NCBI GenBank assembly: GCA_965248445.1
Contig: CBDFJG010000002.1
Coordinates: 320,001-384,000, forward strand
Length of the DNA stretch: 64,000 bases
Origin: Planctomycetota bacterium
Lineage (GTDB): Bacteria > Planctomycetota > JAJSAM01 > JAJVHW01
Reading direction: 5' to 3'
A program made the position numbers and the translations under genes. This document shows positions 1-64,000 of this stretch, one piece after another. A model generated the notes under the pieces. That model worked only from the letters and a program-made list of their open reading frames with translations. It did not search any database and had not been told where the DNA came from. Positions within the stretch are counted from its first letter, which is position 1; each line of letters opens with the position of its first letter.

Positions 1-377
1 GCGGCGCCCGCACCGAGGCCGACGAGAACGACGGCCGCCGCCGCCGAACGCATCAACAGAACGCGGCCGGCGGGAGTCGGCTCGTCGGTGGCGCCGCCCT
101 CCGCACCATCGCCAGCCTCCGCACCATCGACTGGCTCGCCACCGATCCGTTGCAGGACGCGGCGCCGGAACACGGGTGTCGCGACGGCGCGGGTCTCCGC
201 GCTCTCCCAGCGGCGCAGAACGCCGCTGACCGCGCCCAACCGCGCCAGGTCGCGTGCGCACGGGCCGCACGCTTCGACGTGACGCCGAATCTCCCGTTCG
301 CGGGCGGGCTCGAGTTCGCCGTCGAGCAGAGCGGAGAGATCCGGCTCGTGCTCGGCGCAGTCACCACGGATTCTCAT
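1..377 (-). CDS. Anti-sigma factor with zf-HC2 zinc finger (runs off the window edge)
   Basis: ATG at 377 overlaps the sigma factor stop (ATGA). Manual translation MRIRGDCAEHEPDLSALLDGEL...RRHVEACGPC shows the C...HxxxCxxC motif, followed by a hydrophobic TM segment. Confidence 0.85.
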   Translation of the reverse strand, partial: MRIRGDCAEHEPDLSALLDGELEPAREREIRRHVEACGPCARDLARLGAVSGVLRRWESAETRAVATPVFRRRVLQRIGGEPVDGAEAGDGAEGGATDEPTPAGRVLLMRSAAAAVVLVGLGAGA

Positions 378-1081
378 GAGCGCACCTCGCGCTCCACGAT
401 TCGGCGCAGTCGCTCGGCGAGCCGCTTCCGGCCGCGGTGGATCCAGGTCTTCACCTCGGCGAGCGTCGCCTCCATCACGGTCGCGATCTCGTCGTACGAC
501 AGACCCTCGAACTCGCGGAGTGAGAGCGCGCGCATGTGCTTCTCGGGCAGGGTCGCCACGACGCGTCGCACGAGCATGCGGTCCTCCTCGGCCTCGGCCA
601 GGACGTCGGGTCGGTGGGCACCGGGGTGCGCCACCGACGCGTCCAGGACGAAGCTGTCCTCGATGGTCTCGCCGCCCTCCTGCCGCCGCCGCGCCTTTCG
701 CAGCTGGTCGCGGCAGAGGTTGCCGAGCACGGTGTAAAAGTACGTACTGAAGCGCGCATCGGGCCGGTAGCGGTGCGCGGCCCGGTAGAGCCGCACGAAC
801 GTCTCCTGGGCCACGTCCTCGGCCAACTGGTGGTCGCCGAAGACGCGGAACGCATACCGCTTGGCAGGCCCCTCCCAGCGCTCCATCAGCAGACGGAGAG
901 CCGGCAGGTCGCCCGCAGCGATCCGCTCCATGAGTTGCTCGTCACCTGGCACCGGGGTCCGGAACCTCCTGCGCACGAGGGTAAACGAGGGCCGCGGACC
1001 CGGAGTTGCACCCTCAGCGCCAGAAGCCGCCCTCGGAGCCTGGCCTGGGCTCGCCGGGGGCCCGTCAGCCCGCCCGTTCAC
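374..1081 (-). CDS. ECF RNA polymerase sigma-70 factor (true start may be further downstream)
   Basis: Region 2 AEDVAQETFVRLY..FSTYFY; region 4 LREFEGLSYDEIA..VKTWIHRGR. Confidence 0.93.
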   Translation of the reverse strand: MNGRADGPPASPGQAPRAASGAEGATPGPRPSFTLVRRRFRTPVPGDEQLMERIAAGDLPALRLLMERWEGPAKRYAFRVFGDHQLAEDVAQETFVRLYRAAHRYRPDARFSTYFYTVLGNLCRDQLRKARRRQEGGETIEDSFVLDASVAHPGAHRPDVLAEAEEDRMLVRRVVATLPEKHMRALSLREFEGLSYDEIATVMEATLAEVKTWIHRGRKRLAERLRRIVEREVRS

Positions 1082-1313
1082 CAGGTTTGCGCGGTCGTGG
1101 CGCGCAGCGAACGAGGTCCGTGTCTGTCTTGCGTGCGGCGATTTTGCGCGCGCCTTACCGAGGTCGTCCTGAGCCAGGACAGAGTGTCGAGCTCAAGGCG
1201 CGCCGCCGAACGCACTCCTGAACGGGTTGTGGAGGCGGCGCAACGCAGAGATCGGCGCTCTGGGCCGCTCAGGCGCGTGAAGCCGGTGAACGATGCGGGT
1301 TAGAGTCGCGCCC

Positions 1314-2663
1314 ATGCGAGTACTCATCGTGGACGACGAACAGGACATCCGGGACACCCTGGCCATGGTCCTGGACTACGAGGGCTACGAGACCGTCCAG
1401 GCGGGGAGCGCCTCGAAGGCCCTCCAGATCCTCGACACGGAGGAGACGCCCGACGTCTGCATCCTGGACGTCAAGATGCCCGGCCGCGACGGCCTGGACC
1501 TCCTGGCCGAGTTGCGCGACCGGTATCCGTCGATGGCGGTCGTGATGGTCTCCGGCCACGGCGACGCGCACATGGGCTTCGAGGCGAGCAAGCGCGGCGC
1601 GTACGAGTTCATGGAGAAGCCGCTCAGCGAGGAACGCGTGCTCCTGTCGGTCCGCAACGCCGCCGTGCGTTCGGAATTGCAGAAGGAGAACGTCGTCCTC
1701 AAGCGCAAGGTCGGCGACCGCTTCGCGATCCTCGGCGAGAGCCAGCCGATGATGGACATCCAGGCGATGATCGACCGCGTCGCTCCCGCACAGGCGCGTG
1801 TGCTCATCACCGGCGAGAACGGCACCGGCAAGGAACTGGTCGCGCGCAACCTGCACGAACGAAGCACGCGGTGGAAGAAGCCGTTCGTCGAGGTCAACTG
1901 CGCGGCGATCCCGCGCGAACTGATCGAGAGCGAATTGTTCGGTCACGAGAAGGGCTCGTTCACCGGCGCACAGGAAGCGCGCAAAGGGCGCTTCGAGGTC
2001 GCGCACAGCGGCACGCTGTTCCTCGACGAGATCGGTGACATGGATCCCTCAGCGCAGGCCAAAGTGCTGCGCGTGCTCGAGACGGGCGAGGTGACGCGCG
2101 TCGGCTCGGACAAGTCCCACCAAGTGGACGTCCGGGTCATCGCGGCCACCAACAAGGACCTGCAGGCGGAGGTGGACGAGGGCCGCTTCCGCGAGGATCT
2201 GCTCTACCGCTTGAACGTCGTCGAGATCCACCTCCCCCCGCTCCACCGTCGGAAGGAGGACGTTCCCCTCCTCGCCCGCCACTTCCTGCTCGCGGCCTGC
2301 CGGCGCAACGACATGAAGCCACGGAAGCTGCACAAGGACTGCGAGGCGTGGCTCTCGGCCCAGGTCTACCCAGGCAACGTCCGCCAGCTCCGCAACCTGA
2401 TGGAGAGACTGGCGATCTTGGCCGATGGAGATCCCGTCCCCCAGTCCGAGGCCGAGCGCCTGCTGCGCCCGCGCCGAGGAGCGGCGGCGGGCGACCCCTT
2501 CACCAGTTGCGAGACGTTCTCCGAGTTCAAGGACGAGAGCGAACGCCTCTTCTTGGAGCAGAAGCTCATCGAGAACGGATGGAACATCAAACGCACCTCA
2601 GAGCGGCTCAAGATGATGCGCTCGAATCTCTACAAGAAGATCGAGAAGTACAAGCTGAAGTGA
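1314..2663 (+). CDS. Sigma-54-dependent response regulator (NtrC/NtrX family)
   Basis: REC domain (LIVDDE, LDVKMP), Walker [43 protein letters not shown]-terminal Fis-type HTH. Confidence 0.95.
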
Positions 2664-4645
2664 CGGCGGCCGCGGGCTCGCGGGGGCGCGCGGCACACAC
2701 GCTGCTTCCTCGCGACGCCCGTCCCGTGGCCCTCACCCTCTTCGCCGGCCTGGTCCTCCTCGCCGGATGCGCGTCGTCGGGGAACGACGCCGATGCAACG
2801 GCGGTCCGTGCCCGCATGGACGGCGACCGCCTCCTCGACGCGGGCGACTATGTCGGCGCCTCCCGCGCGTACGACCGACAACTGCAAGCCGCAGAGGACT
2901 CCCCCGCCGTCCGCGAGCGTGTGCGCACCGCGCGGCTCCTCGGCGCCAAGCGACTAGCGGACAACGCGCTGCGCTTCGCCGAGCGCGGCGAGTCGGACCG
3001 AGCGATGGCGGCCATCGAGGGCGCCGAGCGCCTGTGGAAAGGGCACGCGTACGTGCGGCGCGCCCGCGCACAGGTCGAGGCGCTCGCGGGCGGCGACGCG
3101 CGTGCACGCTCGCTGCGGGACGCAGGACGCGACGCCCTGCTCGACGATCCCTCGGGCGCTGTGGACCTGCTGGCTGAGGCCCGCGAGGCCGACCCGAACG
3201 ACCCGCGCACCGTCGCGCTCTTGCGAGAGGCGACGCTGCGGTCCGAGGCTGATCGCGCCGCGCAGCGTGCGGGCCGGGCCTGGGACCAGGGCGAGCGGAA
3301 GCGCGCGCTCCGCGACCTCGCAGTGGCGCAGTTCGGCGGACGGCCGGTGCCCGCTGCTGACGCGCTGCGCGACGTCATCGCGTTCGATGTCCTCTCCGAG
3401 GCGGAGGAGGGCGACCTGCTGACGGCGGCCGGCGCACTGTCCGTCGCCACGCGAGCCGGCTTGCGCGCACGCGACGTCCGCGCGGTGCGCAGTGCCTACG
3501 GGACGCGGCTCATTGCGGAGCGCGACCGGCTGCTGCGAGACGGCCGGCCCGCGCTGGCTGCGCTCCACGAAGTCGCAGCGGAGCGCTCCGGTGCGCGGGC
3601 CGGAACCCGCGCGCGTACGGAGGCCGCGGAACGCGCGCGCCTCGTCATCTTTGTTCCGCCGTTCGCGGATCCGACAGGCGCCGTCGACGGAACAGCAGTC
3701 GCCCGACTGACGGCGGAACGCCTGGCCGCCGACGCCCGCCATGGCGGGATCGCCATCAGCGTGCTGGGTCCGGAGGACGCGGGCGTCGCGACGGCACACC
3801 CGCGCGCGCTGGTCGTCGATGCGGTCATCGAGCAATCCCGCGTCGGCCAGGGACCGCATGCCGCGACGTCCCGCAACGTGGAAACGCGGGTCGGTGAGCG
3901 CCTCGAATCCAACCCGGCGGCCGCAGCCGCGGCCGACCGCTTGAAGCAGGCGCGTCAAGACCTGGCGCACGTGGATGAGAACCTCGCCGCCGCGAACGCC
4001 GAACTGCGCGCGCTGCGGGCATCGCCATTCAGTGGATCGCGGAGGAACTCCGCAGAGTCACTCGACCTGGCGATGGCGCGAGCGCGCGAACTCGTCAAGG
4101 CGCTCGAGACCCAGCGGGCCGAACTACGGACCGAGGAGCAGAAGGCCCGCCGCGCCGTCGTCGCCGCGCCGCCGACGCGCAGGGTGGACGTCACCGAGTC
4201 CCGACGCGTGAAGATCACGTCGTTCCGCAAGGCCGCGGTCGTCACCGCCCGGGTACGGCTGCTGGACTCCGGGGCGGTGCTCCTCGACGAACGGATCTCC
4301 GGCAGCGCGGTCCACGACGAGCGGTTCCACGACGGCGTCCCGGGCGCGGACCTGGCCGAGGACCCCGACGAGAGCCCCGACGACCTCGGGATGGCCGGCC
4401 TGGCCGAGGAGCACCTGGCGAGGCTGGTCGCAGCCCGGCTCCGGTCCGCGGCGGCTCAGGGGGCCGGCCGGTACCTCACGGCCGCCGACGCCGCCCTGGC
4501 CGCAGGGCGGACGAGTGACGCCACGGAGGGATACGCCCTGTATCTTCTGGTGACACCCGACGTAGCCTCAGAGGCGCGGGAACGGGCGGCCCGCGCCTTG
4601 CGTGAGACAGCTGGGTTCGAGCCGCCCGTGCGGCGCCTGCGCTGA
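2660..4645 (+). CDS. Putative lipoprotein with TPR-like/coiled-coil regions
   Basis: GTG overlaps the upstream TGA; lipobox LLAGC; alanine-rich helical repeats. Confidence 0.65.
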   Translation: MTAAAGSRGRAAHTLLPRDARPVALTLFAGLVLLAGCASSGNDADATAVRARMDGDRLLDAGDYVGASRAYDRQLQAAEDSPAVRERVRTARLLGAKRLADNALRFAERGESDRAMAAIEGAERLWKGHAYVRRARAQVEALAGGDARARSLRDAGRDALLDDPSGAVDLLAEAREADPNDPRTVALLREATLRSEADRAAQRAGRAWDQGERKRALRDLAVAQFGGRPVPAADALRDVIAFDVLSEAEEGDLLTAAGALSVATRAGLRARDVRAVRSAYGTRLIAERDRLLRDGRPALAALHEVAAERSGARAGTRARTEAAERARLVIFVPPFADPTGAVDGTAVARLTAERLAADARHGGIAISVLGPEDAGVATAHPRALVVDAVIEQSRVGQGPHAATSRNVETRVGERLESNPAAAAAADRLKQARQDLAHVDENLAAANAELRALRASPFSGSRRNSAESLDLAMARARELVKALETQRAELRTEEQKARRAVVAAPPTRRVDVTESRRVKITSFRKAAVVTARVRLLDSGAVLLDERISGSAVHDERFHDGVPGADLAEDPDESPDDLGMAGLAEEHLARLVAARLRSAAAQGAGRYLTAADAALAAGRTSDATEGYALYLLVTPDVASEARERAARALRETAGFEPPVRRLR

Positions 4646-4739
4646 CGCGGAGGCTCCTGCGAGCTCGGAGGACACTCCGGGGTACGTTGCTGCCGAATGA
4701 GGACCGCCAAGCGGGCCCGAGCCGATCGAGAGAGAAACC

Positions 4740-5270
4740 GTGATCACGAAGCGCCCTGCCACCGTCCTGACCCTGCTCGCCGCTCTGGCGATGCTGGGCC
4801 CGGTCCCCGATGCGCATGCGCGGGGCGCCCCCGCGCGCGGGGGCATGGCCGGCGGCGCGGCCCTCCTGCGCGGTGGTGGCGAGAAGAAGAAGAAGAAGAA
4901 GAAGCGCACGGCCGACCAGCGGCTGCTCGACGCGGTCGCGAGTCAGTTCCAGGCCGAGGACTACACCGCGCTCGGGCGCCGGATGCCCGGCGGGAAGAGC
5001 AAGATGTCGTTGCGCCTCGGCGACGCAGTGGGTCGCTATCAGCGGGCCAGTGCCGAGGGCGTGCTGAAGGAGTGGTTCCGCAAGCGGGAGATCGTTCTGG
5101 TCAAGCGGACATCCAACGACGGCCTCGTCGGCGAATTCGAGCTGACGTTCCGCCGGACCGGGCGCGACGAGAAGCAGAAGCGAACGCTGACGATCGGCCT
5201 GCGCCGCTCCAAGACCAAGGACGGCAAGGAAGTCGAGACACTCGTTCAGATCGAGGTCCACGGGACGTAG
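4740..5270 (+). CDS. Secreted hypothetical protein (weak DUF4783-like resemblance), poly-Lys tract
   Basis: Signal peptide (..AHA), (AAG)7 at 4884-4904, segment GRYQRASAEGVLKEWF. Confidence 0.55.
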   Translation: MITKRPATVLTLLAALAMLGPVPDAHARGAPARGGMAGGAALLRGGGEKKKKKKKRTADQRLLDAVASQFQAEDYTALGRRMPGGKSKMSLRLGDAVGRYQRASAEGVLKEWFRKREIVLVKRTSNDGLVGEFELTFRRTGRDEKQKRTLTIGLRRSKTKDGKEVETLVQIEVHGT

Positions 5271-5419
5271 CTGCGTGCCGCAGCCAGCCATCGAGGTGGC
5301 GGGCGGCGATCTCGCCGAAGTCCCCGATCGCGCTGCTAGCGGGCGTCCGGCGCGCCCACATGCGACGATCTCCACTCGATGGAGCAAGCAAGTGAGTTCC
5401 GTGCAGTGGAGCGCACGCG

Positions 5420-8400
5420 GTGACGAGTGACGGCGTGCGTCGCGCCTCCGTCGTCGCGCTGCTCGCTGCAGCAGGGGTGCTCGTGCTGCTCGTCGGTCTG
5501 TCCGAGTGGCGTACTGCCGCGGAACGGGGACGAGCGGGCGAGGGCCCCGTCGCCGTCGACGTTGAGGCGGCGCGGACCGAACTGGCAAACCGGCTGCTGG
5601 CGCTCGAGGAGGCCTGCGCGGACACCGCGGAGGAGGCGCTCGAGCGCACCGCGCAGCGGGTGGAGCCGGTGGCCATCTTCGAAGCGCTCCATGCGGTGCC
5701 GCTACCCGCGGGCGCCGGAGCTCACGTCGAGGATCGCCTCGGGCGGATTCTGGCGTGGGCCGGCACGACCCTCGACGACACCGTCGCTCGTGCGATCCCG
5801 CGCGACGGCGACGGCGGGCGGCTGTTCGACACACCGAACGGACGCCGCATCTCCGTGCGCCGCACGCGCTCGTCGCCGGTGGAGGAAGAGCCCGTCATCG
5901 CGCTCTGTCACATGCCCGTCGAGCAGCTATTCCCGCAACGTACTCGGTTCCTGACCTCTTTCTCGCTCGGTGACGAGATTGCGGACGGGTACCGCGTCGG
6001 CGCCGTGCGGATCCTGCCGCCCGAAGCCGGAGTCGGCATCGTGCTGCCGAGCATGTTCGGCGGCGACCTGGTCAGTGTGGACGTGGAACCGCTCTCACCG
6101 ACGGCGTGGCGCGAGCGTGTTTCGCAGCGCGCGGACGAATCGCGCGCGCTCCTCCTGCTCTTGCTGACGCTCGTGCTCACACTGCTGGCGTGGTGGCGGG
6201 CGCCTGCCGTCGCGCACCGCTGGTCCGGGAGTTCGCACGCAGGGCATCTTGCGCGCGGCGTCGTCGTCGTTGCCGCACGCGTCGCGCTGGCGTTCGTGTC
6301 GCTCCGCGACGTGTTTCCCGGTGGATCCATGACCAGCGCCGGCACGTTCAACGCCAGCTGGCCGCTCGGTCTGGGAGCGACGCCTCTGGATGTCCTTCTC
6401 ACGTGCCTGGCGGCACTCGGCGTCATCCTCGCCTTGCGGGGCGCTGCGGAAGCCGGGCGCCGTCGACCGCTGCCGGCCCCCGTGTTCATCGGCATCGTCG
6501 TCGTCGCCGCGATCGCCGCCCGGATCGTGCTGGGAGCGCTCATCTCGGAGGTAGCGCTCACGGCACGCGTTCAGGTGTTCGTGCCCGAGCAGATCCTGCC
6601 GGGAGCCGCCGGAGCAGCGCTGTTCGGTGGGTTCGTCGTCGCGGGTTCCGCGGCGGTGATCCTGATGGAGTCGCTCTGGCGCCACTTCGCGCCGGACTCG
6701 CTCGCAGGACCGCAGTACCGGTTGCTCGCCTGCGTCCTGGGCGCGGCCCTGCTCTCTCCCGTGTCGTACTCGGACGCGCGCTTTCAGTGGCTGCTGGTGG
6801 TCATCGGCATGCTGGGCTTCGGGGCGGCCTTGGCCGCGACCGCGTTCGGGCGCGGCGCGGCCGCGCGGGCCGCGGCCATCCCGCTGGGCGTGGCGATCGG
6901 CGTGTTCGCACCCGCACAGCTCGGTCTGCTCGCGTCGGCGCAAGCGGACGTCGAGGATCTCGTGCAGATGCGCGACGAAGGCGGCGTCGACGAAGAGACG
7001 CGCATCGCGCGCCTGCGCGTGAAGTCGCTCCTCACGGAACTCACCGAGTCCGAGCGCCTGCAAGCGGGACTGGCACGGCGGAACACACCGCCCGACCTCG
7101 CGGCTACGCTGTGGAAGCACAGCCGGCTCGCGGAGCTTCATTACGGGTCGTCGCTGTCGGTCGGTCCGCTGGATCCGCAGGCGGGGCACATCTCGCCCGT
7201 GGGGTTCTCCGCCGGGCTGCCACCAACGCAGTGGCTACCCGATCCGGGCGCGTTCCCGGGCAACCGTGAACTGTGGGTACACGAATACAACGAGGGCCGC
7301 GGCGCTGGACGCGGTGGCCGCTGGGTGGTCGGAGAGACGCCCATAGCAGTCGACGGCACGGAGGTCGCCTACGTCCGTGTGATCCTGCAGGTTCGTCCCC
7401 CATCGGTGCAGGAGGTGCCGCGGCTGGCGTCCGTCGAGGAGATGAAGACGCACCCGGAGACGGCGCGTCTCCCGCCGATGGACTTGTACGACTACGAGGG
7501 CAAGCTCGAGGTCATCGACAACCCGAGACGGCCAGGCGGCCCCCGCCTCGACGACGAGGCGCGCGCGGACGTGCTCGAAGAGGGTCGGTCGCTCTGGCGC
7601 AGCGACACCGTAGCGGGCGAGAACATCGACGTTCTCATCCACCCCCGCCGTGACGAGAGCGGGAACGTGATCGGCGCGTACGCCGCCGCGTTCGAGGGCA
7701 GCAGCGGACGGCGACTCGTGCTCAACGCGACGAAGGCGTCACTGTTCGGCGCGCTCCTCTCGCTGCTCGCCCTGGTCGTCTCCGCGCCGTGGTGGGCGCG
7801 TGGAGCGAAACTCCGCTTCTCCTACCGGCTGGTCATCTCGTACGCGCTCGTGGCCGCGCTGCCGCTGCTCGTGCTGGCCTGGGTCAACCGGGAGCTCGTG
7901 CGCGGTCGCGAGGCGACGGCGCGGCAGGACGCTGTCCGCGAACTGGTCTCGGCGCTCGCCGCGACTCTGCACGCCGACGACGTGCCCGAACGCCTGGCGC
8001 GCTTGCAGCCGGGCGACCTCGAGGTCGGTAGCGGCGCGACCGACGCGCTGAAGTCGGAGCTGTACTCCCCCGGCTACCCGCAGGGCCTCTACCTGGACGC
8101 GAGCCTTGGTCTCGTCACCGATCACGGACTTCTCGACACCCCGGTCATGCCGCCGCGCATGGACGGTAAGGCGTACCTCGAAGTGAACCTGCTCGAACGC
8201 CCGTTCCACGTCAGCAGCGTCGCGGCCGAGCGGGACGCTGTGGACGTGGGCTTCGCGCCGCTGCGCGGTCCGAACGGCGACGTCATCGGCGCGCTGTCAG
8301 TCCCGGTGATCCGAGAGGCGTGGCGCCGCGAGAAGGAGGAAGTCGACTCGATCACCACAGTCGCGGGCTTCTATCTGTTCTCGCTCGTTACCGTGATGCT

Positions 8401-9301
8401 CATCGGCGCGCTGCTCGCGCGCCGTCTGGCGGCACCACTGCGCGCGCTCCGCGACGGAACGAGGAGGGTCGCCCACGGCGACCTCTCGGTCCCGGTGCCG
8501 CCGCGCGGAAGCGGCGAGATGACGCAGGTCATCGAGGCGTTCAACGGGATGATGAGCGACTTGGCGGAGAGCCGCGAGAAGCTGGTTCGTGCCGAGAAGG
8601 AAGCCGCGTGGCGAGACATGGCTCGCCAGGTCGCGCACGAGGTCAAGAACCCGCTCACTCCGATGCGTCTGGCCGCGGAGCACCTGCGGCGCGCCCACGA
8701 GGACAACCACCCCGAATTCGACAGCGTGCTGCGTCGCGCCGTGGACGTGATCATCCGGCAGACGGAGACGCTGCGCCGGATCGTGACGGACTTCCGAGAC
8801 TTCGCCCGCATGCCGGTGCAGCGCCGCGACCCGGTCGACCTCGGCGGCCTGGTGCGGGACGTCCTCGCGCTCTACCGGGACATGCCGAACGTCACGGTCC
8901 AGATCGATGTCGCGCGGGGCGTCCCGGCCGTGCTGGCCGATCCGGACGAGCTGCGGCGGGTCATCGTCAACATCGCGGGGAACTCCGTCGAGTCGTTCGA
9001 CGGCCGCGACGGCACCGTGACCGCCCGCGTCACGGCGGACGGCGAGCACGTCGTCGCGACGCTCGTCGACGACGGGCCGGGCATCCCGGACAAGATTCTC
9101 CCCCGTCTCTTCGAGCCCTCGTTCTCCACGAAGACCGGCGGCACGGGCCTCGGTCTCGCGATCTGCAAGCGCGCCGTCGAGGATCTCGGAGGGACGATTG
9201 CGATCGAGAGTGCGCGCGGGAGCGGCACGCGCGTCACGATTCGCATTCCGCGCGCGCCGACGCAGGGAGCCGTCACTCCGCCCCCGTCGACGCTCGGCTG
9301 A
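5420..9301 (+). CDS. Large multi-TM HAMP sensor histidine kinase (NtrY-like)
   Basis: HAMP domain, H-box AWRDMARQVAHEVKNPLTP, DDGPGI, FSTKTGGTGLGL. Confidence 0.93.
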   Translation: MTSDGVRRASVVALLAAAGVLVLLVGLSEWRTAAERGRAGEGPVAVDVEAARTELANRLLALEEACADTAEEALERTAQRVEPVAIFEALHAVPLPAGAGAHVEDRLGRILAWAGTTLDDTVARAIPRDGDGGRLFDTPNGRRISVRRTRSSPVEEEPVIALCHMPVEQLFPQRTRFLTSFSLGDEIADGYRVGAVRILPPEAGVGIVLPSMFGGDLVSVDVEPLSPTAWRERVSQRADESRALLLLLLTLVLTLLAWWRAPAVAHRWSGSSHAGHLARGVVVVAARVALAFVSLRDVFPGGSMTSAGTFNASWPLGLGATPLDVLLTCLAALGVILALRGAAEAGRRRPLPAPVFIGIVVVAAIAARIVLGALISEVALTARVQVFVPEQILPGAAGAALFGGFVVAGSAAVILMESLWRHFAPDSLAGPQYRLLACVLGAALLSPVSYSDARFQWLLVVIGMLGFGAALAATAFGRGAAARAAAIPLGVAIGVFAPAQLGLLASAQADVEDLVQMRDEGGVDEETRIARLRVKSLLTELTESERLQAGLARRNTPPDLAATLWKHSRLAELHYGSSLSVGPLDPQAGHISPVGFSAGLPPTQWLPDPGAFPGNRELWVHEYNEGRGAGRGGRWVVGETPIAVDGTEVAYVRVILQVRPPSVQEVPRLASVEEMKTHPETARLPPMDLYDYEGKLEVIDNPRRPGGPRLDDEARADVLEEGRSLWRSDTVAGENIDVLIHPRRDESGNVIGAYAAAFEGSSGRRLVLNATKASLFGALLSLLALVVSAPWWARGAKLRFSYRLVISYALVAALPLLVLAWVNRELVRGREATARQDAVRELVSALAATLHADDVPERLARLQPGDLEVGSGATDALKSELYSPGYPQGLYLDASLGLVTDHGLLDTPVMPPRMDGKAYLEVNLLERPFHVSSVAAERDAVDVGFAPLRGPNGDVIGALSVPVIREAWRREKEEVDSITTVAGFYLFSLVTVMLIGALLARRLAAPLRALRDGTRRVAHGDLSVPVPPRGSGEMTQVIEAFNGMMSDLAESREKLVRAEKEAAWRDMARQVAHEVKNPLTPMRLAAEHLRRAHEDNHPEFDSVLRRAVDVIIRQTETLRRIVTDFRDFARMPVQRRDPVDLGGLVRDVLALYRDMPNVTVQIDVARGVPAVLADPDELRRVIVNIAGNSVESFDGRDGTVTARVTADGEHVVATLVDDGPGIPDKILPRLFEPSFSTKTGGTGLGLAICKRAVEDLGGTIAIESARGSGTRVTIRIPRAPTQGAVTPPPSTLG

Positions 9302-9515
9302 ATCCCGAAAGTCGGCCGACGATGAACGCACCATGCATGCACAGCGTCGAAGCGTCAGATTGACGTGACAGCGCGACGCGAACCGTGATTCCGTGTCGTG
9401 CGCATCGCGTGACCAACTCGCGCGGTTCACGCAATCTTGGTGCATCATGGACGCGGGAAAACCGTCCCGGGGGAGCGCTCCCCCAACCAATTCTATGCAG
9501 GGAGGCACTCGCACC

Positions 9516-9830
9516 ATGAAGAAGACGCTCTTCACTCTTATGCTGGTCGGCGCGCTCGCGACGTCGGCATGCCGCTCGGGTCCATCGCACCTCAGCTACT
9601 CGGTTGACGACTGGCGCAACCAGAACTACGTCGAGGATCCGGCGATGACGGGGCTGTTCACGGACGTCATCCCGTTCTATCCCGTCGTCACGCTGCTCGC
9701 CGGCATCCCCGATTGGCTCATTCTCAACCCGGTCCAGTTCTGGGGCGGCGACGTCTGGGAAGGCGCCGGAGCAGGCTTCTATCACGAGAATCCGGCCAGC
9801 GATCCGAAGACCCCCTGGTTCCACAGGTAG
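9516..9830 (+). CDS. Small lipoprotein (DUF3332-like)
   Basis: GGGAGG RBS; MKKTLF..ATSAC lipobox; DWLILNPVQFWGG motif. Confidence 0.65.
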   Translation: MKKTLFTLMLVGALATSACRSGPSHLSYSVDDWRNQNYVEDPAMTGLFTDVIPFYPVVTLLAGIPDWLILNPVQFWGGDVWEGAGAGFYHENPASDPKTPWFHR

Positions 9831-9888
9831 CGCTCACGTAGCGCAACCGGACCCCTGATCGAGCTCACAACCGGATCGAACTGTCACA

Positions 9889-9920
9889 GAACGGGCCGGC
9901 GCTCACGCGCCGGCCCGTTC
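9889..9920. terminator. Bidirectional hairpin between convergent genes
   Basis: Perfect 14-bp stem GAACGGGCCGGCGC / GCGCCGGCCCGTTC with a 4-nt loop. Confidence 0.7.
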
Positions 9921-9949
9921 GCGTTCAGCAACGCGCTCGCAACGCGCGG

Positions 9950-10987
9950 TCAGTCGTCCCTGCGCGGCAGGCTGGCCCCGACGTTGATCGGCACGTCCTT
10001 TCCGTCGCCGTGCAGCGTCCCGGTGATCGTCAGGCAGACTTGCTCGCCCTGTCCGCCGGCCGCTTCGATCGTGACCTTCCAATCGGTGCCGTCCCCCACG
10101 GACACGTAGCCGGAGTTGCCGACGCTGGAGATGTCCAGAGCCGAGACGGCCGGCGTCTGGATCTTGTTCGTGTCGATGCACTTCGAGAACGGGCCCGTGT
10201 CGAGGCCGCCCGGCACCTGCACCTGCACGGTCAAGATGACGTTCTTGTCCGTGACCTGGAGAATCCCGCACTGGTCGAGCGGGTCGTAGACGAACTCACC
10301 CAGGAACCGGCCCTTCGCACGGAACGGCTTCCCGTCGATCGTGCCGTCAACCGTGTTCCTCTTCTTCTTCACGGGCGGTAGCTCGATCTCGAGCGCGTCC
10401 GGACCGTCGAGCACAGCCGAACCGGCGCGCGCCTTGATCTCCACGACGGCGGGCGACTGCTTCACCTTCTTCGGCACGACGAACTGGATCATCGTGTCGG
10501 TCCAGACCTTCACCTTCGCCTTCTTGCCGCCGACGCAGACCTTCCCCTTCTTCCCGAAGCACACCCCAATGACCGTGACGAGATCCTTCGGGTTCGCGGG
10601 GTTCGGCGTGATCGACTCGTACGTCGGGACCTTGATCACGAGCCCGCACAGGATGACGAAGTCGGGCTGGCCAGGGCCGCTCACCGTGACGTCCCGCTTG
10701 CCCTCCAGCCCGCGCTTCAGCGTGCAGGAGATCAGGCCGAGTACGGCAGCGTGGACCTTGACCTTCGGCCGCTTGGGCTTCTTCGCACCGGTCTCGACGC
10801 TGGGCGTCAGGCGTACCTTGATCTTCTTTCGGTTGTCACCGAACTCGGGCGGCACCTCGACGTCGAACGTGTGACCGACCGCCACGGCGTTCGGCGTGAC
10901 GTCACCGACGTCGGCGCGAGCGATGCCCGGAAGTCCGATCCACGCGACTCCCAACGTGAGAACCAGAATCGACAACGATCGCAGCAC
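9950..10987 (-). CDS. Secreted IPT/TIG-domain protein
   Basis: Signal peptide; ITPNPANPKDLVTVIG..FG..VWTDTMIQFVVP resembles an IPT/TIG repeat. Confidence 0.7.
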   Translation of the reverse strand: MLRSLSILVLTLGVAWIGLPGIARADVGDVTPNAVAVGHTFDVEVPPEFGDNRKKIKVRLTPSVETGAKKPKRPKVKVHAAVLGLISCTLKRGLEGKRDVTVSGPGQPDFVILCGLVIKVPTYESITPNPANPKDLVTVIGVCFGKKGKVCVGGKKAKVKVWTDTMIQFVVPKKVKQSPAVVEIKARAGSAVLDGPDALEIELPPVKKKRNTVDGTIDGKPFRAKGRFLGEFVYDPLDQCGILQVTDKNVILTVQVQVPGGLDTGPFSKCIDTNKIQTPAVSALDISSVGNSGYVSVGDGTDWKVTIEAAGGQGEQVCLTITGTLHGDGKDVPINVGASLPRRDD

Positions 10988-11126
10988 GGTTGTCCCCTCT
11001 CCTTTGCAGCGGACGATCCCGAGCGGACCATCCCACCACGGTGGGAGGCGTCATCCACGACAACCCTGCCTCCGGCACCGCGCGGAGATGATGGCCTCCG
11101 GGCGCCGCGGGCGCCAGCGCGGTCCC

Positions 11127-12020
11127 CTAGAAGCCCAGGTCCGTCAGTTCCCGCAGCGTGTCGTCGACGAGCGGAGCGGGGAACGACGGATCGAGCGCCA
11201 GGACCCGCGGCCAGTCGGACCGAAGCTGGAAGCGCAGGTCCTTCCACCCAACTAGCCCGGCGTTCGGCGGCAATCGCCCGCCGAGCGGCGACCAGTCGCA
11301 CAGCGTGACTCCGCCGGTGCGCGGACCGAGCTGTTCGAGCCACTCTTCCTGGCGGCACACGCCGAGCGCGAACAGGTGCGCTGCGTGTCCGGCGTCGTGC
11401 CAGTAGCCGAGCGACTTGCCCCGGAACTCGTCGAGCAGGTGCCGCGCCTCTGCCGGATGCGGCAGACCGAGCGCGCTGGAGGACGTCTCGATCAACAGAT
11501 TCGTGTCCGGTCGCGCGGAGAGCAGCGCGTGCAGGCGCTCACACAGTGCGCCGAGCATGCGATCGCGCTCGGCCCGGTCTGCGTCGATCGCGGCGCGCAC
11601 TTCCGCGTGGAGAGTTGCCGTCTGGCCCTCTTGCAGCATCTGCTCGTGCCACCGCGCCTCGCGGCCAGGGTCGAGCGCCGGCACGCTGCCGGCACGGAGC
11701 ACGGCCACGCCACAGGACAACTGCGCCGCGGCGTCGATGGCTGCGAGGGAGTTGCGAACTGCGCGCTCTCCGACTTCGCCACGGAGCGAGGACAAGCCGG
11801 ACACGCTCCCCGGATCCGCGTCGTCACCGGGGCTCTGCGCGAAGACGCACGTCACGTGCGCCCGCGCCGCGCGCGCTACACCGGCGGCCGTCGCCACGTC
11901 GGCGGCGTCGAGTCTGCCGTCGAGCGCCACCGCACGGTGGCCGAGCCGTACCAACTCCTCCACAGCAGGCGCCTGACCGGCGCTGCGGCCTGCGTTCCAC
12001 AGCGTGGACATGGCAATCAT
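11127..12020 (-). CDS. Sugar-phosphate isomerase/epimerase (AP endonuclease 2 TIM-barrel) family protein
   Basis: LLIET, GYWHDAGHA, and LPP..G.V.W motifs. Confidence 0.7.
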   Translation of the reverse strand: MIAMSTLWNAGRSAGQAPAVEELVRLGHRAVALDGRLDAADVATAAGVARAARAHVTCVFAQSPGDDADPGSVSGLSSLRGEVGERAVRNSLAAIDAAAQLSCGVAVLRAGSVPALDPGREARWHEQMLQEGQTATLHAEVRAAIDADRAERDRMLGALCERLHALLSARPDTNLLIETSSSALGLPHPAEARHLLDEFRGKSLGYWHDAGHAAHLFALGVCRQEEWLEQLGPRTGGVTLCDWSPLGGRLPPNAGLVGWKDLRFQLRSDWPRVLALDPSFPAPLVDDTLRELTDLGF

Positions 12021-12081
12021 CCCGCCAGGCTACCCCTGTTCTGCAGCGTCGTCGGTCGGACCGCGTAACGTGCCGGGCCCC

Positions 12082-14316
12082 ATGGTCGCGTCCAAGTTGG
12101 TCTCCGTGTGCCTGCCGCTCCCTGTGCGGACGTCGTTCACGTACAGGGTCCCGGACCCGCTGCAAGAGGGTCTGAGCCGCGGCCGCAGAGTCCGAGTGCC
12201 GTTCGGTCCGCGGACCATGGACGGCTGGTGCATCGGGTTCCCCGACGAGGCCGAGGGTGCGCACGGGGACCGCGAGCTGAAGGCCGTCACCGAGATCCTC
12301 GACGACGGTCCACTGCTCGATGCCGGCATGATGGACGTGGCGCTCTGGATCTCCGAGACGTACGCGTGCTCGTGGGGCGAAGCCCTGACCGCGTGCGTGC
12401 CCGCGGGCGTGCGCAGCGGTGCGACGGAGGCGACCGTCCGGACGGCGACCCTGACGGTGAGTCTGGACGCCGCGGAGGCAGAGGCCGCCCGTCTGTCCGA
12501 GAAGCAGATCAAGCGCAGCCGCGTCCTGCGCTTGCTGATCGAGCATCCCGAGGGTCTCGCGGTGCGCGACCTGGCCCGCTCCGCGCAGTGCACGGAATCG
12601 CCGGTGCTCACACTCGTGAAACACGGCTTCGTCTCGATCCAGGAGAGACGCGTATCGCGGGATCCGTTCGCCGGGCGCGAACCGGAGCCGCCGGCGGACG
12701 TCGCGCCGAACGCGGAACAACTTCGCGCTCTCGAAGCGATCGGTGCATCCGTCGCGGCGGGCACCCACGAGGCGTTCCTGCTGCACGGCGTGACCGGCAG
12801 CGGCAAGACCGAGGTGTACCTGCGAGCGATCGACCAGGTCGTTTCGAACGGAAAGAAGGCGATTGTTCTCGTGCCGGAGATCGCGCTCACGCCGCAGACC
12901 GTCGCGCGGTTCCGAGGGTGGTTCGAGCGCGTCGCGGTGCTTCACAGCGCCCTGACCGATGCCGAACGCCGGAACCAGTGGCACCTCATCCGCGCAGGCG
13001 GAGCCGACGTCGTGATCGGTCCCCGGAGCGCGATCCTCGCTCCGCTACCCGACCTCGGGATCGTGGTCGTCGACGAAGAGCACGAGCCCTCGTTCAAGCA
13101 GCAGTCCGCGCCGCGCTACAACGCCCGTAGCGTGGCGCTCGAGCGGGGGCGGCGGGCGGGCTGTCCCGTGGTCCTCGGCTCGGCCACGCCGGCGCTCGAG
13201 ACGTACGCCGCTGCCGTGCAGGGTGAGTTGACCCTGTTGTCGCTCCCCCGCCGGGCCGGCCCCGGGCGGATGCCGATCGTGGACGTCGTCGACATGGCCC
13301 GCGAGCACCGCGACACCAAGCGGCGAAACCTCCTGTCCCGACGGCTCGTCGAGATCGTGCGCCGCGCTCTCAACCGCGACGAGCAGGCAATACTGCTGCT
13401 CAACCGACGCGGTTTTGCGACCAGCGTGTACTGCACGCGCTGCGGACACACGCTTGCCTGCGATCGCTGCAGCGTGATGCTCACGTTCCACCGCGTGAAC
13501 GGCACGGTGCTGTGCCACCCGTGCGGGCGCGAACACCGGATGCCCACCTCGTGCTCGGAGTGCCACATCCCTGGACTGTCACGGCTCGGCGCGGGCACCG
13601 AGCGGCTGGAGGACGCTGTTCACTTCGTGTTCCCCGGGGCGCGCATCGCACGGATGGACAGCGACGCGATGCACGACCGCGCCGCGTACGAGAACGTGCT
13701 CGGCCGCTTCCGCCGCCGCGAGGTCGACATCCTGCTCGGCACGCAGATGATCGCCAAGGGCCTCGACTTCCCGCGGGTGACGGCCGTCGGAGTCGTGTCG
13801 GCCGATACGTCACTCATGGTTCCTGATTTCCGCGCGGCGGAACGCACGTTCCAGCTCGTCTCACAGGTGGCCGGTCGCGCGGGCCGCGCGGATCGCCCCG
13901 GAACGGTAGTCGTGCAGACGGTGCAGCCGCGCCACGCAGCGCTCATGCGTGCGCGGGAGCACGACTACGAGGGCTTCGCACGCGACGAACTGACAGACAG
14001 AGCGCGCACCGGCTGGCCGCCTTCAACCCGGCTCGTGCGCGTGGTCGCTCAGGCGAAGGACGATGCTGCAGCCCGCCGGAGGGCGCAAGAGGTTGCCGAC
14101 GTGCTCCGCGACTCGCTTCCGCCGGGCAGCGCCGACGTCCTCGGTCCCGCCCGCTGCCCGATCGGACGTGTGCGCGGACGGCAGCGCTGGCACGTCGTCC
14201 TCCGCGCGGCGGACGAACCGGTGCAGCGGGCCGCCGTGCTCCGCCTGTCTCGCGTGACGGCGCGCGCGCGCGGTGCCGAGATCACGATCGACGTCGATCC
14301 CGTCGACCTCACCTAG
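12082..14316 (+). CDS. priA: Primosomal protein N' (replication restart helicase)
   Basis: GVTGSGKTEVY, VPEIALTPQ, DEEH, CxxC zinc cluster, GTQMIAKGLDF, terminal IDVDP. Confidence 0.97.
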   Translation: MVASKLVSVCLPLPVRTSFTYRVPDPLQEGLSRGRRVRVPFGPRTMDGWCIGFPDEAEGAHGDRELKAVTEILDDGPLLDAGMMDVALWISETYACSWGEALTACVPAGVRSGATEATVRTATLTVSLDAAEAEAARLSEKQIKRSRVLRLLIEHPEGLAVRDLARSAQCTESPVLTLVKHGFVSIQERRVSRDPFAGREPEPPADVAPNAEQLRALEAIGASVAAGTHEAFLLHGVTGSGKTEVYLRAIDQVVSNGKKAIVLVPEIALTPQTVARFRGWFERVAVLHSALTDAERRNQWHLIRAGGADVVIGPRSAILAPLPDLGIVVVDEEHEPSFKQQSAPRYNARSVALERGRRAGCPVVLGSATPALETYAAAVQGELTLLSLPRRAGPGRMPIVDVVDMAREHRDTKRRNLLSRRLVEIVRRALNRDEQAILLLNRRGFATSVYCTRCGHTLACDRCSVMLTFHRVNGTVLCHPCGREHRMPTSCSECHIPGLSRLGAGTERLEDAVHFVFPGARIARMDSDAMHDRAAYENVLGRFRRREVDILLGTQMIAKGLDFPRVTAVGVVSADTSLMVPDFRAAERTFQLVSQVAGRAGRADRPGTVVVQTVQPRHAALMRAREHDYEGFARDELTDRARTGWPPSTRLVRVVAQAKDDAAARRRAQEVADVLRDSLPPGSADVLGPARCPIGRVRGRQRWHVVLRAADEPVQRAAVLRLSRVTARARGAEITIDVDPVDLT

Positions 14317-14355
14317 CCTGCAGCTCAGGCGCGGGAGTCTCGTGAACGATGCGGG

Positions 14356-14553
14356 CTACTCGAAGCTGATCACGCCGCCGAGCAGGGCGCCGCCGAGCAG
14401 GACCATCATGACGCCCGACAGGACCAGCGAGCCGACGATCATGGGCCGTTGAGCGGGATCCTGCACGCGTGGCCCGACGACGAAGCGACCCATCGCGGCG
14501 TCGAGGAGGCCGGCGACGATCAGCACGACACCGATGATCTGCGAAGTCTCCAC
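14356..14553 (-). CDS. Small 2-TM membrane protein
   Basis: GAGGAGG RBS, two hydrophobic helices. Confidence 0.6.
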   Translation of the reverse strand: METSQIIGVVLIVAGLLDAAMGRFVVGPRVQDPAQRPMIVGSLVLSGVMMVLLGGALLGGVISFE

Positions 14554-14664
14554 GCACTTGCCTCCTCTCCCCTCGTCATCGACCGCGGGCTGCGGCCCAT
14601 GGAATGACGGATGCCGCTACACTCGCCCCGGTCGGGGGCGCGAGTACATCCGGGGCACACATCC

Positions 14665-16038
14665 ATGCAGTTCGTGATCACACTGCGCCGTTCGTGGCGC
14701 GCTGCGCACCCCCTCTCTTCCGCCGCCCTCCTGTCCGCCGCCGCCCTCCTCGCCCTTCCCGCAGCGGCCGTCGAAGCAGATGACGGCGTGGACATGCGCA
14801 TCCTCGGCACGCCGGCCGAGGTGCACTTCCGTGTCACGCTGCCCAAGCGCGGAGCGCGGTTCCAGGCGGCCAAGATCCGCGGGGCGGACGGCTGGGTCAT
14901 CGAGCTTGCCGCGCGCAGCGCCCGCTCCGACAGCGCGTGGCCCACGCCTGCCACGGATGGCAAGCGTGTGTTCGCCGGTGGCCCGCTCAACTCGTCCGAG
15001 ATGTTCGCCGTCGACTTCCTGACCGGACGGTTCAGCTGGCGCACGCGCATGAACGACAACGGACCGACACCGCCCGTCGTCCGCGACCGCCGCGTCTACG
15101 TGAACACGCAATCCTGCACGCTGTACGCATTCGACACGCGCAACGGGCACGAAGTCTGGTCGAACTTCCTCGCCAGCTCGCTCGAGTCGGTCCCGTCGCT
15201 CGCGGACGGCGCCGTCGTGACAGCGCGGCCGAAGCGCGCCAAGAACCCGACGCGCGACGAGAGCGAGATCCCCGCGCTGACTCTCGTGGCCCCGGAGACG
15301 GGCGAGGTCCTCGCCGATGTCGCGATCGACGCCGACGGCCGGGGGGCGCCTGTCGTGCGCGACGGCGCGGCGATCCTGACGACCAAGAGCGGCGCCGTCT
15401 ACTGCGTGGACCTGGCGGAGGGCCGGACCCGCTGGCGCAAGGAGATCGGAGCGCGCGGCATGCCGGCCGTCGACGATTCAGGCGTCTACGTCGCCGGGTC
15501 CAGCGCCGTGGCGTGCCTCGACCTCAGAACCGGCCGCGATCGTTACTCAGAGATGGCGTTCACGCCCAGCAGTCGCGACACGATGACGGTGAGGGACCCC
15601 GTGCGCGCGCCGACCGTCCGGGCGGAAGCCGCGAACACGATCGACGGCGGCGCGTTCTGGGGCGACGGGCTGCGTCCGACACTCGCCGACGACAAGTTGG
15701 TGCTCGCCGCCGCCAAGACGCTCCGCGTCTTCGACAAGCGAACCGGTCAGGATCTGGCGTGGTGGGAGCTGGACGTCGAGGGGGCGATCGTCGGCCAAGC
15801 TGCACTCGCCCGCGGAACGGTCGTCGTCGCCACGCGTCTGGGTGAGATCCGCGCCGTGGACCTGAAGCACGGCGAGGTCGCCTGGGCCGTCGATCTCGGC
15901 GCGCGACTCGCCGGCGGCGTCATCGTCCACGACAGCCGCGTCATCGCGACGACCACCGACGGCCGGCTGATCAGCGTGCACACGGGCGACCTCCGCGCCG
16001 ACGGCTGGCCCATGTGGGGAGGCAGCGCGGCGCGCTGA
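14665..16038 (+). CDS. PQQ-like beta-propeller repeat protein, secreted
   Basis: Repeated A.D..TG...W units; signal-like N-terminus. Confidence 0.8.
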   Translation: MQFVITLRRSWRAAHPLSSAALLSAAALLALPAAAVEADDGVDMRILGTPAEVHFRVTLPKRGARFQAAKIRGADGWVIELAARSARSDSAWPTPATDGKRVFAGGPLNSSEMFAVDFLTGRFSWRTRMNDNGPTPPVVRDRRVYVNTQSCTLYAFDTRNGHEVWSNFLASSLESVPSLADGAVVTARPKRAKNPTRDESEIPALTLVAPETGEVLADVAIDADGRGAPVVRDGAAILTTKSGAVYCVDLAEGRTRWRKEIGARGMPAVDDSGVYVAGSSAVACLDLRTGRDRYSEMAFTPSSRDTMTVRDPVRAPTVRAEAANTIDGGAFWGDGLRPTLADDKLVLAAAKTLRVFDKRTGQDLAWWELDVEGAIVGQAALARGTVVVATRLGEIRAVDLKHGEVAWAVDLGARLAGGVIVHDSRVIATTTDGRLISVHTGDLRADGWPMWGGSAAR

Positions 16039-16098
16039 TTTGTCTGGCTCGCCGGCTGACGCCGGCGACGCGATTGGGGCGATGCCAGTGCCCGCTGC

Positions 16099-17025
16099 TC
16101 ACCGTCGCTGTGCGTGTTCCTCGAGTTCCTTGAGGAAGGTGCGGAAGCTTGCGTAGCGGCTGTCGGCCACGTCGCCCGACTCCAGCGCTTCGCGCACAGA
16201 GCAACCCGGCTCGCTGATGTGCAGGCAGTCGTCGAACCGGCACGCCGCCGGTCCCGGGAACTCGGGGAAGTTCAGATCGAGGTCACGCGGCGCGATGCCG
16301 ACGAGCCCGAACTCCTTGATGCCCGGCGTGTCGATCACGTGCCCCGCGTCGTTGGGTATGCGTACGAGCTGCGCGGCGGTCGTGGTGTGCTTGCCCTTCC
16401 CGGAGTGACGGCTGATCTCGCCGGTGCGCAACTCGATGCCCGGAAGAACGCGGTTGATCAAGGACGACTTGCCGGTGCCCGACGGACCGGCGAACACGGA
16501 GCTGCGGGCGGACAGCAGAGCGGACAACGCATCGCAGCCATCTCCGGTCGACGCACACGTGTGCAGCACCTCGTACCCAAGGCGCTCGTACAGCGAGATG
16601 GTCTCTTTCGTCTCGGCGGAAGCCTCGAGGTCCGACTTGTTGAAGACCAGGACCGGCGGCACCTCGCCGGCGTGGCAGGCGACGAGCAAGCGGTCGATCA
16701 GACCGGAGCGGGGCGCAGGGTCGGCGTGGGAGAACACGAGCACGCTGCGATCGGCGTTCGCGACCAGCACCTGATTGCGCCAGCGGCCGACGACCTCGGG
16801 GCGGAGCAGCACGCTGCGCCGCTCGTCTACGCCGGCGATCACGTAATCGCCGGCGTCGGTCTCGTCCACCGCCGCCAGGTCCCCGACGGCAACCGGGCTC
16901 TTCAGGCGCCCCTTGCCGCGGTGGAACGTGCCCCTGATCTGCGCGTCCGTGACCCGGCCGTCCGGCAGTTCGACGACAACACGCTTTCGATCGACGCGGA
17001 GGACGAGGGCGCGCTGCATGCGCAC
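16099..17025 (-). CDS. rsgA: Ribosome small subunit-dependent GTPase A
   Basis: NKSDL, GPSGTGKSSL, GKHTTT, DTPGIKEF, CRFDDCLHISEPGC zinc site. Confidence 0.96.
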   Translation of the reverse strand: MRMQRALVLRVDRKRVVVELPDGRVTDAQIRGTFHRGKGRLKSPVAVGDLAAVDETDAGDYVIAGVDERRSVLLRPEVVGRWRNQVLVANADRSVLVFSHADPAPRSGLIDRLLVACHAGEVPPVLVFNKSDLEASAETKETISLYERLGYEVLHTCASTGDGCDALSALLSARSSVFAGPSGTGKSSLINRVLPGIELRTGEISRHSGKGKHTTTAAQLVRIPNDAGHVIDTPGIKEFGLVGIAPRDLDLNFPEFPGPAACRFDDCLHISEPGCSVREALESGDVADSRYASFRTFLKELEEHAQRR

Positions 17026-17075
17026 TCAGTGTGTGCGCTGGCCTCGCGAGCGGTGACAAATGAGCCCGCGGAGGC

Positions 17076-19001
17076 TCAGTCGGCGGCTTCGGGCTTCCTC
17101 TCGACGCAAACTCGGTTGCGGCCGTAGTTCTTGGCGGCGTACATCGCCTCGTCGGCTCGCTGGACCAGTTTGTCCACGTCGTCGCCGCGCACGAACTCGG
17201 TGACGCCGATCGACACGGAGAGGCGCTGCGGCTGGTACTGCGGGAACATCTCCCCACCTTCGGTCTCCATGGTGAAACGAAGGCGCTCGGCATAGAGGAC
17301 GGCGTGCGACAAAGCAGTCTCCGGCAGGACGACGAGGAATTCCTCTCCGCCGTAGCGGCCGTACGCATCGACGTCGCGACTGCAGGACGCGATGAGCTGG
17401 GCGACCGCCTTCAGCACGACATCGCCAACCTGGTGGCCGTGGTGATCGTTCCACCGCTTGAAGAAGTCCACGTCGAGGAGCGCGACGGACAGGCTGTGTC
17501 CGAACCGGTCCGCGCGGCGGATCTCGCGATCGAGGATCGAGACGATGTTGCGGCGGTTGTTGATGCCCGTCAGTTCGTCCTTCTCCGCGAGCGACCGCAG
17601 AGTCTCGCCCTGCACGTCGAGCGCCGCGTTCTGAAGCACGAGGCCGAGCGCGTCACAGAGCAGTCCGAGCAGTGCGGCGTCTTCGTCGGTCAGGCGGCGT
17701 CCGGAAAAGAACTGATCCACGACCACGACGCCGAAATTGGCGGCTCCCGCGGACAGGCGGGCGGCGAGCATCTGATCCACTGCGAGGCGCGAGAGCGCGC
17801 CGCCGTCCGTCTCGTGATCCTCAATCAGAACAGCGTCGCCGGCAGCCACGACGCGCTGCAGAGCGCCACCGTGGCTGCACGGGACCTCGAACCCGAGCAA
17901 CCCGCCTGCCAGCGGCAGGCCCGAAGGATCGATCACGGTGCGCGCGCGCATGCGGGTCGCGTCCGTGGAGTCGGGATCGAGCAGCACCACTCGACCGAAG
18001 CCCAGTCCGTCGCGGATGGCGTGCAGCCCGCGCTCGAGTATTCCCGTCACCGAGTTGCACGCTCGCGCTGCCATCAGCTTGCGGTGCACCTCGGCGACGC
18101 GGCCGGCGGTCCTCGCGACGTGCACGCCTGGTACACCCCGCTCGCCCTCGATCGCGCGCATCTCCGCGTTCGTGAGCTGGCGGACGAAGTCGTGCGGCTC
18201 CGCGTCGTCGAGGCCCAACAACGCAGCAGCGTGTCGCAACTCCAGCTCGATCGCCTCGCGCACCTGTCCGATGGCGCGGCTCTCAGGGACGTCGCTGTCG
18301 ATCGGTTCGTAGTCGCTCGACTGGCCGTCGTCGTAGCCGAGTCCGCTTACGAGCTGGTCAGCGCGTGCCAGCAGGATCAGCAGGCGACGGGTCCGTTCGG
18401 GCAGTGGCTGACCGGAGATCGCAATCGACTCCGCCGGCATCCCGCGCTGCACAGCGCGATGGAAGCGCACCGCAGAGACGACCTCGTCCTGGAGGGCGTA
18501 AGAACGCAGCAGACCGTCTGTCACCTTCTCCGGCGCCTCCGTGTCGGTTCCGGCGAAGCGCCAAGCGAGGTCGTGGAGGAGTCCCGCGACGAACGCGAGG
18601 CTGGCGTCGTCGAACCCGCCGTCGTTCGCCAGGGCCCTGCAAGCCGCGGCCACGGCCACGTCGTGGGCCCAGTGGCGGCAGGCGGACTCGACGTGATCGC
18701 GATCGTCGCCGAGCGCGTACCCGGGCATCGCTTCGGTGATCCGCCGCAGGATCGCCACCGAGGTACGCTCCGCGGCCCGCCTCACCATTGCCCCACCGGA
18801 GGTGTCTTCGTAGACGTAGAGCGGGCAGTGCACGCCGCGTAGGACGGCCCCGGCCATCGCTCCGTCCACCTCGACGATCTGCGCGACGCTTCCGCGGCTC
18901 TCCGGGTCGTCCAGCAGCGTCTGCATGCGAGCACGCACGTGCGCCAGCGTCGGCGCGTGCACGCGTGCGAGGGTCGGGACTGTGAGTTCCGTGGTTGCCA
19001 T
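17076..19001 (-). CDS. HDOD-GAF-GGDEF diguanylate cyclase
   Basis: AFVAGLLHD (HDOD), GAF-like middle, RDVD I-site followed by GGEEF. Confidence 0.9.
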   Translation of the reverse strand: MATTELTVPTLARVHAPTLAHVRARMQTLLDDPESRGSVAQIVEVDGAMAGAVLRGVHCPLYVYEDTSGGAMVRRAAERTSVAILRRITEAMPGYALGDDRDHVESACRHWAHDVAVAAACRALANDGGFDDASLAFVAGLLHDLAWRFAGTDTEAPEKVTDGLLRSYALQDEVVSAVRFHRAVQRGMPAESIAISGQPLPERTRRLLILLARADQLVSGLGYDDGQSSDYEPIDSDVPESRAIGQVREAIELELRHAAALLGLDDAEPHDFVRQLTNAEMRAIEGERGVPGVHVARTAGRVAEVHRKLMAARACNSVTGILERGLHAIRDGLGFGRVVLLDPDSTDATRMRARTVIDPSGLPLAGGLLGFEVPCSHGGALQRVVAAGDAVLIEDHETDGGALSRLAVDQMLAARLSAGAANFGVVVVDQFFSGRRLTDEDAALLGLLCDALGLVLQNAALDVQGETLRSLAEKDELTGINNRRNIVSILDREIRRADRFGHSLSVALLDVDFFKRWNDHHGHQVGDVVLKAVAQLIASCSRDVDAYGRYGGEEFLVVLPETALSHAVLYAERLRFTMETEGGEMFPQYQPQRLSVSIGVTEFVRGDDVDKLVQRADEAMYAAKNYGRNRVCVERKPEAAD

Positions 19002-19122
19002 GGGCCCACTCGGACTATCGGCAGGGCGGCCTGCGCGTGTGTAGCGCGGACACCTCGTCAGGCTCGACCCAGGCTCGAACTGGCCCCGCGGGCCGCGGCT
19101 GGCTGCCCGATCGGCCCCGGCC

Positions 19123-19881
19123 TCAGGCGGAGCGGCCGGCCAGGCTCGCGAGGAGCACACACCCGGCCATCGCGACGTTGAGGCTTCCGACGCGCCCCGG
19201 CTGCGCCACGCCGACGGCGCGGCTCGCACCCTGCCGCAGCGCGGCGGGCAGCCCCTGCGCCTCCCCGCCAAGGGCCAGCGCGAGCAACGGCGGCGGAGTC
19301 ACCTTGGAGACGTCCTCCCCGTCCGCGGCGGCCGCCCACAGCTCGCCCCCAGCAGCCATCAACGCCGCGAGCGCCGACTCCGCGGCCTCGGCCTGCGCGA
19401 TCGGAACGTGCAGGTGCGCACCCTGTCCGGCGCGGACGGCGCGTGGTCCGAACAGGTCGGTGGTTCCGGGCAGGCCGAGCACGGACCGCGCACCGAGCGC
19501 TTCGGCCGCGCGCACCAGGGTTCCAGCGTTCCCGGGATCTTGGACTCCCGCAAGAACGAGATGGAGCCCACCGGCGGTCCACGCCGACGGGTCGTACGCG
19601 GGCTCCCTGAGCACCGCAACGACTCCCTGCGGCGCCGACGTGCCGGCGACCTCGCGCAGCGCCTTCGATCCGACGTCGCGCACCCGCACGCCCGCTGCCC
19701 GGAGCCGCGCCACCGTCGCCGACGCCGCGTCGTTGGCGATCTCCGGGCATGCGAACGCGTCACACACGTCGACGTGCGCCTCGAGGGCAAGGTCGATCAC
19801 GTGCGGCCCCTCCGCGAGGAACAGCCCGCTCCGCCGCCGTACGCGCGGCTTCAGGAGTTTGCGTGCGCCTGCGAGCGGCAC
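19123..19881 (-). CDS. TrmH/SpoU family RNA 2'-O-methyltransferase
   Basis: VQDPGNAGTLVR, LGGEAQGL, SLNVAMAG. Confidence 0.92.
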   Translation of the reverse strand: MPLAGARKLLKPRVRRRSGLFLAEGPHVIDLALEAHVDVCDAFACPEIANDAASATVARLRAAGVRVRDVGSKALREVAGTSAPQGVVAVLREPAYDPSAWTAGGLHLVLAGVQDPGNAGTLVRAAEALGARSVLGLPGTTDLFGPRAVRAGQGAHLHVPIAQAEAAESALAALMAAGGELWAAAADGEDVSKVTPPPLLALALGGEAQGLPAALRQGASRAVGVAQPGRVGSLNVAMAGCVLLASLAGRSA

Positions 19882-19882
19882 G

Positions 19883-20878
19883 TCAGCACCGCTCCCTGAG
19901 GAAGTCGAGCACCGACTGGAGGTCCGCCGGCAGCGGTGCCTTGTACACCGCGCGTTCGCCGGTCACCGGGTGGCGGATCTCGAGCCGGGACGAGTGCAGC
20001 GCAACGCGCTCGAGCAGGACCGACTCGTCACCGCCCGCTGGATCCACGTCGCGCGCGTGCACCGGCCTGGTGCCGCCGTACGTCTCGTCGGCAAGAAGCG
20101 GGTGCCCGGTGTGCGCCGAGTGCACGCGGATCTGATGCGTGCGGCCGGTCAGCGGAAAGAAGCGCACCAGCGACGCGGTGCCGAACCCCTCCTCGACCCG
20201 GTACTCGGTGCGGCTCGGCAGCCCGTCCGGATCGACGATCAGCCGAGGCCAATCGACCCGCCGGTGGAGGATCGGCGCGTCGATGACGCCCTCCGCCGGC
20301 GACGGCTCCCCGTGCACCAGCGCCAAGTACTCCTTCTTGACCTCGCGCGCCTCGAACTGGAGCGACACGTCCGCCTTCAGCTTGTCGGAGAACGCGAACA
20401 GCAGGACGCCCGAGGTCTCCTTGTCGATGCGGTGGCATATGTGCGGAACGCGGTCCCGCTCCGGGTTCGCCGTGTCGCGGTAGCGGGCGTGCAGAGCGGA
20501 GAGCACGTTCGTCAGCGTGTGGCCGCTGGTCGGGTGCACGACGATCCCGGGTCGCTTGTTGACCGCCATCAAGTGTCCGTCGTCGACCAGCACGTCGATG
20601 GGGATGCTGGCCGGGTCGACCGCGACGTCGGGCTGCGGTATCCGGATCACGACACGGTCGCCGTCGTGCAGCCGTGTGGAGCTCTTGCGCAGCGACTCGT
20701 TCACCGTGACACGCCCCTCGTCTACGAGTTGCTGCAGCTCGGTGCGGCTACGCCAGCGCACGCGCTCCGCCAGAAACCGATCGAGGCGCATGCCGTCCTG
20801 CGGCAGCTCGACGCGGAGATTCCAGTGCGTGCGCGGCTTCGAGAGGTCGGCGTACTGCCGTGGCTGGCGGGAACCCAT
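19883..20878 (-). CDS. RluA/RluD family pseudouridine synthase with S4 domain
   Basis: RLDRFLA, NKRPGIVVHP, HRIDKETSG, TGRTHQIRVH. Confidence 0.95.
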   Translation of the reverse strand: MGSRQPRQYADLSKPRTHWNLRVELPQDGMRLDRFLAERVRWRSRTELQQLVDEGRVTVNESLRKSSTRLHDGDRVVIRIPQPDVAVDPASIPIDVLVDDGHLMAVNKRPGIVVHPTSGHTLTNVLSALHARYRDTANPERDRVPHICHRIDKETSGVLLFAFSDKLKADVSLQFEAREVKKEYLALVHGEPSPAEGVIDAPILHRRVDWPRLIVDPDGLPSRTEYRVEEGFGTASLVRFFPLTGRTHQIRVHSAHTGHPLLADETYGGTRPVHARDVDPAGGDESVLLERVALHSSRLEIRHPVTGERAVYKAPLPADLQSVLDFLRERC

Positions 20879-20897
20879 GGCTACTCGACTGCCTTCG

Positions 20898-22025
20898 TCA
20901 CGTGACGATCCTGTCGAATCGGGCGAGCGCGAGCGCCGTGAAGAACGCAGGCGCGAACCAGGCCGCGATCATCGGTTGCAGCTCGCCGCGCGTGCCCATC
21001 TCCTGGAAGAACAGGTCGACGGCCATGTACGAGACCGCACAGCCGAACGCGACGGCCAGCCCGGCCGCGATGGAGCGCTGCCCGGGCCGCGCCACGAACG
21101 GCAACCCGAGTAACAGGAGGACGAAGCTCGCCACCGGGCGGGCTCTCCGCGTGAGCAGTTGCATCTCGATCCTGTCTCGCCGATCGGGATAGAGCTCCTG
21201 CATTGCCTCGAGCTTGGCCCGCGAAAGCGACGCCGTCTCGTCCTCGATCAGCACTTCGATGTCGTCCGGCGTCAGTTCCATCGGGATCGGGGTGCGCAAG
21301 TCGATGACGTGGGGATTCTGCAGCCGGCCCTCGGCGTCCGTGCCCTCCGGCTGGATCGTCCCGTCCACCGGGAACCACGAGGTGGCGCCCGCGTGCTGGC
21401 GGTAGACGAGCGCGCGTGCGAGCAGCCGCCCGCTCGGGAGGTCGCCGTTCGTATCCGTGAATCCGATCGACGAGATTCCGGTGAGCTTCATCTCGTCGCG
21501 GAACCAGCGGTCCGCCACGAAGGTGTTCGGCCCGGAGCGGAGGTGCGGAACGGTGCGGCCGCGCGCCACGTCGTCGATGTCCATCCGCCGCTCGATCCGT
21601 TCGAGCTGACGCAGCGACGGCGGCACGATGTGCTCCTCGGCCACCATCAGGAGGACGGTCAGTCCGACGGCGACCAGATACACGGGCAGGAGGATGCGGT
21701 GCACGCTCCGGCCGGCGGAGATCATGGGGCCGAGCTCGTTGTGCCGGGTGAACGTCATCAAACAGGCGATCGCCGCGAAGAGCGTCAGGTACGGCGCAAA
21801 GACCAGCGTCATGACCGGGATGCGCGCGGCGTAGAACTCGATGGCGAGCCGCGTGATCGAGACGTCGTTGCGAGCATCACCTGCGACCTCGAGGAACTCG
21901 TCGATCTTGCCGACACCGTCCACCACGAGGAACAGCAGCAGGAAACCGAACAGGCAGATGCCGTACACGCTCATGAAGCGCCGCAGCACGTAGCGGTCGA
22001 GCTGTCCGAAGACGCGGGTCCACAT
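20898..22025 (-). CDS. lptG: LPS export permease LptG (LptF/LptG family)
   Basis: LDRYVLR N-terminus, HNELGPMISAGRS, IAAWFAP C-terminus; follows the lptF-like gene. Confidence 0.8.
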   Translation of the reverse strand: MWTRVFGQLDRYVLRRFMSVYGICLFGFLLLFLVVDGVGKIDEFLEVAGDARNDVSITRLAIEFYAARIPVMTLVFAPYLTLFAAIACLMTFTRHNELGPMISAGRSVHRILLPVYLVAVGLTVLLMVAEEHIVPPSLRQLERIERRMDIDDVARGRTVPHLRSGPNTFVADRWFRDEMKLTGISSIGFTDTNGDLPSGRLLARALVYRQHAGATSWFPVDGTIQPEGTDAEGRLQNPHVIDLRTPIPMELTPDDIEVLIEDETASLSRAKLEAMQELYPDRRDRIEMQLLTRRARPVASFVLLLLGLPFVARPGQRSIAAGLAVAFGCAVSYMAVDLFFQEMGTRGELQPMIAAWFAPAFFTALALARFDRIVT

Positions 22026-22027
22026 GT

Positions 22028-23152
22028 TCACGTCCGCACGGCCCTGCGGAGCATGTAGAGCCCGCCGCCCACGAGCATCAGATTGCCGAGGTTCAGCCCG
22101 AGGGGCGCCGGGAGCGTCCCGGCCTCTGCCAGATTCTCGCCGAGGCGCAGCAGCGGGTAGTAGACCGGCAACGCCACGATCAGGGCGGTGATGAACGCGG
22201 CCGCGCGCGAACCGCGGCCGGTGACCAGGCCGAGGGGCGCGCCGACAATCCCGAACACCAGCGGGGCGATGCCGAGCGCGAGACGCCGCCACAATTCGGA
22301 CTGCCAGTCGCGCTTCTCCTGAGGGTCGGGAGTGTCGCGGCCCATCCGGTAGAGCAACTGTGGGACCGTCATCAGCGCGGCGCGCTTGTGCTCCTCGTGA
22401 GGCGACTCCCCGACCAGGCTCTCGAGGTTCACGGCGATCAGCGCCTCGCGCTTCGTGACGCGCGTGTCCCCCTGCCGCCATTGCGCCTCGAACAGACGGA
22501 GGAACAGCGTATCGCCATCGTCGGCGAGCCACAGCAGCGCACGCTCAGCCCGCAGTTCGAGTTGTGCGGTCCCGAGCGCCAGCCCGTCGATTGACGCGTC
22601 CGCGCTGGAGCTGTTCTTGCTGCCTCGGTACGTGATGTAGACGTCGAGAAACCCGCCCTTGTCGTCCCGCCCGCCGGCCGACATCTGGAAGTGCTTCCCG
22701 ACCGTGACGCTCGTCGACTCGCCCGCACCGAGCGCGCGCACCAACTGCTGAATCTGGTCCTTGAGGATCGCCTTCTTGCCGAGCGTCGCCCACGGCAGGA
22801 CGTCCATGTTCAGCCAGAGCGTTCCGAACGAGAGGACGATCCCGATGAGGATGGCCGGAGCGACGGCGTGCCAGGGGTGCACTCCGCCCATCTTGAAGGC
22901 CGTGAACTCGTTGTCTGAGGCGAAGCGGCCGTACGAGAGGAGGCACGCCACCAGGAACGCGAGCGGCAGCGTGATCGGGAACGCCTCGGGCAGCACGAAC
23001 GGCAGTGCTTGGAGCATCGCCACGAGGCCGAGCTCCGGGGCCTTGTGCAGGAACTGCAGGATCAGCGCGGCCCCGACGATCGCCGTGACGATCGCGAGGA
23101 GCAGGAAGAACGCGAGGATCAGTTCCTTCCCGATGTACCGCTGGAGCCTCAT
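22028..23152 (-). CDS. lptF: LPS export permease LptF (LptF/LptG family)
   Basis: MRLQRYIGKEL, YGRFASDNEFTAFKMGG, GAPLGL..GRGSR. Confidence 0.82.
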   Translation of the reverse strand: MRLQRYIGKELILAFFLLLAIVTAIVGAALILQFLHKAPELGLVAMLQALPFVLPEAFPITLPLAFLVACLLSYGRFASDNEFTAFKMGGVHPWHAVAPAILIGIVLSFGTLWLNMDVLPWATLGKKAILKDQIQQLVRALGAGESTSVTVGKHFQMSAGGRDDKGGFLDVYITYRGSKNSSSADASIDGLALGTAQLELRAERALLWLADDGDTLFLRLFEAQWRQGDTRVTKREALIAVNLESLVGESPHEEHKRAALMTVPQLLYRMGRDTPDPQEKRDWQSELWRRLALGIAPLVFGIVGAPLGLVTGRGSRAAAFITALIVALPVYYPLLRLGENLAEAGTLPAPLGLNLGNLMLVGGGLYMLRRAVRT

Positions 23153-23309
23153 GTCGGGCGCGCCCCCTCTCCTATCGCATCCAGACTTCCCGCCCGCTTC
23201 TGTCACGGTGCGTTCCGAGCCTGGCCGCAAGTCGCCAACCGCCGGAGACGGAGGACCCGCGCACGCCCCGCCTGAGGTGGATACGATCTTGCCCGCTCGC
23301 CCAACCCTC

Positions 23310-25163
23310 ATGAAATCCACCCGGTCCCACGACCCCGCCTCGGGCGCCTCCACGGTCCGCCGACTGCTCCGAGCGCTGCAGCCCCGCGTCCATCGCGTGG
23401 CGCTGGGCACCGTGCTCGGCATCGTGGCAGGCGCCCTGGCGGTCGGCGGCATCACCACACTGGCCCCCGTGCTCGACGTGATCTTGGAACCAGGAGGAAT
23501 CGACGAGACGCTCGCGCGGCTGCGCGGCATGGGCGCGCTGGGAGCCGCCGCCGCGGATCGGGCGGATGCATTCGCGGGCGGCAGCGCCCTACGGCTCCTG
23601 GCGGTGTTCCTCGGCGTGATGGTCGTGCTCTCGGCGCTGGCGGCGGTCGCCACGTTCGCGCACAAGGTGATCGTCGAGCTCGTGACGTCGCGCACGCAGC
23701 TCGATCTCGCCGAGCAGCTGTACGACCGGATCACGGAGCAGGACGAGCACACTCTGGCGCGGCTCGGCGCCGGGACGCTGTCTGCGCGCTTCAGCTACGA
23801 CCTCGACATGACGGGTAAGGCGATCGGCACGCTGATCGGGATCCTCGTGCTCGAGCCGTGCCGTTTCGTCTTCGCGCTCGGTGCAGCGCTCTTCATGTCA
23901 TGGAAGCTCGTCGTGGTGTCACTCGCTGTCGTGCCACCGGCGGCGCTCGTGCTGCAACTGCTCGGGAGACGCATCCGCAAGGCGGCCGAAGGCATGCTCG
24001 CCAAGCGCAGCGAGATGCTGTCGCGCGTGCACGAGACGGTCACGGCACTCCCCGCCGTGCAGGTCTACGGTCGCGAGGACCGCGAGCGTTCGCGCTTCCG
24101 CCAGGTGACCGGCCGCGTGTACGCGTGGACGAAGCGATTGGCGCGGCTCGAGGCGGCCAACGGACCCGGTCTGCAGTTGGCCGAAGTGCTCGCCATTGCA
24201 CCGGTGCTCTGGTTCGGCGGGTGGCTCGTCGTGAACGGCGAACTGCGCAAGGGCGCGCTCATGGCGGTCTTCGCGCTGCTCGGCGCCGCCTGGGGACCGC
24301 TGCGTAAGACGGCCGGCGCTGCTAATCGTCTGCAGGGCGGCATCGCGGGCGCGGCGCGTCTGTTCGGATCGATCGACATGCCCCGCCGCGTGGAGGAGCG
24401 CAGCGGCGCACAGCCGTTCCCGCCCGTGGCGCACGAGGTGAGGTGGGACGGCGTGCGCATCGTGCACGCGGACGGGCGCGTCGCGCTCGACGGCGTCTCG
24501 TTCCACGCGCCGGCCGGTAGGACAACAGCTCTGGTCGGGCCATCCGGATCCGGCAAGACGACCGCGCTGCACATGCTCCCCCGTCTGCTCGATCCAGACG
24601 ACGGGAGCGTCACACTCGACGGACGCGACGTCCGGGATTGCACCCTCGTGTCGCTGCGTGCGCGCCTGGCACTCGTGACGCAGCATTCGCGGCTGTTGGG
24701 CGGCACGCTTGCGGAGAACATCGCGTACGCGCGGCCGGCGGCGTCTGCCGAGGAGATAGCAGCGGCGGTTCGCATCGCGCGCGTGGACGAGATCGCCGAT
24801 CGTCTTCCCCAGGGGCTAGAGACCGTGCTCGACGAGGGGGGGGCCGGTCTATCGGGCGGTGAGCGGCAGCGCGTCGCGATTGCACGCGCTGTAGTGCGGG
24901 ATCCCGAGATCCTGCTGCTCGACGAACCGACGTCTGCTCTGGACCCCGAGAACGAACGTCTGGTCGAAGCGGCGATGACGGAGATGGCGCGTGGCCGCAC
25001 GACGATCGTCGTGGCGCACCGGCGCGAGACCGTGCTCGCGGCAGATCACGTCGTCGTGCTGGCCGGAGGGAGGGTCGAGGCCGAAGGCACGCCAGACGAC
25101 GTGGCCGTGGCCTCGGCCACGTTCCGGGAGCTCTTCGGCGACGTGGTAAGACAGGAGGCATGA
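23310..25163 (+). CDS. ABC exporter, fused TMD-NBD (MsbA-like)
   Basis: GPSGSGKT, LSGGERQR, LLLDEPTSALD, N-terminal ABC membrane domain. Confidence 0.92.
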   Translation: MKSTRSHDPASGASTVRRLLRALQPRVHRVALGTVLGIVAGALAVGGITTLAPVLDVILEPGGIDETLARLRGMGALGAAAADRADAFAGGSALRLLAVFLGVMVVLSALAAVATFAHKVIVELVTSRTQLDLAEQLYDRITEQDEHTLARLGAGTLSARFSYDLDMTGKAIGTLIGILVLEPCRFVFALGAALFMSWKLVVVSLAVVPPAALVLQLLGRRIRKAAEGMLAKRSEMLSRVHETVTALPAVQVYGREDRERSRFRQVTGRVYAWTKRLARLEAANGPGLQLAEVLAIAPVLWFGGWLVVNGELRKGALMAVFALLGAAWGPLRKTAGAANRLQGGIAGAARLFGSIDMPRRVEERSGAQPFPPVAHEVRWDGVRIVHADGRVALDGVSFHAPAGRTTALVGPSGSGKTTALHMLPRLLDPDDGSVTLDGRDVRDCTLVSLRARLALVTQHSRLLGGTLAENIAYARPAASAEEIAAAVRIARVDEIADRLPQGLETVLDEGGAGLSGGERQRVAIARAVVRDPEILLLDEPTSALDPENERLVEAAMTEMARGRTTIVVAHRRETVLAADHVVVLAGGRVEAEGTPDDVAVASATFRELFGDVVRQEA

Positions 25164-26098
25164 GCCCACTCCTGCCCCGCCACCCTGTTTCCATCGTCGG
25201 CGTGCGGCTCGATCTCGGGGCCGGACGCCGCGGCACCGACATGGGTCCCTCCGCCGTCCGTATCGCCGGCCTGCACGATGGCCTGGCCCGGGCCGGCTTC
25301 AGGGACGTCGTCGATACCGGCGACGTGGGACACGACGCCGTCGAGACACTCGACGCCGGCGATCCCAAGGCCAAGCACCTGGACGAGATAGCAAGCGTCT
25401 GCACGCAGCTCGCTGCGCGCGTCAGGGGTGTGCTCGATGAAGGCCGCGTTCCCGTGGTCATCGGCGGCGATCACTCGTGCGCTGTCGGCACGTTCTCCGG
25501 CGTCGTCGCGCACTTCCGCCAGAAGGACGTCCAGCCCGGGATCATCTGGGTCGATGCGCACGGGGATATGAACACGCCCTCGTCCTCGAACAGCGGCAAC
25601 GTGCACGGGATGCCGCTCGCAGCGCTGCTCGGCATGGGCCCGGGTGAACTGACGGACATCGCCGGCGCCAAGCCGAAGGTCACCTCCGACCGCGTTGCGC
25701 TCGTCGGCATCCGCGACCTCGACTACGAGGAGCGCAAGATCGTCCACAACTCGAACGTCACCGTCTTCACGATGAAGGACATCGACGAGATGGGCATGAC
25801 GGCCGTCATGCGCGAGGCGATTGGAGTCGCGAGCGGTCCGGGAGCCGAGCCGTTCCACATGAGCTTCGACCTCGACGGCGTGGACCCGGAGCACGCCCCC
25901 GGCGTCGGCACCGCCGTGTTGGGCGGTCTGACCTACCGCGAGGCGCACCTCGCGATGGAACTGGCCGCCGAGTCCCGCCGCATGTGCAGCGTCGAAGTCA
26001 CCGAGATCAACCCGATCCTCGACGTCGCCAACCGCACCGGCAAGCTGGCCATGGAGCTGATCCTGTCGGCCCTCGGCAAGCGCATCTTCGCTGACTGA
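25160..26098 (+). CDS. rocF: Arginase
   Basis: GGDHS, WVDAHGD, SGNVHGMP, SFDLDGVDP, EINP. Confidence 0.95.
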   Translation: MSPLLPRHPVSIVGVRLDLGAGRRGTDMGPSAVRIAGLHDGLARAGFRDVVDTGDVGHDAVETLDAGDPKAKHLDEIASVCTQLAARVRGVLDEGRVPVVIGGDHSCAVGTFSGVVAHFRQKDVQPGIIWVDAHGDMNTPSSSNSGNVHGMPLAALLGMGPGELTDIAGAKPKVTSDRVALVGIRDLDYEERKIVHNSNVTVFTMKDIDEMGMTAVMREAIGVASGPGAEPFHMSFDLDGVDPEHAPGVGTAVLGGLTYREAHLAMELAAESRRMCSVEVTEINPILDVANRTGKLAMELILSALGKRIFAD

Positions 26099-26228
26099 CC
26101 GCCGGTCGAAGCGGCCCTGCGGGTCACGAATCGTCGCTGCGCGGCGAACCCGTTGGCATCCTCGGCCGTTCTGGTGGCGGACGCCGGTCCATGGCGGACC
26201 GGGGTGGACACACGAAGAAGAGGCAGCC

Positions 26229-27197
26229 ATGGCGACCAAGCGACATCTCAGCGGCCTGCAGCCGTCGGGGCTGTTGCACCTCGGCAACTACTTCGGCGCC
26301 ATCGTCCAGCATCTCGAGAACCAGACGGCCGGCGAGTCGTACTACTTCATCGCTGACTACCACGCGCTGACCACGATCCATGACGCCGGGGCATTTCGCG
26401 CGAACGTGCGCGACGTGGCCGTGACGTATCTCTCGCTGGGACTCGACCCGGAGACGTCGACGCTCTATCGCCAGAGTGACGTTCCCGAGGTCACAGAGCT
26501 GGCCTGGCTGCTGGCGACGGTGACGCCCATGGGGCTGCTCGAACGCGCCGTGTCCTACAAGGACAAGGTCGCAAAGGGCCTGTCCGCGTCCGCGGGGTTG
26601 TTCACGTACCCCCTGCTGATGGCTGCGGACATCCTCATCGTCGACTCCGAGGTCGTGCCGGTCGGCAAGGACCAGAAGCAGCACGTCGAGATGACGCGCG
26701 ACATCGCCGGGTACTTCAATCAGCGGTACGGCGAGGTCTTCGTGCTCCCCGAGGTGCAGCTCAACAGCGCCCCCCTCGTTCCCGGCACGGACGGCGAGAA
26801 GATGTCGAAGTCCTACGGCAACCACATCCCGCTGTTCGAGTCGGGCAAGCGTCTCACGAAGCTCGTGATGTCGATCGTCACGGACTCGACCCCGGTCGAG
26901 GACCCGAAGGACCCGGACAACTGCACGGTCTTCGAGCTCTACTCACTCTTCGCCAGCGTGGCGGAGCGCGACGCGCTGGCGGCACGCTACCGCGCGGGCG
27001 GCATGGGCTACGGCGACGCCAAGAAGCAGTTGCTCGGGAAGATCGAGGAGCACTTCGCGCCATTCATCGCACGGCGGGAGGAGTTGCTAGCGGACCCGGG
27101 TTACGTCGATGACGTCTTGCGCGAAGGTGCTGTGCGTGCGCGCGCCGTGGCGCGCGACGTCACGAACCGAGCGCGCCGCGCGTGCGGCATCGACTGA
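26229..27197 (+). CDS. trpS: Tryptophan--tRNA ligase
   Basis: HLGN, YPLLMAADIL, VPVGKDQKQH, KMSKS. Confidence 0.97.
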   Translation: MATKRHLSGLQPSGLLHLGNYFGAIVQHLENQTAGESYYFIADYHALTTIHDAGAFRANVRDVAVTYLSLGLDPETSTLYRQSDVPEVTELAWLLATVTPMGLLERAVSYKDKVAKGLSASAGLFTYPLLMAADILIVDSEVVPVGKDQKQHVEMTRDIAGYFNQRYGEVFVLPEVQLNSAPLVPGTDGEKMSKSYGNHIPLFESGKRLTKLVMSIVTDSTPVEDPKDPDNCTVFELYSLFASVAERDALAARYRAGGMGYGDAKKQLLGKIEEHFAPFIARREELLADPGYVDDVLREGAVRARAVARDVTNRARRACGID

Positions 27198-27231
27198 CCG
27201 CGGGTGTTCCGCACGCCGACGACACCACGGT

Positions 27232-27304
27232 TGTAGGGGCGGGCCGCTGCGCCCGCCCGCGAAACCCGTCGAGGCACGGGCGGGCGCGGCGGCCCGTCCC
27301 TACA
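27232..27304. repeat. Inverted pair of GTAG-type REP sequences (REPIN-like)
   Basis: TGTAGGGGCGGGCCGCTGCGCCCGCCCG (27232-27259) and an inverted copy (27277-27304) with 2 mismatches in 28 bp, between convergent genes. Confidence 0.7.
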
Positions 27305-27340
27305 GGGGTTCCGCGTACTCGCCCCCTTCGTCGCTACCGC

Positions 27341-28651
27341 CTACTTCGAGAATTCATCCAGGATCTCGCGCAGCTTCTGGCGTGCGCGGTCAGCGAGTTC
27401 GGGGATGCCGATGTCGTTCGCCGCGTTCGTGAGGACCTTGCTGGCCTGGAAGTTCGTGCCCTGCTCGGCCTTCTCGTAGGCGCGGGAGATCCGCATGCCG
27501 AGCCACTTCTCAGCGTCCTTGAACAGCTTGCGCTCCATGTCATCGCTCTGCCGCCCGAGCGCCGGATCTGCCGCGCCGAACTTCGTGCGGAACTCCTTGC
27601 ACTTGTCGATCGCGGCGCCGAACCGGCCGAGCTTGCTCAGTCCGGCGACGTCCGCCTGCAGGCGGTTCCATCCCTCTTGCGCGGTCCTCGGTTCGTCGGC
27701 GCCCGACGACCCGGTGATCTTGACACGCTCCTTGCGCACTTCGTCGACCGCGGGGCCGCCCAGATGGCCGTACTCGGCGAGGAACGAGTCGAGTTTGATC
27801 AGGTACTCCGCGTCGTTCTTCCAGTTGTCGTCCTGTCGCCAGGTCCGGATCGCGATCTGCGCCTGGATCGACTCGTTGACTCTCCCCGCGTTCTTCTCCG
27901 ACTCGATGTTGCGCGCCGCGCGCTCCTTGAGTTCGGTGATGCGACCGCCGAACGCCGGGTCGTTCTCGTCGGCGGCCTGCGCGGCGGTGAGCACGCCCTG
28001 CCAGTTCATCTTGCGCTCGGCCGCCTGCATGTCGATGAAGGCGCGCTCGGCGGGCGCGACGGTGTCATTGAGCATCATCCAGCCGAGTCCGGCGATGATG
28101 ACCAAGCCGCCGAGCAAGCCCATGATCATCGGCGCGGGACTGGACTTCTTTCGGCGGAACCGCCGGCGCGGGCGCTCTTCCTCGTAGCCGTCGTCGCGAC
28201 GAGAGGACCGGCGGGCGGGCGCGGCGCGCCGTGACGTCCGTGCCGGCGCTCGGCGCGCTGAGGCGCGACCGGGAGCCGCGCGCCCGCTTCCCGCGCTCGA
28301 GACCGCCCGCCGAAGTTCCGCTTCCGAGACCACGGAGGTTGTGGCGGGAGCGGCACCGGTCGCTCCCGCGTCGTCGCGGAACACGAGCCGGACGTCGCCC
28401 ACCTCGAGAACGTCGTCAGCGCGCAGCGGGTGCTGGTTGACGTAGCGGCCGTTCACGCGCGTGCCCGCGTCGCTCTCGAGGTCGACGACCTTCCACGCAC
28501 CCATCACCGCGACGATCTTGCAATGCTCGGACGACACCGAGCGATGGTCCAGCACGACGTCGCACGCCGTGTCCGAACCGATCACATTGTCGCCGGTCGA
28601 CAGGACGTAGCTGCGTTCGCCGAGCGGACCGCTGGTCTCGAGCTTGGGCAC
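27341..28651 (-). CDS. FHA-domain membrane protein
   Basis: N-terminal FHA (IGS..CDVVLDHRSVSSEHC..DLES..GTRVNG), Arg-rich linker, one TM, helical C-terminal domain. Confidence 0.85.
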   Translation of the reverse strand: MPKLETSGPLGERSYVLSTGDNVIGSDTACDVVLDHRSVSSEHCKIVAVMGAWKVVDLESDAGTRVNGRYVNQHPLRADDVLEVGDVRLVFRDDAGATGAAPATTSVVSEAELRRAVSSAGSGRAAPGRASARRAPARTSRRAAPARRSSRRDDGYEEERPRRRFRRKKSSPAPMIMGLLGGLVIIAGLGWMMLNDTVAPAERAFIDMQAAERKMNWQGVLTAAQAADENDPAFGGRITELKERAARNIESEKNAGRVNESIQAQIAIRTWRQDDNWKNDAEYLIKLDSFLAEYGHLGGPAVDEVRKERVKITGSSGADEPRTAQEGWNRLQADVAGLSKLGRFGAAIDKCKEFRTKFGAADPALGRQSDDMERKLFKDAEKWLGMRISRAYEKAEQGTNFQASKVLTNAANDIGIPELADRARQKLREILDEFSK

Positions 28652-28860
28652 GTGCCCCCCCCCTCTGTCCTCTCGCGGGCTCTGACGCCGGTCAGAACCC
28701 GTCGTTCGTGGCGCGGAAACCGAAGGAGTGGGCGCCACGCTTTCGCCAGTCTCCCGCCGCCGGTCGCCGAGGCTAACACGGTCCCTGGGCGCGGGGGTGG
28801 ACCGACCCAGAGCCGCCAGCATGGCCCCCGACATGGCCCCAAGCTCTCGGTCGTGGCGGC

Positions 28861-29334
28861 ATGACACCGCGCCAACGATTGCCTCGTCCCCCGTGCGCCC
28901 GCTGCGGGCAGCCCGCGGGGCAGCGCCACAACAAGCACTGCTCTCGTGCGTGCGCTCGGGAGGCCGCTGCGCAGGGGCTTCGCAAGTTCGACCTACCCAA
29001 CGACGAACTCGCCCGGCTCGTGTGGGAATTCACGATGCCGGAGCTGGGTCGCCGGTTCGGGGTGTCTTCGACGGCGGTCGCGATCCGGTGCAAGAAGCGC
29101 GGCATCAAGACCCCTGTCCCGGGGTTCTGGAACGGACGCGCCTCTGGGCGCTTCGATGCGCGCGGACGGTTCCGTAATCAGATCGTCTGGTGCGGCTGCG
29201 GCTGTGGCGAAGTCATGAAGGGGCGTAGCGGCTACCGCCTGCAGGAGGCGGGGCTGGTCGAACTCACCGTCGCGCCGGGGTTGTCCGACTGGCGGCGGCT
29301 GCGGAAGTCCCCCACCCAGAGCAAGGAGACGTGA
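28861..29334 (+). CDS. Zn-finger plus HTH protein, phage-like
   Basis: CARC..CSRAC; ELARLVW..PELGRRFGVSSTAVAIRCKKRGIKTP..GFW. Confidence 0.6.
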   Translation: MTPRQRLPRPPCARCGQPAGQRHNKHCSRACAREAAAQGLRKFDLPNDELARLVWEFTMPELGRRFGVSSTAVAIRCKKRGIKTPVPGFWNGRASGRFDARGRFRNQIVWCGCGCGEVMKGRSGYRLQEAGLVELTVAPGLSDWRRLRKSPTQSKET

Positions 29335-29981
29335 TGGCGGAAGTGACGTTCAACGAGACGACGCTCCTCTTCGCAATCTCGCAGGGCTGGAAGCTGACCG
29401 GTGGAAGCGGCTCTGTGTTGTTCCACCGGCCCGACGGGACGACGTGCGGGCAGAGCGTCGCAGAGACGGAGATCCCGCAGTGGTACGCAGAGCAGCAGTC
29501 CCGCGTCACCGCTGGGGACGCGCTACGGGAGGCCGTTCAGTCGCCCACCGTCACTGAGTGGTTGGCGCTTGATGGGCCGTCCTTGGCGGACTCGTTCGCT
29601 CCCGCGCACGACGACACGCAAGCCGAGGCTTGGTGGCGGCGCGCTGCGTGGTCCCTTGCCCAGCAGCTCGCCGACCTGAAGAACGCGGAGAAGGGGGAGC
29701 CCGAGGAGGAGACAGTCCAGCGTTGCCGCGCATCCCAGACGGGCGTGGACAAGTTCTGCTCGCGGCCACCAGGTCACCTCGGCGACCACATCGCGCGCTT
29801 CGGCCACGAGGAAGCCGGTGCGCTCATGGAGTGCTGGCCGCAAGACGCCTGGATCGAGGAGGCGGCTGCGCGGGCATGGGATGAGCACAAGCGCCAGTTC
29901 CCTCGCTTCAGCGAGTGGATCGGCACCGAGCCGCTCGCCAGCATCATCCGCGACTGCTACCGGAACCGAGGCGCGAAGTGA
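29331..29981 (+). CDS. Phage-like hypothetical protein
   Basis: AAGGAG RBS; overlaps both neighbours. Confidence 0.6.
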   Translation: MMAEVTFNETTLLFAISQGWKLTGGSGSVLFHRPDGTTCGQSVAETEIPQWYAEQQSRVTAGDALREAVQSPTVTEWLALDGPSLADSFAPAHDDTQAEAWWRRAAWSLAQQLADLKNAEKGEPEEETVQRCRASQTGVDKFCSRPPGHLGDHIARFGHEEAGALMECWPQDAWIEEAAARAWDEHKRQFPRFSEWIGTEPLASIIRDCYRNRGAK

Positions 29982-30247
29982 GCCACTGCCAAGGGTGCGC
30001 CACGCTGGAGGCTGAGGCTCTAAGCCTTGCTCGCGACCATCAGTTCCAGATGGAGAAGCGCGTAGCGGCTGAGGCCGAGGTCAAGCGACTGACTGCGGAG
30101 CGGGACGACCACTCTCTCCGCGCCATCGGCCGACGCATCGTCGCCGAGGCGCAGGCCGACACGACACCCGGATCCCCGTTCGCCGCCCGCATTGAGGAGG
30201 CAGCCGTGCGCGTCTTGCGCGAGCAGCTCGAAGGGAGCGCCACATGA
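29978..30247 (+). CDS. Phage-like hypothetical protein (CxxC, coiled coil)
   Basis: GTGA overlap start, ATGA overlap end. Confidence 0.55.
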   Translation: MSHCQGCATLEAEALSLARDHQFQMEKRVAAEAEVKRLTAERDDHSLRAIGRRIVAEAQADTTPGSPFAARIEEAAVRVLREQLEGSAT

Positions 30248-30663
30248 GCGCTCGCTGTCCCCACTGCCAAGAGAGCAAGCGACTCACCGAACTCGAGGAA
30301 CGCGTCGCAACGCTCGAAGGGCTGATCAAGGGCACCGGCACCAGCGATCGCTTCGACGGCTCGCTCAGCACGATCGTCGAGACCGTCGGACGCCTCTGGC
30401 TCCTGAAGCCGGCCGTCATCATCGGCCCGCAGCGCACGAAACGCATCTCCGAAGCGCGCCAGGTCGTGTTCTACATCGCGTGCCTCTCTCTGGATGAGTC
30501 GCTCGTGGAGATCGGCCGGTGGCTTGGCGGGCGCGATCACAGCACCGTCATCTACGGCCGTGACCGAGCGACCGCGCGACTGGCGACGGACAGTGCGTTC
30601 GCTGATCGCGTGACGGGTGCGCTCGCTGCGCTCGGACTCCTGGAGACGGAGCAGGCGGCGTGA
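30244..30663 (+). CDS. Stand-alone DnaA domain IV (Bac_DnaA_C) HTH protein
   Basis: RTKRISEARQVVFYIA..SLVEIGRWLGGRDHSTVIYG matches the DnaA C-terminal signature. Confidence 0.88.
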   Translation: MSARCPHCQESKRLTELEERVATLEGLIKGTGTSDRFDGSLSTIVETVGRLWLLKPAVIIGPQRTKRISEARQVVFYIACLSLDESLVEIGRWLGGRDHSTVIYGRDRATARLATDSAFADRVTGALAALGLLETEQAA

Positions 30664-31718
30664 GCACCACGAAGATCGAGTGGACACGCGGCGACGACGG
30701 AACGCCGGGTAAGACGTGGAACCCGTTGCGCGGCTGCAGCAAGGTCAGCGCCGGCTGCAAACACTGCTACGCCGAGACGATGGCGATGCGCTTCTCCAAG
30801 CCGGGACTCTGGGGCCACGGCGTCGCCGATGCGAACGGTTGGACCGGCAAGGTCGTCCTCGCTCCCGAGAAGACGCTCACGGCGCCGCTGCGGTGGCGGA
30901 AGCCGTGTCGCGTGTTCGTCAACTCGACGAGCGACCTGTTCCACGAGCGGGTCGCGTTCGAGTGGATGGCGCTGATCTTCGCGGTTATGGCGCTCTCGCC
31001 ACAGCACACGTTCCAGTGTCTGACCAAGCGGCCGGCACGGATGCGCCGGTTCGTCGAGATGCTCACCCCACCAGGCGAGTCGCGTCGCCTCATGGCGGAC
31101 GCACTCGGGCGCTACCCCGTCGATCTCCCGAAGCGGAACGGCGGGTGGCAGGTCCCGTACGAGTGGCCCCTCCCGAACGTGCACGTCGGCTTCTCAGCAT
31201 CCAACCAGGAGACGTTCGACGCGCGCGTGGACGACGCCGTCGCGACGCCGGCTGCGGTCACGTTCGTCTCCCTCGAGCCCATGCTCGGGCCGGTGGATCT
31301 CACGGGCTGGTTCCCGGACCGACTCGCGCCCGGCGCGCGCTGGGCGGACTGCCTCTGCGCGGAGATCGACCCGAGTGACGTGCCCTGCGTCGTGTGCGAG
31401 GCGCAGAACGGAATCGACTGGGTCATCTGCGGCGGCGAGAGCGGCCCCGGCGCGCGGCCGTTCGATCTCAAGTGGGCACGGTCGGTTCGCGATCAGTGCG
31501 CCGATGCGGGCATCGCGTTCTTCCTGAAGCAGACCGGCGCCTGGCCGATGGACACGACGCATAACCTCCTCGACGCCGGGTCGTCGGCGTACGCGAACCG
31601 CTGCGCCACGGGTATCCACGACAAGAAGGGTGGGGACCCATCGGAATGGCCGGACGACCTGCGCACCTGCCGCGCGTTCCCCGCGTCCCCCCAGCAGCCC
31701 GGAGGTGCAGCGCAGTGA
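30660..31718 (+). CDS. Phage Gp37/Gp68 family (DUF5131) protein
   Basis: TKIEWT, WNP..GCSKVSAGCKHCYAE, FVNSTSDLFHE, LTKRP, SLEPMLG, DWVICGGESGPGARP, FFLKQ.G. Confidence 0.93.
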   Translation: MSTTKIEWTRGDDGTPGKTWNPLRGCSKVSAGCKHCYAETMAMRFSKPGLWGHGVADANGWTGKVVLAPEKTLTAPLRWRKPCRVFVNSTSDLFHERVAFEWMALIFAVMALSPQHTFQCLTKRPARMRRFVEMLTPPGESRRLMADALGRYPVDLPKRNGGWQVPYEWPLPNVHVGFSASNQETFDARVDDAVATPAAVTFVSLEPMLGPVDLTGWFPDRLAPGARWADCLCAEIDPSDVPCVVCEAQNGIDWVICGGESGPGARPFDLKWARSVRDQCADAGIAFFLKQTGAWPMDTTHNLLDAGSSAYANRCATGIHDKKGGDPSEWPDDLRTCRAFPASPQQPGGAAQ

Positions 31719-31741
31719 AAACCCATAACAGGAGGAACGAC

Positions 31742-32209
31742 ATGGACATCGAACGACTGAGACGATCCACGCTGCGTGTCGGAGGCGTCTGTAACACGAC
31801 GACCCGCCGCAAGGTCATCGAGGACGCCATCGCTGCGATCCAGGAGGACGGCGTCACGGCGCTCGCTCGTGAGTTCATGGGCGTGAAGCGGTACGCGCAC
31901 TTTGGAGACCAGCGCACGGACTGCGCGTACGGCATGGGGCCGCGGCACGGGTCCATCGCCTTCAGAGTCGGGCGCGACACGTCGCACCGCAGTCGCGCGC
32001 CGCGTCCAGACCTCGGCCCCGACGACGTGTACTTCCTCGAGTGCGCGCGGGACTTCCCCGGCGTCGAGCGTCCAGACAAGCACATCCGCAACCGCACGGT
32101 CCGCGACGGGCTGAGCACGGTGCTTGACGCGCTCGCGCGGGCCGAGGGCGAGGTGGAGCTGCTCCGCGGTGCGCTCACGACAGACGTTGAGGAACACGCG
32201 GTCGCGTGA
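31742..32209 (+). CDS. Phage-like hypothetical protein
   Basis: AGGAGG RBS before ATG 31742; GTGA overlap with the next gene. Confidence 0.6.
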   Translation: MDIERLRRSTLRVGGVCNTTTRRKVIEDAIAAIQEDGVTALAREFMGVKRYAHFGDQRTDCAYGMGPRHGSIAFRVGRDTSHRSRAPRPDLGPDDVYFLECARDFPGVERPDKHIRNRTVRDGLSTVLDALARAEGEVELLRGALTTDVEEHAVA

Positions 32210-32556
32210 GCACACTCCCGCCCTGCCACCGCCCCCGCGACTGCCCGCTCTGCGGGAAGGCCGCGATCCGCGCAGGTCGGAACCGTGCCGGCGTGCAGCG
32301 GTATCGGCTGAAGTGCGCGTGCGACCGCCCCGCGGAACCACCGCTCCCAACCGACTGCCCGCAGTGCGGGGGCAAGCGTTCCATCGTGCGTCACGGCATG
32401 CGTCGGGACCGCACCACGCGGTTCCGGTCGAAGTGTGGGCCGTGTGAGAACGAGGCGAGCCGCTTCAGTAGGGCGGGCCAGTCACTGCCGGAGTCGCAGC
32501 TGGACCCGTACCTGCAAGTAGCGATGGCGGTGAGCCCGCTGTGGAGGACGCCGTGA
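32206..32556 (+). CDS. Protein with two tandem InsA-like zinc ribbons
   Basis: CPLCG..IRAGRNRAGVQRYRLKCAC and CPQCG..IVRHGMRRDRTTRFRSKCGPC. Confidence 0.6.
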   Translation: MSTLPPCHRPRDCPLCGKAAIRAGRNRAGVQRYRLKCACDRPAEPPLPTDCPQCGGKRSIVRHGMRRDRTTRFRSKCGPCENEASRFSRAGQSLPESQLDPYLQVAMAVSPLWRTP

Positions 32557-32858
32557 CGACCGACCGGGAGATCGACGGGCTGCGCACCAAGCTCCGAGAG
32601 GCGAAGCGCGCCCAGGACGACGAATTCGGTCGGCGGCGTCGCGCCGAGAAGGAACGCGATGAACTCGCCGGACACCTCGGCAACGTCGGCAACGTGCTCA
32701 TCGAGTTCGGGTTCGACATCGACAAGGAGCGCGCGTGGGCGTTCATCCGACGGCGGCTCACCGACCACGCCAAGTGCCGAGACCAGGCGCAGGAGGTCTC
32801 CAACTTGAAAGCGCGAATCCGTGGTCTGCACGCGGCTGCGAACCGGAGGACGCCGTGA
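32553..32858 (+). CDS. Phage-like coiled-coil hypothetical protein
   Basis: GGAGGA RBS, GTGA overlaps. Confidence 0.55.
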   Translation: MTTDREIDGLRTKLREAKRAQDDEFGRRRRAEKERDELAGHLGNVGNVLIEFGFDIDKERAWAFIRRRLTDHAKCRDQAQEVSNLKARIRGLHAAANRRTP

Positions 32859-33106
32859 GCCGCCCTGCGAAACGCCTCCCCGTCCCCGGGCTCGAGGGCA
32901 CCTGGTGGCGCTGCCCCGTGCACGGCCTGACCCAGGACACCCACATGCTGCGCGGCATCGAGGACGACGAGTTCCACGCCTACTACTACTGCCGCGTCGA
33001 CACCTGTTCTCGCGAGCTGGAGGACGTCCAGGGCGCCGGCCGCGACATCCGGAAGATCTCGCACTGGAACAGGCCCCCGAAGACGAAGGGAGCCCTCGCG
33101 TCGTGA
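32855..33106 (+). CDS. Phage-like hypothetical protein (CPxH..CxxxxC)
   Basis: GGAGGA RBS, GTGA overlaps. Confidence 0.55.
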   Translation: MSRPAKRLPVPGLEGTWWRCPVHGLTQDTHMLRGIEDDEFHAYYYCRVDTCSRELEDVQGAGRDIRKISHWNRPPKTKGALAS

Positions 33107-33333
33107 GCTGGATCCACATGCGGCCAACCGCTTCCTCGGGTTCTCCACACGCCGACATGCGGAGCCTTGTGGGGGTGTCTGTCGGCGACAATGGAGGGCG
33201 TGTTCAGCGCTTCGACCGACGGCGTTCCGTCTCGTCCGTTCTCCCCTGTGACATCGTGCCCGTTCTGGGTCGCGCTGAACACAGCACGGGGTCGAGAGCG
33301 GGCGGGATGGAGAGCCGGGGAATCCGTCGATGA
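33103..33333 (+). CDS. Hypothetical protein, possibly degenerate
   Basis: Exactly fills the gap with GTGA/ATGA overlaps; protein composition is unconvincing. Confidence 0.3.
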   Translation: MSWIHMRPTASSGSPHADMRSLVGVSVGDNGGRVQRFDRRRSVSSVLPCDIVPVLGRAEHSTGSRAGGMESRGIRR

Positions 33334-33663
33334 GCGCGACGCTTGCGTCTCTTGAGCCCTGCTACGGTGGCCCCGCGCGCGAAGACCTGACGCGCCACAC
33401 GATCACCGACCTGGGTTTCCACAGCCACCTCGTGTACGTGATCTCGGCGCGGTGGCCCGATGAGCGCGGGGTCGTCTGTAGCTATGTCGGCATGACCCGT
33501 CGGCAATGGTGGCGGATCTCGGCGCACATCGGGAAGGGGTGGGAGGGCAAGACGCTATTGCTCGCGGCAGAAGCGGCAGGCGCGATGCTCTGGGTGGACG
33601 TCTACACCGAGACCCGCCACCGCTGCGTGCGCTACCTTGAAGCCGCACTCATCGACGCGCTAG

Positions 33664-35332
33664 CCGCATCTGTTCACGAGACGTCGCGATGACGGTGCTT
33701 TCGGAGTCCACAGGGTCAGATCTTGGCCAGGCGAGGGCGGATGCTGTCGTCGTTGCCACAAGGGCAACGCGAGTGAGCGGCCGAAACGGCGCGGATTCTG
33801 CGGTGTGGGCAGACCGTAGGCCGGGCGGTGGTGTGGCGGACGGCGCGGCGGGACGTCAGGTCGGCTTCGGGGATGCCAGCAGTCGTTGCGCGCAGCGCTC
33901 GAAGACGTGCTGCCAGGGCCACGACGAGGACATCGAGACCCAGATCCGGCGCGTCGTGATCCGCACGAGCGCGCCGATCTTGAGCAGCCGCAGGCGGATC
34001 GTGCCGGCTTGCGCACGCGCCATCTCGGTGCCGGCGAGACCGATGCGTCGCAGCGCACAGGTCAGGACGTAGGCCATGGCCGACATGGCCATCCGCACGG
34101 CGTTGCCCTGCATCGTGTGCACCGACAGACGGGTGCCGAAGAGCTCGAGCTGCTGCTCCTTGATGCGATTCTCCGCCTCGCCCCGGGCGCAGTAGAGCTG
34201 CTCGTAGAGACGCTTGCTGCTCCAGCTACGAGGCGGCAGATTGGTCACCACGAAGCGGGGATTGCGCTTGCCGCCCGGCAGGTGCTCGGCCTTGGCGACC
34301 ACGCGACGCCTCTGGCTCCAGCTCCCCAGCGTGGTCCAGGCAAAGTCGCGAAAGACCCGGGCTGCTCGGCCGGTCTGCACGGCACGGGCTGCGGCCTCAT
34401 CGAGCGCGTCTTCGACGTGTCGCTCAAGGCGCTCATTGCGCGCCATGCCCAGCAGGTAGAAGTGGCCGGCGGCCTCGCACCAGGCCATCAGCTCCTCGCG
34501 GCAAAAGCCCGAGTCTGCGCGCACGAGCACCTTGGCCCGGGGCCAGCGGCGCCGCAGACGTAAGACCAGCGCACGGAGCTCGTCCACGACTCCGCGCGCG
34601 GGATCTCTGTCAGCGGTCTGGAGCCGAGCGAGCAAGAGGTGCTCGCCGCAGAAGACGTACAGCGGCAGGTAGCAGTAGTGCCCGTAGTAGCCGTGGAAGA
34701 AGCGGCCCTCCTGCCGGCCGTGCAGCCGCACGTCGGAGTGGTCCAGGTCCAGCACGAGCAGGCCCGGATCCTCCGGCCCCATGGCCTCGCAGAAGACGTC
34801 GCTGAGCACGCTGTCCACGCGCTCCTGGTCCATCTCGATCTTGGCGTAGCGCGTCTGTGCCGTGGCGCCGAGCTGCGTGGTCTCGAGCCGCGAGAGCGTC
34901 GGGTGCGTGGCCAGAGCACCCTCGCGCTTGCCGCACGCCGCGGCAAACAGCGGGTCCTTGCCGACATGGTCGTGGTCCACCAGATCCTCGTAGCCCGCGC
35001 ACAGCCCGAAGACCCGCTGACGCAGCATCTGGCCGACCGTGTGCTCGACCCGACGCGGGTCCCGGTGGTCCCCGAAGCAGCGCGCAAACCGCGAGAGCAG
35101 ATCGATGCGACGATCGACCCGCTCGAGCAGCAGCACGCCCCCGTCGCTCGTCACGGTACCGGCGTCGAAGCGCGTCACCGCGGTGCGTCCACAGATGCCC
35201 GCGAAGAGGGTCCCCTGCGGGCTACAGTCTGTCGTCATCGGGCCGGCGCTCCTGTCGGTGCAAGTACTAGCGAGTACGAGCACTTAGACAGACGACGGCC
35301 CGCTCAGATTCCCGGCTGGTGAACGATTCGGG
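33664..35332 (-). mobile_element. IS1380-family element, copy A (1669 bp)
   Basis: Ends CCCGAATCGTTCAC / GTGAACAGATGCGG (element orientation); CTAG duplication at 33660-33663 and 35333-35336. Confidence 0.95.
33856..35238 (-). CDS. IS1380 family transposase
   Basis: TSDGG.LLL, QRVFGL.AGYED, LDLD, FFHGYY..YCYLPL, RADSGF, YCARG.AENRIKEQ. Confidence 0.96.
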   Translation of the reverse strand: MTTDCSPQGTLFAGICGRTAVTRFDAGTVTSDGGVLLLERVDRRIDLLSRFARCFGDHRDPRRVEHTVGQMLRQRVFGLCAGYEDLVDHDHVGKDPLFAAACGKREGALATHPTLSRLETTQLGATAQTRYAKIEMDQERVDSVLSDVFCEAMGPEDPGLLVLDLDHSDVRLHGRQEGRFFHGYYGHYCYLPLYVFCGEHLLLARLQTADRDPARGVVDELRALVLRLRRRWPRAKVLVRADSGFCREELMAWCEAAGHFYLLGMARNERLERHVEDALDEAAARAVQTGRAARVFRDFAWTTLGSWSQRRRVVAKAEHLPGGKRNPRFVVTNLPPRSWSSKRLYEQLYCARGEAENRIKEQQLELFGTRLSVHTMQGNAVRMAMSAMAYVLTCALRRIGLAGTEMARAQAGTIRLRLLKIGALVRITTRRIWVSMSSSWPWQHVFERCAQRLLASPKPT

Positions 35333-35583
35333 CTAGCGCCGTGCGAGAACACGCAGAACCACCCGCCCTCTGGCGCGGTTCCATGCGCTCACCGCAGGCC
35401 GTTGGAGATCGCCTTCCCCCGCCTCTACGAGATCGAGTCGTGGGGCGGAGCGATAGAGCATGTGCGCGCCCAGCGGCTCAAGTCGGTCCAGGGGCGGGTC
35501 GCTCGCCTGTCCGATCGCGACTACGAGTCCTTCCTCGTGTGGCTGCGTCGGCACCACCAGGAGCGCGCGAGGGAGCGCGCCGG

Positions 35584-36234
35584 GTGACACGCCAGTGGAT
35601 AGCCCTCAGCACCGGGTTTCCGATGGACCTGGAGACCCTGACCCTCCCCGTAGAACACCGCTATTCCTGGGTAGTTCTGCTGACGATTTCGAAACGAGAG
35701 GGCTGGAACGGGACCGTGAACGGGACAGTCATCGCCCCCCTACTGGAGGCGTTTGCGGGGCTCTCCAAGCGTAGACAGGGTGTGTTCTTTCGCGCCCTGA
35801 CTGCCCTTGGTTGGGTGGAACAGGTTGGCCCTAACTACGTGATCCAGAAATGGGATAGGTGGCAGAAGGATCCGGGATCTCCGGCTCGAGCGAAGAAGGC
35901 GCGGGACAAGAAACGTCACGGAAGCGCGCGTGACGAAAATCGTTCGGAAGTAGCTCTGACAGGGACAGGGACAGGGACAGAACCCCCCCCTCCCCCTAAC
36001 GAGGGGGAGGCCCGTCGCTTCGCTCTTGCCTGGGCCGGCTCCCGGTCCCGCTTGAAGGACGGCCGGCTGAAGGACCTGGCATCGGCCGTGCACCGAGATC
36101 GCGCTGCCGAGTCATCGGGGAGCCGCTCGATCGACTGGGTAAACCAGCGTCGCCGCATCAAGACCGAGGACCCGAGCGGCTTCATCAGCACCGAGAGGAT
36201 GCTCGGCCGTGCTGCCCGAAGGGCCGCGCCGTGA
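35584..36234 (+). CDS. Putative phage replication initiator-like protein
   Basis: N-terminal WIALSTGF..D..RYSWVVLL winged-helix-like pattern, WDRWQ, basic helix, TGTGTGT linker; visibly lower GC than neighbours. Confidence 0.55.
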   Translation: MTRQWIALSTGFPMDLETLTLPVEHRYSWVVLLTISKREGWNGTVNGTVIAPLLEAFAGLSKRRQGVFFRALTALGWVEQVGPNYVIQKWDRWQKDPGSPARAKKARDKKRHGSARDENRSEVALTGTGTGTEPPPPPNEGEARRFALAWAGSRSRLKDGRLKDLASAVHRDRAAESSGSRSIDWVNQRRRIKTEDPSGFISTERMLGRAARRAAP

Positions 36235-36408
36235 CGCTCCGAGACGAGATCGTCGCGTTGCGCGCACTGCTCAGCGACGCCATGGACGCGCTGTCGGCAG
36301 AGTGTCAACCTGTTGAAACCCCCGAGTGCCAGTCTGACGGACTGGCAGGAAGAAGGGCGTCAGGCGCGGGGCGTGGTTGACAACCGTGCCCCGCGCGTGG
36401 AGCCTGTG

Positions 36409-36480
36409 TGGAGCCGACGGGAATCGAACCCGCGAACCTGACTTTCCAAGTGTCTGGCGCCTACCAAGGGTCTCGGCCCC
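36409..36480 (-). ncRNA. Non-canonical tRNA-like RNA (Ala/tmRNA-type acceptor stem)
   Basis: GGGGCCG/CGGCTCC-A acceptor with G3:U70; T-arm GCGGG-TTCGATT-CCCGT; irregular D and anticodon arms; no encoded CCA. Confidence 0.7.
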
Positions 36481-36667
36481 ACGGGTGACGGGCAGGAGCC
36501 CTCGCGGGGAACATCAACGCTGCGGGGGCTCCACTTCTTGATGGAGAGCGGACATGAGCGACGACGAGCCAGATGAGGATCGTCCGCTCAAGATCCACGG
36601 CGATTGGAAGGAAGCCCTGCGGAAGGGCGGGACGTGTCAACGACTTTGAGACACCGCGTCTTCGAGT

Positions 36668-37696
36668 TTAGTGAGCAGCCTCCTGTGTCGCAGTCTCCAG
36701 CGCCGCGAGTTCCCGGGCCGGCGGGTTGATCCACGTCTCGGTCGGCAGAGCCGGCGGCGTCGGCGCACGGCGCACGAAGCGCTCGGGATGCGCCGCGTAC
36801 GCGGCATCGAGCACGACCGAGCGCGCGGCGACGGCCGCTTCGGCGCGGCCGTAGTGCACGGTCTCGGGCGTCAGCAGCCCGAGACTCGAGTGACGATGCT
36901 CGCGGTTGTACCAGTGGAAAAAGGCGCGGCAGTGCGCCCGCGCGTCCTCGATGCAGCCGAAGCGCGCTGGGAAGTCCGGCCGGTACTTCAGCGTGCGGAA
37001 TTGGCTCTCGGAAAACGGATTGTCATTCGACGTGTACGGCCGGCTGTGCGACTTCGTCACGCCGAGATCGGCGAGCAGAAAGGCCACCGGCTTGCTGATC
37101 ATCGGCGGCCCCCGATCGGAGTGGATCGTGAGCTGCTCCGCCGCGATCCCCTGCTTCTCGCAGGACTGCTCGATGAGTGCCGTCGCCAGCGCACCGCTCT
37201 CGCAGTCCGCCAGCATCCAGCCCACGACGTTGCGGGAGTAGATGTCGAGCACGACGTAGAGATAGAAGTAGCTCCACTTCACCGGGCCGCGGAGCTTGGT
37301 GATGTCCCAGCTCCAGACCTGGTTCGGGGAGGTCGCGAGGAGCTCGGGCTTCTTGTACGCGGGATGACGCAGCTGGTTGCGGCGCTCACGCACAGCACCA
37401 GCCGCACCGAGGATGCGGTACATCGTGCGCACCGAGCACAGGTAGCGTCCCTCGTCGAGCAGGATCGCCCACGCCGCAAGCGGTGACAGATCGCAGAAGC
37501 GCTCCTCGCTCAGCACCGCGAGTACGGTAAGACGCTCGTCGATCGTGAGGGCGCGCGGCGAGCGCCGGCGCGGCTGCTGGGGCCGGGGGCACGTGCGTGC
37601 CGTTCGGCGCCGATAGAGCGTGGCGCGCGTGACTCCGAGCGCGCGGCACGCGGGGGCGACGCCCACGCGTCCCCCCAGCTCCTCCGCCGCAATCAC
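36668..37696 (-). CDS. IS3-like transposase OrfB (rve DDE integrase)
   Basis: WSWDITKL, LDIYSR, HSDRG, DNPFSESQFRTLKY; GTG start overlaps the orfA stop. Confidence 0.93.
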   Translation of the reverse strand: MIAAEELGGRVGVAPACRALGVTRATLYRRRTARTCPRPQQPRRRSPRALTIDERLTVLAVLSEERFCDLSPLAAWAILLDEGRYLCSVRTMYRILGAAGAVRERRNQLRHPAYKKPELLATSPNQVWSWDITKLRGPVKWSYFYLYVVLDIYSRNVVGWMLADCESGALATALIEQSCEKQGIAAEQLTIHSDRGPPMISKPVAFLLADLGVTKSHSRPYTSNDNPFSESQFRTLKYRPDFPARFGCIEDARAHCRAFFHWYNREHRHSSLGLLTPETVHYGRAEAAVAARSVVLDAAYAAHPERFVRRAPTPPALPTETWINPPARELAALETATQEAAH

Positions 37697-38211
37697 GTGT
37701 CGCTCCCGCTCGTCTCGGGCATCTCGATGCCCAGCAGCCGTGAGACTTTTCGCTGCACGTCGATGATCACCTCGGCCGTCTCGAGCCGCTTCTCGAGACG
37801 GGCGACTTCGCGCTCGAGCTGCTCGTTGCGCTTCTTGAGCGCACGGTCCGGATCGGGCTTGGGACCACGCCGCTTGGGCGAGAGCGCCTCGAGCTGGCCC
37901 TGGTCCCGCGCGCGCCGCCACGTCAACAAGTGCGAGGAGTACAGCCCCTCACGGCGCAAGAGAGCGCCGATCTCGCCGGGCTTCGTGCACGCGTCCGCCG
38001 CCTCGATGATCCGTAGCTTGTACGCGGCGCCAAAGCGCCGCCGCGAGGCGCGCGGCACGACCTCGGGGTCGCGCACCCCAACGTCCCCCGGGCCGCGCGC
38101 CCCGGGGGAGCCCCCTCCGCCTCGATCGCGCTCGCTATGCTCGCCCTCCCTCGGCTCCGGGATCTCCCCCGGCGCTGTGTTGTGGTTGTTCGTCATCGCT
38201 GGTTCCTCCAC
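37693..38211 (-). CDS. IS3-like transposase OrfA (HTH plus coiled coil)
   Basis: RRRFGAAYKLRII, LLRREGLYSSHLLTWR, IIDVQRKVS. Confidence 0.9.
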   Translation of the reverse strand: MEEPAMTNNHNTAPGEIPEPREGEHSERDRGGGGSPGARGPGDVGVRDPEVVPRASRRRFGAAYKLRIIEAADACTKPGEIGALLRREGLYSSHLLTWRRARDQGQLEALSPKRRGPKPDPDRALKKRNEQLEREVARLEKRLETAEVIIDVQRKVSRLLGIEMPETSGSDT

Positions 38212-38273
38212 CGCCCTGCACAGTAATCATCCGTGGGGTCGGTGTCTCAGCCACGTTGGCACAGAGGGGGGAC

Positions 38274-38873
38274 TCAAGACCCCGCCGCCGCCAACCGACG
38301 ACGACGAGCCTGAGACTGAGGGCTCGGAAGGTGCTTCCCGTAAGCCGAAAGAACCGCCTGCCTGACCTGTTCTCCGTCGTCGTCTCGGCGGTGGTTGTAA
38401 CGGAAGGTCGCGGCGCCCAGGTACGTGGGCAGGTGGCAGGGCGAGACCGAGTGCCACGTCCCGTAGACCGACCTGCGGAAGATCCCGAAAAAGCCCTCGA
38501 TTGAGTTCGTCGTGGTCAGTTCGCGAGGGCCGCCCGGTCTGCGACTCTCCCACCGCGCGTACTCGTTCGCATCGTGGTTCACGGTGCGGTGGTCGGCGAA
38601 GTACCAGGCCAGGCGCTTGTAGACGTTCGCGCCGTCGGTGTGCAGCGTCGCCCACGCGGCCACGTTCGAGAACAGCACCTTGCGGAGCGACTTTGCCGTC
38701 ACGTCCGTCGTGATCGCGGCGCGCACGTCGCCTCCACGCGAGAGCATCCCAATGACCGGGATGGTGCGCCCCTTCGCCTCCCGCCTCTTCCACCGCTTGC
38801 CGGTCCGATACGTGCGGCGGCGCCGTTTTCGGCCTCCGACCCACAGTTCGTCGGCGGACGTGACTAATGTCTT
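38274..38873 (-). pseudogene. IS1595-family (ISXO2-like) transposase, 5'-truncated
   Basis: ADELWVGG, LHTDG, HRTVNH, TNSIEGFF, GTWHSVS..HL..YL..FRYN. An in-frame stop lies just upstream of the first motif; zinc ribbon and HTH are missing. Confidence 0.88.
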
Positions 38874-38926
38874 TCAGGGGATTTCGGTTGACGCGCTCGT
38901 TCCATCCCCGGACGCTGCTCTGTTCA

Positions 38927-40085
38927 ATGAACAGGCGGCGGGAATTCACGATAGCGCTTACAGCGCTCGCCGCGATTGCGCTCCTCGGGCTGTGGCTCGT
39001 CGCAAGCTGCTCTGAAACGGCTGACTGGAAGCCCGCCCCCCCCCCGCGCCCCAGATTCCCACGCCGACGTCTACCGAGACCGAGGCCCCGCGTGTACGCG
39101 AGACTCGCGTGAGACGCGAGCCCGCTCCGCCTCTGTCCATGGAGGAGACGACCCAGGTCACACTGCGCGACCTTGCAGACGGCACCCCGTGTCCAGGTGT
39201 AGAAGTCACTCTGCGTGCACCCAGCGCGGGCCATGAGCTCTTCGTCACGAGCGATTCCGGTGGCGTCATCCGCGTACCGAAGGACTGGGTAAAGGCGCCC
39301 CCAGGCGACGTCAGCTCGCCGTACAAGTTGGCCGGTACAACAGGTCGCTCAGGGAGTCCCGTCACGGCCTGGCTGTACCAAGAAATCGTGGTGACAGTCG
39401 ATGTCGAACTACCGGCGGAGTTCGAGGTCGACATCCCCGTTTCCGCAGAAGCCAAGATCGTCCCGCTACCCGCGAAGTCTGGGCATCCGCTTACCCAAAC
39501 TCCTCCATGGAGCCGCGCGTGGCTGCACGCGAACGGCATCGTGGTCACGTGGACCGACATGGAGCGGCGAACCGACTTGCCGCGCTCGTTCACGCTCACG
39601 ATGCCACGGGTCCAGGGCATCGTTGTGGTCGCGCGGGCGCCTGAGCATCGCAGCCTCGAGAACCAGGTGACACGTGTGGCGGTCACTCACCTTGATCGAG
39701 AGCGGACAGTCTCGTTGTCACTCGCGCGCGGCAGGGCTGTTCACGGGCGGCTCCTTCTTCCGGCCGGCGCCACGCTCCCGCAACCGCTCCCGACGGTGGT
39801 GCTACGCGTCGAGAACACCGGCTCTCTTCGCCGAGCTGACTTCTTGGTGTGGAAACTCAAGGGACAGGCGATCGGATCGGGAGCGAGTTCTTACGATGGC
39901 GAGGACGCGACGTTCACATTCCAGACGTCGGCGCGCGTGAACCCGGACGGCACGTATCGCGTGCCGTTCTTCGAACGCGGCCGCGCCATGCTCCTGGTGC
40001 AGGTGACTGGGTTCCTCGTGGAAGAACTATCGCTTGGGCATATCTCCACCGATCGCACGGATCTTGATGTTCAGCTTCGTCCGTT
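38927..40085 (+). pseudogene. Membrane-anchored beta-sandwich (carboxypeptidase-regulatory-like) protein, frameshifted at a C10 tract and 3'-truncated by IS66
   Basis: N-terminal TM in one frame, body in another after 39036-39045; the stop codon is supplied by the IS end. Confidence 0.6.
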
Positions 40086-41585
40086 GTAACCGTTCACCCC
40101 TTGACAGCGTGTGAGCCTCAGCGTGCGACGGGCAGCGGGACCATGACGGGCGGGTCGGCGCCGGTGAGGTGCGCGGCGACCGAGTCGGCGAGGAAGTCGA
40201 AGACTTGGTCGCCACGGCGTCGCAGCGTGGCCGCGGCGGTCAACACGCGCTCGGCGAAGCGGAGTCCGCGAGCGGACTGGCTTCCGAAGGAGCCCTTGCG
40301 CCAGAGCACCGCTTTGCGGACCGCGCGCTCGGCGGCGTTGTTCGTCGGACTCACGTCCTGGGTCCGCGCATAGGTGAAGAGGGCGACCACGCGGGGGCGC
40401 AGATGGTTGGCCAGAGCCGAGTCGTCGTTCGCGATCAGTCGCTCGAGCCGTCCGCGCAGCACAGCGGCTTCGCCTTGCAGCCGGTCACGGTCGCCGTGCT
40501 CACCGAAGAGCCGGTAGCTGCGCATGACCGACTGCGCGATCATGACGCCCTTGTTGCCGAAGCGGCGATGTCCTCGCGGGCCTTCGGCCAGCGCACGGAA
40601 GGCGCGCTCGATGTGCGCCCAGCAGAGCTGGCGGCGGGCAAGTGGGTGTGACTCGTAGGCACCCATCCGGTCGCTGATCACCGTGCCACCGAAGCGCCGC
40701 CCGATCAGCCGCCCTTTCGCCTTGGCACTGCGGCGGCGATCGATCCCGAAGGCTGTGGCGTGCTCGCTCTCCGCCGCCCACAGCCAGCACACCCGGCCCC
40801 GTTCCTTCCACGACGTCTCGTCCACGTTGGCTCGCAGCGACGTGCGGACTGCCCCGAGGGCTTCGAGGTACGACGAGTGCAGAGCGTCACTGAGCCGACG
40901 CTCACAGTCGCTGATCTTGCCCAGCGACATCTTCACACCGAAGATCTCACCGAGCAGCCGCTGCGTCTCCCGCACGCTCACGCGGTACACGCCGCGCAGC
41001 GCGCCGGCAAGTGTGGTCAGCCGCGGACCGAAGGCCCCGGTCGGCACGCCATCGGGCAGGACCGCCGTCGTGACCGCACGACAGCGCCGGCACCGCGCCT
41101 TGTGCAGCCGGTGCTCCCGCACCGTGACGAGCACGCGCGGGAGCACCGTCACCTGGTGCCGGTACGGATCGCCGATGCCCTGCTCGAGATCGTCGTGTCC
41201 GCACGCGTCGCAGAGGTCGGGACGGTGCTCCTTGGTCTCATCGACGTTGGACGGATCCACCAGCTCGCGCGCCGTGCCCTCATGGCCCGGCTGTCCGCCC
41301 TGCTGGCGACCGCTACGCGGCCTTCGGCCGCGACGGCGCTTGGACCACGCCGGGTCCGACGACGGAGGCCTCGAGCTGTTGCGGGAGTCACGCTTCAGAC
41401 GCGACTCGAGCTCGTCGATGCGGCGCAGATGCTTCGCTTCGCGACGCTCCAGCTCCTCGATCCAGGCCAGAAGGCCCTCGACCATCGCCCGCAGATCCTC
41501 GTCCTGCCGCTCGCCCACAACCTCTTGATCGACCGATGGCCGAACGATCTGGATCCTGGCTCGCGACGAAGGGGTGAACGGTTAC
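40086..41585 (-). mobile_element. IS66-family element (single-ORF type)
   Basis: Perfect 17-bp IR GTAACCGTTCACCCCTT; no flanking direct repeat. Confidence 0.93.
40118..41518 (-). CDS. IS66 family transposase
   Basis: NSSRPPSSD, GGQPGHEG, VDETSW, RQLCWAH, PTNNAAERAVR. Confidence 0.96.
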   Translation of the reverse strand: MGERQDEDLRAMVEGLLAWIEELERREAKHLRRIDELESRLKRDSRNSSRPPSSDPAWSKRRRGRRPRSGRQQGGQPGHEGTARELVDPSNVDETKEHRPDLCDACGHDDLEQGIGDPYRHQVTVLPRVLVTVREHRLHKARCRRCRAVTTAVLPDGVPTGAFGPRLTTLAGALRGVYRVSVRETQRLLGEIFGVKMSLGKISDCERRLSDALHSSYLEALGAVRTSLRANVDETSWKERGRVCWLWAAESEHATAFGIDRRRSAKAKGRLIGRRFGGTVISDRMGAYESHPLARRQLCWAHIERAFRALAEGPRGHRRFGNKGVMIAQSVMRSYRLFGEHGDRDRLQGEAAVLRGRLERLIANDDSALANHLRPRVVALFTYARTQDVSPTNNAAERAVRKAVLWRKGSFGSQSARGLRFAERVLTAAATLRRRGDQVFDFLADSVAAHLTGADPPVMVPLPVAR

Positions 41586-42740
41586 GAGGAGCGCGCCCGG
41601 CTCCGCGTTACGGACGTTGTACGAGCGGATCTCGGCGACATGCGTGTCCGTCACGACCCAATACGTCGGGGTCTTCCTGCGATTCGCGTCGCCGATCTTG
41701 CTGGCGAGCGGGAGTTCGATGATGCCGTTGCCGTCGGCGTGTGACGTGGGTCCGCGGGCGTAGGCGCGGTCGTCCCCGAACTGGTGGAATGTCCACACCG
41801 TGGCGCCCGGGAGCGGCGCTCGCGATTCGCCGTCCACCAGCCGCAAGCGGATCAGTACCTCGGCGGGCTCGATGCGGACGACGCCGTCGCCCAGACGGCC
41901 GTCGGCGGACTGCTGCACGCGCACCGCGAGCAGTTGGCCGTAGGGGTCGACGACGAGCACCGCGCTCGGAGGCGCCGCGCCCGCTGCGGGAGCGGCGTCG
42001 ATCATCCAGTCGTCGCCTTCGCGACGCACCGGCGCGTGCACGCGCCACTCCTCGCCGTTGGTCATCCACTCTTCGAACATCGCACCGGGCCCGCCGTCGG
42101 CGAGCAGCGCGCTCTCCCAAACGAGTTCGGCCGTCGGCTGCCGTCCGCGGTCCGCGTAGATCCGCTCGACTTCCGCCGCGGAGAACTCGCGTCCGGTGAC
42201 CGAGTCGACGAACGACAAGCGCAGCGGGTGCGCGGTCTCCATCACGATGCGGGTCTCCTGGCCGAAGCTAGCGGGCAGGATGACGCGTGTCGTACCGCGA
42301 CCCGCCGCGGTCGCGATGACGGTCACGTCGCCCGCCGTGCCGGCGGGACGGATCAACCTGACGATGCCGCGCTCGTCGGTCGCCTCGTCACTGACCCATC
42401 CGCCGCCCCACGCGACGCGGACCGACGCATCCGCGACCCAGCCGGCGTCTGCGCCCGGGCCGTCCACCACGCGCACGAACGGCATCGACAGAATCGGTTC
42501 GGAGACGATCTCCTCGGCGTTCTCGTCTGCCGCCTCCTCGTCGTCGGCCCGCGCGCCGGCCTCGTCGACGCGGCGGCGGCGCTTGCCCTCGCCCTCCTCG
42601 GGCTCGGGCGCGTCCGGCGGCTCCTCGATCACGTCCGGCGGCGGCGCATCGTCCCCACCGGAGCCGAGAACGAGCCACGCAATCAAGCCCAGGAGGCATA
42701 TCAAGAGGAGTCCGATCACGAGCTTCGTCTTCGTCGTCAT
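41586..42740 (-). pseudogene. Membrane-anchored beta-sandwich protein, 3'-truncated by IS66
   Basis: GGAGAGG RBS, N-terminal TM, acidic linker, LVDGESRAPLPGATV repeat type; the ORF runs into the IS end. Confidence 0.65.
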
Positions 42741-42839
42741 GCCGACCTCTCCGCCGGTTTGGGCAGCGCGTGGGCGAGCCGCCATGCGGACATCTTCGCG
42801 CAAACGCGCGACACTGACAGACAGAGAGGAGCGAGGCCC

Positions 42840-43400
42840 ATGAGACGCAGCAACTGGCGTCGAGGACTTCTCATGCTGGCCGTGCTGGGTCTCTCCGCGG
42901 GCTGCTCGTCGGGCGTGCAAAGCAGCGGACCCTGGTACGGACCACCGCGCGGCGGTGGCGTTGTCCGTGCTCCCTCCGGAGGCGAGGGCGCGCACGGCAG
43001 CCTCCGGCTCGGGGACTACCGCATGGTCGCGGCGCCGCAGTTGGGCGACATCGCGCAGGCGCGCTGGGATACCGGCGGACCGGTGATCCTCTACAACCCG
43101 CGGATCATGCAGGAGGTCGGACCGGCCGTGGCGTACTTCTTCGAGGTGCACGAGAAGTCACACCACGACCTCGACCACGTGCCGCGCGGCGCCGCCATCA
43201 CGACGCCAGAGAATCGTGTCAAGGTGGCGCGGGCGTTCGAGCGCGAGGCCGACTGCCGCGCCGCGCGCTACCTCGCCGCGCACCGACCCGACACGCTGCC
43301 GGAGATCATCCGGTTCTTCCAGTCCAAGACATCGAACGACTGGTACCACGATCCGGGATACGCACGGGCGGCGCTCATCGCCGAGTGCGCGAACCGATAG
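42840..43400 (+). CDS. Lipoprotein with zincin-like HExxH metallopeptidase motif
   Basis: Lipobox LSAGC; HEKSHH..H followed by EREADC. Confidence 0.7.
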   Translation: MRRSNWRRGLLMLAVLGLSAGCSSGVQSSGPWYGPPRGGGVVRAPSGGEGAHGSLRLGDYRMVAAPQLGDIAQARWDTGGPVILYNPRIMQEVGPAVAYFFEVHEKSHHDLDHVPRGAAITTPENRVKVARAFEREADCRAARYLAAHRPDTLPEIIRFFQSKTSNDWYHDPGYARAALIAECANR

Positions 43401-43421
43401 CCGGAAGAGACGGGCGCGGCT

Positions 43422-43583
43422 CTACTCGCCGGATGCGCCGGCAGAACCCGAGCTACCCGGTGCCTTGAAGACTGGCGCAAACAGGGGTGTCGGCGTCTCC
43501 GCGCCCTGTTCGCCGTCGTGCGTCGACTTGCACGCGGTAAGAGACAGGACCAGCACTGCGAGAACGATCGCCTTGGTTCGCAT
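43422..43583 (-). CDS. Small lipoprotein
   Basis: GGGAGG RBS; MRTKAIVLAVLVLSLTAC. Confidence 0.6.
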   Translation of the reverse strand: MRTKAIVLAVLVLSLTACKSTHDGEQGAETPTPLFAPVFKAPGSSGSAGASGE

Positions 43584-43767
43584 CGATGTGTACCTCCCGG
43601 ACTCGAGCGCGTCCGCGCTCACCGGCGCGCAGGCTACGCGGCGGGTCGGGGGCTACGCGAATCCAAGCGCGACGCCCACCCGGTAGCCGCGCGGAGCTCT
43701 CTGTGGTAGGTTGCGGGCTGGACCTATTAGGCGGATCCACACGGCCACAGGCCAGAAAGGGGATGTG

Positions 43768-43827
43768 ATGAAGACGACCCAGATCGCGACGTTCAGTCAC
43801 GTCGCATCCCCGAGGGTGATCGCCTAG
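43768..43827 (+). promoter_or_regulatory. Putative leader peptide MKTTQIATFSHVASPRVIA upstream of RIO kinase
   Basis: AAAGGGGA RBS, 19 codons, followed by hairpins. Confidence 0.45.
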
Positions 43828-43855
43828 CCGGATCGACTCGCTGCGAGTCGCCGCT

Positions 43856-43888
43856 GCGGCCGTCCCACTCGGGCGGCCGTTTGTGATT
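43856..43888 (+). terminator. Putative attenuator/intrinsic terminator in the RIO kinase leader
   Basis: 10-bp stem GCGGCCGTCC/GGGCGGCCGT followed by TTGTGATT. Confidence 0.45.
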
Positions 43889-44083
43889 CAGCGGCCGGTC
43901 TGAGTCCACCGCAATCCTGACCCGACGCATCAACCGCGGTCCCGGTCCGCCGTGACCGCCCCACCACGCACAACGCGCGAAGGAAGGAGCTCCAAGTGAG
44001 TGAACCGACAACGGGAATGAACCCACCTGGTGAACCAACAACGACGACACACGGGACGGCACGCGCCGTCCGTGCGAGGGCCA

Positions 44084-44935
44084 ATGCACACGATATACGA
44101 CGATCACGAAGCGAACGACTCTGACGAACGCGTCTGGGAGGGAGACCACCTGCCGGACGAACTGACGCCGTCCTTCAACGGAGGGCGGCAGGAGAAGAAG
44201 TGGATCGAGGACGCCCTCGGCGACTTCTATTCCGACGGCTGGCTCGACGACGTCACCTTCCGCGTGAAGGGCGGCAAGGAGGCGACTGTCTACTGCTGCG
44301 CAGCGCACCCCTCGACGGGTTTCGAACTGCTGGCAGCCAAGGTAATGCGCCCGCGGATGTTCCGCGCGATGAAGAACGACTCGCTCTACCGCATCGGACG
44401 CACGACGCTCGACGCGGAGTCCAAGACCGTGCTCGACCATCGCAGCATCCGCGCGCTCGAGAAGGGCACGCGCTACGGCCGCAAGCTGGCGACGGCATCC
44501 TGGTGCCAGCACGAATTCAAGGCTCTGCAGCACCTGCACGCAGCCGGCGCAGACGTGCCGAAGCCGCTCGCGTGCGCGCCGAACGCTCTCCTGATGGAGT
44601 TCATCGGCGACCGCGACGGCGCGGCGCCCATCCTGCACTCGGTGCGGCTCACGCCCGCCGAGGCACAACCGCTACTCGACCGCATGCTCGAGAACGTCGA
44701 GATCATGCTCCGCGGCTACCGCGTACACGGCGACCTGTCCGCCTACAACGTCCTGTACTGGGAGGGCGAGGCGCGGATCATCGACTTCCCCCAGACGATC
44801 GACGCGCTGCGGCACCCCGAGGCGTACCGACTCTTCGCGCGGGACATCGACCGGCTGTGCCGTTACTTCGGGCGGCAGGGCATCGCCTGCGATCCCGACG
44901 GCATCGCCCACGAAATCTGGGAGACGGTTATGTAG
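44084..44935 (+). CDS. RIO1 family atypical protein kinase/ATPase
   Basis: KGGKEATVY, AAKV, LMEFIG, VHGDLSAYNVL, IIDFPQ. Confidence 0.93.
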   Translation: MHTIYDDHEANDSDERVWEGDHLPDELTPSFNGGRQEKKWIEDALGDFYSDGWLDDVTFRVKGGKEATVYCCAAHPSTGFELLAAKVMRPRMFRAMKNDSLYRIGRTTLDAESKTVLDHRSIRALEKGTRYGRKLATASWCQHEFKALQHLHAAGADVPKPLACAPNALLMEFIGDRDGAAPILHSVRLTPAEAQPLLDRMLENVEIMLRGYRVHGDLSAYNVLYWEGEARIIDFPQTIDALRHPEAYRLFARDIDRLCRYFGRQGIACDPDGIAHEIWETVM

Positions 44936-45057
44936 GCCGCGGGTGCACCGACAATCCGACTTCGTAGCGGGGGATTCGCCTCGCGCGCAGACACAACACT
45001 CCGGAGAGGTGCCGAACGAACGTCACGTTCGTGCGTCTATCCTGGAGGAGGCCCGCC

Positions 45058-46215
45058 ATGCGTTTCTCGCCCGTTCTCGCTGTCGCGCTCGTTGCCGTCC
45101 TGGCCACGCCGTCATTCGGGTGGATCTCGGTCGAGAACCAACCCCTCGATCACGCGCTCTACGCACAGCACGGCCCCCGCGCCGTGCTGGCTGGGACGAT
45201 CCGCGAGGTCGTCGTGGAGGAGGGCCAACTACGGGAGCTCTCGCCCCCAAAGTCCGAGATCCGATTCGAGATCGAGCAGGTCGTGAACGGTGCGGGAGCC
45301 AAGGCCGGACACATCACGCGCTACTCCACGCGCTCGTTCAGCTGGCCCACTACGCTGCTTCCGCTCGAGGCCGAGCAGAGGTGCATCCTTGTCGTCGATC
45401 CGGAGCGCCGAGAGGGCTTCGACGGCCGCCTGATGACCGTGCTGCCCTGGCGCGGCGGCCGTCTCGCGGCGGCCGAGGACCGCGCGGGCACCCTGCGCGC
45501 CATCGCGTCCGAACTCGCTGCACAGATCGCGGTCGTGGATGACGACTTCGCGAAGAAGCGCGAACTCGTGATCCTGGCCGCTCCCCTGCTCACGGCGGAG
45601 CAGGCCACCAAGACACTTCGCCCGCTCGTCGATCACAAGGACATCTGGCTCTGCCGCGCGGCGATCGCCGGGCTCGCGCTCGCGTCACCGACCTACGAGA
45701 ACCTAGCGCGCGCCGTCGCCGACATGGAGGCGTTCGCGGAAGCGACGCCGAAGGCTCACCTGATCGACGGCATCGAACACGGGGCCAGGTACGCGGCCTA
45801 TCCGTTCTACTTCCGCAACTACCGTTGGCTCCGCACGGACTGGAGCATGGAGCAGCGCGAGCGCGTGAGGGCTCACATCTGGCTGCACCGCACGGTCGCG
45901 CGGACCGTCACCAACCACGCGAACTCCCGGCTTGAGTACGGCATCCGTCCGCTGTGCACGAACGGGGACGCCACCGACCTCCGTCAGCTGTACGAATACT
46001 ACATGGAGAGCGAGACCAACGGACGGGGCGCGATCCACGAGAGGCCGTCCACGCGCATGGCCGTCCTGCGCCGCCTGACGAAACTGCTCAACATCGAGTT
46101 GATCGCCAGCGAGGTCCCGGAACTCGGCTGGCACCTCGCCGGCATCGCGAAGGAACCGGAGCAGCTCGAACTGATCCGCGACGCTCTCAAGCGCCGCGGC
46201 GTCGACTGGCTCTAG
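45058..46215 (+). CDS. Secreted hypothetical protein
   Basis: GGAGG RBS, signal peptide; its stop TAG lies within the IS1380 target CTAG. Confidence 0.7.
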   Translation: MRFSPVLAVALVAVLATPSFGWISVENQPLDHALYAQHGPRAVLAGTIREVVVEEGQLRELSPPKSEIRFEIEQVVNGAGAKAGHITRYSTRSFSWPTTLLPLEAEQRCILVVDPERREGFDGRLMTVLPWRGGRLAAAEDRAGTLRAIASELAAQIAVVDDDFAKKRELVILAAPLLTAEQATKTLRPLVDHKDIWLCRAAIAGLALASPTYENLARAVADMEAFAEATPKAHLIDGIEHGARYAAYPFYFRNYRWLRTDWSMEQRERVRAHIWLHRTVARTVTNHANSRLEYGIRPLCTNGDATDLRQLYEYYMESETNGRGAIHERPSTRMAVLRRLTKLLNIELIASEVPELGWHLAGIAKEPEQLELIRDALKRRGVDWL

Positions 46216-47884
46216 CCCGAATCGTTCACCAGCCGGGAATCTGAGCGGGCCGTCGTCTGTCTAAGTGCTCGTACTCGCTAGTACTTGCACCGACAGGAGC
46301 GCCGGCCCGATGACGACAGACTGTAGCCCGCAGGGGACCCTCTTCGCGGGCATCTGTGGACGCACCGCGGTGACGCGCTTCGACGCCGGTACCGTGACGA
46401 GCGACGGGGGCGTGCTGCTGCTCGAGCGGGTCGATCGTCGCATCGATCTGCTCTCGCGGTTTGCGCGCTGCTTCGGGGACCACCGGGACCCGCGTCGGGT
46501 CGAGCACACGGTCGGCCAGATGCTGCGTCAGCGGGTCTTCGGGCTGTGCGCGGGCTACGAGGATCTGGTGGACCACGACCATGTCGGCAAGGACCCGCTG
46601 TTTGCCGCGGCGTGCGGCAAGCGCGAGGGTGCTCTGGCCACGCACCCGACGCTCTCGCGGCTCGAGACCACGCAGCTCGGCGCCACGGCACAGACGCGCT
46701 ACGCCAAGATCGAGATGGACCAGGAGCGCGTGGACAGCGTGCTCAGCGACGTCTTCTGCGAGGCCATGGGGCCGGAGGATCCGGGCCTGCTCGTGCTGGA
46801 CCTGGACCACTCCGACGTGCGGCTGCACGGCCGGCAGGAGGGCCGCTTCTTCCACGGCTACTACGGGCACTACTGCTACCTGCCGCTGTACGTCTTCTGC
46901 GGCGAGCACCTCTTGCTCGCTCGGCTCCAGACCGCTGACAGAGATCCCGCGCGCGGAGTCGTGGACGAGCTCCGTGCGCTGGTCTTACGTCTGCGGCGCC
47001 GCTGGCCCCGGGCCAAGGTGCTCGTGCGCGCAGACTCGGGCTTTTGCCGCGAGGAGCTGATGGCCTGGTGCGAGGCCGCCGGCCACTTCTACCTGCTGGG
47101 CATGGCGCGCAATGAGCGCCTTGAGCGACACGTCGAAGACGCGCTCGATGAGGCCGCAGCCCGTGCCGTGCAGACCGGCCGAGCAGCCCGGGTCTTTCGC
47201 GACTTTGCCTGGACCACGCTGGGGAGCTGGAGCCAGAGGCGTCGCGTGGTCGCCAAGGCCGAGCACCTGCCGGGCGGCAAGCGCAATCCCCGCTTCGTGG
47301 TGACCAATCTGCCGCCTCGTAGCTGGAGCAGCAAGCGTCTCTACGAGCAGCTCTACTGCGCCCGGGGCGAGGCGGAGAATCGCATCAAGGAGCAGCAGCT
47401 CGAGCTCTTCGGCACCCGTCTGTCGGTGCACACGATGCAGGGCAACGCCGTGCGGATGGCCATGTCGGCCATGGCCTACGTCCTGACCTGTGCGCTGCGA
47501 CGCATCGGTCTCGCCGGCACCGAGATGGCGCGTGCGCAAGCCGGCACGATCCGCCTGCGGCTGCTCAAGATCGGCGCGCTCGTGCGGATCACGACGCGCC
47601 GGATCTGGGTCTCGATGTCCTCGTCGTGGCCCTGGCAGCACGTCTTCGAGCGCTGCGCGCAACGACTGCTGGCATCCCCGAAGCCGACCTGACGTCCCGC
47701 CGCGCCGTCCGCCACACCACCGCCCGGCCTACGGTCTGCCCACACCGCAGAATCCGCGCCGTTTCGGCCGCTCACTCGCGTTGCCCTTGTGGCAACGACG
47801 ACAGCATCCGCCCTCGCCTGGCCAAGATCTGACCCTGTGGACTCCGAAAGCACCGTCATCGCGACGTCTCGTGAACAGATGCGG
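46216..47884 (+). mobile_element. IS1380-family element, copy B (1669 bp)
   Basis: Same ends and length as copy A; CTAG duplication at 46212-46215 and 47885-47888. Confidence 0.95.
46310..47692 (+). CDS. IS1380 family transposase (same translation as copy A)
   Basis: Identical ORF-track translations in all listed frames. Confidence 0.96.
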   Translation: MTTDCSPQGTLFAGICGRTAVTRFDAGTVTSDGGVLLLERVDRRIDLLSRFARCFGDHRDPRRVEHTVGQMLRQRVFGLCAGYEDLVDHDHVGKDPLFAAACGKREGALATHPTLSRLETTQLGATAQTRYAKIEMDQERVDSVLSDVFCEAMGPEDPGLLVLDLDHSDVRLHGRQEGRFFHGYYGHYCYLPLYVFCGEHLLLARLQTADRDPARGVVDELRALVLRLRRRWPRAKVLVRADSGFCREELMAWCEAAGHFYLLGMARNERLERHVEDALDEAAARAVQTGRAARVFRDFAWTTLGSWSQRRRVVAKAEHLPGGKRNPRFVVTNLPPRSWSSKRLYEQLYCARGEAENRIKEQQLELFGTRLSVHTMQGNAVRMAMSAMAYVLTCALRRIGLAGTEMARAQAGTIRLRLLKIGALVRITTRRIWVSMSSSWPWQHVFERCAQRLLASPKPT

Positions 47885-47919
47885 CTAGCAGTGTGTTGAA
47901 CAAGTCGGCGCGCCACCCG

Positions 47920-49218
47920 TCACTCTGTGGCCTGCTCCTCGTACCACTGGAGGCGCTCGCGCCGGTACGCCCCGCGCGGTGAAGAAGGGTCGAGGTCGAG
48001 TTCAACCGCTCGCCGCTGCGCGTCGATGGCCTCGGAGCGCCGGTCGTTCGTCCACAGCGCGACAGCGTGCGCTTGGTGGGCATCCGCCGAATCCGGTGCG
48101 AGGATGAGCGCGCGATCGGCCCAATCAAGCGCTTCGCGGCGGGCCTCAGGCGCGTCCTGTTTGGCGAGGACCCACGCCCCGAGTTGGCGACGGTACGCGG
48201 TCTCGCCGCCGAGTTGAATCGCCTTGCGCAGGGCGGTGGCCGCCTCGTCGTATCGGTCCAGGTAATAGAGGGTGTCGCCCTTGAGCTGCCACGCGTCCGC
48301 GTCGTCGGGCACCTCCCACATGTACGTGTGAAGTGCCTCGAGTGCGGCTTCGTTGTCATCTGCGTAGTAGAGAGCTTGCGCGCGTCCGTAGTGCGCCCAG
48401 TGTTGTTCCGGCCAGCGCTCGACGACCCGGTCGTAGTGGGCGAGCGCATCCGCGTAGCGCTCTTCCTCTTGGGCGGTATAGCCTCGCCACAGCGTGTACT
48501 GGGGCTGCCACACGGGCCACGTGCACGCGAAGATCGCGCCTCCAACAAGCAGTGCGAACGTTACCGCCGCTAGGAGCCGCCGGACCGCGGAGCCATAGAG
48601 CGCCCCACCCACCGCCAGACCGAACGCCAGCCCGCCGAGGTGCGCGCCGTTCGCGATCGCGAACGGCAGGACGGGCACGAACTCGCTCAGCACGCAGAGA
48701 ACCGCCCAACCACCGAGGAGCCGCGCGTCCTTCGCGGCTTGAGGAGCGTCGAACGCGGGGAACCGATGACGGGCCGCCCACTGGAATCCGACCAGGACGT
48801 ACAGAACCCCGGAGAACCCGACTCCTGTGCTCCCGGACCACGCGATCTGCGCTGCCGAAGACGTCGCCGCGCCGCCGACCACCAGGGCGAGCATCAGAGG
48901 CCACGGAATCTCGCGTTCGACGCGGGCGCCGAGACGCCAGACCCAGAAAGCGTTGAACAGGAAGTGGAAGACGTCGAAGTGGACGAACGCCGACGTCACG
49001 AGGGCCCACCACGCGCCGTCCCAGATGTCGTAGATGTCGCGGTATCCCGGGCTTCCCGCGGCGTCCCACCCGACCATTCCCGCCTCGACGAGGAAGAGAC
49101 CGTGCACCGCCGTGCAGAGCAGCAAGCACGTCACCGTGATCGGCACCATCCACGCCGGCCGGGGCGGGCCGTCCGGAGCGCGGATTGACGGGTCGGTCAG
49201 CAGCTGCTCGTCTGTCAT
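47920..49218 (-). CDS. Rhomboid intramembrane serine protease with C-terminal TPRs
   Basis: HFLFN, GFSG catalytic Ser, ANGAHLGG catalytic His, TPR repeats. Confidence 0.9.
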   Translation of the reverse strand: MTDEQLLTDPSIRAPDGPPRPAWMVPITVTCLLLCTAVHGLFLVEAGMVGWDAAGSPGYRDIYDIWDGAWWALVTSAFVHFDVFHFLFNAFWVWRLGARVEREIPWPLMLALVVGGAATSSAAQIAWSGSTGVGFSGVLYVLVGFQWAARHRFPAFDAPQAAKDARLLGGWAVLCVLSEFVPVLPFAIANGAHLGGLAFGLAVGGALYGSAVRRLLAAVTFALLVGGAIFACTWPVWQPQYTLWRGYTAQEEERYADALAHYDRVVERWPEQHWAHYGRAQALYYADDNEAALEALHTYMWEVPDDADAWQLKGDTLYYLDRYDEAATALRKAIQLGGETAYRRQLGAWVLAKQDAPEARREALDWADRALILAPDSADAHQAHAVALWTNDRRSEAIDAQRRAVELDLDPSSPRGAYRRERLQWYEEQATE

Positions 49219-49278
49219 TCCGACGACAAGGGTAGCGCCGCAGAGCGTCCTGCGCCCGTGTCCCGGTAGCCTGTGGCG

Positions 49279-50340
49279 ATGCGCAACAGCAGCGTGCTCG
49301 CGCTCGCGATCCTGACACTCCTCGGCGGTCTCGTCGTGGCGCACGCCGAGGACGAGCCGTTCCCGGACGGCACGTCGTCGCACCAGTTACACGGGCTGCG
49401 CTGCTCGATCGTCGTGCCGCCGGAGTTCGACGTGTCGGCGGAGCACTCGATGGTCGTGCTGCTGCACGGCGCGGGCGGCACGGAGACAGGGATGGCGAGC
49501 GCGCTCGCGTTCCTCACGAAGGACGACTTCGTGATCCTCGCACCGAAGTCGCGGGGGGCGACCTGGGCGGCGAAGGACCTCCCGGACGTACGCGCGATCG
49601 TCAAAGACCTGAAGGGGCAACTGAACATCGGGGAGCGACGGCTGCATGGCGCTGGCTACTCGAACGGCGCCTGGAACCTCGCCGGGGTCGCGCTGGACAA
49701 CGAGTTGCGCTTCCAGAGCGCGACGTGGATCGCAGGCGGGTACACGGGCGGCAAGCTCCCCAAACACGCGAAGGAGATGGGCGTGCTCGCGCTCGCGGGA
49801 GCCGAGGACGGCAACCGCAACGCTGCGGAGGCGACGCCCAAGGCCACGCGCGACGACGTGCGCATGGCGGAAGTCCGCATCCAGCCGAACCTCGGACACA
49901 AGTGGCCGCGCGAGCTGATGCCGTACTACGCCTGGTGGCTCGGGGTGCAGGAGGACCGCTACGTCCCCGGAGAGACGATGGCGTTCGACTGGCGTGCGTC
50001 GCGGGACGAAGCGCTCGCCGCGATCCCCGAGAGCAAGGCGGGCGGCATCGAGTACTGGTACTCGGAGGACGACACGGACAACGAACAAGCGCGCTTCCTC
50101 CAGAACGACGTGCTGCAGGACCACGCGGTGCGGTTCTTCGGAGAGCAACTGACGGCCTGGAAGCTCGATCGCAAGGAGCACGAAGAGACGTTCGCGGCCC
50201 TCAAGATCAAGGGCACGCCGGCCGTAGTCGTCTACGACAAGAAGGGCAAGCCGAAGAAGACGCTCACCGGCAAGATCAAGGCGTCGTCGCTCGCCAAGGC
50301 GCTGAAGTTCGTCGCGCGCGACAAGAAGCTACCCGATTGA
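49279..50340 (+). CDS. Secreted alpha/beta hydrolase with C-terminal thioredoxin-like domain
   Basis: LLHGAGG, GYSNG nucleophile elbow, LGHKWP; C-terminal IKGTPAVVVYD. Confidence 0.8.
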   Translation: MRNSSVLALAILTLLGGLVVAHAEDEPFPDGTSSHQLHGLRCSIVVPPEFDVSAEHSMVVLLHGAGGTETGMASALAFLTKDDFVILAPKSRGATWAAKDLPDVRAIVKDLKGQLNIGERRLHGAGYSNGAWNLAGVALDNELRFQSATWIAGGYTGGKLPKHAKEMGVLALAGAEDGNRNAAEATPKATRDDVRMAEVRIQPNLGHKWPRELMPYYAWWLGVQEDRYVPGETMAFDWRASRDEALAAIPESKAGGIEYWYSEDDTDNEQARFLQNDVLQDHAVRFFGEQLTAWKLDRKEHEETFAALKIKGTPAVVVYDKKGKPKKTLTGKIKASSLAKALKFVARDKKLPD

Positions 50341-51467
50341 CGGCGTTGAGAAGGAAGCGCCTCTTGTTCAGCGCAGCCGCCGTGCTGCTCGCACTACTCG
50401 TGCTCGAGAGCGCGGCACGGATCATCGAGGTCTTCGAGCCGCCTCTGGTGGTGGACGCCGGACTCGGCTTCGACGCGGAGAGCCGCGTGTTCCTGGCCGT
50501 ACCCGGTCACCCCCGTCTGGTGGCCACGAACGAGGCGAAGAGGCGGGTCTTTCGCAGACAGGAGTTCCTCCGCGAGAAGGCCCCGGGAACGCTCCGCGTA
50601 GCTGCCCTCGGCGGCTCCAGCGTCAACTTCCTCGATGACGAGCTGCAGGTTCTCCGTACTCGTCTCAGGGCGCGATACGCGGACCGGTACAGCGCCGTCG
50701 AGATCCTGAACTGCGGCGGCAAGTCCTACGGAACCCATCGTCTGCTGCGCGTCCTGCAGGAACTGCTCGCGCTCGATCTCGACCTGCTGCTCGTCTACAC
50801 GGGGCACAACGAGTTCGAGGAGCTCGAACAAGAGCAGTACAGCCGTCCGGCGCTGGCGCCACTCGCGCGCGCTGTCTCCCACCTCGCGCTGGTCAGGGTT
50901 CCGCGCGACTTCTTCGCCCGCCCGCGCATCGCGGAGTTGCGGGCAGAGCGCGCGGCCAGCAAGACGAGCGACCACCCGGACCTCGCGCCCGCCTGGACGC
51001 ACGAGTTCACGATGGAAGAGGTCAAGGCGCGCATGCGGGAGTACCGCGCGAATCTCGGGTCGATGATCACTCTGTGTCGTGAGGCGGATGTGCCGGTCGT
51101 CATCGGCACCGTGCCGTCGAATCTCGTCCGGCCCTACCTGCCGCGCGCGGCCGTCGAGCGCTACGCCGAGGCGTTCGCGCACTTCAACTCCGGTGAGTGG
51201 GAAGAGGGCCTGCCGAAGGCGCGGGCGATCTTGCGCGAGACGGCCGGCCGGCATCAGGCCTCGGATCTCGAGAACGCCATCGTGCGCGAGGTCGCGGCGC
51301 AGCATGGAGTGGCGCTCGCGGACGTGGAACAAGTCACGATCGACGCCGAGCCCCACGGCGTGCCCGGTGAGACGCTCTTCGAGGACCACACTCACCTCAA
51401 CGGCGTGGGGAGGCGGCTCTGGCGTGAGGTCTATGAAGCGCGGATCGCCGAGGTCCTGGCGCGCTAA
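50337..51467 (+). CDS. SGNH/GDSL-like hydrolase, membrane-anchored
   Basis: LGGSS, NCGGKSYG, YTGHNE, FEDHTHLN. Confidence 0.82.
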   Translation: MTALRRKRLLFSAAAVLLALLVLESAARIIEVFEPPLVVDAGLGFDAESRVFLAVPGHPRLVATNEAKRRVFRRQEFLREKAPGTLRVAALGGSSVNFLDDELQVLRTRLRARYADRYSAVEILNCGGKSYGTHRLLRVLQELLALDLDLLLVYTGHNEFEELEQEQYSRPALAPLARAVSHLALVRVPRDFFARPRIAELRAERAASKTSDHPDLAPAWTHEFTMEEVKARMREYRANLGSMITLCREADVPVVIGTVPSNLVRPYLPRAAVERYAEAFAHFNSGEWEEGLPKARAILRETAGRHQASDLENAIVREVAAQHGVALADVEQVTIDAEPHGVPGETLFEDHTHLNGVGRRLWREVYEARIAEVLAR

Positions 51468-51491
51468 AGGCCGCGCGACGGCGCAGGCCGG

Positions 51492-52583
51492 CTACCTCGC
51501 GGGCACGACGCGCAGAGTGGCGGGCGCGGACTTCGCGATGACCGTCTTCTGTGCTTCGAAGCTCAGCGACACGCGGTAATCGAATTCGCCACTGGCGGAC
51601 TCGGCGGACTCGACGGACTCGCCAGGCTCGGTCGGCTCGCCCGCTTCGCGCCGCGGGACGATCGCCAGTTCGGTGGACGTGAGTCCGTTCGGACCGAACA
51701 GCGCGATCTGGCCGCCCGGCTCGAGGACGATCGGCCCGCGAGGCGCGGTCTCGCGGGCGTCGGCACTAAGCGTCAGGTTGCCGGTCTTCTTCGTGAACTC
51801 GACGCTCACGCGGACCTGATCCGGCTGGATCGTGAGCGTCTCGGCGGAGACGTTCTCGACATGGGCGACGATCACCTCGGACGCCATCTGGGTCGAACCG
51901 AAGACGACGGTCCCCGTCCGCACGATCGTCACGCGCACCGGTTCGATCGCCGTCCACTCGACCCACTCGGACTTCAGGTCGTAGGGGGCGTAGGCGTCCA
52001 TCGAGCCGAGTTCCTCCGGCGCGTCGGGGTCGCCGCTCCACTGAGAAGCACGCGAGGACCTACGGGAGAACGAGTACAGGCCGCGGATGCGGTACCGGCC
52101 GGGACGCGCCAGATCGTGGATCCACGTGATCGGACCGTAGTGCTCGAACTCCACCGCGTCGCCGGGCTCGAGCGTCTTCAACTCGTCGAGCCAGTTCGCG
52201 TCGTAGTTGCCGCAACGCATGATGCGCTGCGCCTCGACCGCCACCGGCTCGCCGTCGGCGCCGTAGCGCTCGACCTCGTAGCGGATGTGCGGCTCGCGCC
52301 AGCCGACCATCGATCCGTCGCCCGGCATCACGACCGTGTGTCGCGTGGACTCCGAACGGTTGCGAAGCGAGATGGAAAGCGCCGGCATCGAGCCCGTCCA
52401 GACCGGCGCCTCGTCGGTGCGGTCCATCACGAGCTCGACGTCCTTCTGCACTGCCTCCGCGGAGATCTCGTACTTCACCGGTTCAGGAGTGGGCTCGGGT
52501 TCGGCGTCCTGGGCATAGCCCGGAGCGGCGTGAACGACGACCGAGATGGTCAGTCCGAGGAGGAAGAAAGCGGTGCGGCGCAT
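51492..52583 (-). CDS. Secreted hypothetical protein
   Basis: Signal peptide MRRTAFFLLG..AQ; beta-rich body. Confidence 0.65.
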   Translation of the reverse strand: MRRTAFFLLGLTISVVVHAAPGYAQDAEPEPTPEPVKYEISAEAVQKDVELVMDRTDEAPVWTGSMPALSISLRNRSESTRHTVVMPGDGSMVGWREPHIRYEVERYGADGEPVAVEAQRIMRCGNYDANWLDELKTLEPGDAVEFEHYGPITWIHDLARPGRYRIRGLYSFSRRSSRASQWSGDPDAPEELGSMDAYAPYDLKSEWVEWTAIEPVRVTIVRTGTVVFGSTQMASEVIVAHVENVSAETLTIQPDQVRVSVEFTKKTGNLTLSADARETAPRGPIVLEPGGQIALFGPNGLTSTELAIVPRREAGEPTEPGESVESAESASGEFDYRVSLSFEAQKTVIAKSAPATLRVVPAR

Positions 52584-52745
52584 GAAGCTGGGTTTCCCAT
52601 CGAGCCCGGCAGAGGTGGGTTCGCGGCCTTGGACGCGATCCTCGGCCGGGAGTTCCCGCAAGCCTGGTCGGGTTCGCATTCGAGGCTGGAGCACACCTCC
52701 GGCGGCGGCGAGAACTCGGCGCCCCTACCTCCGGTTCGACGGGGT

Positions 52746-52973
52746 ATGGGCATACTTCCGATCCTCGCCGCCTACGTCTGCGCCCAGTACTGGTACTACG
52801 CCGCAGACGAGTTCGGGGTGTCGTCCCGCGGACTCGCTGCTGCGAGCCTGGCCGTGTTCGGGCTGATGCTCTTCGTTTGGCCAGGCGGCTTGCTGATCGC
52901 GTTCGGGGCACAAGCGGCGATCGCCTTGGGCCTCGGCGTCGTGGGCGCGATCCGGATGTCCGCGCAGGAGTAG
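52746..52973 (+). CDS. Small membrane protein
   Basis: Strongly hydrophobic 75-aa ORF. Confidence 0.55.
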   Translation: MGILPILAAYVCAQYWYYAADEFGVSSRGLAAASLAVFGLMLFVWPGGLLIAFGAQAAIALGLGVVGAIRMSAQE

Positions 52974-53028
52974 GTCCGTCGCACCCCGGTTACCAGTCGT
53001 GTTCGTGAAGCGGTGACCGCGCGGAGCG

Positions 53029-53934
53029 TCAGTGCGAGTCCGCGATCGCGCCGGGCAGATCGGTGGCGAGCCAGTCGAGCAGACCCTCCGGCGACGTCGG
53101 GATCATCGAGAACCGGGCGACGCCGTCGTCGTCACGGCGGGCTCGGACGCCGCGATACAGCCCGAGCACCGCACCGTCCAGACCGATGAACGGCGAGCCG
53201 CTGGCGCCCTCGTGCGGCACGCTCCCGGCCAGGACGTCGACGTCCATGTACATGACGCCCTTCCCGATGACGGCAAGCGGGAAGAGCACGACGCCGTTGT
53301 TCGTGGCGTCCTCGATCAGCTTCCCGTCCTCGCGCTCGCCCATGTCGTCCGGGTACCCGAGCAGCCCGACCAGTTCGTCGGCGCCCATGAGCCGGACCGG
53401 CAGTCCGGTCCCCGCCGGCGCCGGCCGGTCGAGCAGGAGCACGGCCCAGTCCGACATCTGCTCGATGTCCTCGGTCTTCGTGCGCCGCACGACGCTGGCG
53501 CTGCGCAGCGTGCCGTCCGTGAATGCGACCGTGAGCGTGCAATCTGCCCGCTCATCGAGCTTGCTCATGGTGTGAGCCGCGGTGAACACGTGCTCGCCGC
53601 CCGCGAGGACGACGCCGCTCCCCGTGTACGAGATTGTCTTGTCCCCGCGGGAGTGCTGCACGCGCACGCGCACGACAGAGTGCTTCACACTCTCTAGCGT
53701 CGCGGCCAGCGCTCGCGCCTCGGGATGCGCACCCTCTCGGATGAACGCCTCGACGCCGGCACGGCCGGCTTCGAGGAACTTGGTGTCGGTCTGAACGTAC
53801 CGCGATGCGTCCGAGTCACCGGTGGATGGGCCGCGCGGCCCGATGAACGCACTGAGCAGCCCGAGGGACCCGAGGGCGATCGCACCGAGCACCAGGAGTT
53901 GCGTGTGCGCAATGAGCTCCTTGATCTTCGCCAC
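53029..53934 (-). CDS. Trypsin-like serine protease
   Basis: TAAH, DWAVL, GASGSP catalytic triad motifs. Confidence 0.88.
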   Translation of the reverse strand: MAKIKELIAHTQLLVLGAIALGSLGLLSAFIGPRGPSTGDSDASRYVQTDTKFLEAGRAGVEAFIREGAHPEARALAATLESVKHSVVRVRVQHSRGDKTISYTGSGVVLAGGEHVFTAAHTMSKLDERADCTLTVAFTDGTLRSASVVRRTKTEDIEQMSDWAVLLLDRPAPAGTGLPVRLMGADELVGLLGYPDDMGEREDGKLIEDATNNGVVLFPLAVIGKGVMYMDVDVLAGSVPHEGASGSPFIGLDGAVLGLYRGVRARRDDDGVARFSMIPTSPEGLLDWLATDLPGAIADSH

Positions 53935-54040
53935 GCGCGCAGGCTAGCGCGCAGCGGGTACGGCGCACGTCCGGGAGCACGTTGTCGCAGGCGTCCAGCG
54001 GATCACCGCCGCCCCGGGTCGCCCGGCTAGGATCTCGGTC

Positions 54041-54688
54041 ATGGGCACACAATCCTGGTTCCCGACGCTCGTCTACGACGCGCCCCTCATGAAGGGGGGC
54101 AACGCAAAGAGGGGCGACGCAAAGGGGGGCAACGCGAAGTGGAACCGGGAGCTCCTCGCAGAGTGCCTGCAAATTCGTGACGCGGACGACGAGGGCCGCC
54201 GGTGGTGCAAGGCGAACTACCCGAACGGGTACACGTCGTACGCGTCGATGAACCAGCTCCACCGCATGTCGCCGTACGTGCGGGAGCTCGAGGCGAAGCT
54301 CGAGCGGCATGTGCGATCGTTCGCACGGTCGCTCGACTTCGATCTCGACGGCCGCCCGCTCGAGATGACCGACTGCTGGGTCAACGTGATGTCACGCGAC
54401 TGCGCGCACGGTCTGCACCTGCACCCCACCTCGACGATCAGCGGGACGTACTACGTCAAGACGCCGCGTGGCGCGTCGCAGCTCAAGTTCGAGGATCCTC
54501 GGCTCGCCCAACAGATGGCCGCCCCACCGCGGAAGCCGGATGCGCGTCCGGCCAACCAGCGGCACGTGCTCCATCCTGTCGAGACCGGACGGGTTGTCCT
54601 GTTCGAGAGCTGGCTTCGACACGAGGTGCCGCCGAGCCGGATCCAGGCCGAGCGGGTCAGCATCAGCTTCAACTGGCACTGGGCCTGA
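54041..54688 (+). CDS. 2OG-Fe(II) oxygenase (TIGR02466-like)
   Basis: WVN, HLHP..ISGTYY, LFESWLRHEV, RVSISFN. Confidence 0.88.
   Translation: MGTQSWFPTLVYDAPLMKGGNAKRGDAKGGNAKWNRELLAECLQIRDADDEGRRWCKANYPNGYTSYASMNQLHRMSPYVRELEAKLERHVRSFARSLDFDLDGRPLEMTDCWVNVMSRDCAHGLHLHPTSTISGTYYVKTPRGASQLKFEDPRLAQQMAAPPRKPDARPANQRHVLHPVETGRVVLFESWLRHEVPPSRIQAERVSISFNWHWA
54092..54136 (+). repeat. 15-bp in-frame tandem repeat x3
   Basis: AAGGGGGGCAACGCA AAGAGGGGCGACGCA AAGGGGGGCAACGCG (KGGNA/KRGDA/KGGNA). Confidence 0.85.
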
Positions 54689-54775
54689 CCCGCGGACTGC
54701 AACTCCAGCAGGCCGCCGGGCGTTCCTAGTTCACCGGGGAGGCTCGCGCGAGACCCCGGGCTCAGGGAGTTGAAC

Positions 54776-55769
54776 ATGCGTGGCGGCGCCTTCAGAGTAG
54801 GACTCTCCATCGCTACGGCGATCGTGCTGGCCCTGTCGGCAGCCGGGTTCGGCGAGGACCTCGGGATCCGAGACGCGAGTGCCCGCTGGGGAGTCAGCGG
54901 CAGGACCGGATCGCCGCGGCACCGCCTGAAGATCAAGGGCACGTTCCCCAACCTCGGCGCGCTGCAGAACTTCGATCCCGTCGTGGACGGGCTGCGCGTC
55001 ACCGTCGCGGGTGTGACCGTCATCGACCAGGCGCCGTCGGCCGACGCACGGGGCTTCCGCTTCAACTACCGGCGCGGCGAGCTGCGCAAGTGGCGCTTCC
55101 GACAGAAGGGACCGGCCGGCACCGTCGGCGTGCGCACGTTCAAGGCGAACGTGCTGACCGGTAGATTCACGCTGCTGCTGCGCAAGGCGGCGCTCACGAG
55201 CATCCGCGATGCAGGAGCGCAGGACGTCACGGTCGAGGTCGAGATCGGCGCCGTGACCGTCGAGGAGACGTTCTCGTTCTTCCCCGGCGCGTCGTCGACC
55301 TCGAACCGCTGGCGGTACGTGAGCGCCGGCGGAGGAGGCGGCGGACCGGGGCCGATCCCGAACGGTCCGCTTGCGTACACGGCGTTGGTGAGTTTCTCGC
55401 TCTCGAACACGCCGCTGAACCCGGTGATCGTGGTGCGCTCCCAGCAGGAGCTCACCACGATGTGGAGCCAGCTCGGAATTCCCGGCACGGTCGGTCCCCG
55501 TCGTCGACTTCTCGCAGGAGATGGTCATCGCGGTGACGGCGCTCGTGGGTGGACCGGGCGCCTTCCCGCCGATCCTCAACGTGACCGCGGCGCGCGTGCA
55601 ATCGGGCCAGATCCAGCTCGACTGGTCGCTGTCGCTCTGCGAGGAGAACACCTGTCCGGGGGCGCCCATCCCCTGCCCCACCGCGTCGCCGTTCCAGGTG
55701 ATTCGCACGCAGGCGCTCGACCTGAACATCACCACGATCCAGGGTCCGACGCTCGGCGTCTGCCCCTGA
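54776..55769 (+). pseudogene. Secreted protein with C-terminal PrcB-like domain, apparent frameshift near 55496-55499
   Basis: Protein-like sequence continues in another frame as VVDFSQEMVIAV..SPFQVI to TGA 55769. Confidence 0.6.
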
Positions 55770-55896
55770 GCCGCCCTCCAACCTCCGCGTCGAACGCGCG
55801 TTGCAGTCGAGGGAGATCCTCCGCGCCGATGTACCCTCGTGCCTGTAGCACGGCGTGGTGGCGGGGCCGTTGCAGCTCAGGCGTTGGGAGTTCGTG

Positions 55897-58563
55897 ATGC
55901 GGATCTACCGGAATGCTGTCGTAGCCCTGATCGCCGTCTTCGCCGCGGGAGTCGTCCTCGGGGGTTGTCCCGCGGACAAGCCAACACCCAAGCCGGCACC
56001 ACCGGTGCAGCCGCCGCCGAAGCCCGCTCCTCCGGTGGATCCGGTCGATCCGCCCGTGAAGCCCCAGACGTCCGCGACGGGTGACGTGGAGTTGATCGTC
56101 TCCTCCCCACCCGGCTCACGCATCGGAACCGAGTACGAATACTCGATCATCGCGCGCAACAAGTCGAAGGCGGAGGTCAAGAACGTCGTCGTCACGGACA
56201 TCCTGCCCCGCACCGTCGAGTACGTCTCGAGCAACCCGCCCGCAAAGGTGCAGGGACCGATGCTCACGTGGGAGTTCGCGTCGCTCGGCGCGTACGGAAC
56301 CGAGTACCTCCGCGTGACAGTGCGCGCGACCCACGAGGGCGACGCGGCACATCGGGCGAGTATCCGGGCCGACGGTGGCGTGGGACACGAGAGCACGTCT
56401 ACGACCGCGATCGCGGTGGCGAACGTCGCGCCCGTTCCGCCGACCCCGCCCGTGCAGCCACCTCCGGTCCAGCCCCCACCCGTCGATCCGCCGGCCGGGA
56501 GCCCGACGCTCTCGGTGGTGCAGACGTGCGAGCCGACGGTGCTTGTGTGCGATCCGATCCTCTTCAAGGTGCAGGTCGAGAACATCGGCACCGTCGCGTC
56601 CCAGGCCGGGATCGTCGTGTCCGACCTGCCGGAGGGTCTCACCACGCGTGACGGTTCGCGCTCGATCTCGATCTCCGTCAGCCCGTTGCGCGGCGGCGAG
56701 AAGCGGGACGTGCAGTACGAGGCCATCGCTCAGCGGACCGGGAGGTTCGCGAGCATCGTCACCATACGCGAGGGCAACGAGACACTGGGAACGGCGTCGT
56801 GCGCGCTGCAGGTCACGCAGCCCCTCCTGTCCATGCGCGTGGAGGTGCCCTCGGAGGTCGCTCCAAGCACCGAGTTCGAGGCGCGCATCACGGTCGAGAA
56901 CCGCGGCGACGGCGACGCCCGCGCGTTGCGTGTTCAGGCTCTCGTGCCATCCGGTTCGCGCTTCATCAGTGCAAGCGACCGCGGCCAGGCCCCCGACGGG
57001 CGCACGGTTGCGTGGGACCTGACGACACTGGCGCCGGGGCGATCAACGTCGGTGACGGTGCGGCTCGGCGCACCCGCCGTCGGCACCCTGCAGACGGACG
57101 CGAGCGCAGAGGCGTATTGCGCGGAGCGCGTTGCAGCGTCTGGCCGCACGAATCTCGCGGACGTCGTACCACCCGCCCCGCCGGACAGCCGGGGTCTCGA
57201 GGTCGTGGTGCGCGCGCCGGCGACCGTCAGCGAAGGAGACACGTTCGACTGCGCCATCGACGCGGAGAACACGAGCGCGACGCTCGCACGCGCCGCTGCT
57301 GTCCGCGTCGAGTTGCCGACGGGTCTCGAGTACGTCTCGAGCAACCCGCGGGCGCGAATCAGCGGCACGACGATGACATGGGACCTGGGCGACCTGCGAC
57401 AGAACGACCCGTTCCCGCTGAGCATGACGGTCCGCGCGACACAAATCGGTCAGATCGAAGCGTGCGCGGAACTCTCCACTCAAGACGGCCGGAGTAAGCG
57501 CCACTGCGCGACGACGACGGTTCGCGAGCGCACGTCGCTCGCCTTGAAGTTCGAGTGCCCAGAGACGATCCTGGTCTGCGACCCGCTCGAGTACCACCTC
57601 GTCGTCACGAACAACTCCGCACGCAACCTGAGTGATGTGATCGTCGACGTGCAACTGCCCGACGGGCTGGCAACGGACCGCGGCGAGCGATCCGTGCGCG
57701 CACGTATCGGCACTGTGCGCGCCCGCGAGTCACGCCAGGTCACATTCTCCGCCCGCGCGTCGAAGAAGGGCGCATTCGAGGTGCGCGCGACGGCAACTGC
57801 GTCAGGCGGCGAACGCTCGGACTCCACGTGCAGCACCACCGTCACGCAGCCGGTGCTCCAGCTGACGACCACCGGCCCGGAGAAGGCCGCGCCGGGAGAC
57901 ACGCTGCAGTACTCCATCGCCGTCAAGAACACAGGTGATGCGGCAGCCGCCGACTGCGTCCTCGAGAACTCGATTCCCGAGGGGACGACATTCGAGTCTG
58001 CCAACGGGGGCGGGACCAAGGCCCAGCGATCGGTTACGTGGAAGCTGGGACAACTCGAGGTCGGGGCCGAGAAGACGGTCACCTTGACGTTGAAGGCGAG
58101 CGACGCTCGTGCCCTCCAGAACACGGTAACGGCGAAGGGCTACTGCTGTGAGGATGTCACGGCGACAGCCGCGACCTCCGTCGACGTGCCGCCGCCCACC
58201 CTGCGAATCACGTGCGCGCTCTCACGCCCCCAGATCCGCGTCGGCAAGACATTCGAGGCGACCATCGTGGTCGTGAACAACGGCAAGGCCGACGCGACGA
58301 ACGTCGCCGTCACCTGCGCACTGCCGCGGATTCAGTCGGCGGCCAGCGCTGCGGGGCCGGCGGGAGTCGCGCACCGGATCGACGGGCGCAAGGTGACGTT
58401 CGATCCGATCGGTAAGCTGCGCCCCGGAGAGAAGGCACGGTTCACCGTGACCGTCAACGCGGCTCAACAGGGCGAGGGAAGCGTGGTCGGTGTCGTGCGC
58501 GCTGACGGACTCAGTTCCGCGCAGCGCACACAATCGCCGCAGATCCGCCAGATCAAACGCTGA
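55897..58563 (+). CDS. Cys-rich lipoprotein with about 6 DUF11 repeats (OmcB-like)
   Basis: Lipobox LGGC; repeats of Y.I.V.N.G..A..V...D.LP.G..Y/F.S; LVCDP twice; AYCAE and GYCCE. Confidence 0.85.
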   Translation: MRIYRNAVVALIAVFAAGVVLGGCPADKPTPKPAPPVQPPPKPAPPVDPVDPPVKPQTSATGDVELIVSSPPGSRIGTEYEYSIIARNKSKAEVKNVVVTDILPRTVEYVSSNPPAKVQGPMLTWEFASLGAYGTEYLRVTVRATHEGDAAHRASIRADGGVGHESTSTTAIAVANVAPVPPTPPVQPPPVQPPPVDPPAGSPTLSVVQTCEPTVLVCDPILFKVQVENIGTVASQAGIVVSDLPEGLTTRDGSRSISISVSPLRGGEKRDVQYEAIAQRTGRFASIVTIREGNETLGTASCALQVTQPLLSMRVEVPSEVAPSTEFEARITVENRGDGDARALRVQALVPSGSRFISASDRGQAPDGRTVAWDLTTLAPGRSTSVTVRLGAPAVGTLQTDASAEAYCAERVAASGRTNLADVVPPAPPDSRGLEVVVRAPATVSEGDTFDCAIDAENTSATLARAAAVRVELPTGLEYVSSNPRARISGTTMTWDLGDLRQNDPFPLSMTVRATQIGQIEACAELSTQDGRSKRHCATTTVRERTSLALKFECPETILVCDPLEYHLVVTNNSARNLSDVIVDVQLPDGLATDRGERSVRARIGTVRARESRQVTFSARASKKGAFEVRATATASGGERSDSTCSTTVTQPVLQLTTTGPEKAAPGDTLQYSIAVKNTGDAAAADCVLENSIPEGTTFESANGGGTKAQRSVTWKLGQLEVGAEKTVTLTLKASDARALQNTVTAKGYCCEDVTATAATSVDVPPPTLRITCALSRPQIRVGKTFEATIVVVNNGKADATNVAVTCALPRIQSAASAAGPAGVAHRIDGRKVTFDPIGKLRPGEKARFTVTVNAAQQGEGSVVGVVRADGLSSAQRTQSPQIRQIKR

Positions 58564-58583
58564 TCCGGCTCTGTCGTCATCAG

Positions 58584-59360
58584 CTAGGGCTTGGTCTTGA
58601 CGAACTTGCCCTTGCGCTTGTTGTCCTGGGTGATGCTCAGCTCCGGGCCGAACGGCCGCGTGCCGCCGGCGTCACCGTGGAACCAGATCGTGTAGACGCC
58701 GCCCTTCTTGAATTTGAAGTCCGTGGCCTGGCCCTTGACCTCGTCGAGGTCGTTCTTCACCTGCACGGTCGCCTTACCGGTCGCGACGTTGTGATACGTG
58801 GGGACGAGCACCACCGTCTGCGTCGTGATGGGCGCCACGTCCGCGACGACCTCGGTGCCGCCGATCTCGAGCTTCACGCTGCTCATCGCATTGATGACCA
58901 GGTTGAAGAATCGGACCTTGGCGAAGCCGGCGTCCGGGGCGGACAGATCGTCGAACGCGATCAGAGCCGGCGGACCGATGTAGCCGCCTGCGTTCGTGTT
59001 GATCGAGCCGATCGCGACCGCAGTCAGCGCGCCGTTCTCGTTGACCTGGAACGCAGCGGTATTCAGTTCCGCTCCCTCGATGCACCCCTGCCCCGCCCAG
59101 TAGCGCTGGAACGAGTTCTCGGCCGGCGCCGGGCCGACCTTCTTGTACTTCGAGGTCTCTCCGTAGCCGACGTTCTTGGCGAACAGCTTCCCGTTGTTGC
59201 AGAAGTCGAAATCCGGCGAGTCAGAGCTCAAGTGGATGATCCGGAACGCCGCGGTCGGCCCGGCCGCCGTCGCCCGCTCCGCGTCCCCCATCATCTCCAC
59301 GGTCATTCCGATCGCGCCGAGCGCGATGAGCACTCCAGCCACACGCATGGATCTACGCAT
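58584..59360 (-). CDS. DUF4397-like secreted protein
   Basis: FRIIHLSSDSPDFDF, NVGYGETSKY, AKVRFFNL, GGVYTI. Confidence 0.75.
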   Translation of the reverse strand: MRRSMRVAGVLIALGAIGMTVEMMGDAERATAAGPTAAFRIIHLSSDSPDFDFCNNGKLFAKNVGYGETSKYKKVGPAPAENSFQRYWAGQGCIEGAELNTAAFQVNENGALTAVAIGSINTNAGGYIGPPALIAFDDLSAPDAGFAKVRFFNLVINAMSSVKLEIGGTEVVADVAPITTQTVVLVPTYHNVATGKATVQVKNDLDEVKGQATDFKFKKGGVYTIWFHGDAGGTRPFGPELSITQDNKRKGKFVKTKP

Positions 59361-59377
59361 TCACCCCTCCTCCACGC

Positions 59378-60912
59378 GTACCTGTTCAGGTCATGAGTGA
59401 GCAACCCCGTGCTCAGCGACTGATCGGCAGCGCGACGAGAGTCGGCGGCGGCTGTCCGAGGACGGCGGCGCTGGTGGCGGCGACGAGGTAGTCGAAGACG
59501 TTCTCGCCGCGCTGCCTGCAGGTGGCGGTGACGGTCAGGATGCGCTCGACGAAGCGCAGGCCCCGCTCGCTCTGGCTGCCGTGGGTGCCGCGGCGCCACA
59601 GCACTGGTTTGCGCACGGCGCGCTCGGCGATGTTGTTGGTCGGGGAGACACCCGGCACGTCGGCGAAGGACCAAAGTGCCTCGGCTCTTGCGAGCAGATG
59701 ACGACTGATCCCGCGGACTCGACGCTGCTTGCTGTCCGCCCCGCGTACGAGCAAGTCGATCAGTCGCGACCACGTCGGGCGCAGCTCTCGCTGCATCCTT
59801 GCGCGGTCCCCGTGCTCACCCAAGCGGCGATGCGCTCGCATGACGGCCTGGGCGAGCGAGACCGCGCTCTTGCCGAAGCGACGCTCGCCAGATCGTCCCT
59901 CCGCAAGCGAGCGAAAGTCGCGCTCAAGGTGCGCCCAGCAGATCTGGCGACGCTCGGTCGGGTGCCGGTCGTAGGCGCCCATGCGGTCGGTGACCAGGAC
60001 GCCGCGGTAACGGCGACCGATGAGTCGTCGCATGGCCTTGGCGCTGCGACGACGATCGATCCGGTGGACCACTGCGTGCTCGCTGACCGCGCTCCACAGC
60101 CAGTGCAGGACGCCGCGACGAGGCCACGGTGTTTCGTCCACGTGAGCGACCCGGCTCGTGCGCACGGCACCCAGTGCCTCGAGGTGCGCGGAGGACAGCG
60201 CACCCGACACCCGCTCCTCGATGGCGCTCACGGTGCCGGGCGACATCGACACGCCGATCACGTCGCGCAGCAGGCGGCTCGTCTCCCGCCGCGACAGCCG
60301 GAAGACTCCGACCAGCGAGGCAGTCAGTGCGGTGAGCCGTGGACCGAAGGGACTGGCGGTGACGCCATCGGGCAGACGCCCCGTGGACGTCATCCCACAC
60401 CCTGTGCAGCGAGCGCGGTGCAGCCGGTGCTCGGTCACGTGGACCAGTCGCGGCGGTAGCGCGAAGACCTGCTGCCGCGTGGGGGCACGATCGACCGCAA
60501 TGAGTGCGCCGCTACCGCAGGAGCTGCACTCCTGCGGACGGTGGTCCTGGACATCATCGACCTCGGACTCGTCCACGAGCTGGCGCGTCGTGCCCTCGTG
60601 ACCCGACTGCGCACCCTGCTTCTTGTCAGACGGCGGCTTGCGCCGCCGCCGCCTCTTGGACCACGACGGGTCCGACGAGGGCGGCCGCGACGATGTGCGG
60701 GAGTCGCGTCGCAATCGGCTCTCGAGCTCGTCGATGCGGGCTGCCTGACGCTCGATCACCTCCGCTTGCGACGCGATCGTCTCCTCCGCGTCGTTCAGCC
60801 GACGCGACATCCGCTCGACCAGCTCGCGCAACTCGTCGGTGCCCACACACTCTTCATCGACCCGCGTCGGAACAATCTGGATCCTCGGTCAGATCAAGGG
60901 CTGAACAGGTAC
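59378..60912 (-). mobile_element. Second, distinct IS66-family element
   Basis: Perfect 12-bp IR GTACCTGTTCAG; no flanking direct repeat. Confidence 0.92.
59413..60846 (-). CDS. IS66 family transposase
   Basis: SSRPPSSD, GHEG, VDETPW, RQICWAH, PTNNIAERAVR. Confidence 0.96.
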   Translation of the reverse strand: MGTDELRELVERMSRRLNDAEETIASQAEVIERQAARIDELESRLRRDSRTSSRPPSSDPSWSKRRRRRKPPSDKKQGAQSGHEGTTRQLVDESEVDDVQDHRPQECSSCGSGALIAVDRAPTRQQVFALPPRLVHVTEHRLHRARCTGCGMTSTGRLPDGVTASPFGPRLTALTASLVGVFRLSRRETSRLLRDVIGVSMSPGTVSAIEERVSGALSSAHLEALGAVRTSRVAHVDETPWPRRGVLHWLWSAVSEHAVVHRIDRRRSAKAMRRLIGRRYRGVLVTDRMGAYDRHPTERRQICWAHLERDFRSLAEGRSGERRFGKSAVSLAQAVMRAHRRLGEHGDRARMQRELRPTWSRLIDLLVRGADSKQRRVRGISRHLLARAEALWSFADVPGVSPTNNIAERAVRKPVLWRRGTHGSQSERGLRFVERILTVTATCRQRGENVFDYLVAATSAAVLGQPPPTLVALPISR

Positions 60913-61856
60913 TGCGCTCCTGGGTGCATCGCTTCGTGGGCTACATGTTGTCGGGCGACACATCGTACGAGGTGTTCGCGTGCTTCTACGGCACCGGCGC
61001 GAACGGCAAGACCACTCTGTTGAACCTGTTGCAGAGCGTGCTCGGGAAGTACGCGACCGAGGTTGACGTGGAGGTCATTTCGGCGCGACGACGGGACGCG
61101 GAGAAGGCAACACCGGCGCTGCTGCGTCTTGCCGGTACTCGACTCGTGCGCACAGCGGAGCCGCTCGGTAGGTGGCGACTGGACACCGGGCTCGTCAAGA
61201 GGATCGCGTCTGGTCACAACCTCCGCGCTCGCGGGTTGAATGAGGGAATCGTCGAGTTTCCGTGTCAAGCGAAGCTTGTCATTGAGGCGAACCATCGACC
61301 GATTGTGGACGGCTCGGACAGCGCGCTCTTTCGTCGTCTCGCTCTTGTCGAATTCGGCGTTGAGTTTCCCGGGTCCAAGCGCGACACGAACCTGGGAAGG
61401 AAGCTCAACGCTGAGCGCGCTGGCGTGCTGCGCTGGGCGATCGAAGGATGGCGGCGGATGCGCGAACAGGGGCTCTCGTTGCCACCGTCGATGAAGGCCG
61501 CCGTCGCTCGCTTCCAGGAAGAGTCCGATCTGTTCGCCGAGTTCTTCGACTCCTATCTCTTGGTATCCCCTGGAAGCCGAGTGCCCCGCCCGGTGCTCCA
61601 CGCACTGCTCCGCCGCCTCTGTGCCGAGCAGGACGTTCGCGGAGTGCCGAAGGCATCGGGCATGGTCGCCGGGTTGAAGAAACTCGGGCGCCGCAGGGAG
61701 TTCGTTGCGGAGCCCGGGGTGTTCCGGGGCAACCACATCGTGCGCGGCGTGACCGTCTCGCCGCGGGGACGGGAGGCGCTTGCGGCGATCGGAACCAAGT
61801 CCGCCATGAAGTACCTCCAGTCATGCCACGCCGGAGACCAGGCGGGCGGCGGATGA
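60913..61856 (+). pseudogene. P4/D5-type phage/plasmid primase SF3 helicase domain, 5'-truncated
   Basis: YGTGANGKTT Walker A, RLVRTAE, ARGL, EANHRP, ALFRRL; the sequence begins abruptly at the IS66 end. Confidence 0.88.
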
Positions 61857-62083
61857 CCACCCTCTGCGACCACTGCCACCGTCACTCGCCTGCCGAGGCG
61901 CCGTCGTGCGCTGCGATGTCGACGAGCGACGCCAGAAGGCCGCCGCCGCCCTCGAGCACGTGGCGGCGGCCGATGCCCTGCCTGCGTTCTTCAGCGCACC
62001 GGTCGGCGGGAAGACCGCCTGCGACACGGGTGATCGAGTGCTTGCGTGCTGCGCACCAAGAGACCCGGCGGAGCCAGGCATGA
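61853..62083 (+). CDS. Phage-like hypothetical protein (CxxC), possibly frameshifted
   Basis: ATGA overlaps at both ends. Confidence 0.35.
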   Translation: MTTLCDHCHRHSPAEAPSCAAMSTSDARRPPPPSSTWRRPMPCLRSSAHRSAGRPPATRVIECLRAAHQETRRSQA

Positions 62084-62478
62084 CCCTCGACGAAACCCTC
62101 GCCGCCCTGGGCGACACTCCGACGTCCGACGAGGACTCGCCGCGGGGCCGCCCCGGCATGTGCGGGGAGTACGCCGACGGTTCCGAGTGGCCGTTCGTGC
62201 GTGTACAACCGGCGTGGAAGCCGGGACACTTCCACGTCGCCACGTTCACCGACACCAAGAGCGCCACAGATTCGTCGCGGGACGGCATCCCGCTTGCGCT
62301 CCTGGGCCGCACACTCCGGGAGTGGGTGCCGGACGCGGACTTCCTCCAGTGGGAGGTCGGCGCGTATCCCCCGATCGGCCGCAACGCGCACATGGTCGGG
62401 TTCGTTGACGCGATCGCCGCGGAGTACTTCACGGCCGATGGCATCGCGTTCCACGAGCTGACGCGGGCGGGACAGTGA
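62080..62478 (+). CDS. Phage-like hypothetical protein
   Basis: ATGA overlap start, GTGA overlap with the excisionase-like gene. Confidence 0.55.
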   Translation: MTLDETLAALGDTPTSDEDSPRGRPGMCGEYADGSEWPFVRVQPAWKPGHFHVATFTDTKSATDSSRDGIPLALLGRTLREWVPDADFLQWEVGAYPPIGRNAHMVGFVDAIAAEYFTADGIAFHELTRAGQ

Positions 62479-62780
62479 GCACGTTCGAGTCAGTCGACCG
62501 CCTCACGCGCGCCCAAGCGGCCGGCTACATCGGCATCTCAATGCGTTCACTCGACCGTCTCGTCGCATCGCGACTGATCGAGTTCATCCGACTCGGCCCG
62601 TACAGGCGGAGTCCGATCCGCTTCGAGCGTGCCGCGTTGGACGCGTACTTGGAGAAGCGCGCTGTTGCGCCACGCGTCCACAACGGCATCGACCGGCAGC
62701 GGCTTCTGCGGCTGGTCCACCGTGCGGAGACTGCAATGTCGGAGTTGAGGGCTGCACTGGCCGCGGCATCGGGGTCCTAG
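62475..62780 (+). CDS. Excisionase-like HTH_17 DNA-binding protein
   Basis: LTRAQAAGYIGISMRSLDRLV...IEFIRLG...IRFERAALDAYL. Confidence 0.85.
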   Translation: MSTFESVDRLTRAQAAGYIGISMRSLDRLVASRLIEFIRLGPYRRSPIRFERAALDAYLEKRAVAPRVHNGIDRQRLLRLVHRAETAMSELRAALAAASGS

Positions 62781-64000
62781 CCTGCATAATTCATCACGCC
62801 ACGCCCGGAACGTAGATTCGGGCGCACCGCGCATTGCATAAACTGTTGTTAGAGCAATAGTTACACAGATGCGAGAGGTACGCCCGAGTGACGAATTCTA
62901 CCCCACACACTGTCCGGTTTCCCGATCTCTTCGGGAAGGTCACCACGGCCGTGTTCGACGGCGAAGCGCACACGTCCGAGGGAGGCGCGGGACTGCTGCG
63001 CGCGGTGGACCGTCGAATGGGAGTGACCGCAGGTCTGGCTGCGCTGTTGGTGGATCGTCGTGACCCGACGCGGGTGCAGCACTCGTTGGAGGAGCTCTTT
63101 CGGCAGCGCGTCTTCTCGATCGGCCTGGGCTACAGCGACCAGAACGACGCGGCTCGCGTGGGCACCGACCCGATGCTCAAGGGGGTCACGGGCCGCGCGC
63201 CGATCAAGGGCGCCGACCTGGCGTCTCAGGCGACGCTGTCGCGCTTCGAGAACGCGGTCACGGCGCACGAGCTCGTGGCCTTGTCGCGCAAGCTCGAGGA
63301 GGACGTGATCGAGCGTCTTTGCGCTCGCCACCGGGGGGCCCGGCGCATCACGATCGACATGGACCCGAGCTGTGACCCGACCCACGGTGCACAGCAGGGA
63401 GCGCTCTTCAACGGCTTCTACGACACGTGGTGCTACCTGCCGGTTTTCGGCTTCCTCACGGTCGACGGCGATCCGGAGCAGTACCTTTTCTGTGCGCGGC
63501 TGCGGCCGGGCAACGCGAAGGAGGGCCGCACGTCGCTGCGGACGATCCGCCGGATGGTGAAGCGACTTCGGCGTGCGTTTCCGCGCACGCAGATCCTCGT
63601 GCGCCTGGACAGCGGCTTCGCCGGCTCGCGGCTCTTCGACGCGCTGGACGAACTCGGCGTGAAGTACGTGGTCGGGATGCCCAAGAACAAGCGGCTCCTG
63701 GATCTGTGCGACGCCGAGATGACAGCGGCTGCGGTGCTGGCGGCGATGGAAGACAAGACGGCGCAGATCTACGGCGACTGCGAGTACCGGGCGAAGAGCT
63801 GGAGCAGGTCCCGCCGCGTGGTCTTCAAGGCGCAAGTGCTGGTCGCCACCGGGAAGGTGAACAAGGACAACGCGCGCTTCGTGGTCACCAACGTCTCGCG
63901 CAGCTACAAGCCCGAGACGACCTACTGCAAGACCTACTGCGGTCGCGGCGACGCCGAGAACCGCATCAAGGAACTCAAGGGTGGCCTGGCGGTGGATCGC
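62781..64000 (+). mobile_element. Third IS1380-family element (different lineage; runs off the window)
   Basis: Starts CCTGCATAATTCAT immediately after CTAG 62777-62780. Confidence 0.85.
62888..64000 (+). CDS. IS1380 family transposase (partial)
   Basis: Manual translation from GTG: TSEGGAGLL, QRVFSIGLGYSD, IDMD, FNGFYDTWCYLP, RLDSGF, YCGRGDAENRIKELK. Confidence 0.92.
   Translation, partial: MTNSTPHTVRFPDLFGKVTTAVFDGEAHTSEGGAGLLRAVDRRMGVTAGLAALLVDRRDPTRVQHSLEELFRQRVFSIGLGYSDQNDAARVGTDPMLKGVTGRAPIKGADLASQATLSRFENAVTAHELVALSRKLEEDVIERLCARHRGARRITIDMDPSCDPTHGAQQGALFNGFYDTWCYLPVFGFLTVDGDPEQYLFCARLRPGNAKEGRTSLRTIRRMVKRLRRAFPRTQILVRLDSGFAGSRLFDALDELGVKYVVGMPKNKRLLDLCDAEMTAAAVLAAMEDKTAQIYGDCEYRAKSWSRSRRVVFKAQVLVATGKVNKDNARFVVTNVSRSYKPETTYCKTYCGRGDAENRIKELKGGLAVDR

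Follow-up and report, generated by a model that had tools for sequence, protein, structure and literature searches.

The tRNA-like gene and its surroundings

The window, by which we mean the whole stretch of 64,000 nucleotides that was analysed, carries on its minus strand a small tRNA-like gene lying downstream of the remnant of an IS1595-family transposase gene, with an IS3-family element inserted between the two (Table 1). The RNA had been singled out in an earlier note on this DNA, and its sequence (minus strand, 36480 to 36409) was recovered letter for letter. An identical twin copy of the gene lies at C4:1915916-1915987 in the same genome.

Table 1. Features at the IS1595 remnant, with positions counted from the first nucleotide of the window
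Feature	Position	Strand	Basis or remark
tRNA-like gene, non-canonical, 72 nt	36409..36480	−	sequence and covariance-model scores
IS1595-family transposase remnant (DDE domain and C-terminal tail only)	38274..38873	−	PF12762
Spacer, transposase stop to tRNA-like gene	36481..36627	−	149 nt without the IS3 element and its 3-bp duplication; 1352-1500 in L004
Nested IS3-family insertion	36628..38268	−	orfA 38211..37693, orfB 37921..36668; rve, rve_3, HTH_Tnp_1
GC-rich imperfect hairpin (24-nt arms, 79% complementary)	36356..36404	−	starts 5 nt past the 3′ end of the tRNA-like gene
Candidate inner right inverted repeat, TTTCAACAGGT	36308..36318	−	91 nt beyond the 3′ end of the tRNA-like gene

The top half of the RNA is of the tRNA-Ala type (G1-C72, G2-C71, G3:U70, G4-C69, A73 and a standard T-arm). 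Its acceptor stem has 7 bp, which in sequence numbering are G1-C71, G2-C70, G3.U69, G4-C68, C5-G67, C6-G66 and G7-C65, where G3.U69 is G3:U70 in tRNA numbering. The G3:U70 wobble pair together with A73 is the established identity set of alanyl-tRNA synthetase (AlaRS), and both are read from the sequence of the window gene. The T-arm (GCGGG/UUCGAUU/CCCGU) is canonical, with a 5-bp stem and a loop of the UUCRANY form. The bottom half is rebuilt, without U8, with a small D hairpin that keeps the elbow GG, and with an arm presenting UGG. Position 8 is A; the D hairpin around UUGGU has 2-3 pairs as against the 4 bp of a canonical D stem; and the anticodon-like stem (C-G, C-G, A.A, G-C, A-U, C-G, A.A) has 3 pairs flanked by A.A mismatches where a canonical stem would have 5 bp. 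The loop, CUUGGAA, has 7 nt and displays UGG, a proline anticodon. The variable region is 3 nt long (UUC) instead of 4-5 nt, and CCA is not encoded at the 3′ end. By the usual combination of U8, 4-bp D stem, 5-bp anticodon stem and 4-5-nt variable loop the gene is not a canonical tRNA. It is not a tRNA-Pro either (NGG, G37 and a C1-G72-type end), for it does show UGG but carries A at position 37 and ends in a G1-C72 pair; the host tRNA-Pro(UGG) starts CGGGGCG and has G37. An alternative 8/4 split of the acceptor and T helices can be read from the window gene and its relative L166, where A8 could pair with the U at the end of the T stem and replace a G.U pair. In the other family members the 7/5 split is, on the same reading, equal or better.

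The transposase remnant belongs to the family named in the earlier note, since its DDE_Tnp_IS1595 domain is recognised with E 1.8e-27 (window 38873..38277), but it is only a remnant: a three-frame reading finds stops upstream and the zinc-ribbon N-terminus is missing. A quick tree places it on a long branch together with the transposases of L166, L192, L258 and L207. The spacing of about 150 bp, with both genes on the same strand, was confirmed in the IS3-free twin L004 (contig C4), where 1351 is the last position of the transposase stop and 1501 the first of the RNA. The nested IS3 is one of about 20 near-identical copies in the genome and is no part of the tRNA system. A small antisense ORF on the plus strand, which starts at about 36554 within the spacer and is interrupted by the IS3, matches nothing in Pfam or PHROG and is without counterpart in the related loci. 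The hairpin downstream of the tRNA-like gene is possibly a terminator or part of the end of the element; it is not called by a simple terminator scan because it has no T run. The sequence TTTCAACAGGT agrees with the clade motif ACTTGTTGAAA, taken as its reverse complement, at all positions but one, and has its sole match in the 3.9-kb region here and none in a 300-kb control. Its assignment as a repeat is tentative, since neither the outer right repeat nor the left repeat was found for the window element and the core spans 11 nt only.

Relatives at L151, L274, L230 and L192 are intact elements, having the zinc ribbon, two inverted repeats and an 8-bp target duplication; the window element falls short of this and is dead, with its transposase truncated and the IS3 between transposase and tRNA gene. 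The two identical gene copies persist through a recent segmental duplication, which runs from 28715 to at least 38568. Around the element lies phage-like DNA (DUF5131, phrog_2045, phrog_13608). The neighbouring ORFs of 297 and 158 aa match no Pfam or PHROG family, and a search of 400 genomes of the phylum gave no convincing homologue for the 204-aa C-terminal part of the former. Nothing was returned by simple scans for promoters and terminators around the twin copy, which tells little as the organism has 69% G+C. Among sequencing runs, the stretch was found in four, all of a single study, and no RNA run was listed.

Detection by standard tools and covariance models

ARAGORN called no gene within the window, and no Rfam family reached its curated cut-off (gathering score) at the tRNA-like gene. 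It may be noted that the Rfam tRNA cut-off is also missed by the intact relatives in L151, L166, L175, L185, L212, L218, L145 and L163, and that ARAGORN passes over the intact relatives as well. Below the cut-off of 47 bits, the Rfam tmRNA model (RF00023) matches both ends of the gene with 36.4 bits (E 5.6e-13 on 701 nt), 310 positions of the model being replaced by 32 nt. A covariance model built without the window sequence (R2) gives 46.9 bits for the window copy and its twin (E ~1e-6 over the 5.4-Mb genome), and another model, R1, gives 40.0 bits for the gene. Neither model is specific to the family: the host tRNA-Ala genes reach 39.9 and 38.4 bits with R2, a margin of only 7 to 8.5 bits under the window copy, a canonical tRNA-Ala of another genome (L146) reaches 48.3 bits with R1 and, with R2, the same 46.9 bits as the window copy, and a Saccharibacteria family also scores about 40 bits with R1. 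The free-energy fold is ordinary (z -0.70, with 43 of 200 shuffles folding equally well). The ARAGORN calls of about 90 nt in the host genome (Gly, Thr and Phe) are false positives within coding DNA.

A family of tRNA-like genes beside IS1595 transposases

The same fold pairs with IS1595 transposases at nine independent loci; this is the comparison proposed in the earlier note, and it supports the idea put forward there of an RNA borne by a mobile element. Searches starting from the RNA found relatives beside IS1595 transposases in L151, L166, L167, L090 and L145, the only 5 of 107 loci so obtained to hold such a transposase. A search starting from the transposase in 80 viral loci found four more (L175, L185, L212 and L218, with L218 and L090 being the same contig). 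The Ala-type gene is present in 4 of these 80 viral loci and in none of 21 IS1595 loci of the same phylum. Two further loci, L163 and L164, have the RNA with no transposase within 3 kb. Several members were found with patterns that force GGGG...CUCCA, and four with the loop itself forced. A loop-free viral scan was saturated by ordinary tRNA-Ala and mini-tmRNA-like genes and added only L342.

Over 12 sequences, in an alignment that was fitted to the model, 94.6% of the cells of the paired columns can pair, as against 70% in shuffles (0 of 500 shuffles reach 94.6%), and 16 of the 23 pairs are altered on both sides. Pairing is complete (100% of cells) in the acceptor and T helices, none of the 12 members has a variable region outside the range of 0-3 nt, and G3:U70 is present in 12 of 12, including L175, L185, L212 and L145b, which were found independently of this pair. 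The loop UGGAA occurs in four members found without forcing it (window, L151, L175 and L185). The arm of the window gene reads A.A / G-C, A-U, C-G / A.A / CUUGGAA and that of its best relative, L151, reads A.G / C-G, G.U, G-C / A.G / CUUGGAA. The A.A mismatches of the window gene coincide with purine-purine positions in L151 and are therefore not obviously decay. We defined the family by G3:U70, A73, a purine at position 8, a UGG(U) D hairpin, an arm of the form R.R / 3 pairs / R.R / CUUGGAA, a variable region no longer than 3 nt and an IS1595 transposase not more than 2 kb away. The window gene shows every one of these, and its R2 score of 46.9 bits may be set against 38-40 for host tRNA-Ala and 46.9 for a foreign one. 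We consider it very probably a member of this family.

Some of these genes lie within the element. In L151, inverted repeats matching at 24 of 26 positions and an 8-bp target duplication (TCAAGAGG) enclose the transposase, the tRNA-like gene and two ORFs. The gene of L212 is enclosed by repeats matching at 28 of 31 positions, and that of L185 is internal to the right repeat. L274, L230 and L192 carry Leu-type tRNAs within repeats that have 8-bp duplications. The gene of L167 is outside the left repeat by about 545 nt; that of L145 is also outside, and there the left repeat abuts the 3′ end of a tRNA-like gene. No convincing inverted repeats were found for L166, and target duplications were not evident for L212, L177, L200 and L207. 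On comparing the loci, the orientation of the gene and its side relative to the transposase vary, such that all four arrangements occur; in four loci the RNA runs antisense to the transposase, and in one the two are divergent. The tRNA-like gene of the L151 clade is preceded by a conserved mini-ORF that ends in Pro-Pro-stop.

Other tRNAs of IS1595 elements and the codon match

Of 101 IS1595 loci, 13 have tRNA genes called by ARAGORN. In most of these tRNAs a Leu- or Ser-type body with a long variable arm bears a foreign anticodon (UGG six times, AGG once and the ochre-reading UUA twice). With the Rfam tRNA model 11 such genes lie above the cut-off; a twelfth match is a tRNA-Thr beside the L167 transposase. 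The bodies found with IS1595 (Ala, Leu and Ser) all belong to synthetases that ignore the anticodon. At one column of the transposase tail the codon is CCA in all 6 UGG carriers and CCT in the AGG carrier. Taking two columns together, 27 of 32 proline codons are CCA or CCT, as against 343 of 1105 elsewhere, though these counts ignore shared ancestry. The window transposase remnant is without any CCA codon. No transposase column was found where carriers have proline and others a conserved Ala or Leu. In both UUA carriers the transposase ORF stops with TAA in the column that holds the CCA/CCT site. This ochre match is weak, as TAA is also the stop in 4 of 13 other ORFs listed for comparison and the read-through tails are short.

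Proposed function and alternative explanations

The best explanation in our view, to which we give a probability of a little over one half (about 0.55), is that the gene is an irregular but genuine tRNA gene carried as cargo by an IS1595-family transposon. It would most likely be charged by AlaRS and read CCA/CCG. The tRNA-processing enzymes would excise the RNA, CCA would then be added, and AlaRS would charge it through the acceptor stem, disregarding the anticodon. The charged RNA would read CCA/CCG codons, by which the element would provide its own decoder for that codon. The earlier note had offered four functions for the RNA, and Pro-to-Ala decoding fits best among them, because of the canonical 7-nt loop and the recurrence of UGG on unrelated IS1595 tRNA bodies. 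That the RNA of the window gene itself decodes on the ribosome we hold to be somewhat short of an even chance. Its compatibility with the ribosome is unproven because the anticodon stem has 3 pairs between two purine-purine mismatches and not 5.

Some mobile elements may, then, bring their own means of reading codons. In a wider and more tentative form, which we regard as possible but rather doubtful, IS1595 elements would carry private decoders, that is, anticodon-blind Ala, Leu or Ser bodies whose anticodons (UGG, AGG, UUA and others) match fixed codons of the transposase. The element would so set the reading of these codons in its own protein and, collaterally, in the host; in one clade the tRNA would be autoregulated by the Pro-Pro-stop leader in the manner of an attenuator, and the window gene would be an Ala-type UGG relic.

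The RNA could instead be a tRNA mimic working off the ribosome, the upper half recruiting tRNA enzymes and the conserved loop binding something else. The target could be ProRS or an anticodon nuclease (the RNA being a decoy), a partner among defence or toxin-antitoxin cargo, or the transposase; or the RNA could be an RNase P/Z cutting signal for a neighbouring transcript. Defence-like cargo is found near three relatives, namely DUF3800 in L151, a methylase-nuclease fusion, a SocA/Panacea antitoxin domain and SIR2 in L167, and Abi_C and HicB in L164. The irregular anticodon stem is consistent with such a role, as is A37, which differs from the host tRNA-Pro loop UUUGGGA. Also, the portions of the paper on irregular bacterial tRNAs used here (PMC5389517) describe some near toxin-antitoxin genes that did not translate in E. 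coli. Against this, the transposase is the only protein conserved beside the RNA among the related loci, the same UGG loop is found on unrelated Leu-type bodies that pass the tRNA-model cut-off, and one would expect G37 to be retained in a decoy aimed at enzymes acting on tRNA-Pro. The matching codon kept in the transposase gene also points to decoding. A processing signal for one fixed mRNA is at odds with the variable orientation, and the signal for the transposase mRNA suggested in the earlier note cannot be general, because of the four antisense loci and the divergent one. We find the off-ribosome mimic unlikely on the whole.

Another explanation concerns the linkage and not the function. 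The tRNA-like genes may be preferred landing neighbourhoods of IS1595 in phage or island DNA rather than its cargo. This would agree with the occurrence of all four arrangements, with the genes outside the repeats in L145 and L167, with the RNAs lacking a nearby transposase in L163 and L164, with the phage-like DNA around the window element and with the scatter of carriers on the transposase tree (7 changes, at least 5 of them forced, in a quick tree). It does not account for L151, where repeats and an 8-bp duplication enclose the gene, nor for L212 and L185, for the Leu-type tRNAs inside duplicated ends in L274, L230 and L192, or for the candidate right-repeat core beyond the window gene. We rate it improbable, and prefer the reading of the gene as cargo.

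The reading of the gene as a degenerate copy of a host tRNA-Ala or of the ends of tmRNA, or as the remnant of an integrase attachment site, with no family and no function, is largely refuted and very improbable. The failure of ARAGORN and of the Rfam cut-offs, the ordinary fold energy, the place among dead insertion sequences and the nearest host tRNA being a tRNA-Ala(UGC) would all suit decay, and the two copies, being identical, give no sign of selection. But that nearest host tRNA is identical at only 55 of 72 positions, so that the near-identity to a host tRNA which the earlier note had named as grounds for doubt does not exist, and 40 related genomes gave nothing beyond a T-arm match. Homologues with compensatory changes occur in distant phyla and viral contigs, and the A.A mismatches, the short D arm and A8 match the same positions in L151. 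An attachment-site origin was considered and rejected, as there is no integrase beside the gene and the gene lies inside the duplicated segment, not at its edge.

Least credible of all, and barely to be entertained, is the mini-tmRNA, also raised in the earlier note. This would be a tmRNA tRNA-like domain without a message, alanylated, bound by SmpB and acting as a decoy or tag-less rescue factor. In its favour are the match of the tmRNA model to both ends, the presence of G3:U70 and A8 in tmRNA, and the many viral-contig genes of 75-81 nt that have tmRNA-like 5′ and 3′ ends and no message part. Yet the match covers only generic acceptor and T-arm parts common to tRNA-Ala, and a host tRNA-Ala outscores the window gene with this model (42.9 bits). 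The alignment of the D region is with tRNA-Ala (UUGGUAG-GCGCC) and not with the tmRNA D-loop, and the family retains a 7-nt anticodon loop. Those viral genes are of another length and have other 5′/3′ junction motifs, and no IS1595 transposase adjoins any of them; the sole IS1595-adjacent match of the loop-free scan, L292, is the family member L175.

If these RNAs decode, a common insertion-sequence family spreads missense and nonsense-suppressor tRNAs between genomes and is a mobile source of deliberate mistranslation, possibly a first step towards codon reassignment. This would also explain the recurrence of irregular tRNAs near transposases and defence genes. The small tRNA and the codon at a fixed transposase site form a testable pair. 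The class is invisible to ARAGORN and to the Rfam curated cut-off and is therefore missing from annotations, and tRNA scaffolds that are naturally independent of the anticodon are of interest for genetic-code engineering.

Comparison with known systems

The window gene resembles the host tRNA-Ala genes in its first four acceptor pairs, in A73, in the T-arm and in the UUGGUAG of the D-loop. It differs in having A8 for U8, a D arm shorter by three nucleotides, two purine-purine mismatches in the anticodon arm, UGG in place of NGC, a variable region of 3 nt and a 3′ end without encoded CCA. The tRNA-like domain of tmRNA has a G3:U70 stem, A8, a T-arm and a weak or absent D stem, and is alanylated by AlaRS. 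The window gene resembles it (RF00023) in G3:U70, A8, the T-arm and the weak D stem, but has no message domain with a tag reading frame and no pseudoknots, keeps an anticodon loop, stays below the model cut-off and is not called as tmRNA by ARAGORN, which finds the real tmRNA of this genome (169.5 bits) on contig C3. The IS1595 family includes passenger-gene elements, the "transporter IS" (subgroup names per ISfinder). In the relatives studied here we see the zinc-ribbon DDE transposase, inverted repeats of 20-30 bp, 8-bp duplications and genes placed before the right end, with the difference that the passenger in elements related to the window is a tRNA-like gene. No description of tRNA cargo in IS1595 elements was found in the literature searched.

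Among natural tRNAs, the allo-tRNAs and other irregular bacterial tRNAs likewise have a body identity (Ser, or Ala through G3:U70) that is mismatched with the anticodon (Mukai et al. 2017, Nucleic Acids Res, PMC5389517; review PMC7609411). In the portions of these sources drawn on, they have longer anticodon stems and small D loops, and some G3:U70 examples inserted Ala in E. coli. The allo-tRNAs, as given there (PMC5389517), have an 8/4 or 9/3 acceptor/T split and a long variable arm, whereas in the window family 7/5 is always possible, with 8/4 as an alternative only, and no member has a long variable arm. A UGG loop with A37 within IS1595 inverted repeats is not described in the same portions of PMC5389517. 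The dual-identity tRNA-ProX, which with ProRSx mistranslates sense codons in Streptomyces and Kitasatospora, is toxic under some conditions and beneficial under others (Schuntermann et al. 2023, J Biol Chem, PMC10404621). In the parts of that article used here, tRNA-ProX has a proline body, bears Asn, Thr or Ala anticodons and lies beside a special ProRS. The IS1595 tRNAs are its mirror image, lying beside a transposase and no synthetase gene, with a proline anticodon on an Ala body (Leu or Ser in the related elements).

The tRNA-like gene and its setting

On re-reading, the 72 nt on the minus strand at window 36480..36409 agreed letter for letter with the sequence in the earlier note. They form a 7-bp acceptor stem that has G.U as its third pair and is followed by an unpaired A, a T-arm GCGGG/UUCGAUU/CCCGU, a short D hairpin around UUGGU and a loop CUUGGAA closed by the stem C-G, C-G, A.A, G-C, A-U, C-G, A.A; position 8 is A. 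ARAGORN called no gene in the window and no Rfam family matched the gene at its curated score. The minimum-energy fold is unexceptional (z -0.70; 43 of 200 shuffles fold equally well), and a search of 40 related genomes gave matches of T-arm length only.

The host genome (5.4 Mb, 69% G+C, four contigs) has its own tmRNA and 56 ARAGORN-called tRNA genes, several of which are false positives. It is crowded with near-identical insertion sequences (about 70 IS4-type, 50 IS66-type and 20 IS3 copies, mostly >99.5% identical), and copies of these amplified families also lie in the window (see Table). The IS4 copy at 33660-35336 and the IS3 copy at 36628-38268 are recent insertions, the same segment being uninterrupted in L004, its twin on host contig C4. 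The order in this twin shows a 149-nt spacer between transposase stop and tRNA-like gene, all on one strand, so the earlier placement about 150 bp downstream and co-oriented is right. The transposase assigned to IS1595 does carry the DDE domain (PF12762, E 1.8e-27), but it is only a remnant with no zinc-ribbon N-terminus and with stops upstream. It may be noted that, apart from the two insertions, the segment that runs from 28715 to 38568 or beyond is present twice in the genome, and therefore the RNA gene's two copies, being identical, are uninformative on selection. Its phage-like part (28715-33453) is duplicated at C3:1678775-1683513 with 99.96% identity, the second copy of the phage-like segment lies on two contigs, with the break at an IS3 copy, and a third, diverged relative lies at C3:125044-127500 near tRNA-Ile and tRNA-Ala.

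Table. Coordinates of features in the window, in its twin segment L004 and in loci from other records (other L handles)
Feature	Location	Remark
Copies of amplified insertion sequence families	33660-35336, 36628-38268, 40086-41585, 46199-47891, 59377-60916, 62774-64000	six, window
DUF5131/phrog_2045 gene	30606-31715	phage-like, window; in duplicated segment
phrog_13608 gene	31565-32206	window; in duplicated segment
IS1595 transposase, C-terminal part	stop at L004:1351	strand of tRNA-like gene
Spacer, transposase stop to tRNA-like gene	L004	149 nt
tRNA-like gene, twin copy	L004:1501-1572	strand of transposase
Imperfect GC-rich hairpin	L004	next after tRNA-like gene
Two converging ORFs	L004	after hairpin; no family matches
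Clear relative	L151	Acidimicrobiales genome bin
Clear relatives	L166, L167	metagenome contigs
Clear relative	L163/L170	phage-like contig with terminase and portal genes
Clear relative	L164	pattern scans
Clear relative	L090	pattern scans
Clear relative	L145	Vicinamibacterales bin, two tandem copies
UGG anticodon	L192:2212-2297
UGG anticodon	L200:2076-2166
UGG anticodon	L207:871-958
UGG anticodon	L258:2059-2145	genome of same order as window's organism
UGG anticodon	L260:948-1020	73 nt, short arm
UGG anticodon, plus CCA on serine-type body	L274:1171-1377
AGG anticodon	L177:3559-3645
UUA (ochre-reading) anticodon	L180:4099-4184
UUA (ochre-reading) anticodon	L230:3586-4202
CGC or UGC on long-armed bodies	L243:3452-3566 and 4719-4808; L255:68-154
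Leader module	L151:3072-3330(-), L175:2617-2876(-), L185:3223-3482(-), L167:2983-3242(-)

Relatives beside IS1595 transposases

A pattern requiring GGGG, a purine-8 context, the T-arm and CUCCA gave more than 120 stretches in viral contigs, 25 of the 80 fetched being without an ARAGORN call; a narrower pattern over one genome per species gave 19 loci, and a metagenome-contig scan in which CUUGGAA was also required gave 6 (2 viral-contig matches are the same records). Among these RNA-first loci only 5 of 107 contain an IS1595 transposase, which by Pfam and tblastn adjoins the RNA in L151, L166, L167, L090 and L145. On using an alignment of five transposases of this kind (33-59% identical) as query, 80 viral loci were obtained, and a strict script scan with two covariance models found an Ala-type gene (G3:U70) in four, L175, L185, L212 and L218, the last on the same contig as L090; there was none in 21 IS1595 loci taken from the window's phylum (17 other genomes). 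Counting each contig once, RNA and transposase are paired in nine loci (window, L151, L166, L167, L145, L090/L218, L175, L185, L212), so the fold does recur beside IS1595 homologues, as the earlier note had proposed to check.

Two covariance models were built, R1 from L151, L185 and L167 with the structure supplied by hand, and R2 from seven members with the window left out. The window copy scores 40.0 bits on R1 and 46.9 on R2; a canonical tRNA-Ala of another genome scores 48.3 and 46.9, and the host tRNA-Ala genes score 39.9 and 38.4 on R2. Both models are thus unspecific for the family, so membership has to be judged by shared derived features and context. In 12 members aligned to R2, 94.6% of cells pair; shuffles give 70%, none of 500 attaining the observed value, and slid registers 42-61%. 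Both sides change in 16 of the 23 pairs, by which the predicted fold is conserved with compensatory change. In this model-fitted alignment G3:U70 is invariant, and 8 of 12 members have the loop UGGAA. Several members were found with patterns fixing the first four pairs; L175, L185, L212 and the L145 copy L145b were not, and have G3:U70. The UGGAA loop was found without forcing in four members (window, L151, L175, L185); the loop is a different one in L212, L218 and the two copies of L145. An L151-type body with the loop UCUAGAU (anticodon UAG) is also seen at L342:2001-2069(-), where no transposase lies within 2 kb.

tRNAs on anticodon-blind bodies and the codon match

ARAGORN found tRNA genes in 13 of 101 transposase-first loci, most of them abnormal (see Table): foreign anticodons stand, for the most part, on long-armed bodies (83-97 nt) of leucine or serine type. 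CUUGGAA is found among their loops in L192 and L274, and CCUGGAA in L200 and L258. The Rfam tRNA model places 11 of the abnormal genes above its cut-off, a twelfth match being the tRNA-Thr beside the L167 transposase, and no member of the Ala-type class reaches that cut-off. Inverted repeats enclose the abnormal tRNAs in L177, L200, L207, L274, L230 and L192, with 8-bp duplications visible for the last three. AlaRS, LeuRS and SerRS do not read the anticodon. Bodies of anticodon-blind synthetase types thus recur on IS1595 elements; all the bodies are of these types, a hallmark of natural missense or nonsense suppressors.

In one column of the transposase C-terminal tail (GKRLTYRxP...) CCA stands in all six Leu-type UGG carriers and CCT in the single AGG carrier, other sequences having I, L, T or P; in the aligned Leu-type carriers the anticodon therefore matches the codon at a fixed site. 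L151, L175, L185 and L174 have CCA one column earlier, and at an N-terminal column, where the family consensus is Ile, CCA is used by 6 of the 7 window-clade members with Pro, including L166. At these two sites (columns 417 and 876/877 of the alignment of L174-L276 transposases) the Pro codons are CCA 15, CCT 12, CCG 4 and CCC 1 (CCA/CCT 27 of 32), against CCG 468, CCC 294, CCT 178 and CCA 165 elsewhere (CCA/CCT 31%), all raw counts uncorrected for shared ancestry; CCA/CCT also occur at these sites in loci where no tRNA was found. No alignment column has Pro in carriers where others keep a conserved Ala or Leu. The window remnant has no N-terminal site, a divergent tail and no CCA codon.

A leader module precedes the RNA gene on its own strand in L151, L175, L167 and L185, and is absent from the window, L166, L163, L164, L212, L218 and L145. 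Its parts are a GC-rich hairpin that covaries, GGAGG as ribosome-binding site, a mini-ORF 11-15 codons long in which an Ile/Val run is followed by Pro-Pro(-Pro-Arg-Arg)-stop, and a 40-67 nt spacer holding a strong hairpin in L151 and L167. The peptides are MTIVIIVIIPP, MTVILIIIVIPP, MIIILIIVVPP and, with the ATG of the leader alignment taken as start, MTVVLIIIIKPPPRR. The leader looks like an attenuator that would sense Pro-codon decoding, matched to the UGG anticodon.

Our best reading, to which we give a probability of about 0.55, is that the gene is a cargo tRNA which would be processed, given CCA, alanylated through G3:U70 and made to read CCA/CCG codons; we infer its transcription, processing, charging, use by the ribosome and any benefit to the element. 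That the RNA instead works off the ribosome as a mimic or decoy, perhaps in connection with the defence-like cargo (DUF3800, a methylase-nuclease fusion, Panacea, SIR2, Abi_C), is possible but unlikely.

Cargo or insertion neighbour

The terminal repeat of the L151 clade is GGTGATGTGTGACTTGACAAACCCA. In L151 both repeats (24/26) and an 8-bp target duplication enclose the transposase, the tRNA-like gene and two ORFs over 2,887 bp; the gene lies inside the right repeat in L185, and 28/31 repeats enclose it in L212, 113 nt from the right end. Apparent linkage to IS1595 thus extends to a place inside the repeats in these three loci. L174 and L176 have repeats and duplications and no tRNA-like gene. 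The repeats around the gene in L151, L212 and L185 make it improbable that IS1595 simply prefers neighbourhoods holding such genes, a view favoured by L167, whose gene is ~545 nt outside the left repeat, by L145, one copy of which has its 3′ end directly against the left repeat, and by the varying position of the gene. It is downstream of and convergent to the transposase in L151, L175, L185 and L166, divergent in L167, and on the transposase strand in the window, L212, L218 and L145 (listed as upstream; the L004 order has the transposase first). The same view is favoured by a quick maximum-likelihood tree of 104 transposases, on which 7 changes are needed to account for the carriers, 5 or more of them forced by supported branches (so few suffice in only 12 of 500 label shuffles). 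In L145:2790-3068(-) two tandem Ala-type genes with different loops lie upstream of the transposase, with a right-repeat-like motif between them and the left repeat next to the 3′ end of the second, which suggests nested or tandem insertions.

In most loci we take the gene to be cargo, subject to turnover and rearrangement. The window transposase fragment forms a long branch in a well-supported clade with L166, L192, L258 and L207, whose repeats read TTCCGGAACTATGTACTTGTTGAAA; the inner 11 nt of this repeat occur, with one mismatch, 91 nt beyond the window RNA gene, the only match in 3.9 kb, with none in a 300-kb control. The left repeat of the window element was not found.

Host tRNA decay and tmRNA likeness

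Plain decay of a host gene is very improbable. The nearest host tRNA, tRNA-Ala(UGC), is identical at only 55 of 72 positions. The D-loop and acceptor resemble host tRNA-Ala and not tmRNA. The A-A mismatches described earlier are present and are not obviously decay, because L151 has purine-purine oppositions at the same positions: below the elbow the window reads A.A / G-C, A-U, C-G / A.A / CUUGGAA and L151 A.G / C-G, G.U, G-C / A.G / CUUGGAA, the same odd arm design. We suggest that the outer A.A may be the counterpart of the 26-44 purine pair in ordinary tRNAs.

At relaxed thresholds the tmRNA model matched both ends of the gene (36.4 bits against a curated cut-off of 47; E 5.6e-13 on 701 nt), with 32 nt in place of 310 model positions. 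A mini-tmRNA is nevertheless scarcely credible, since the many viral genes of 75-81 nt that have tmRNA-like ends but lack a message part differ from the family in length and junction motifs and never adjoin an IS1595 transposase, the IS1595-adjacent L292 being the family member L175. Such viral genes (74-81 nt; L026, L028, L040, L053, L059, L066 and L078 are examples) have a capped helix replacing the message domain between tmRNA-like 5′ and 3′ ends, and make up most of the 31 ARAGORN-uncalled matches of a loop-free viral scan (e.g. L314, L317, L322, L291). A separate conserved 68-71-nt tRNA-like gene with encoded CCA (GGGGTACAGACTGGTGTCGCG...) occurs in bins of Saccharibacteria and other Patescibacteria (L144, L146, L147, L150, L152, L155-L159, L161, L162; ~3001-3070 in most); the anticodon that ARAGORN assigns to it differs from genome to genome, and its acceptor needs a bulged U in order to pair.

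Comparison with known systems

In the literature searched on IS1595 with tRNA, passenger genes or non-coding RNA, and on mistranslation with transposase, no tRNA cargo of IS1595 is described, and the passages of PMC9569102 considered draw no link between mistranslation and transposase. The closest published cases in that literature are a set of irregular tRNAs (Mukai et al. 2017, PMC5389517) and the mistranslation system tRNA-ProX/ProRSx (PMC10404621). The former paper describes allo-tRNAs and irregular tRNAs, including G3:U70 examples that inserted Ala in E. coli, and one pseudogene overlapping a transposon-related ORF. By its definition, the Ala-type family, without a long variable arm, falls outside the allo-tRNAs, and it is ambiguous between 8/4 and 7/5 pairing; with respect to tRNA-ProX/ProRSx it is the mirror image. 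Newly added here are the Ala-type UGG class with its examples delimited by repeats, the relic in the window and the leader peptide.
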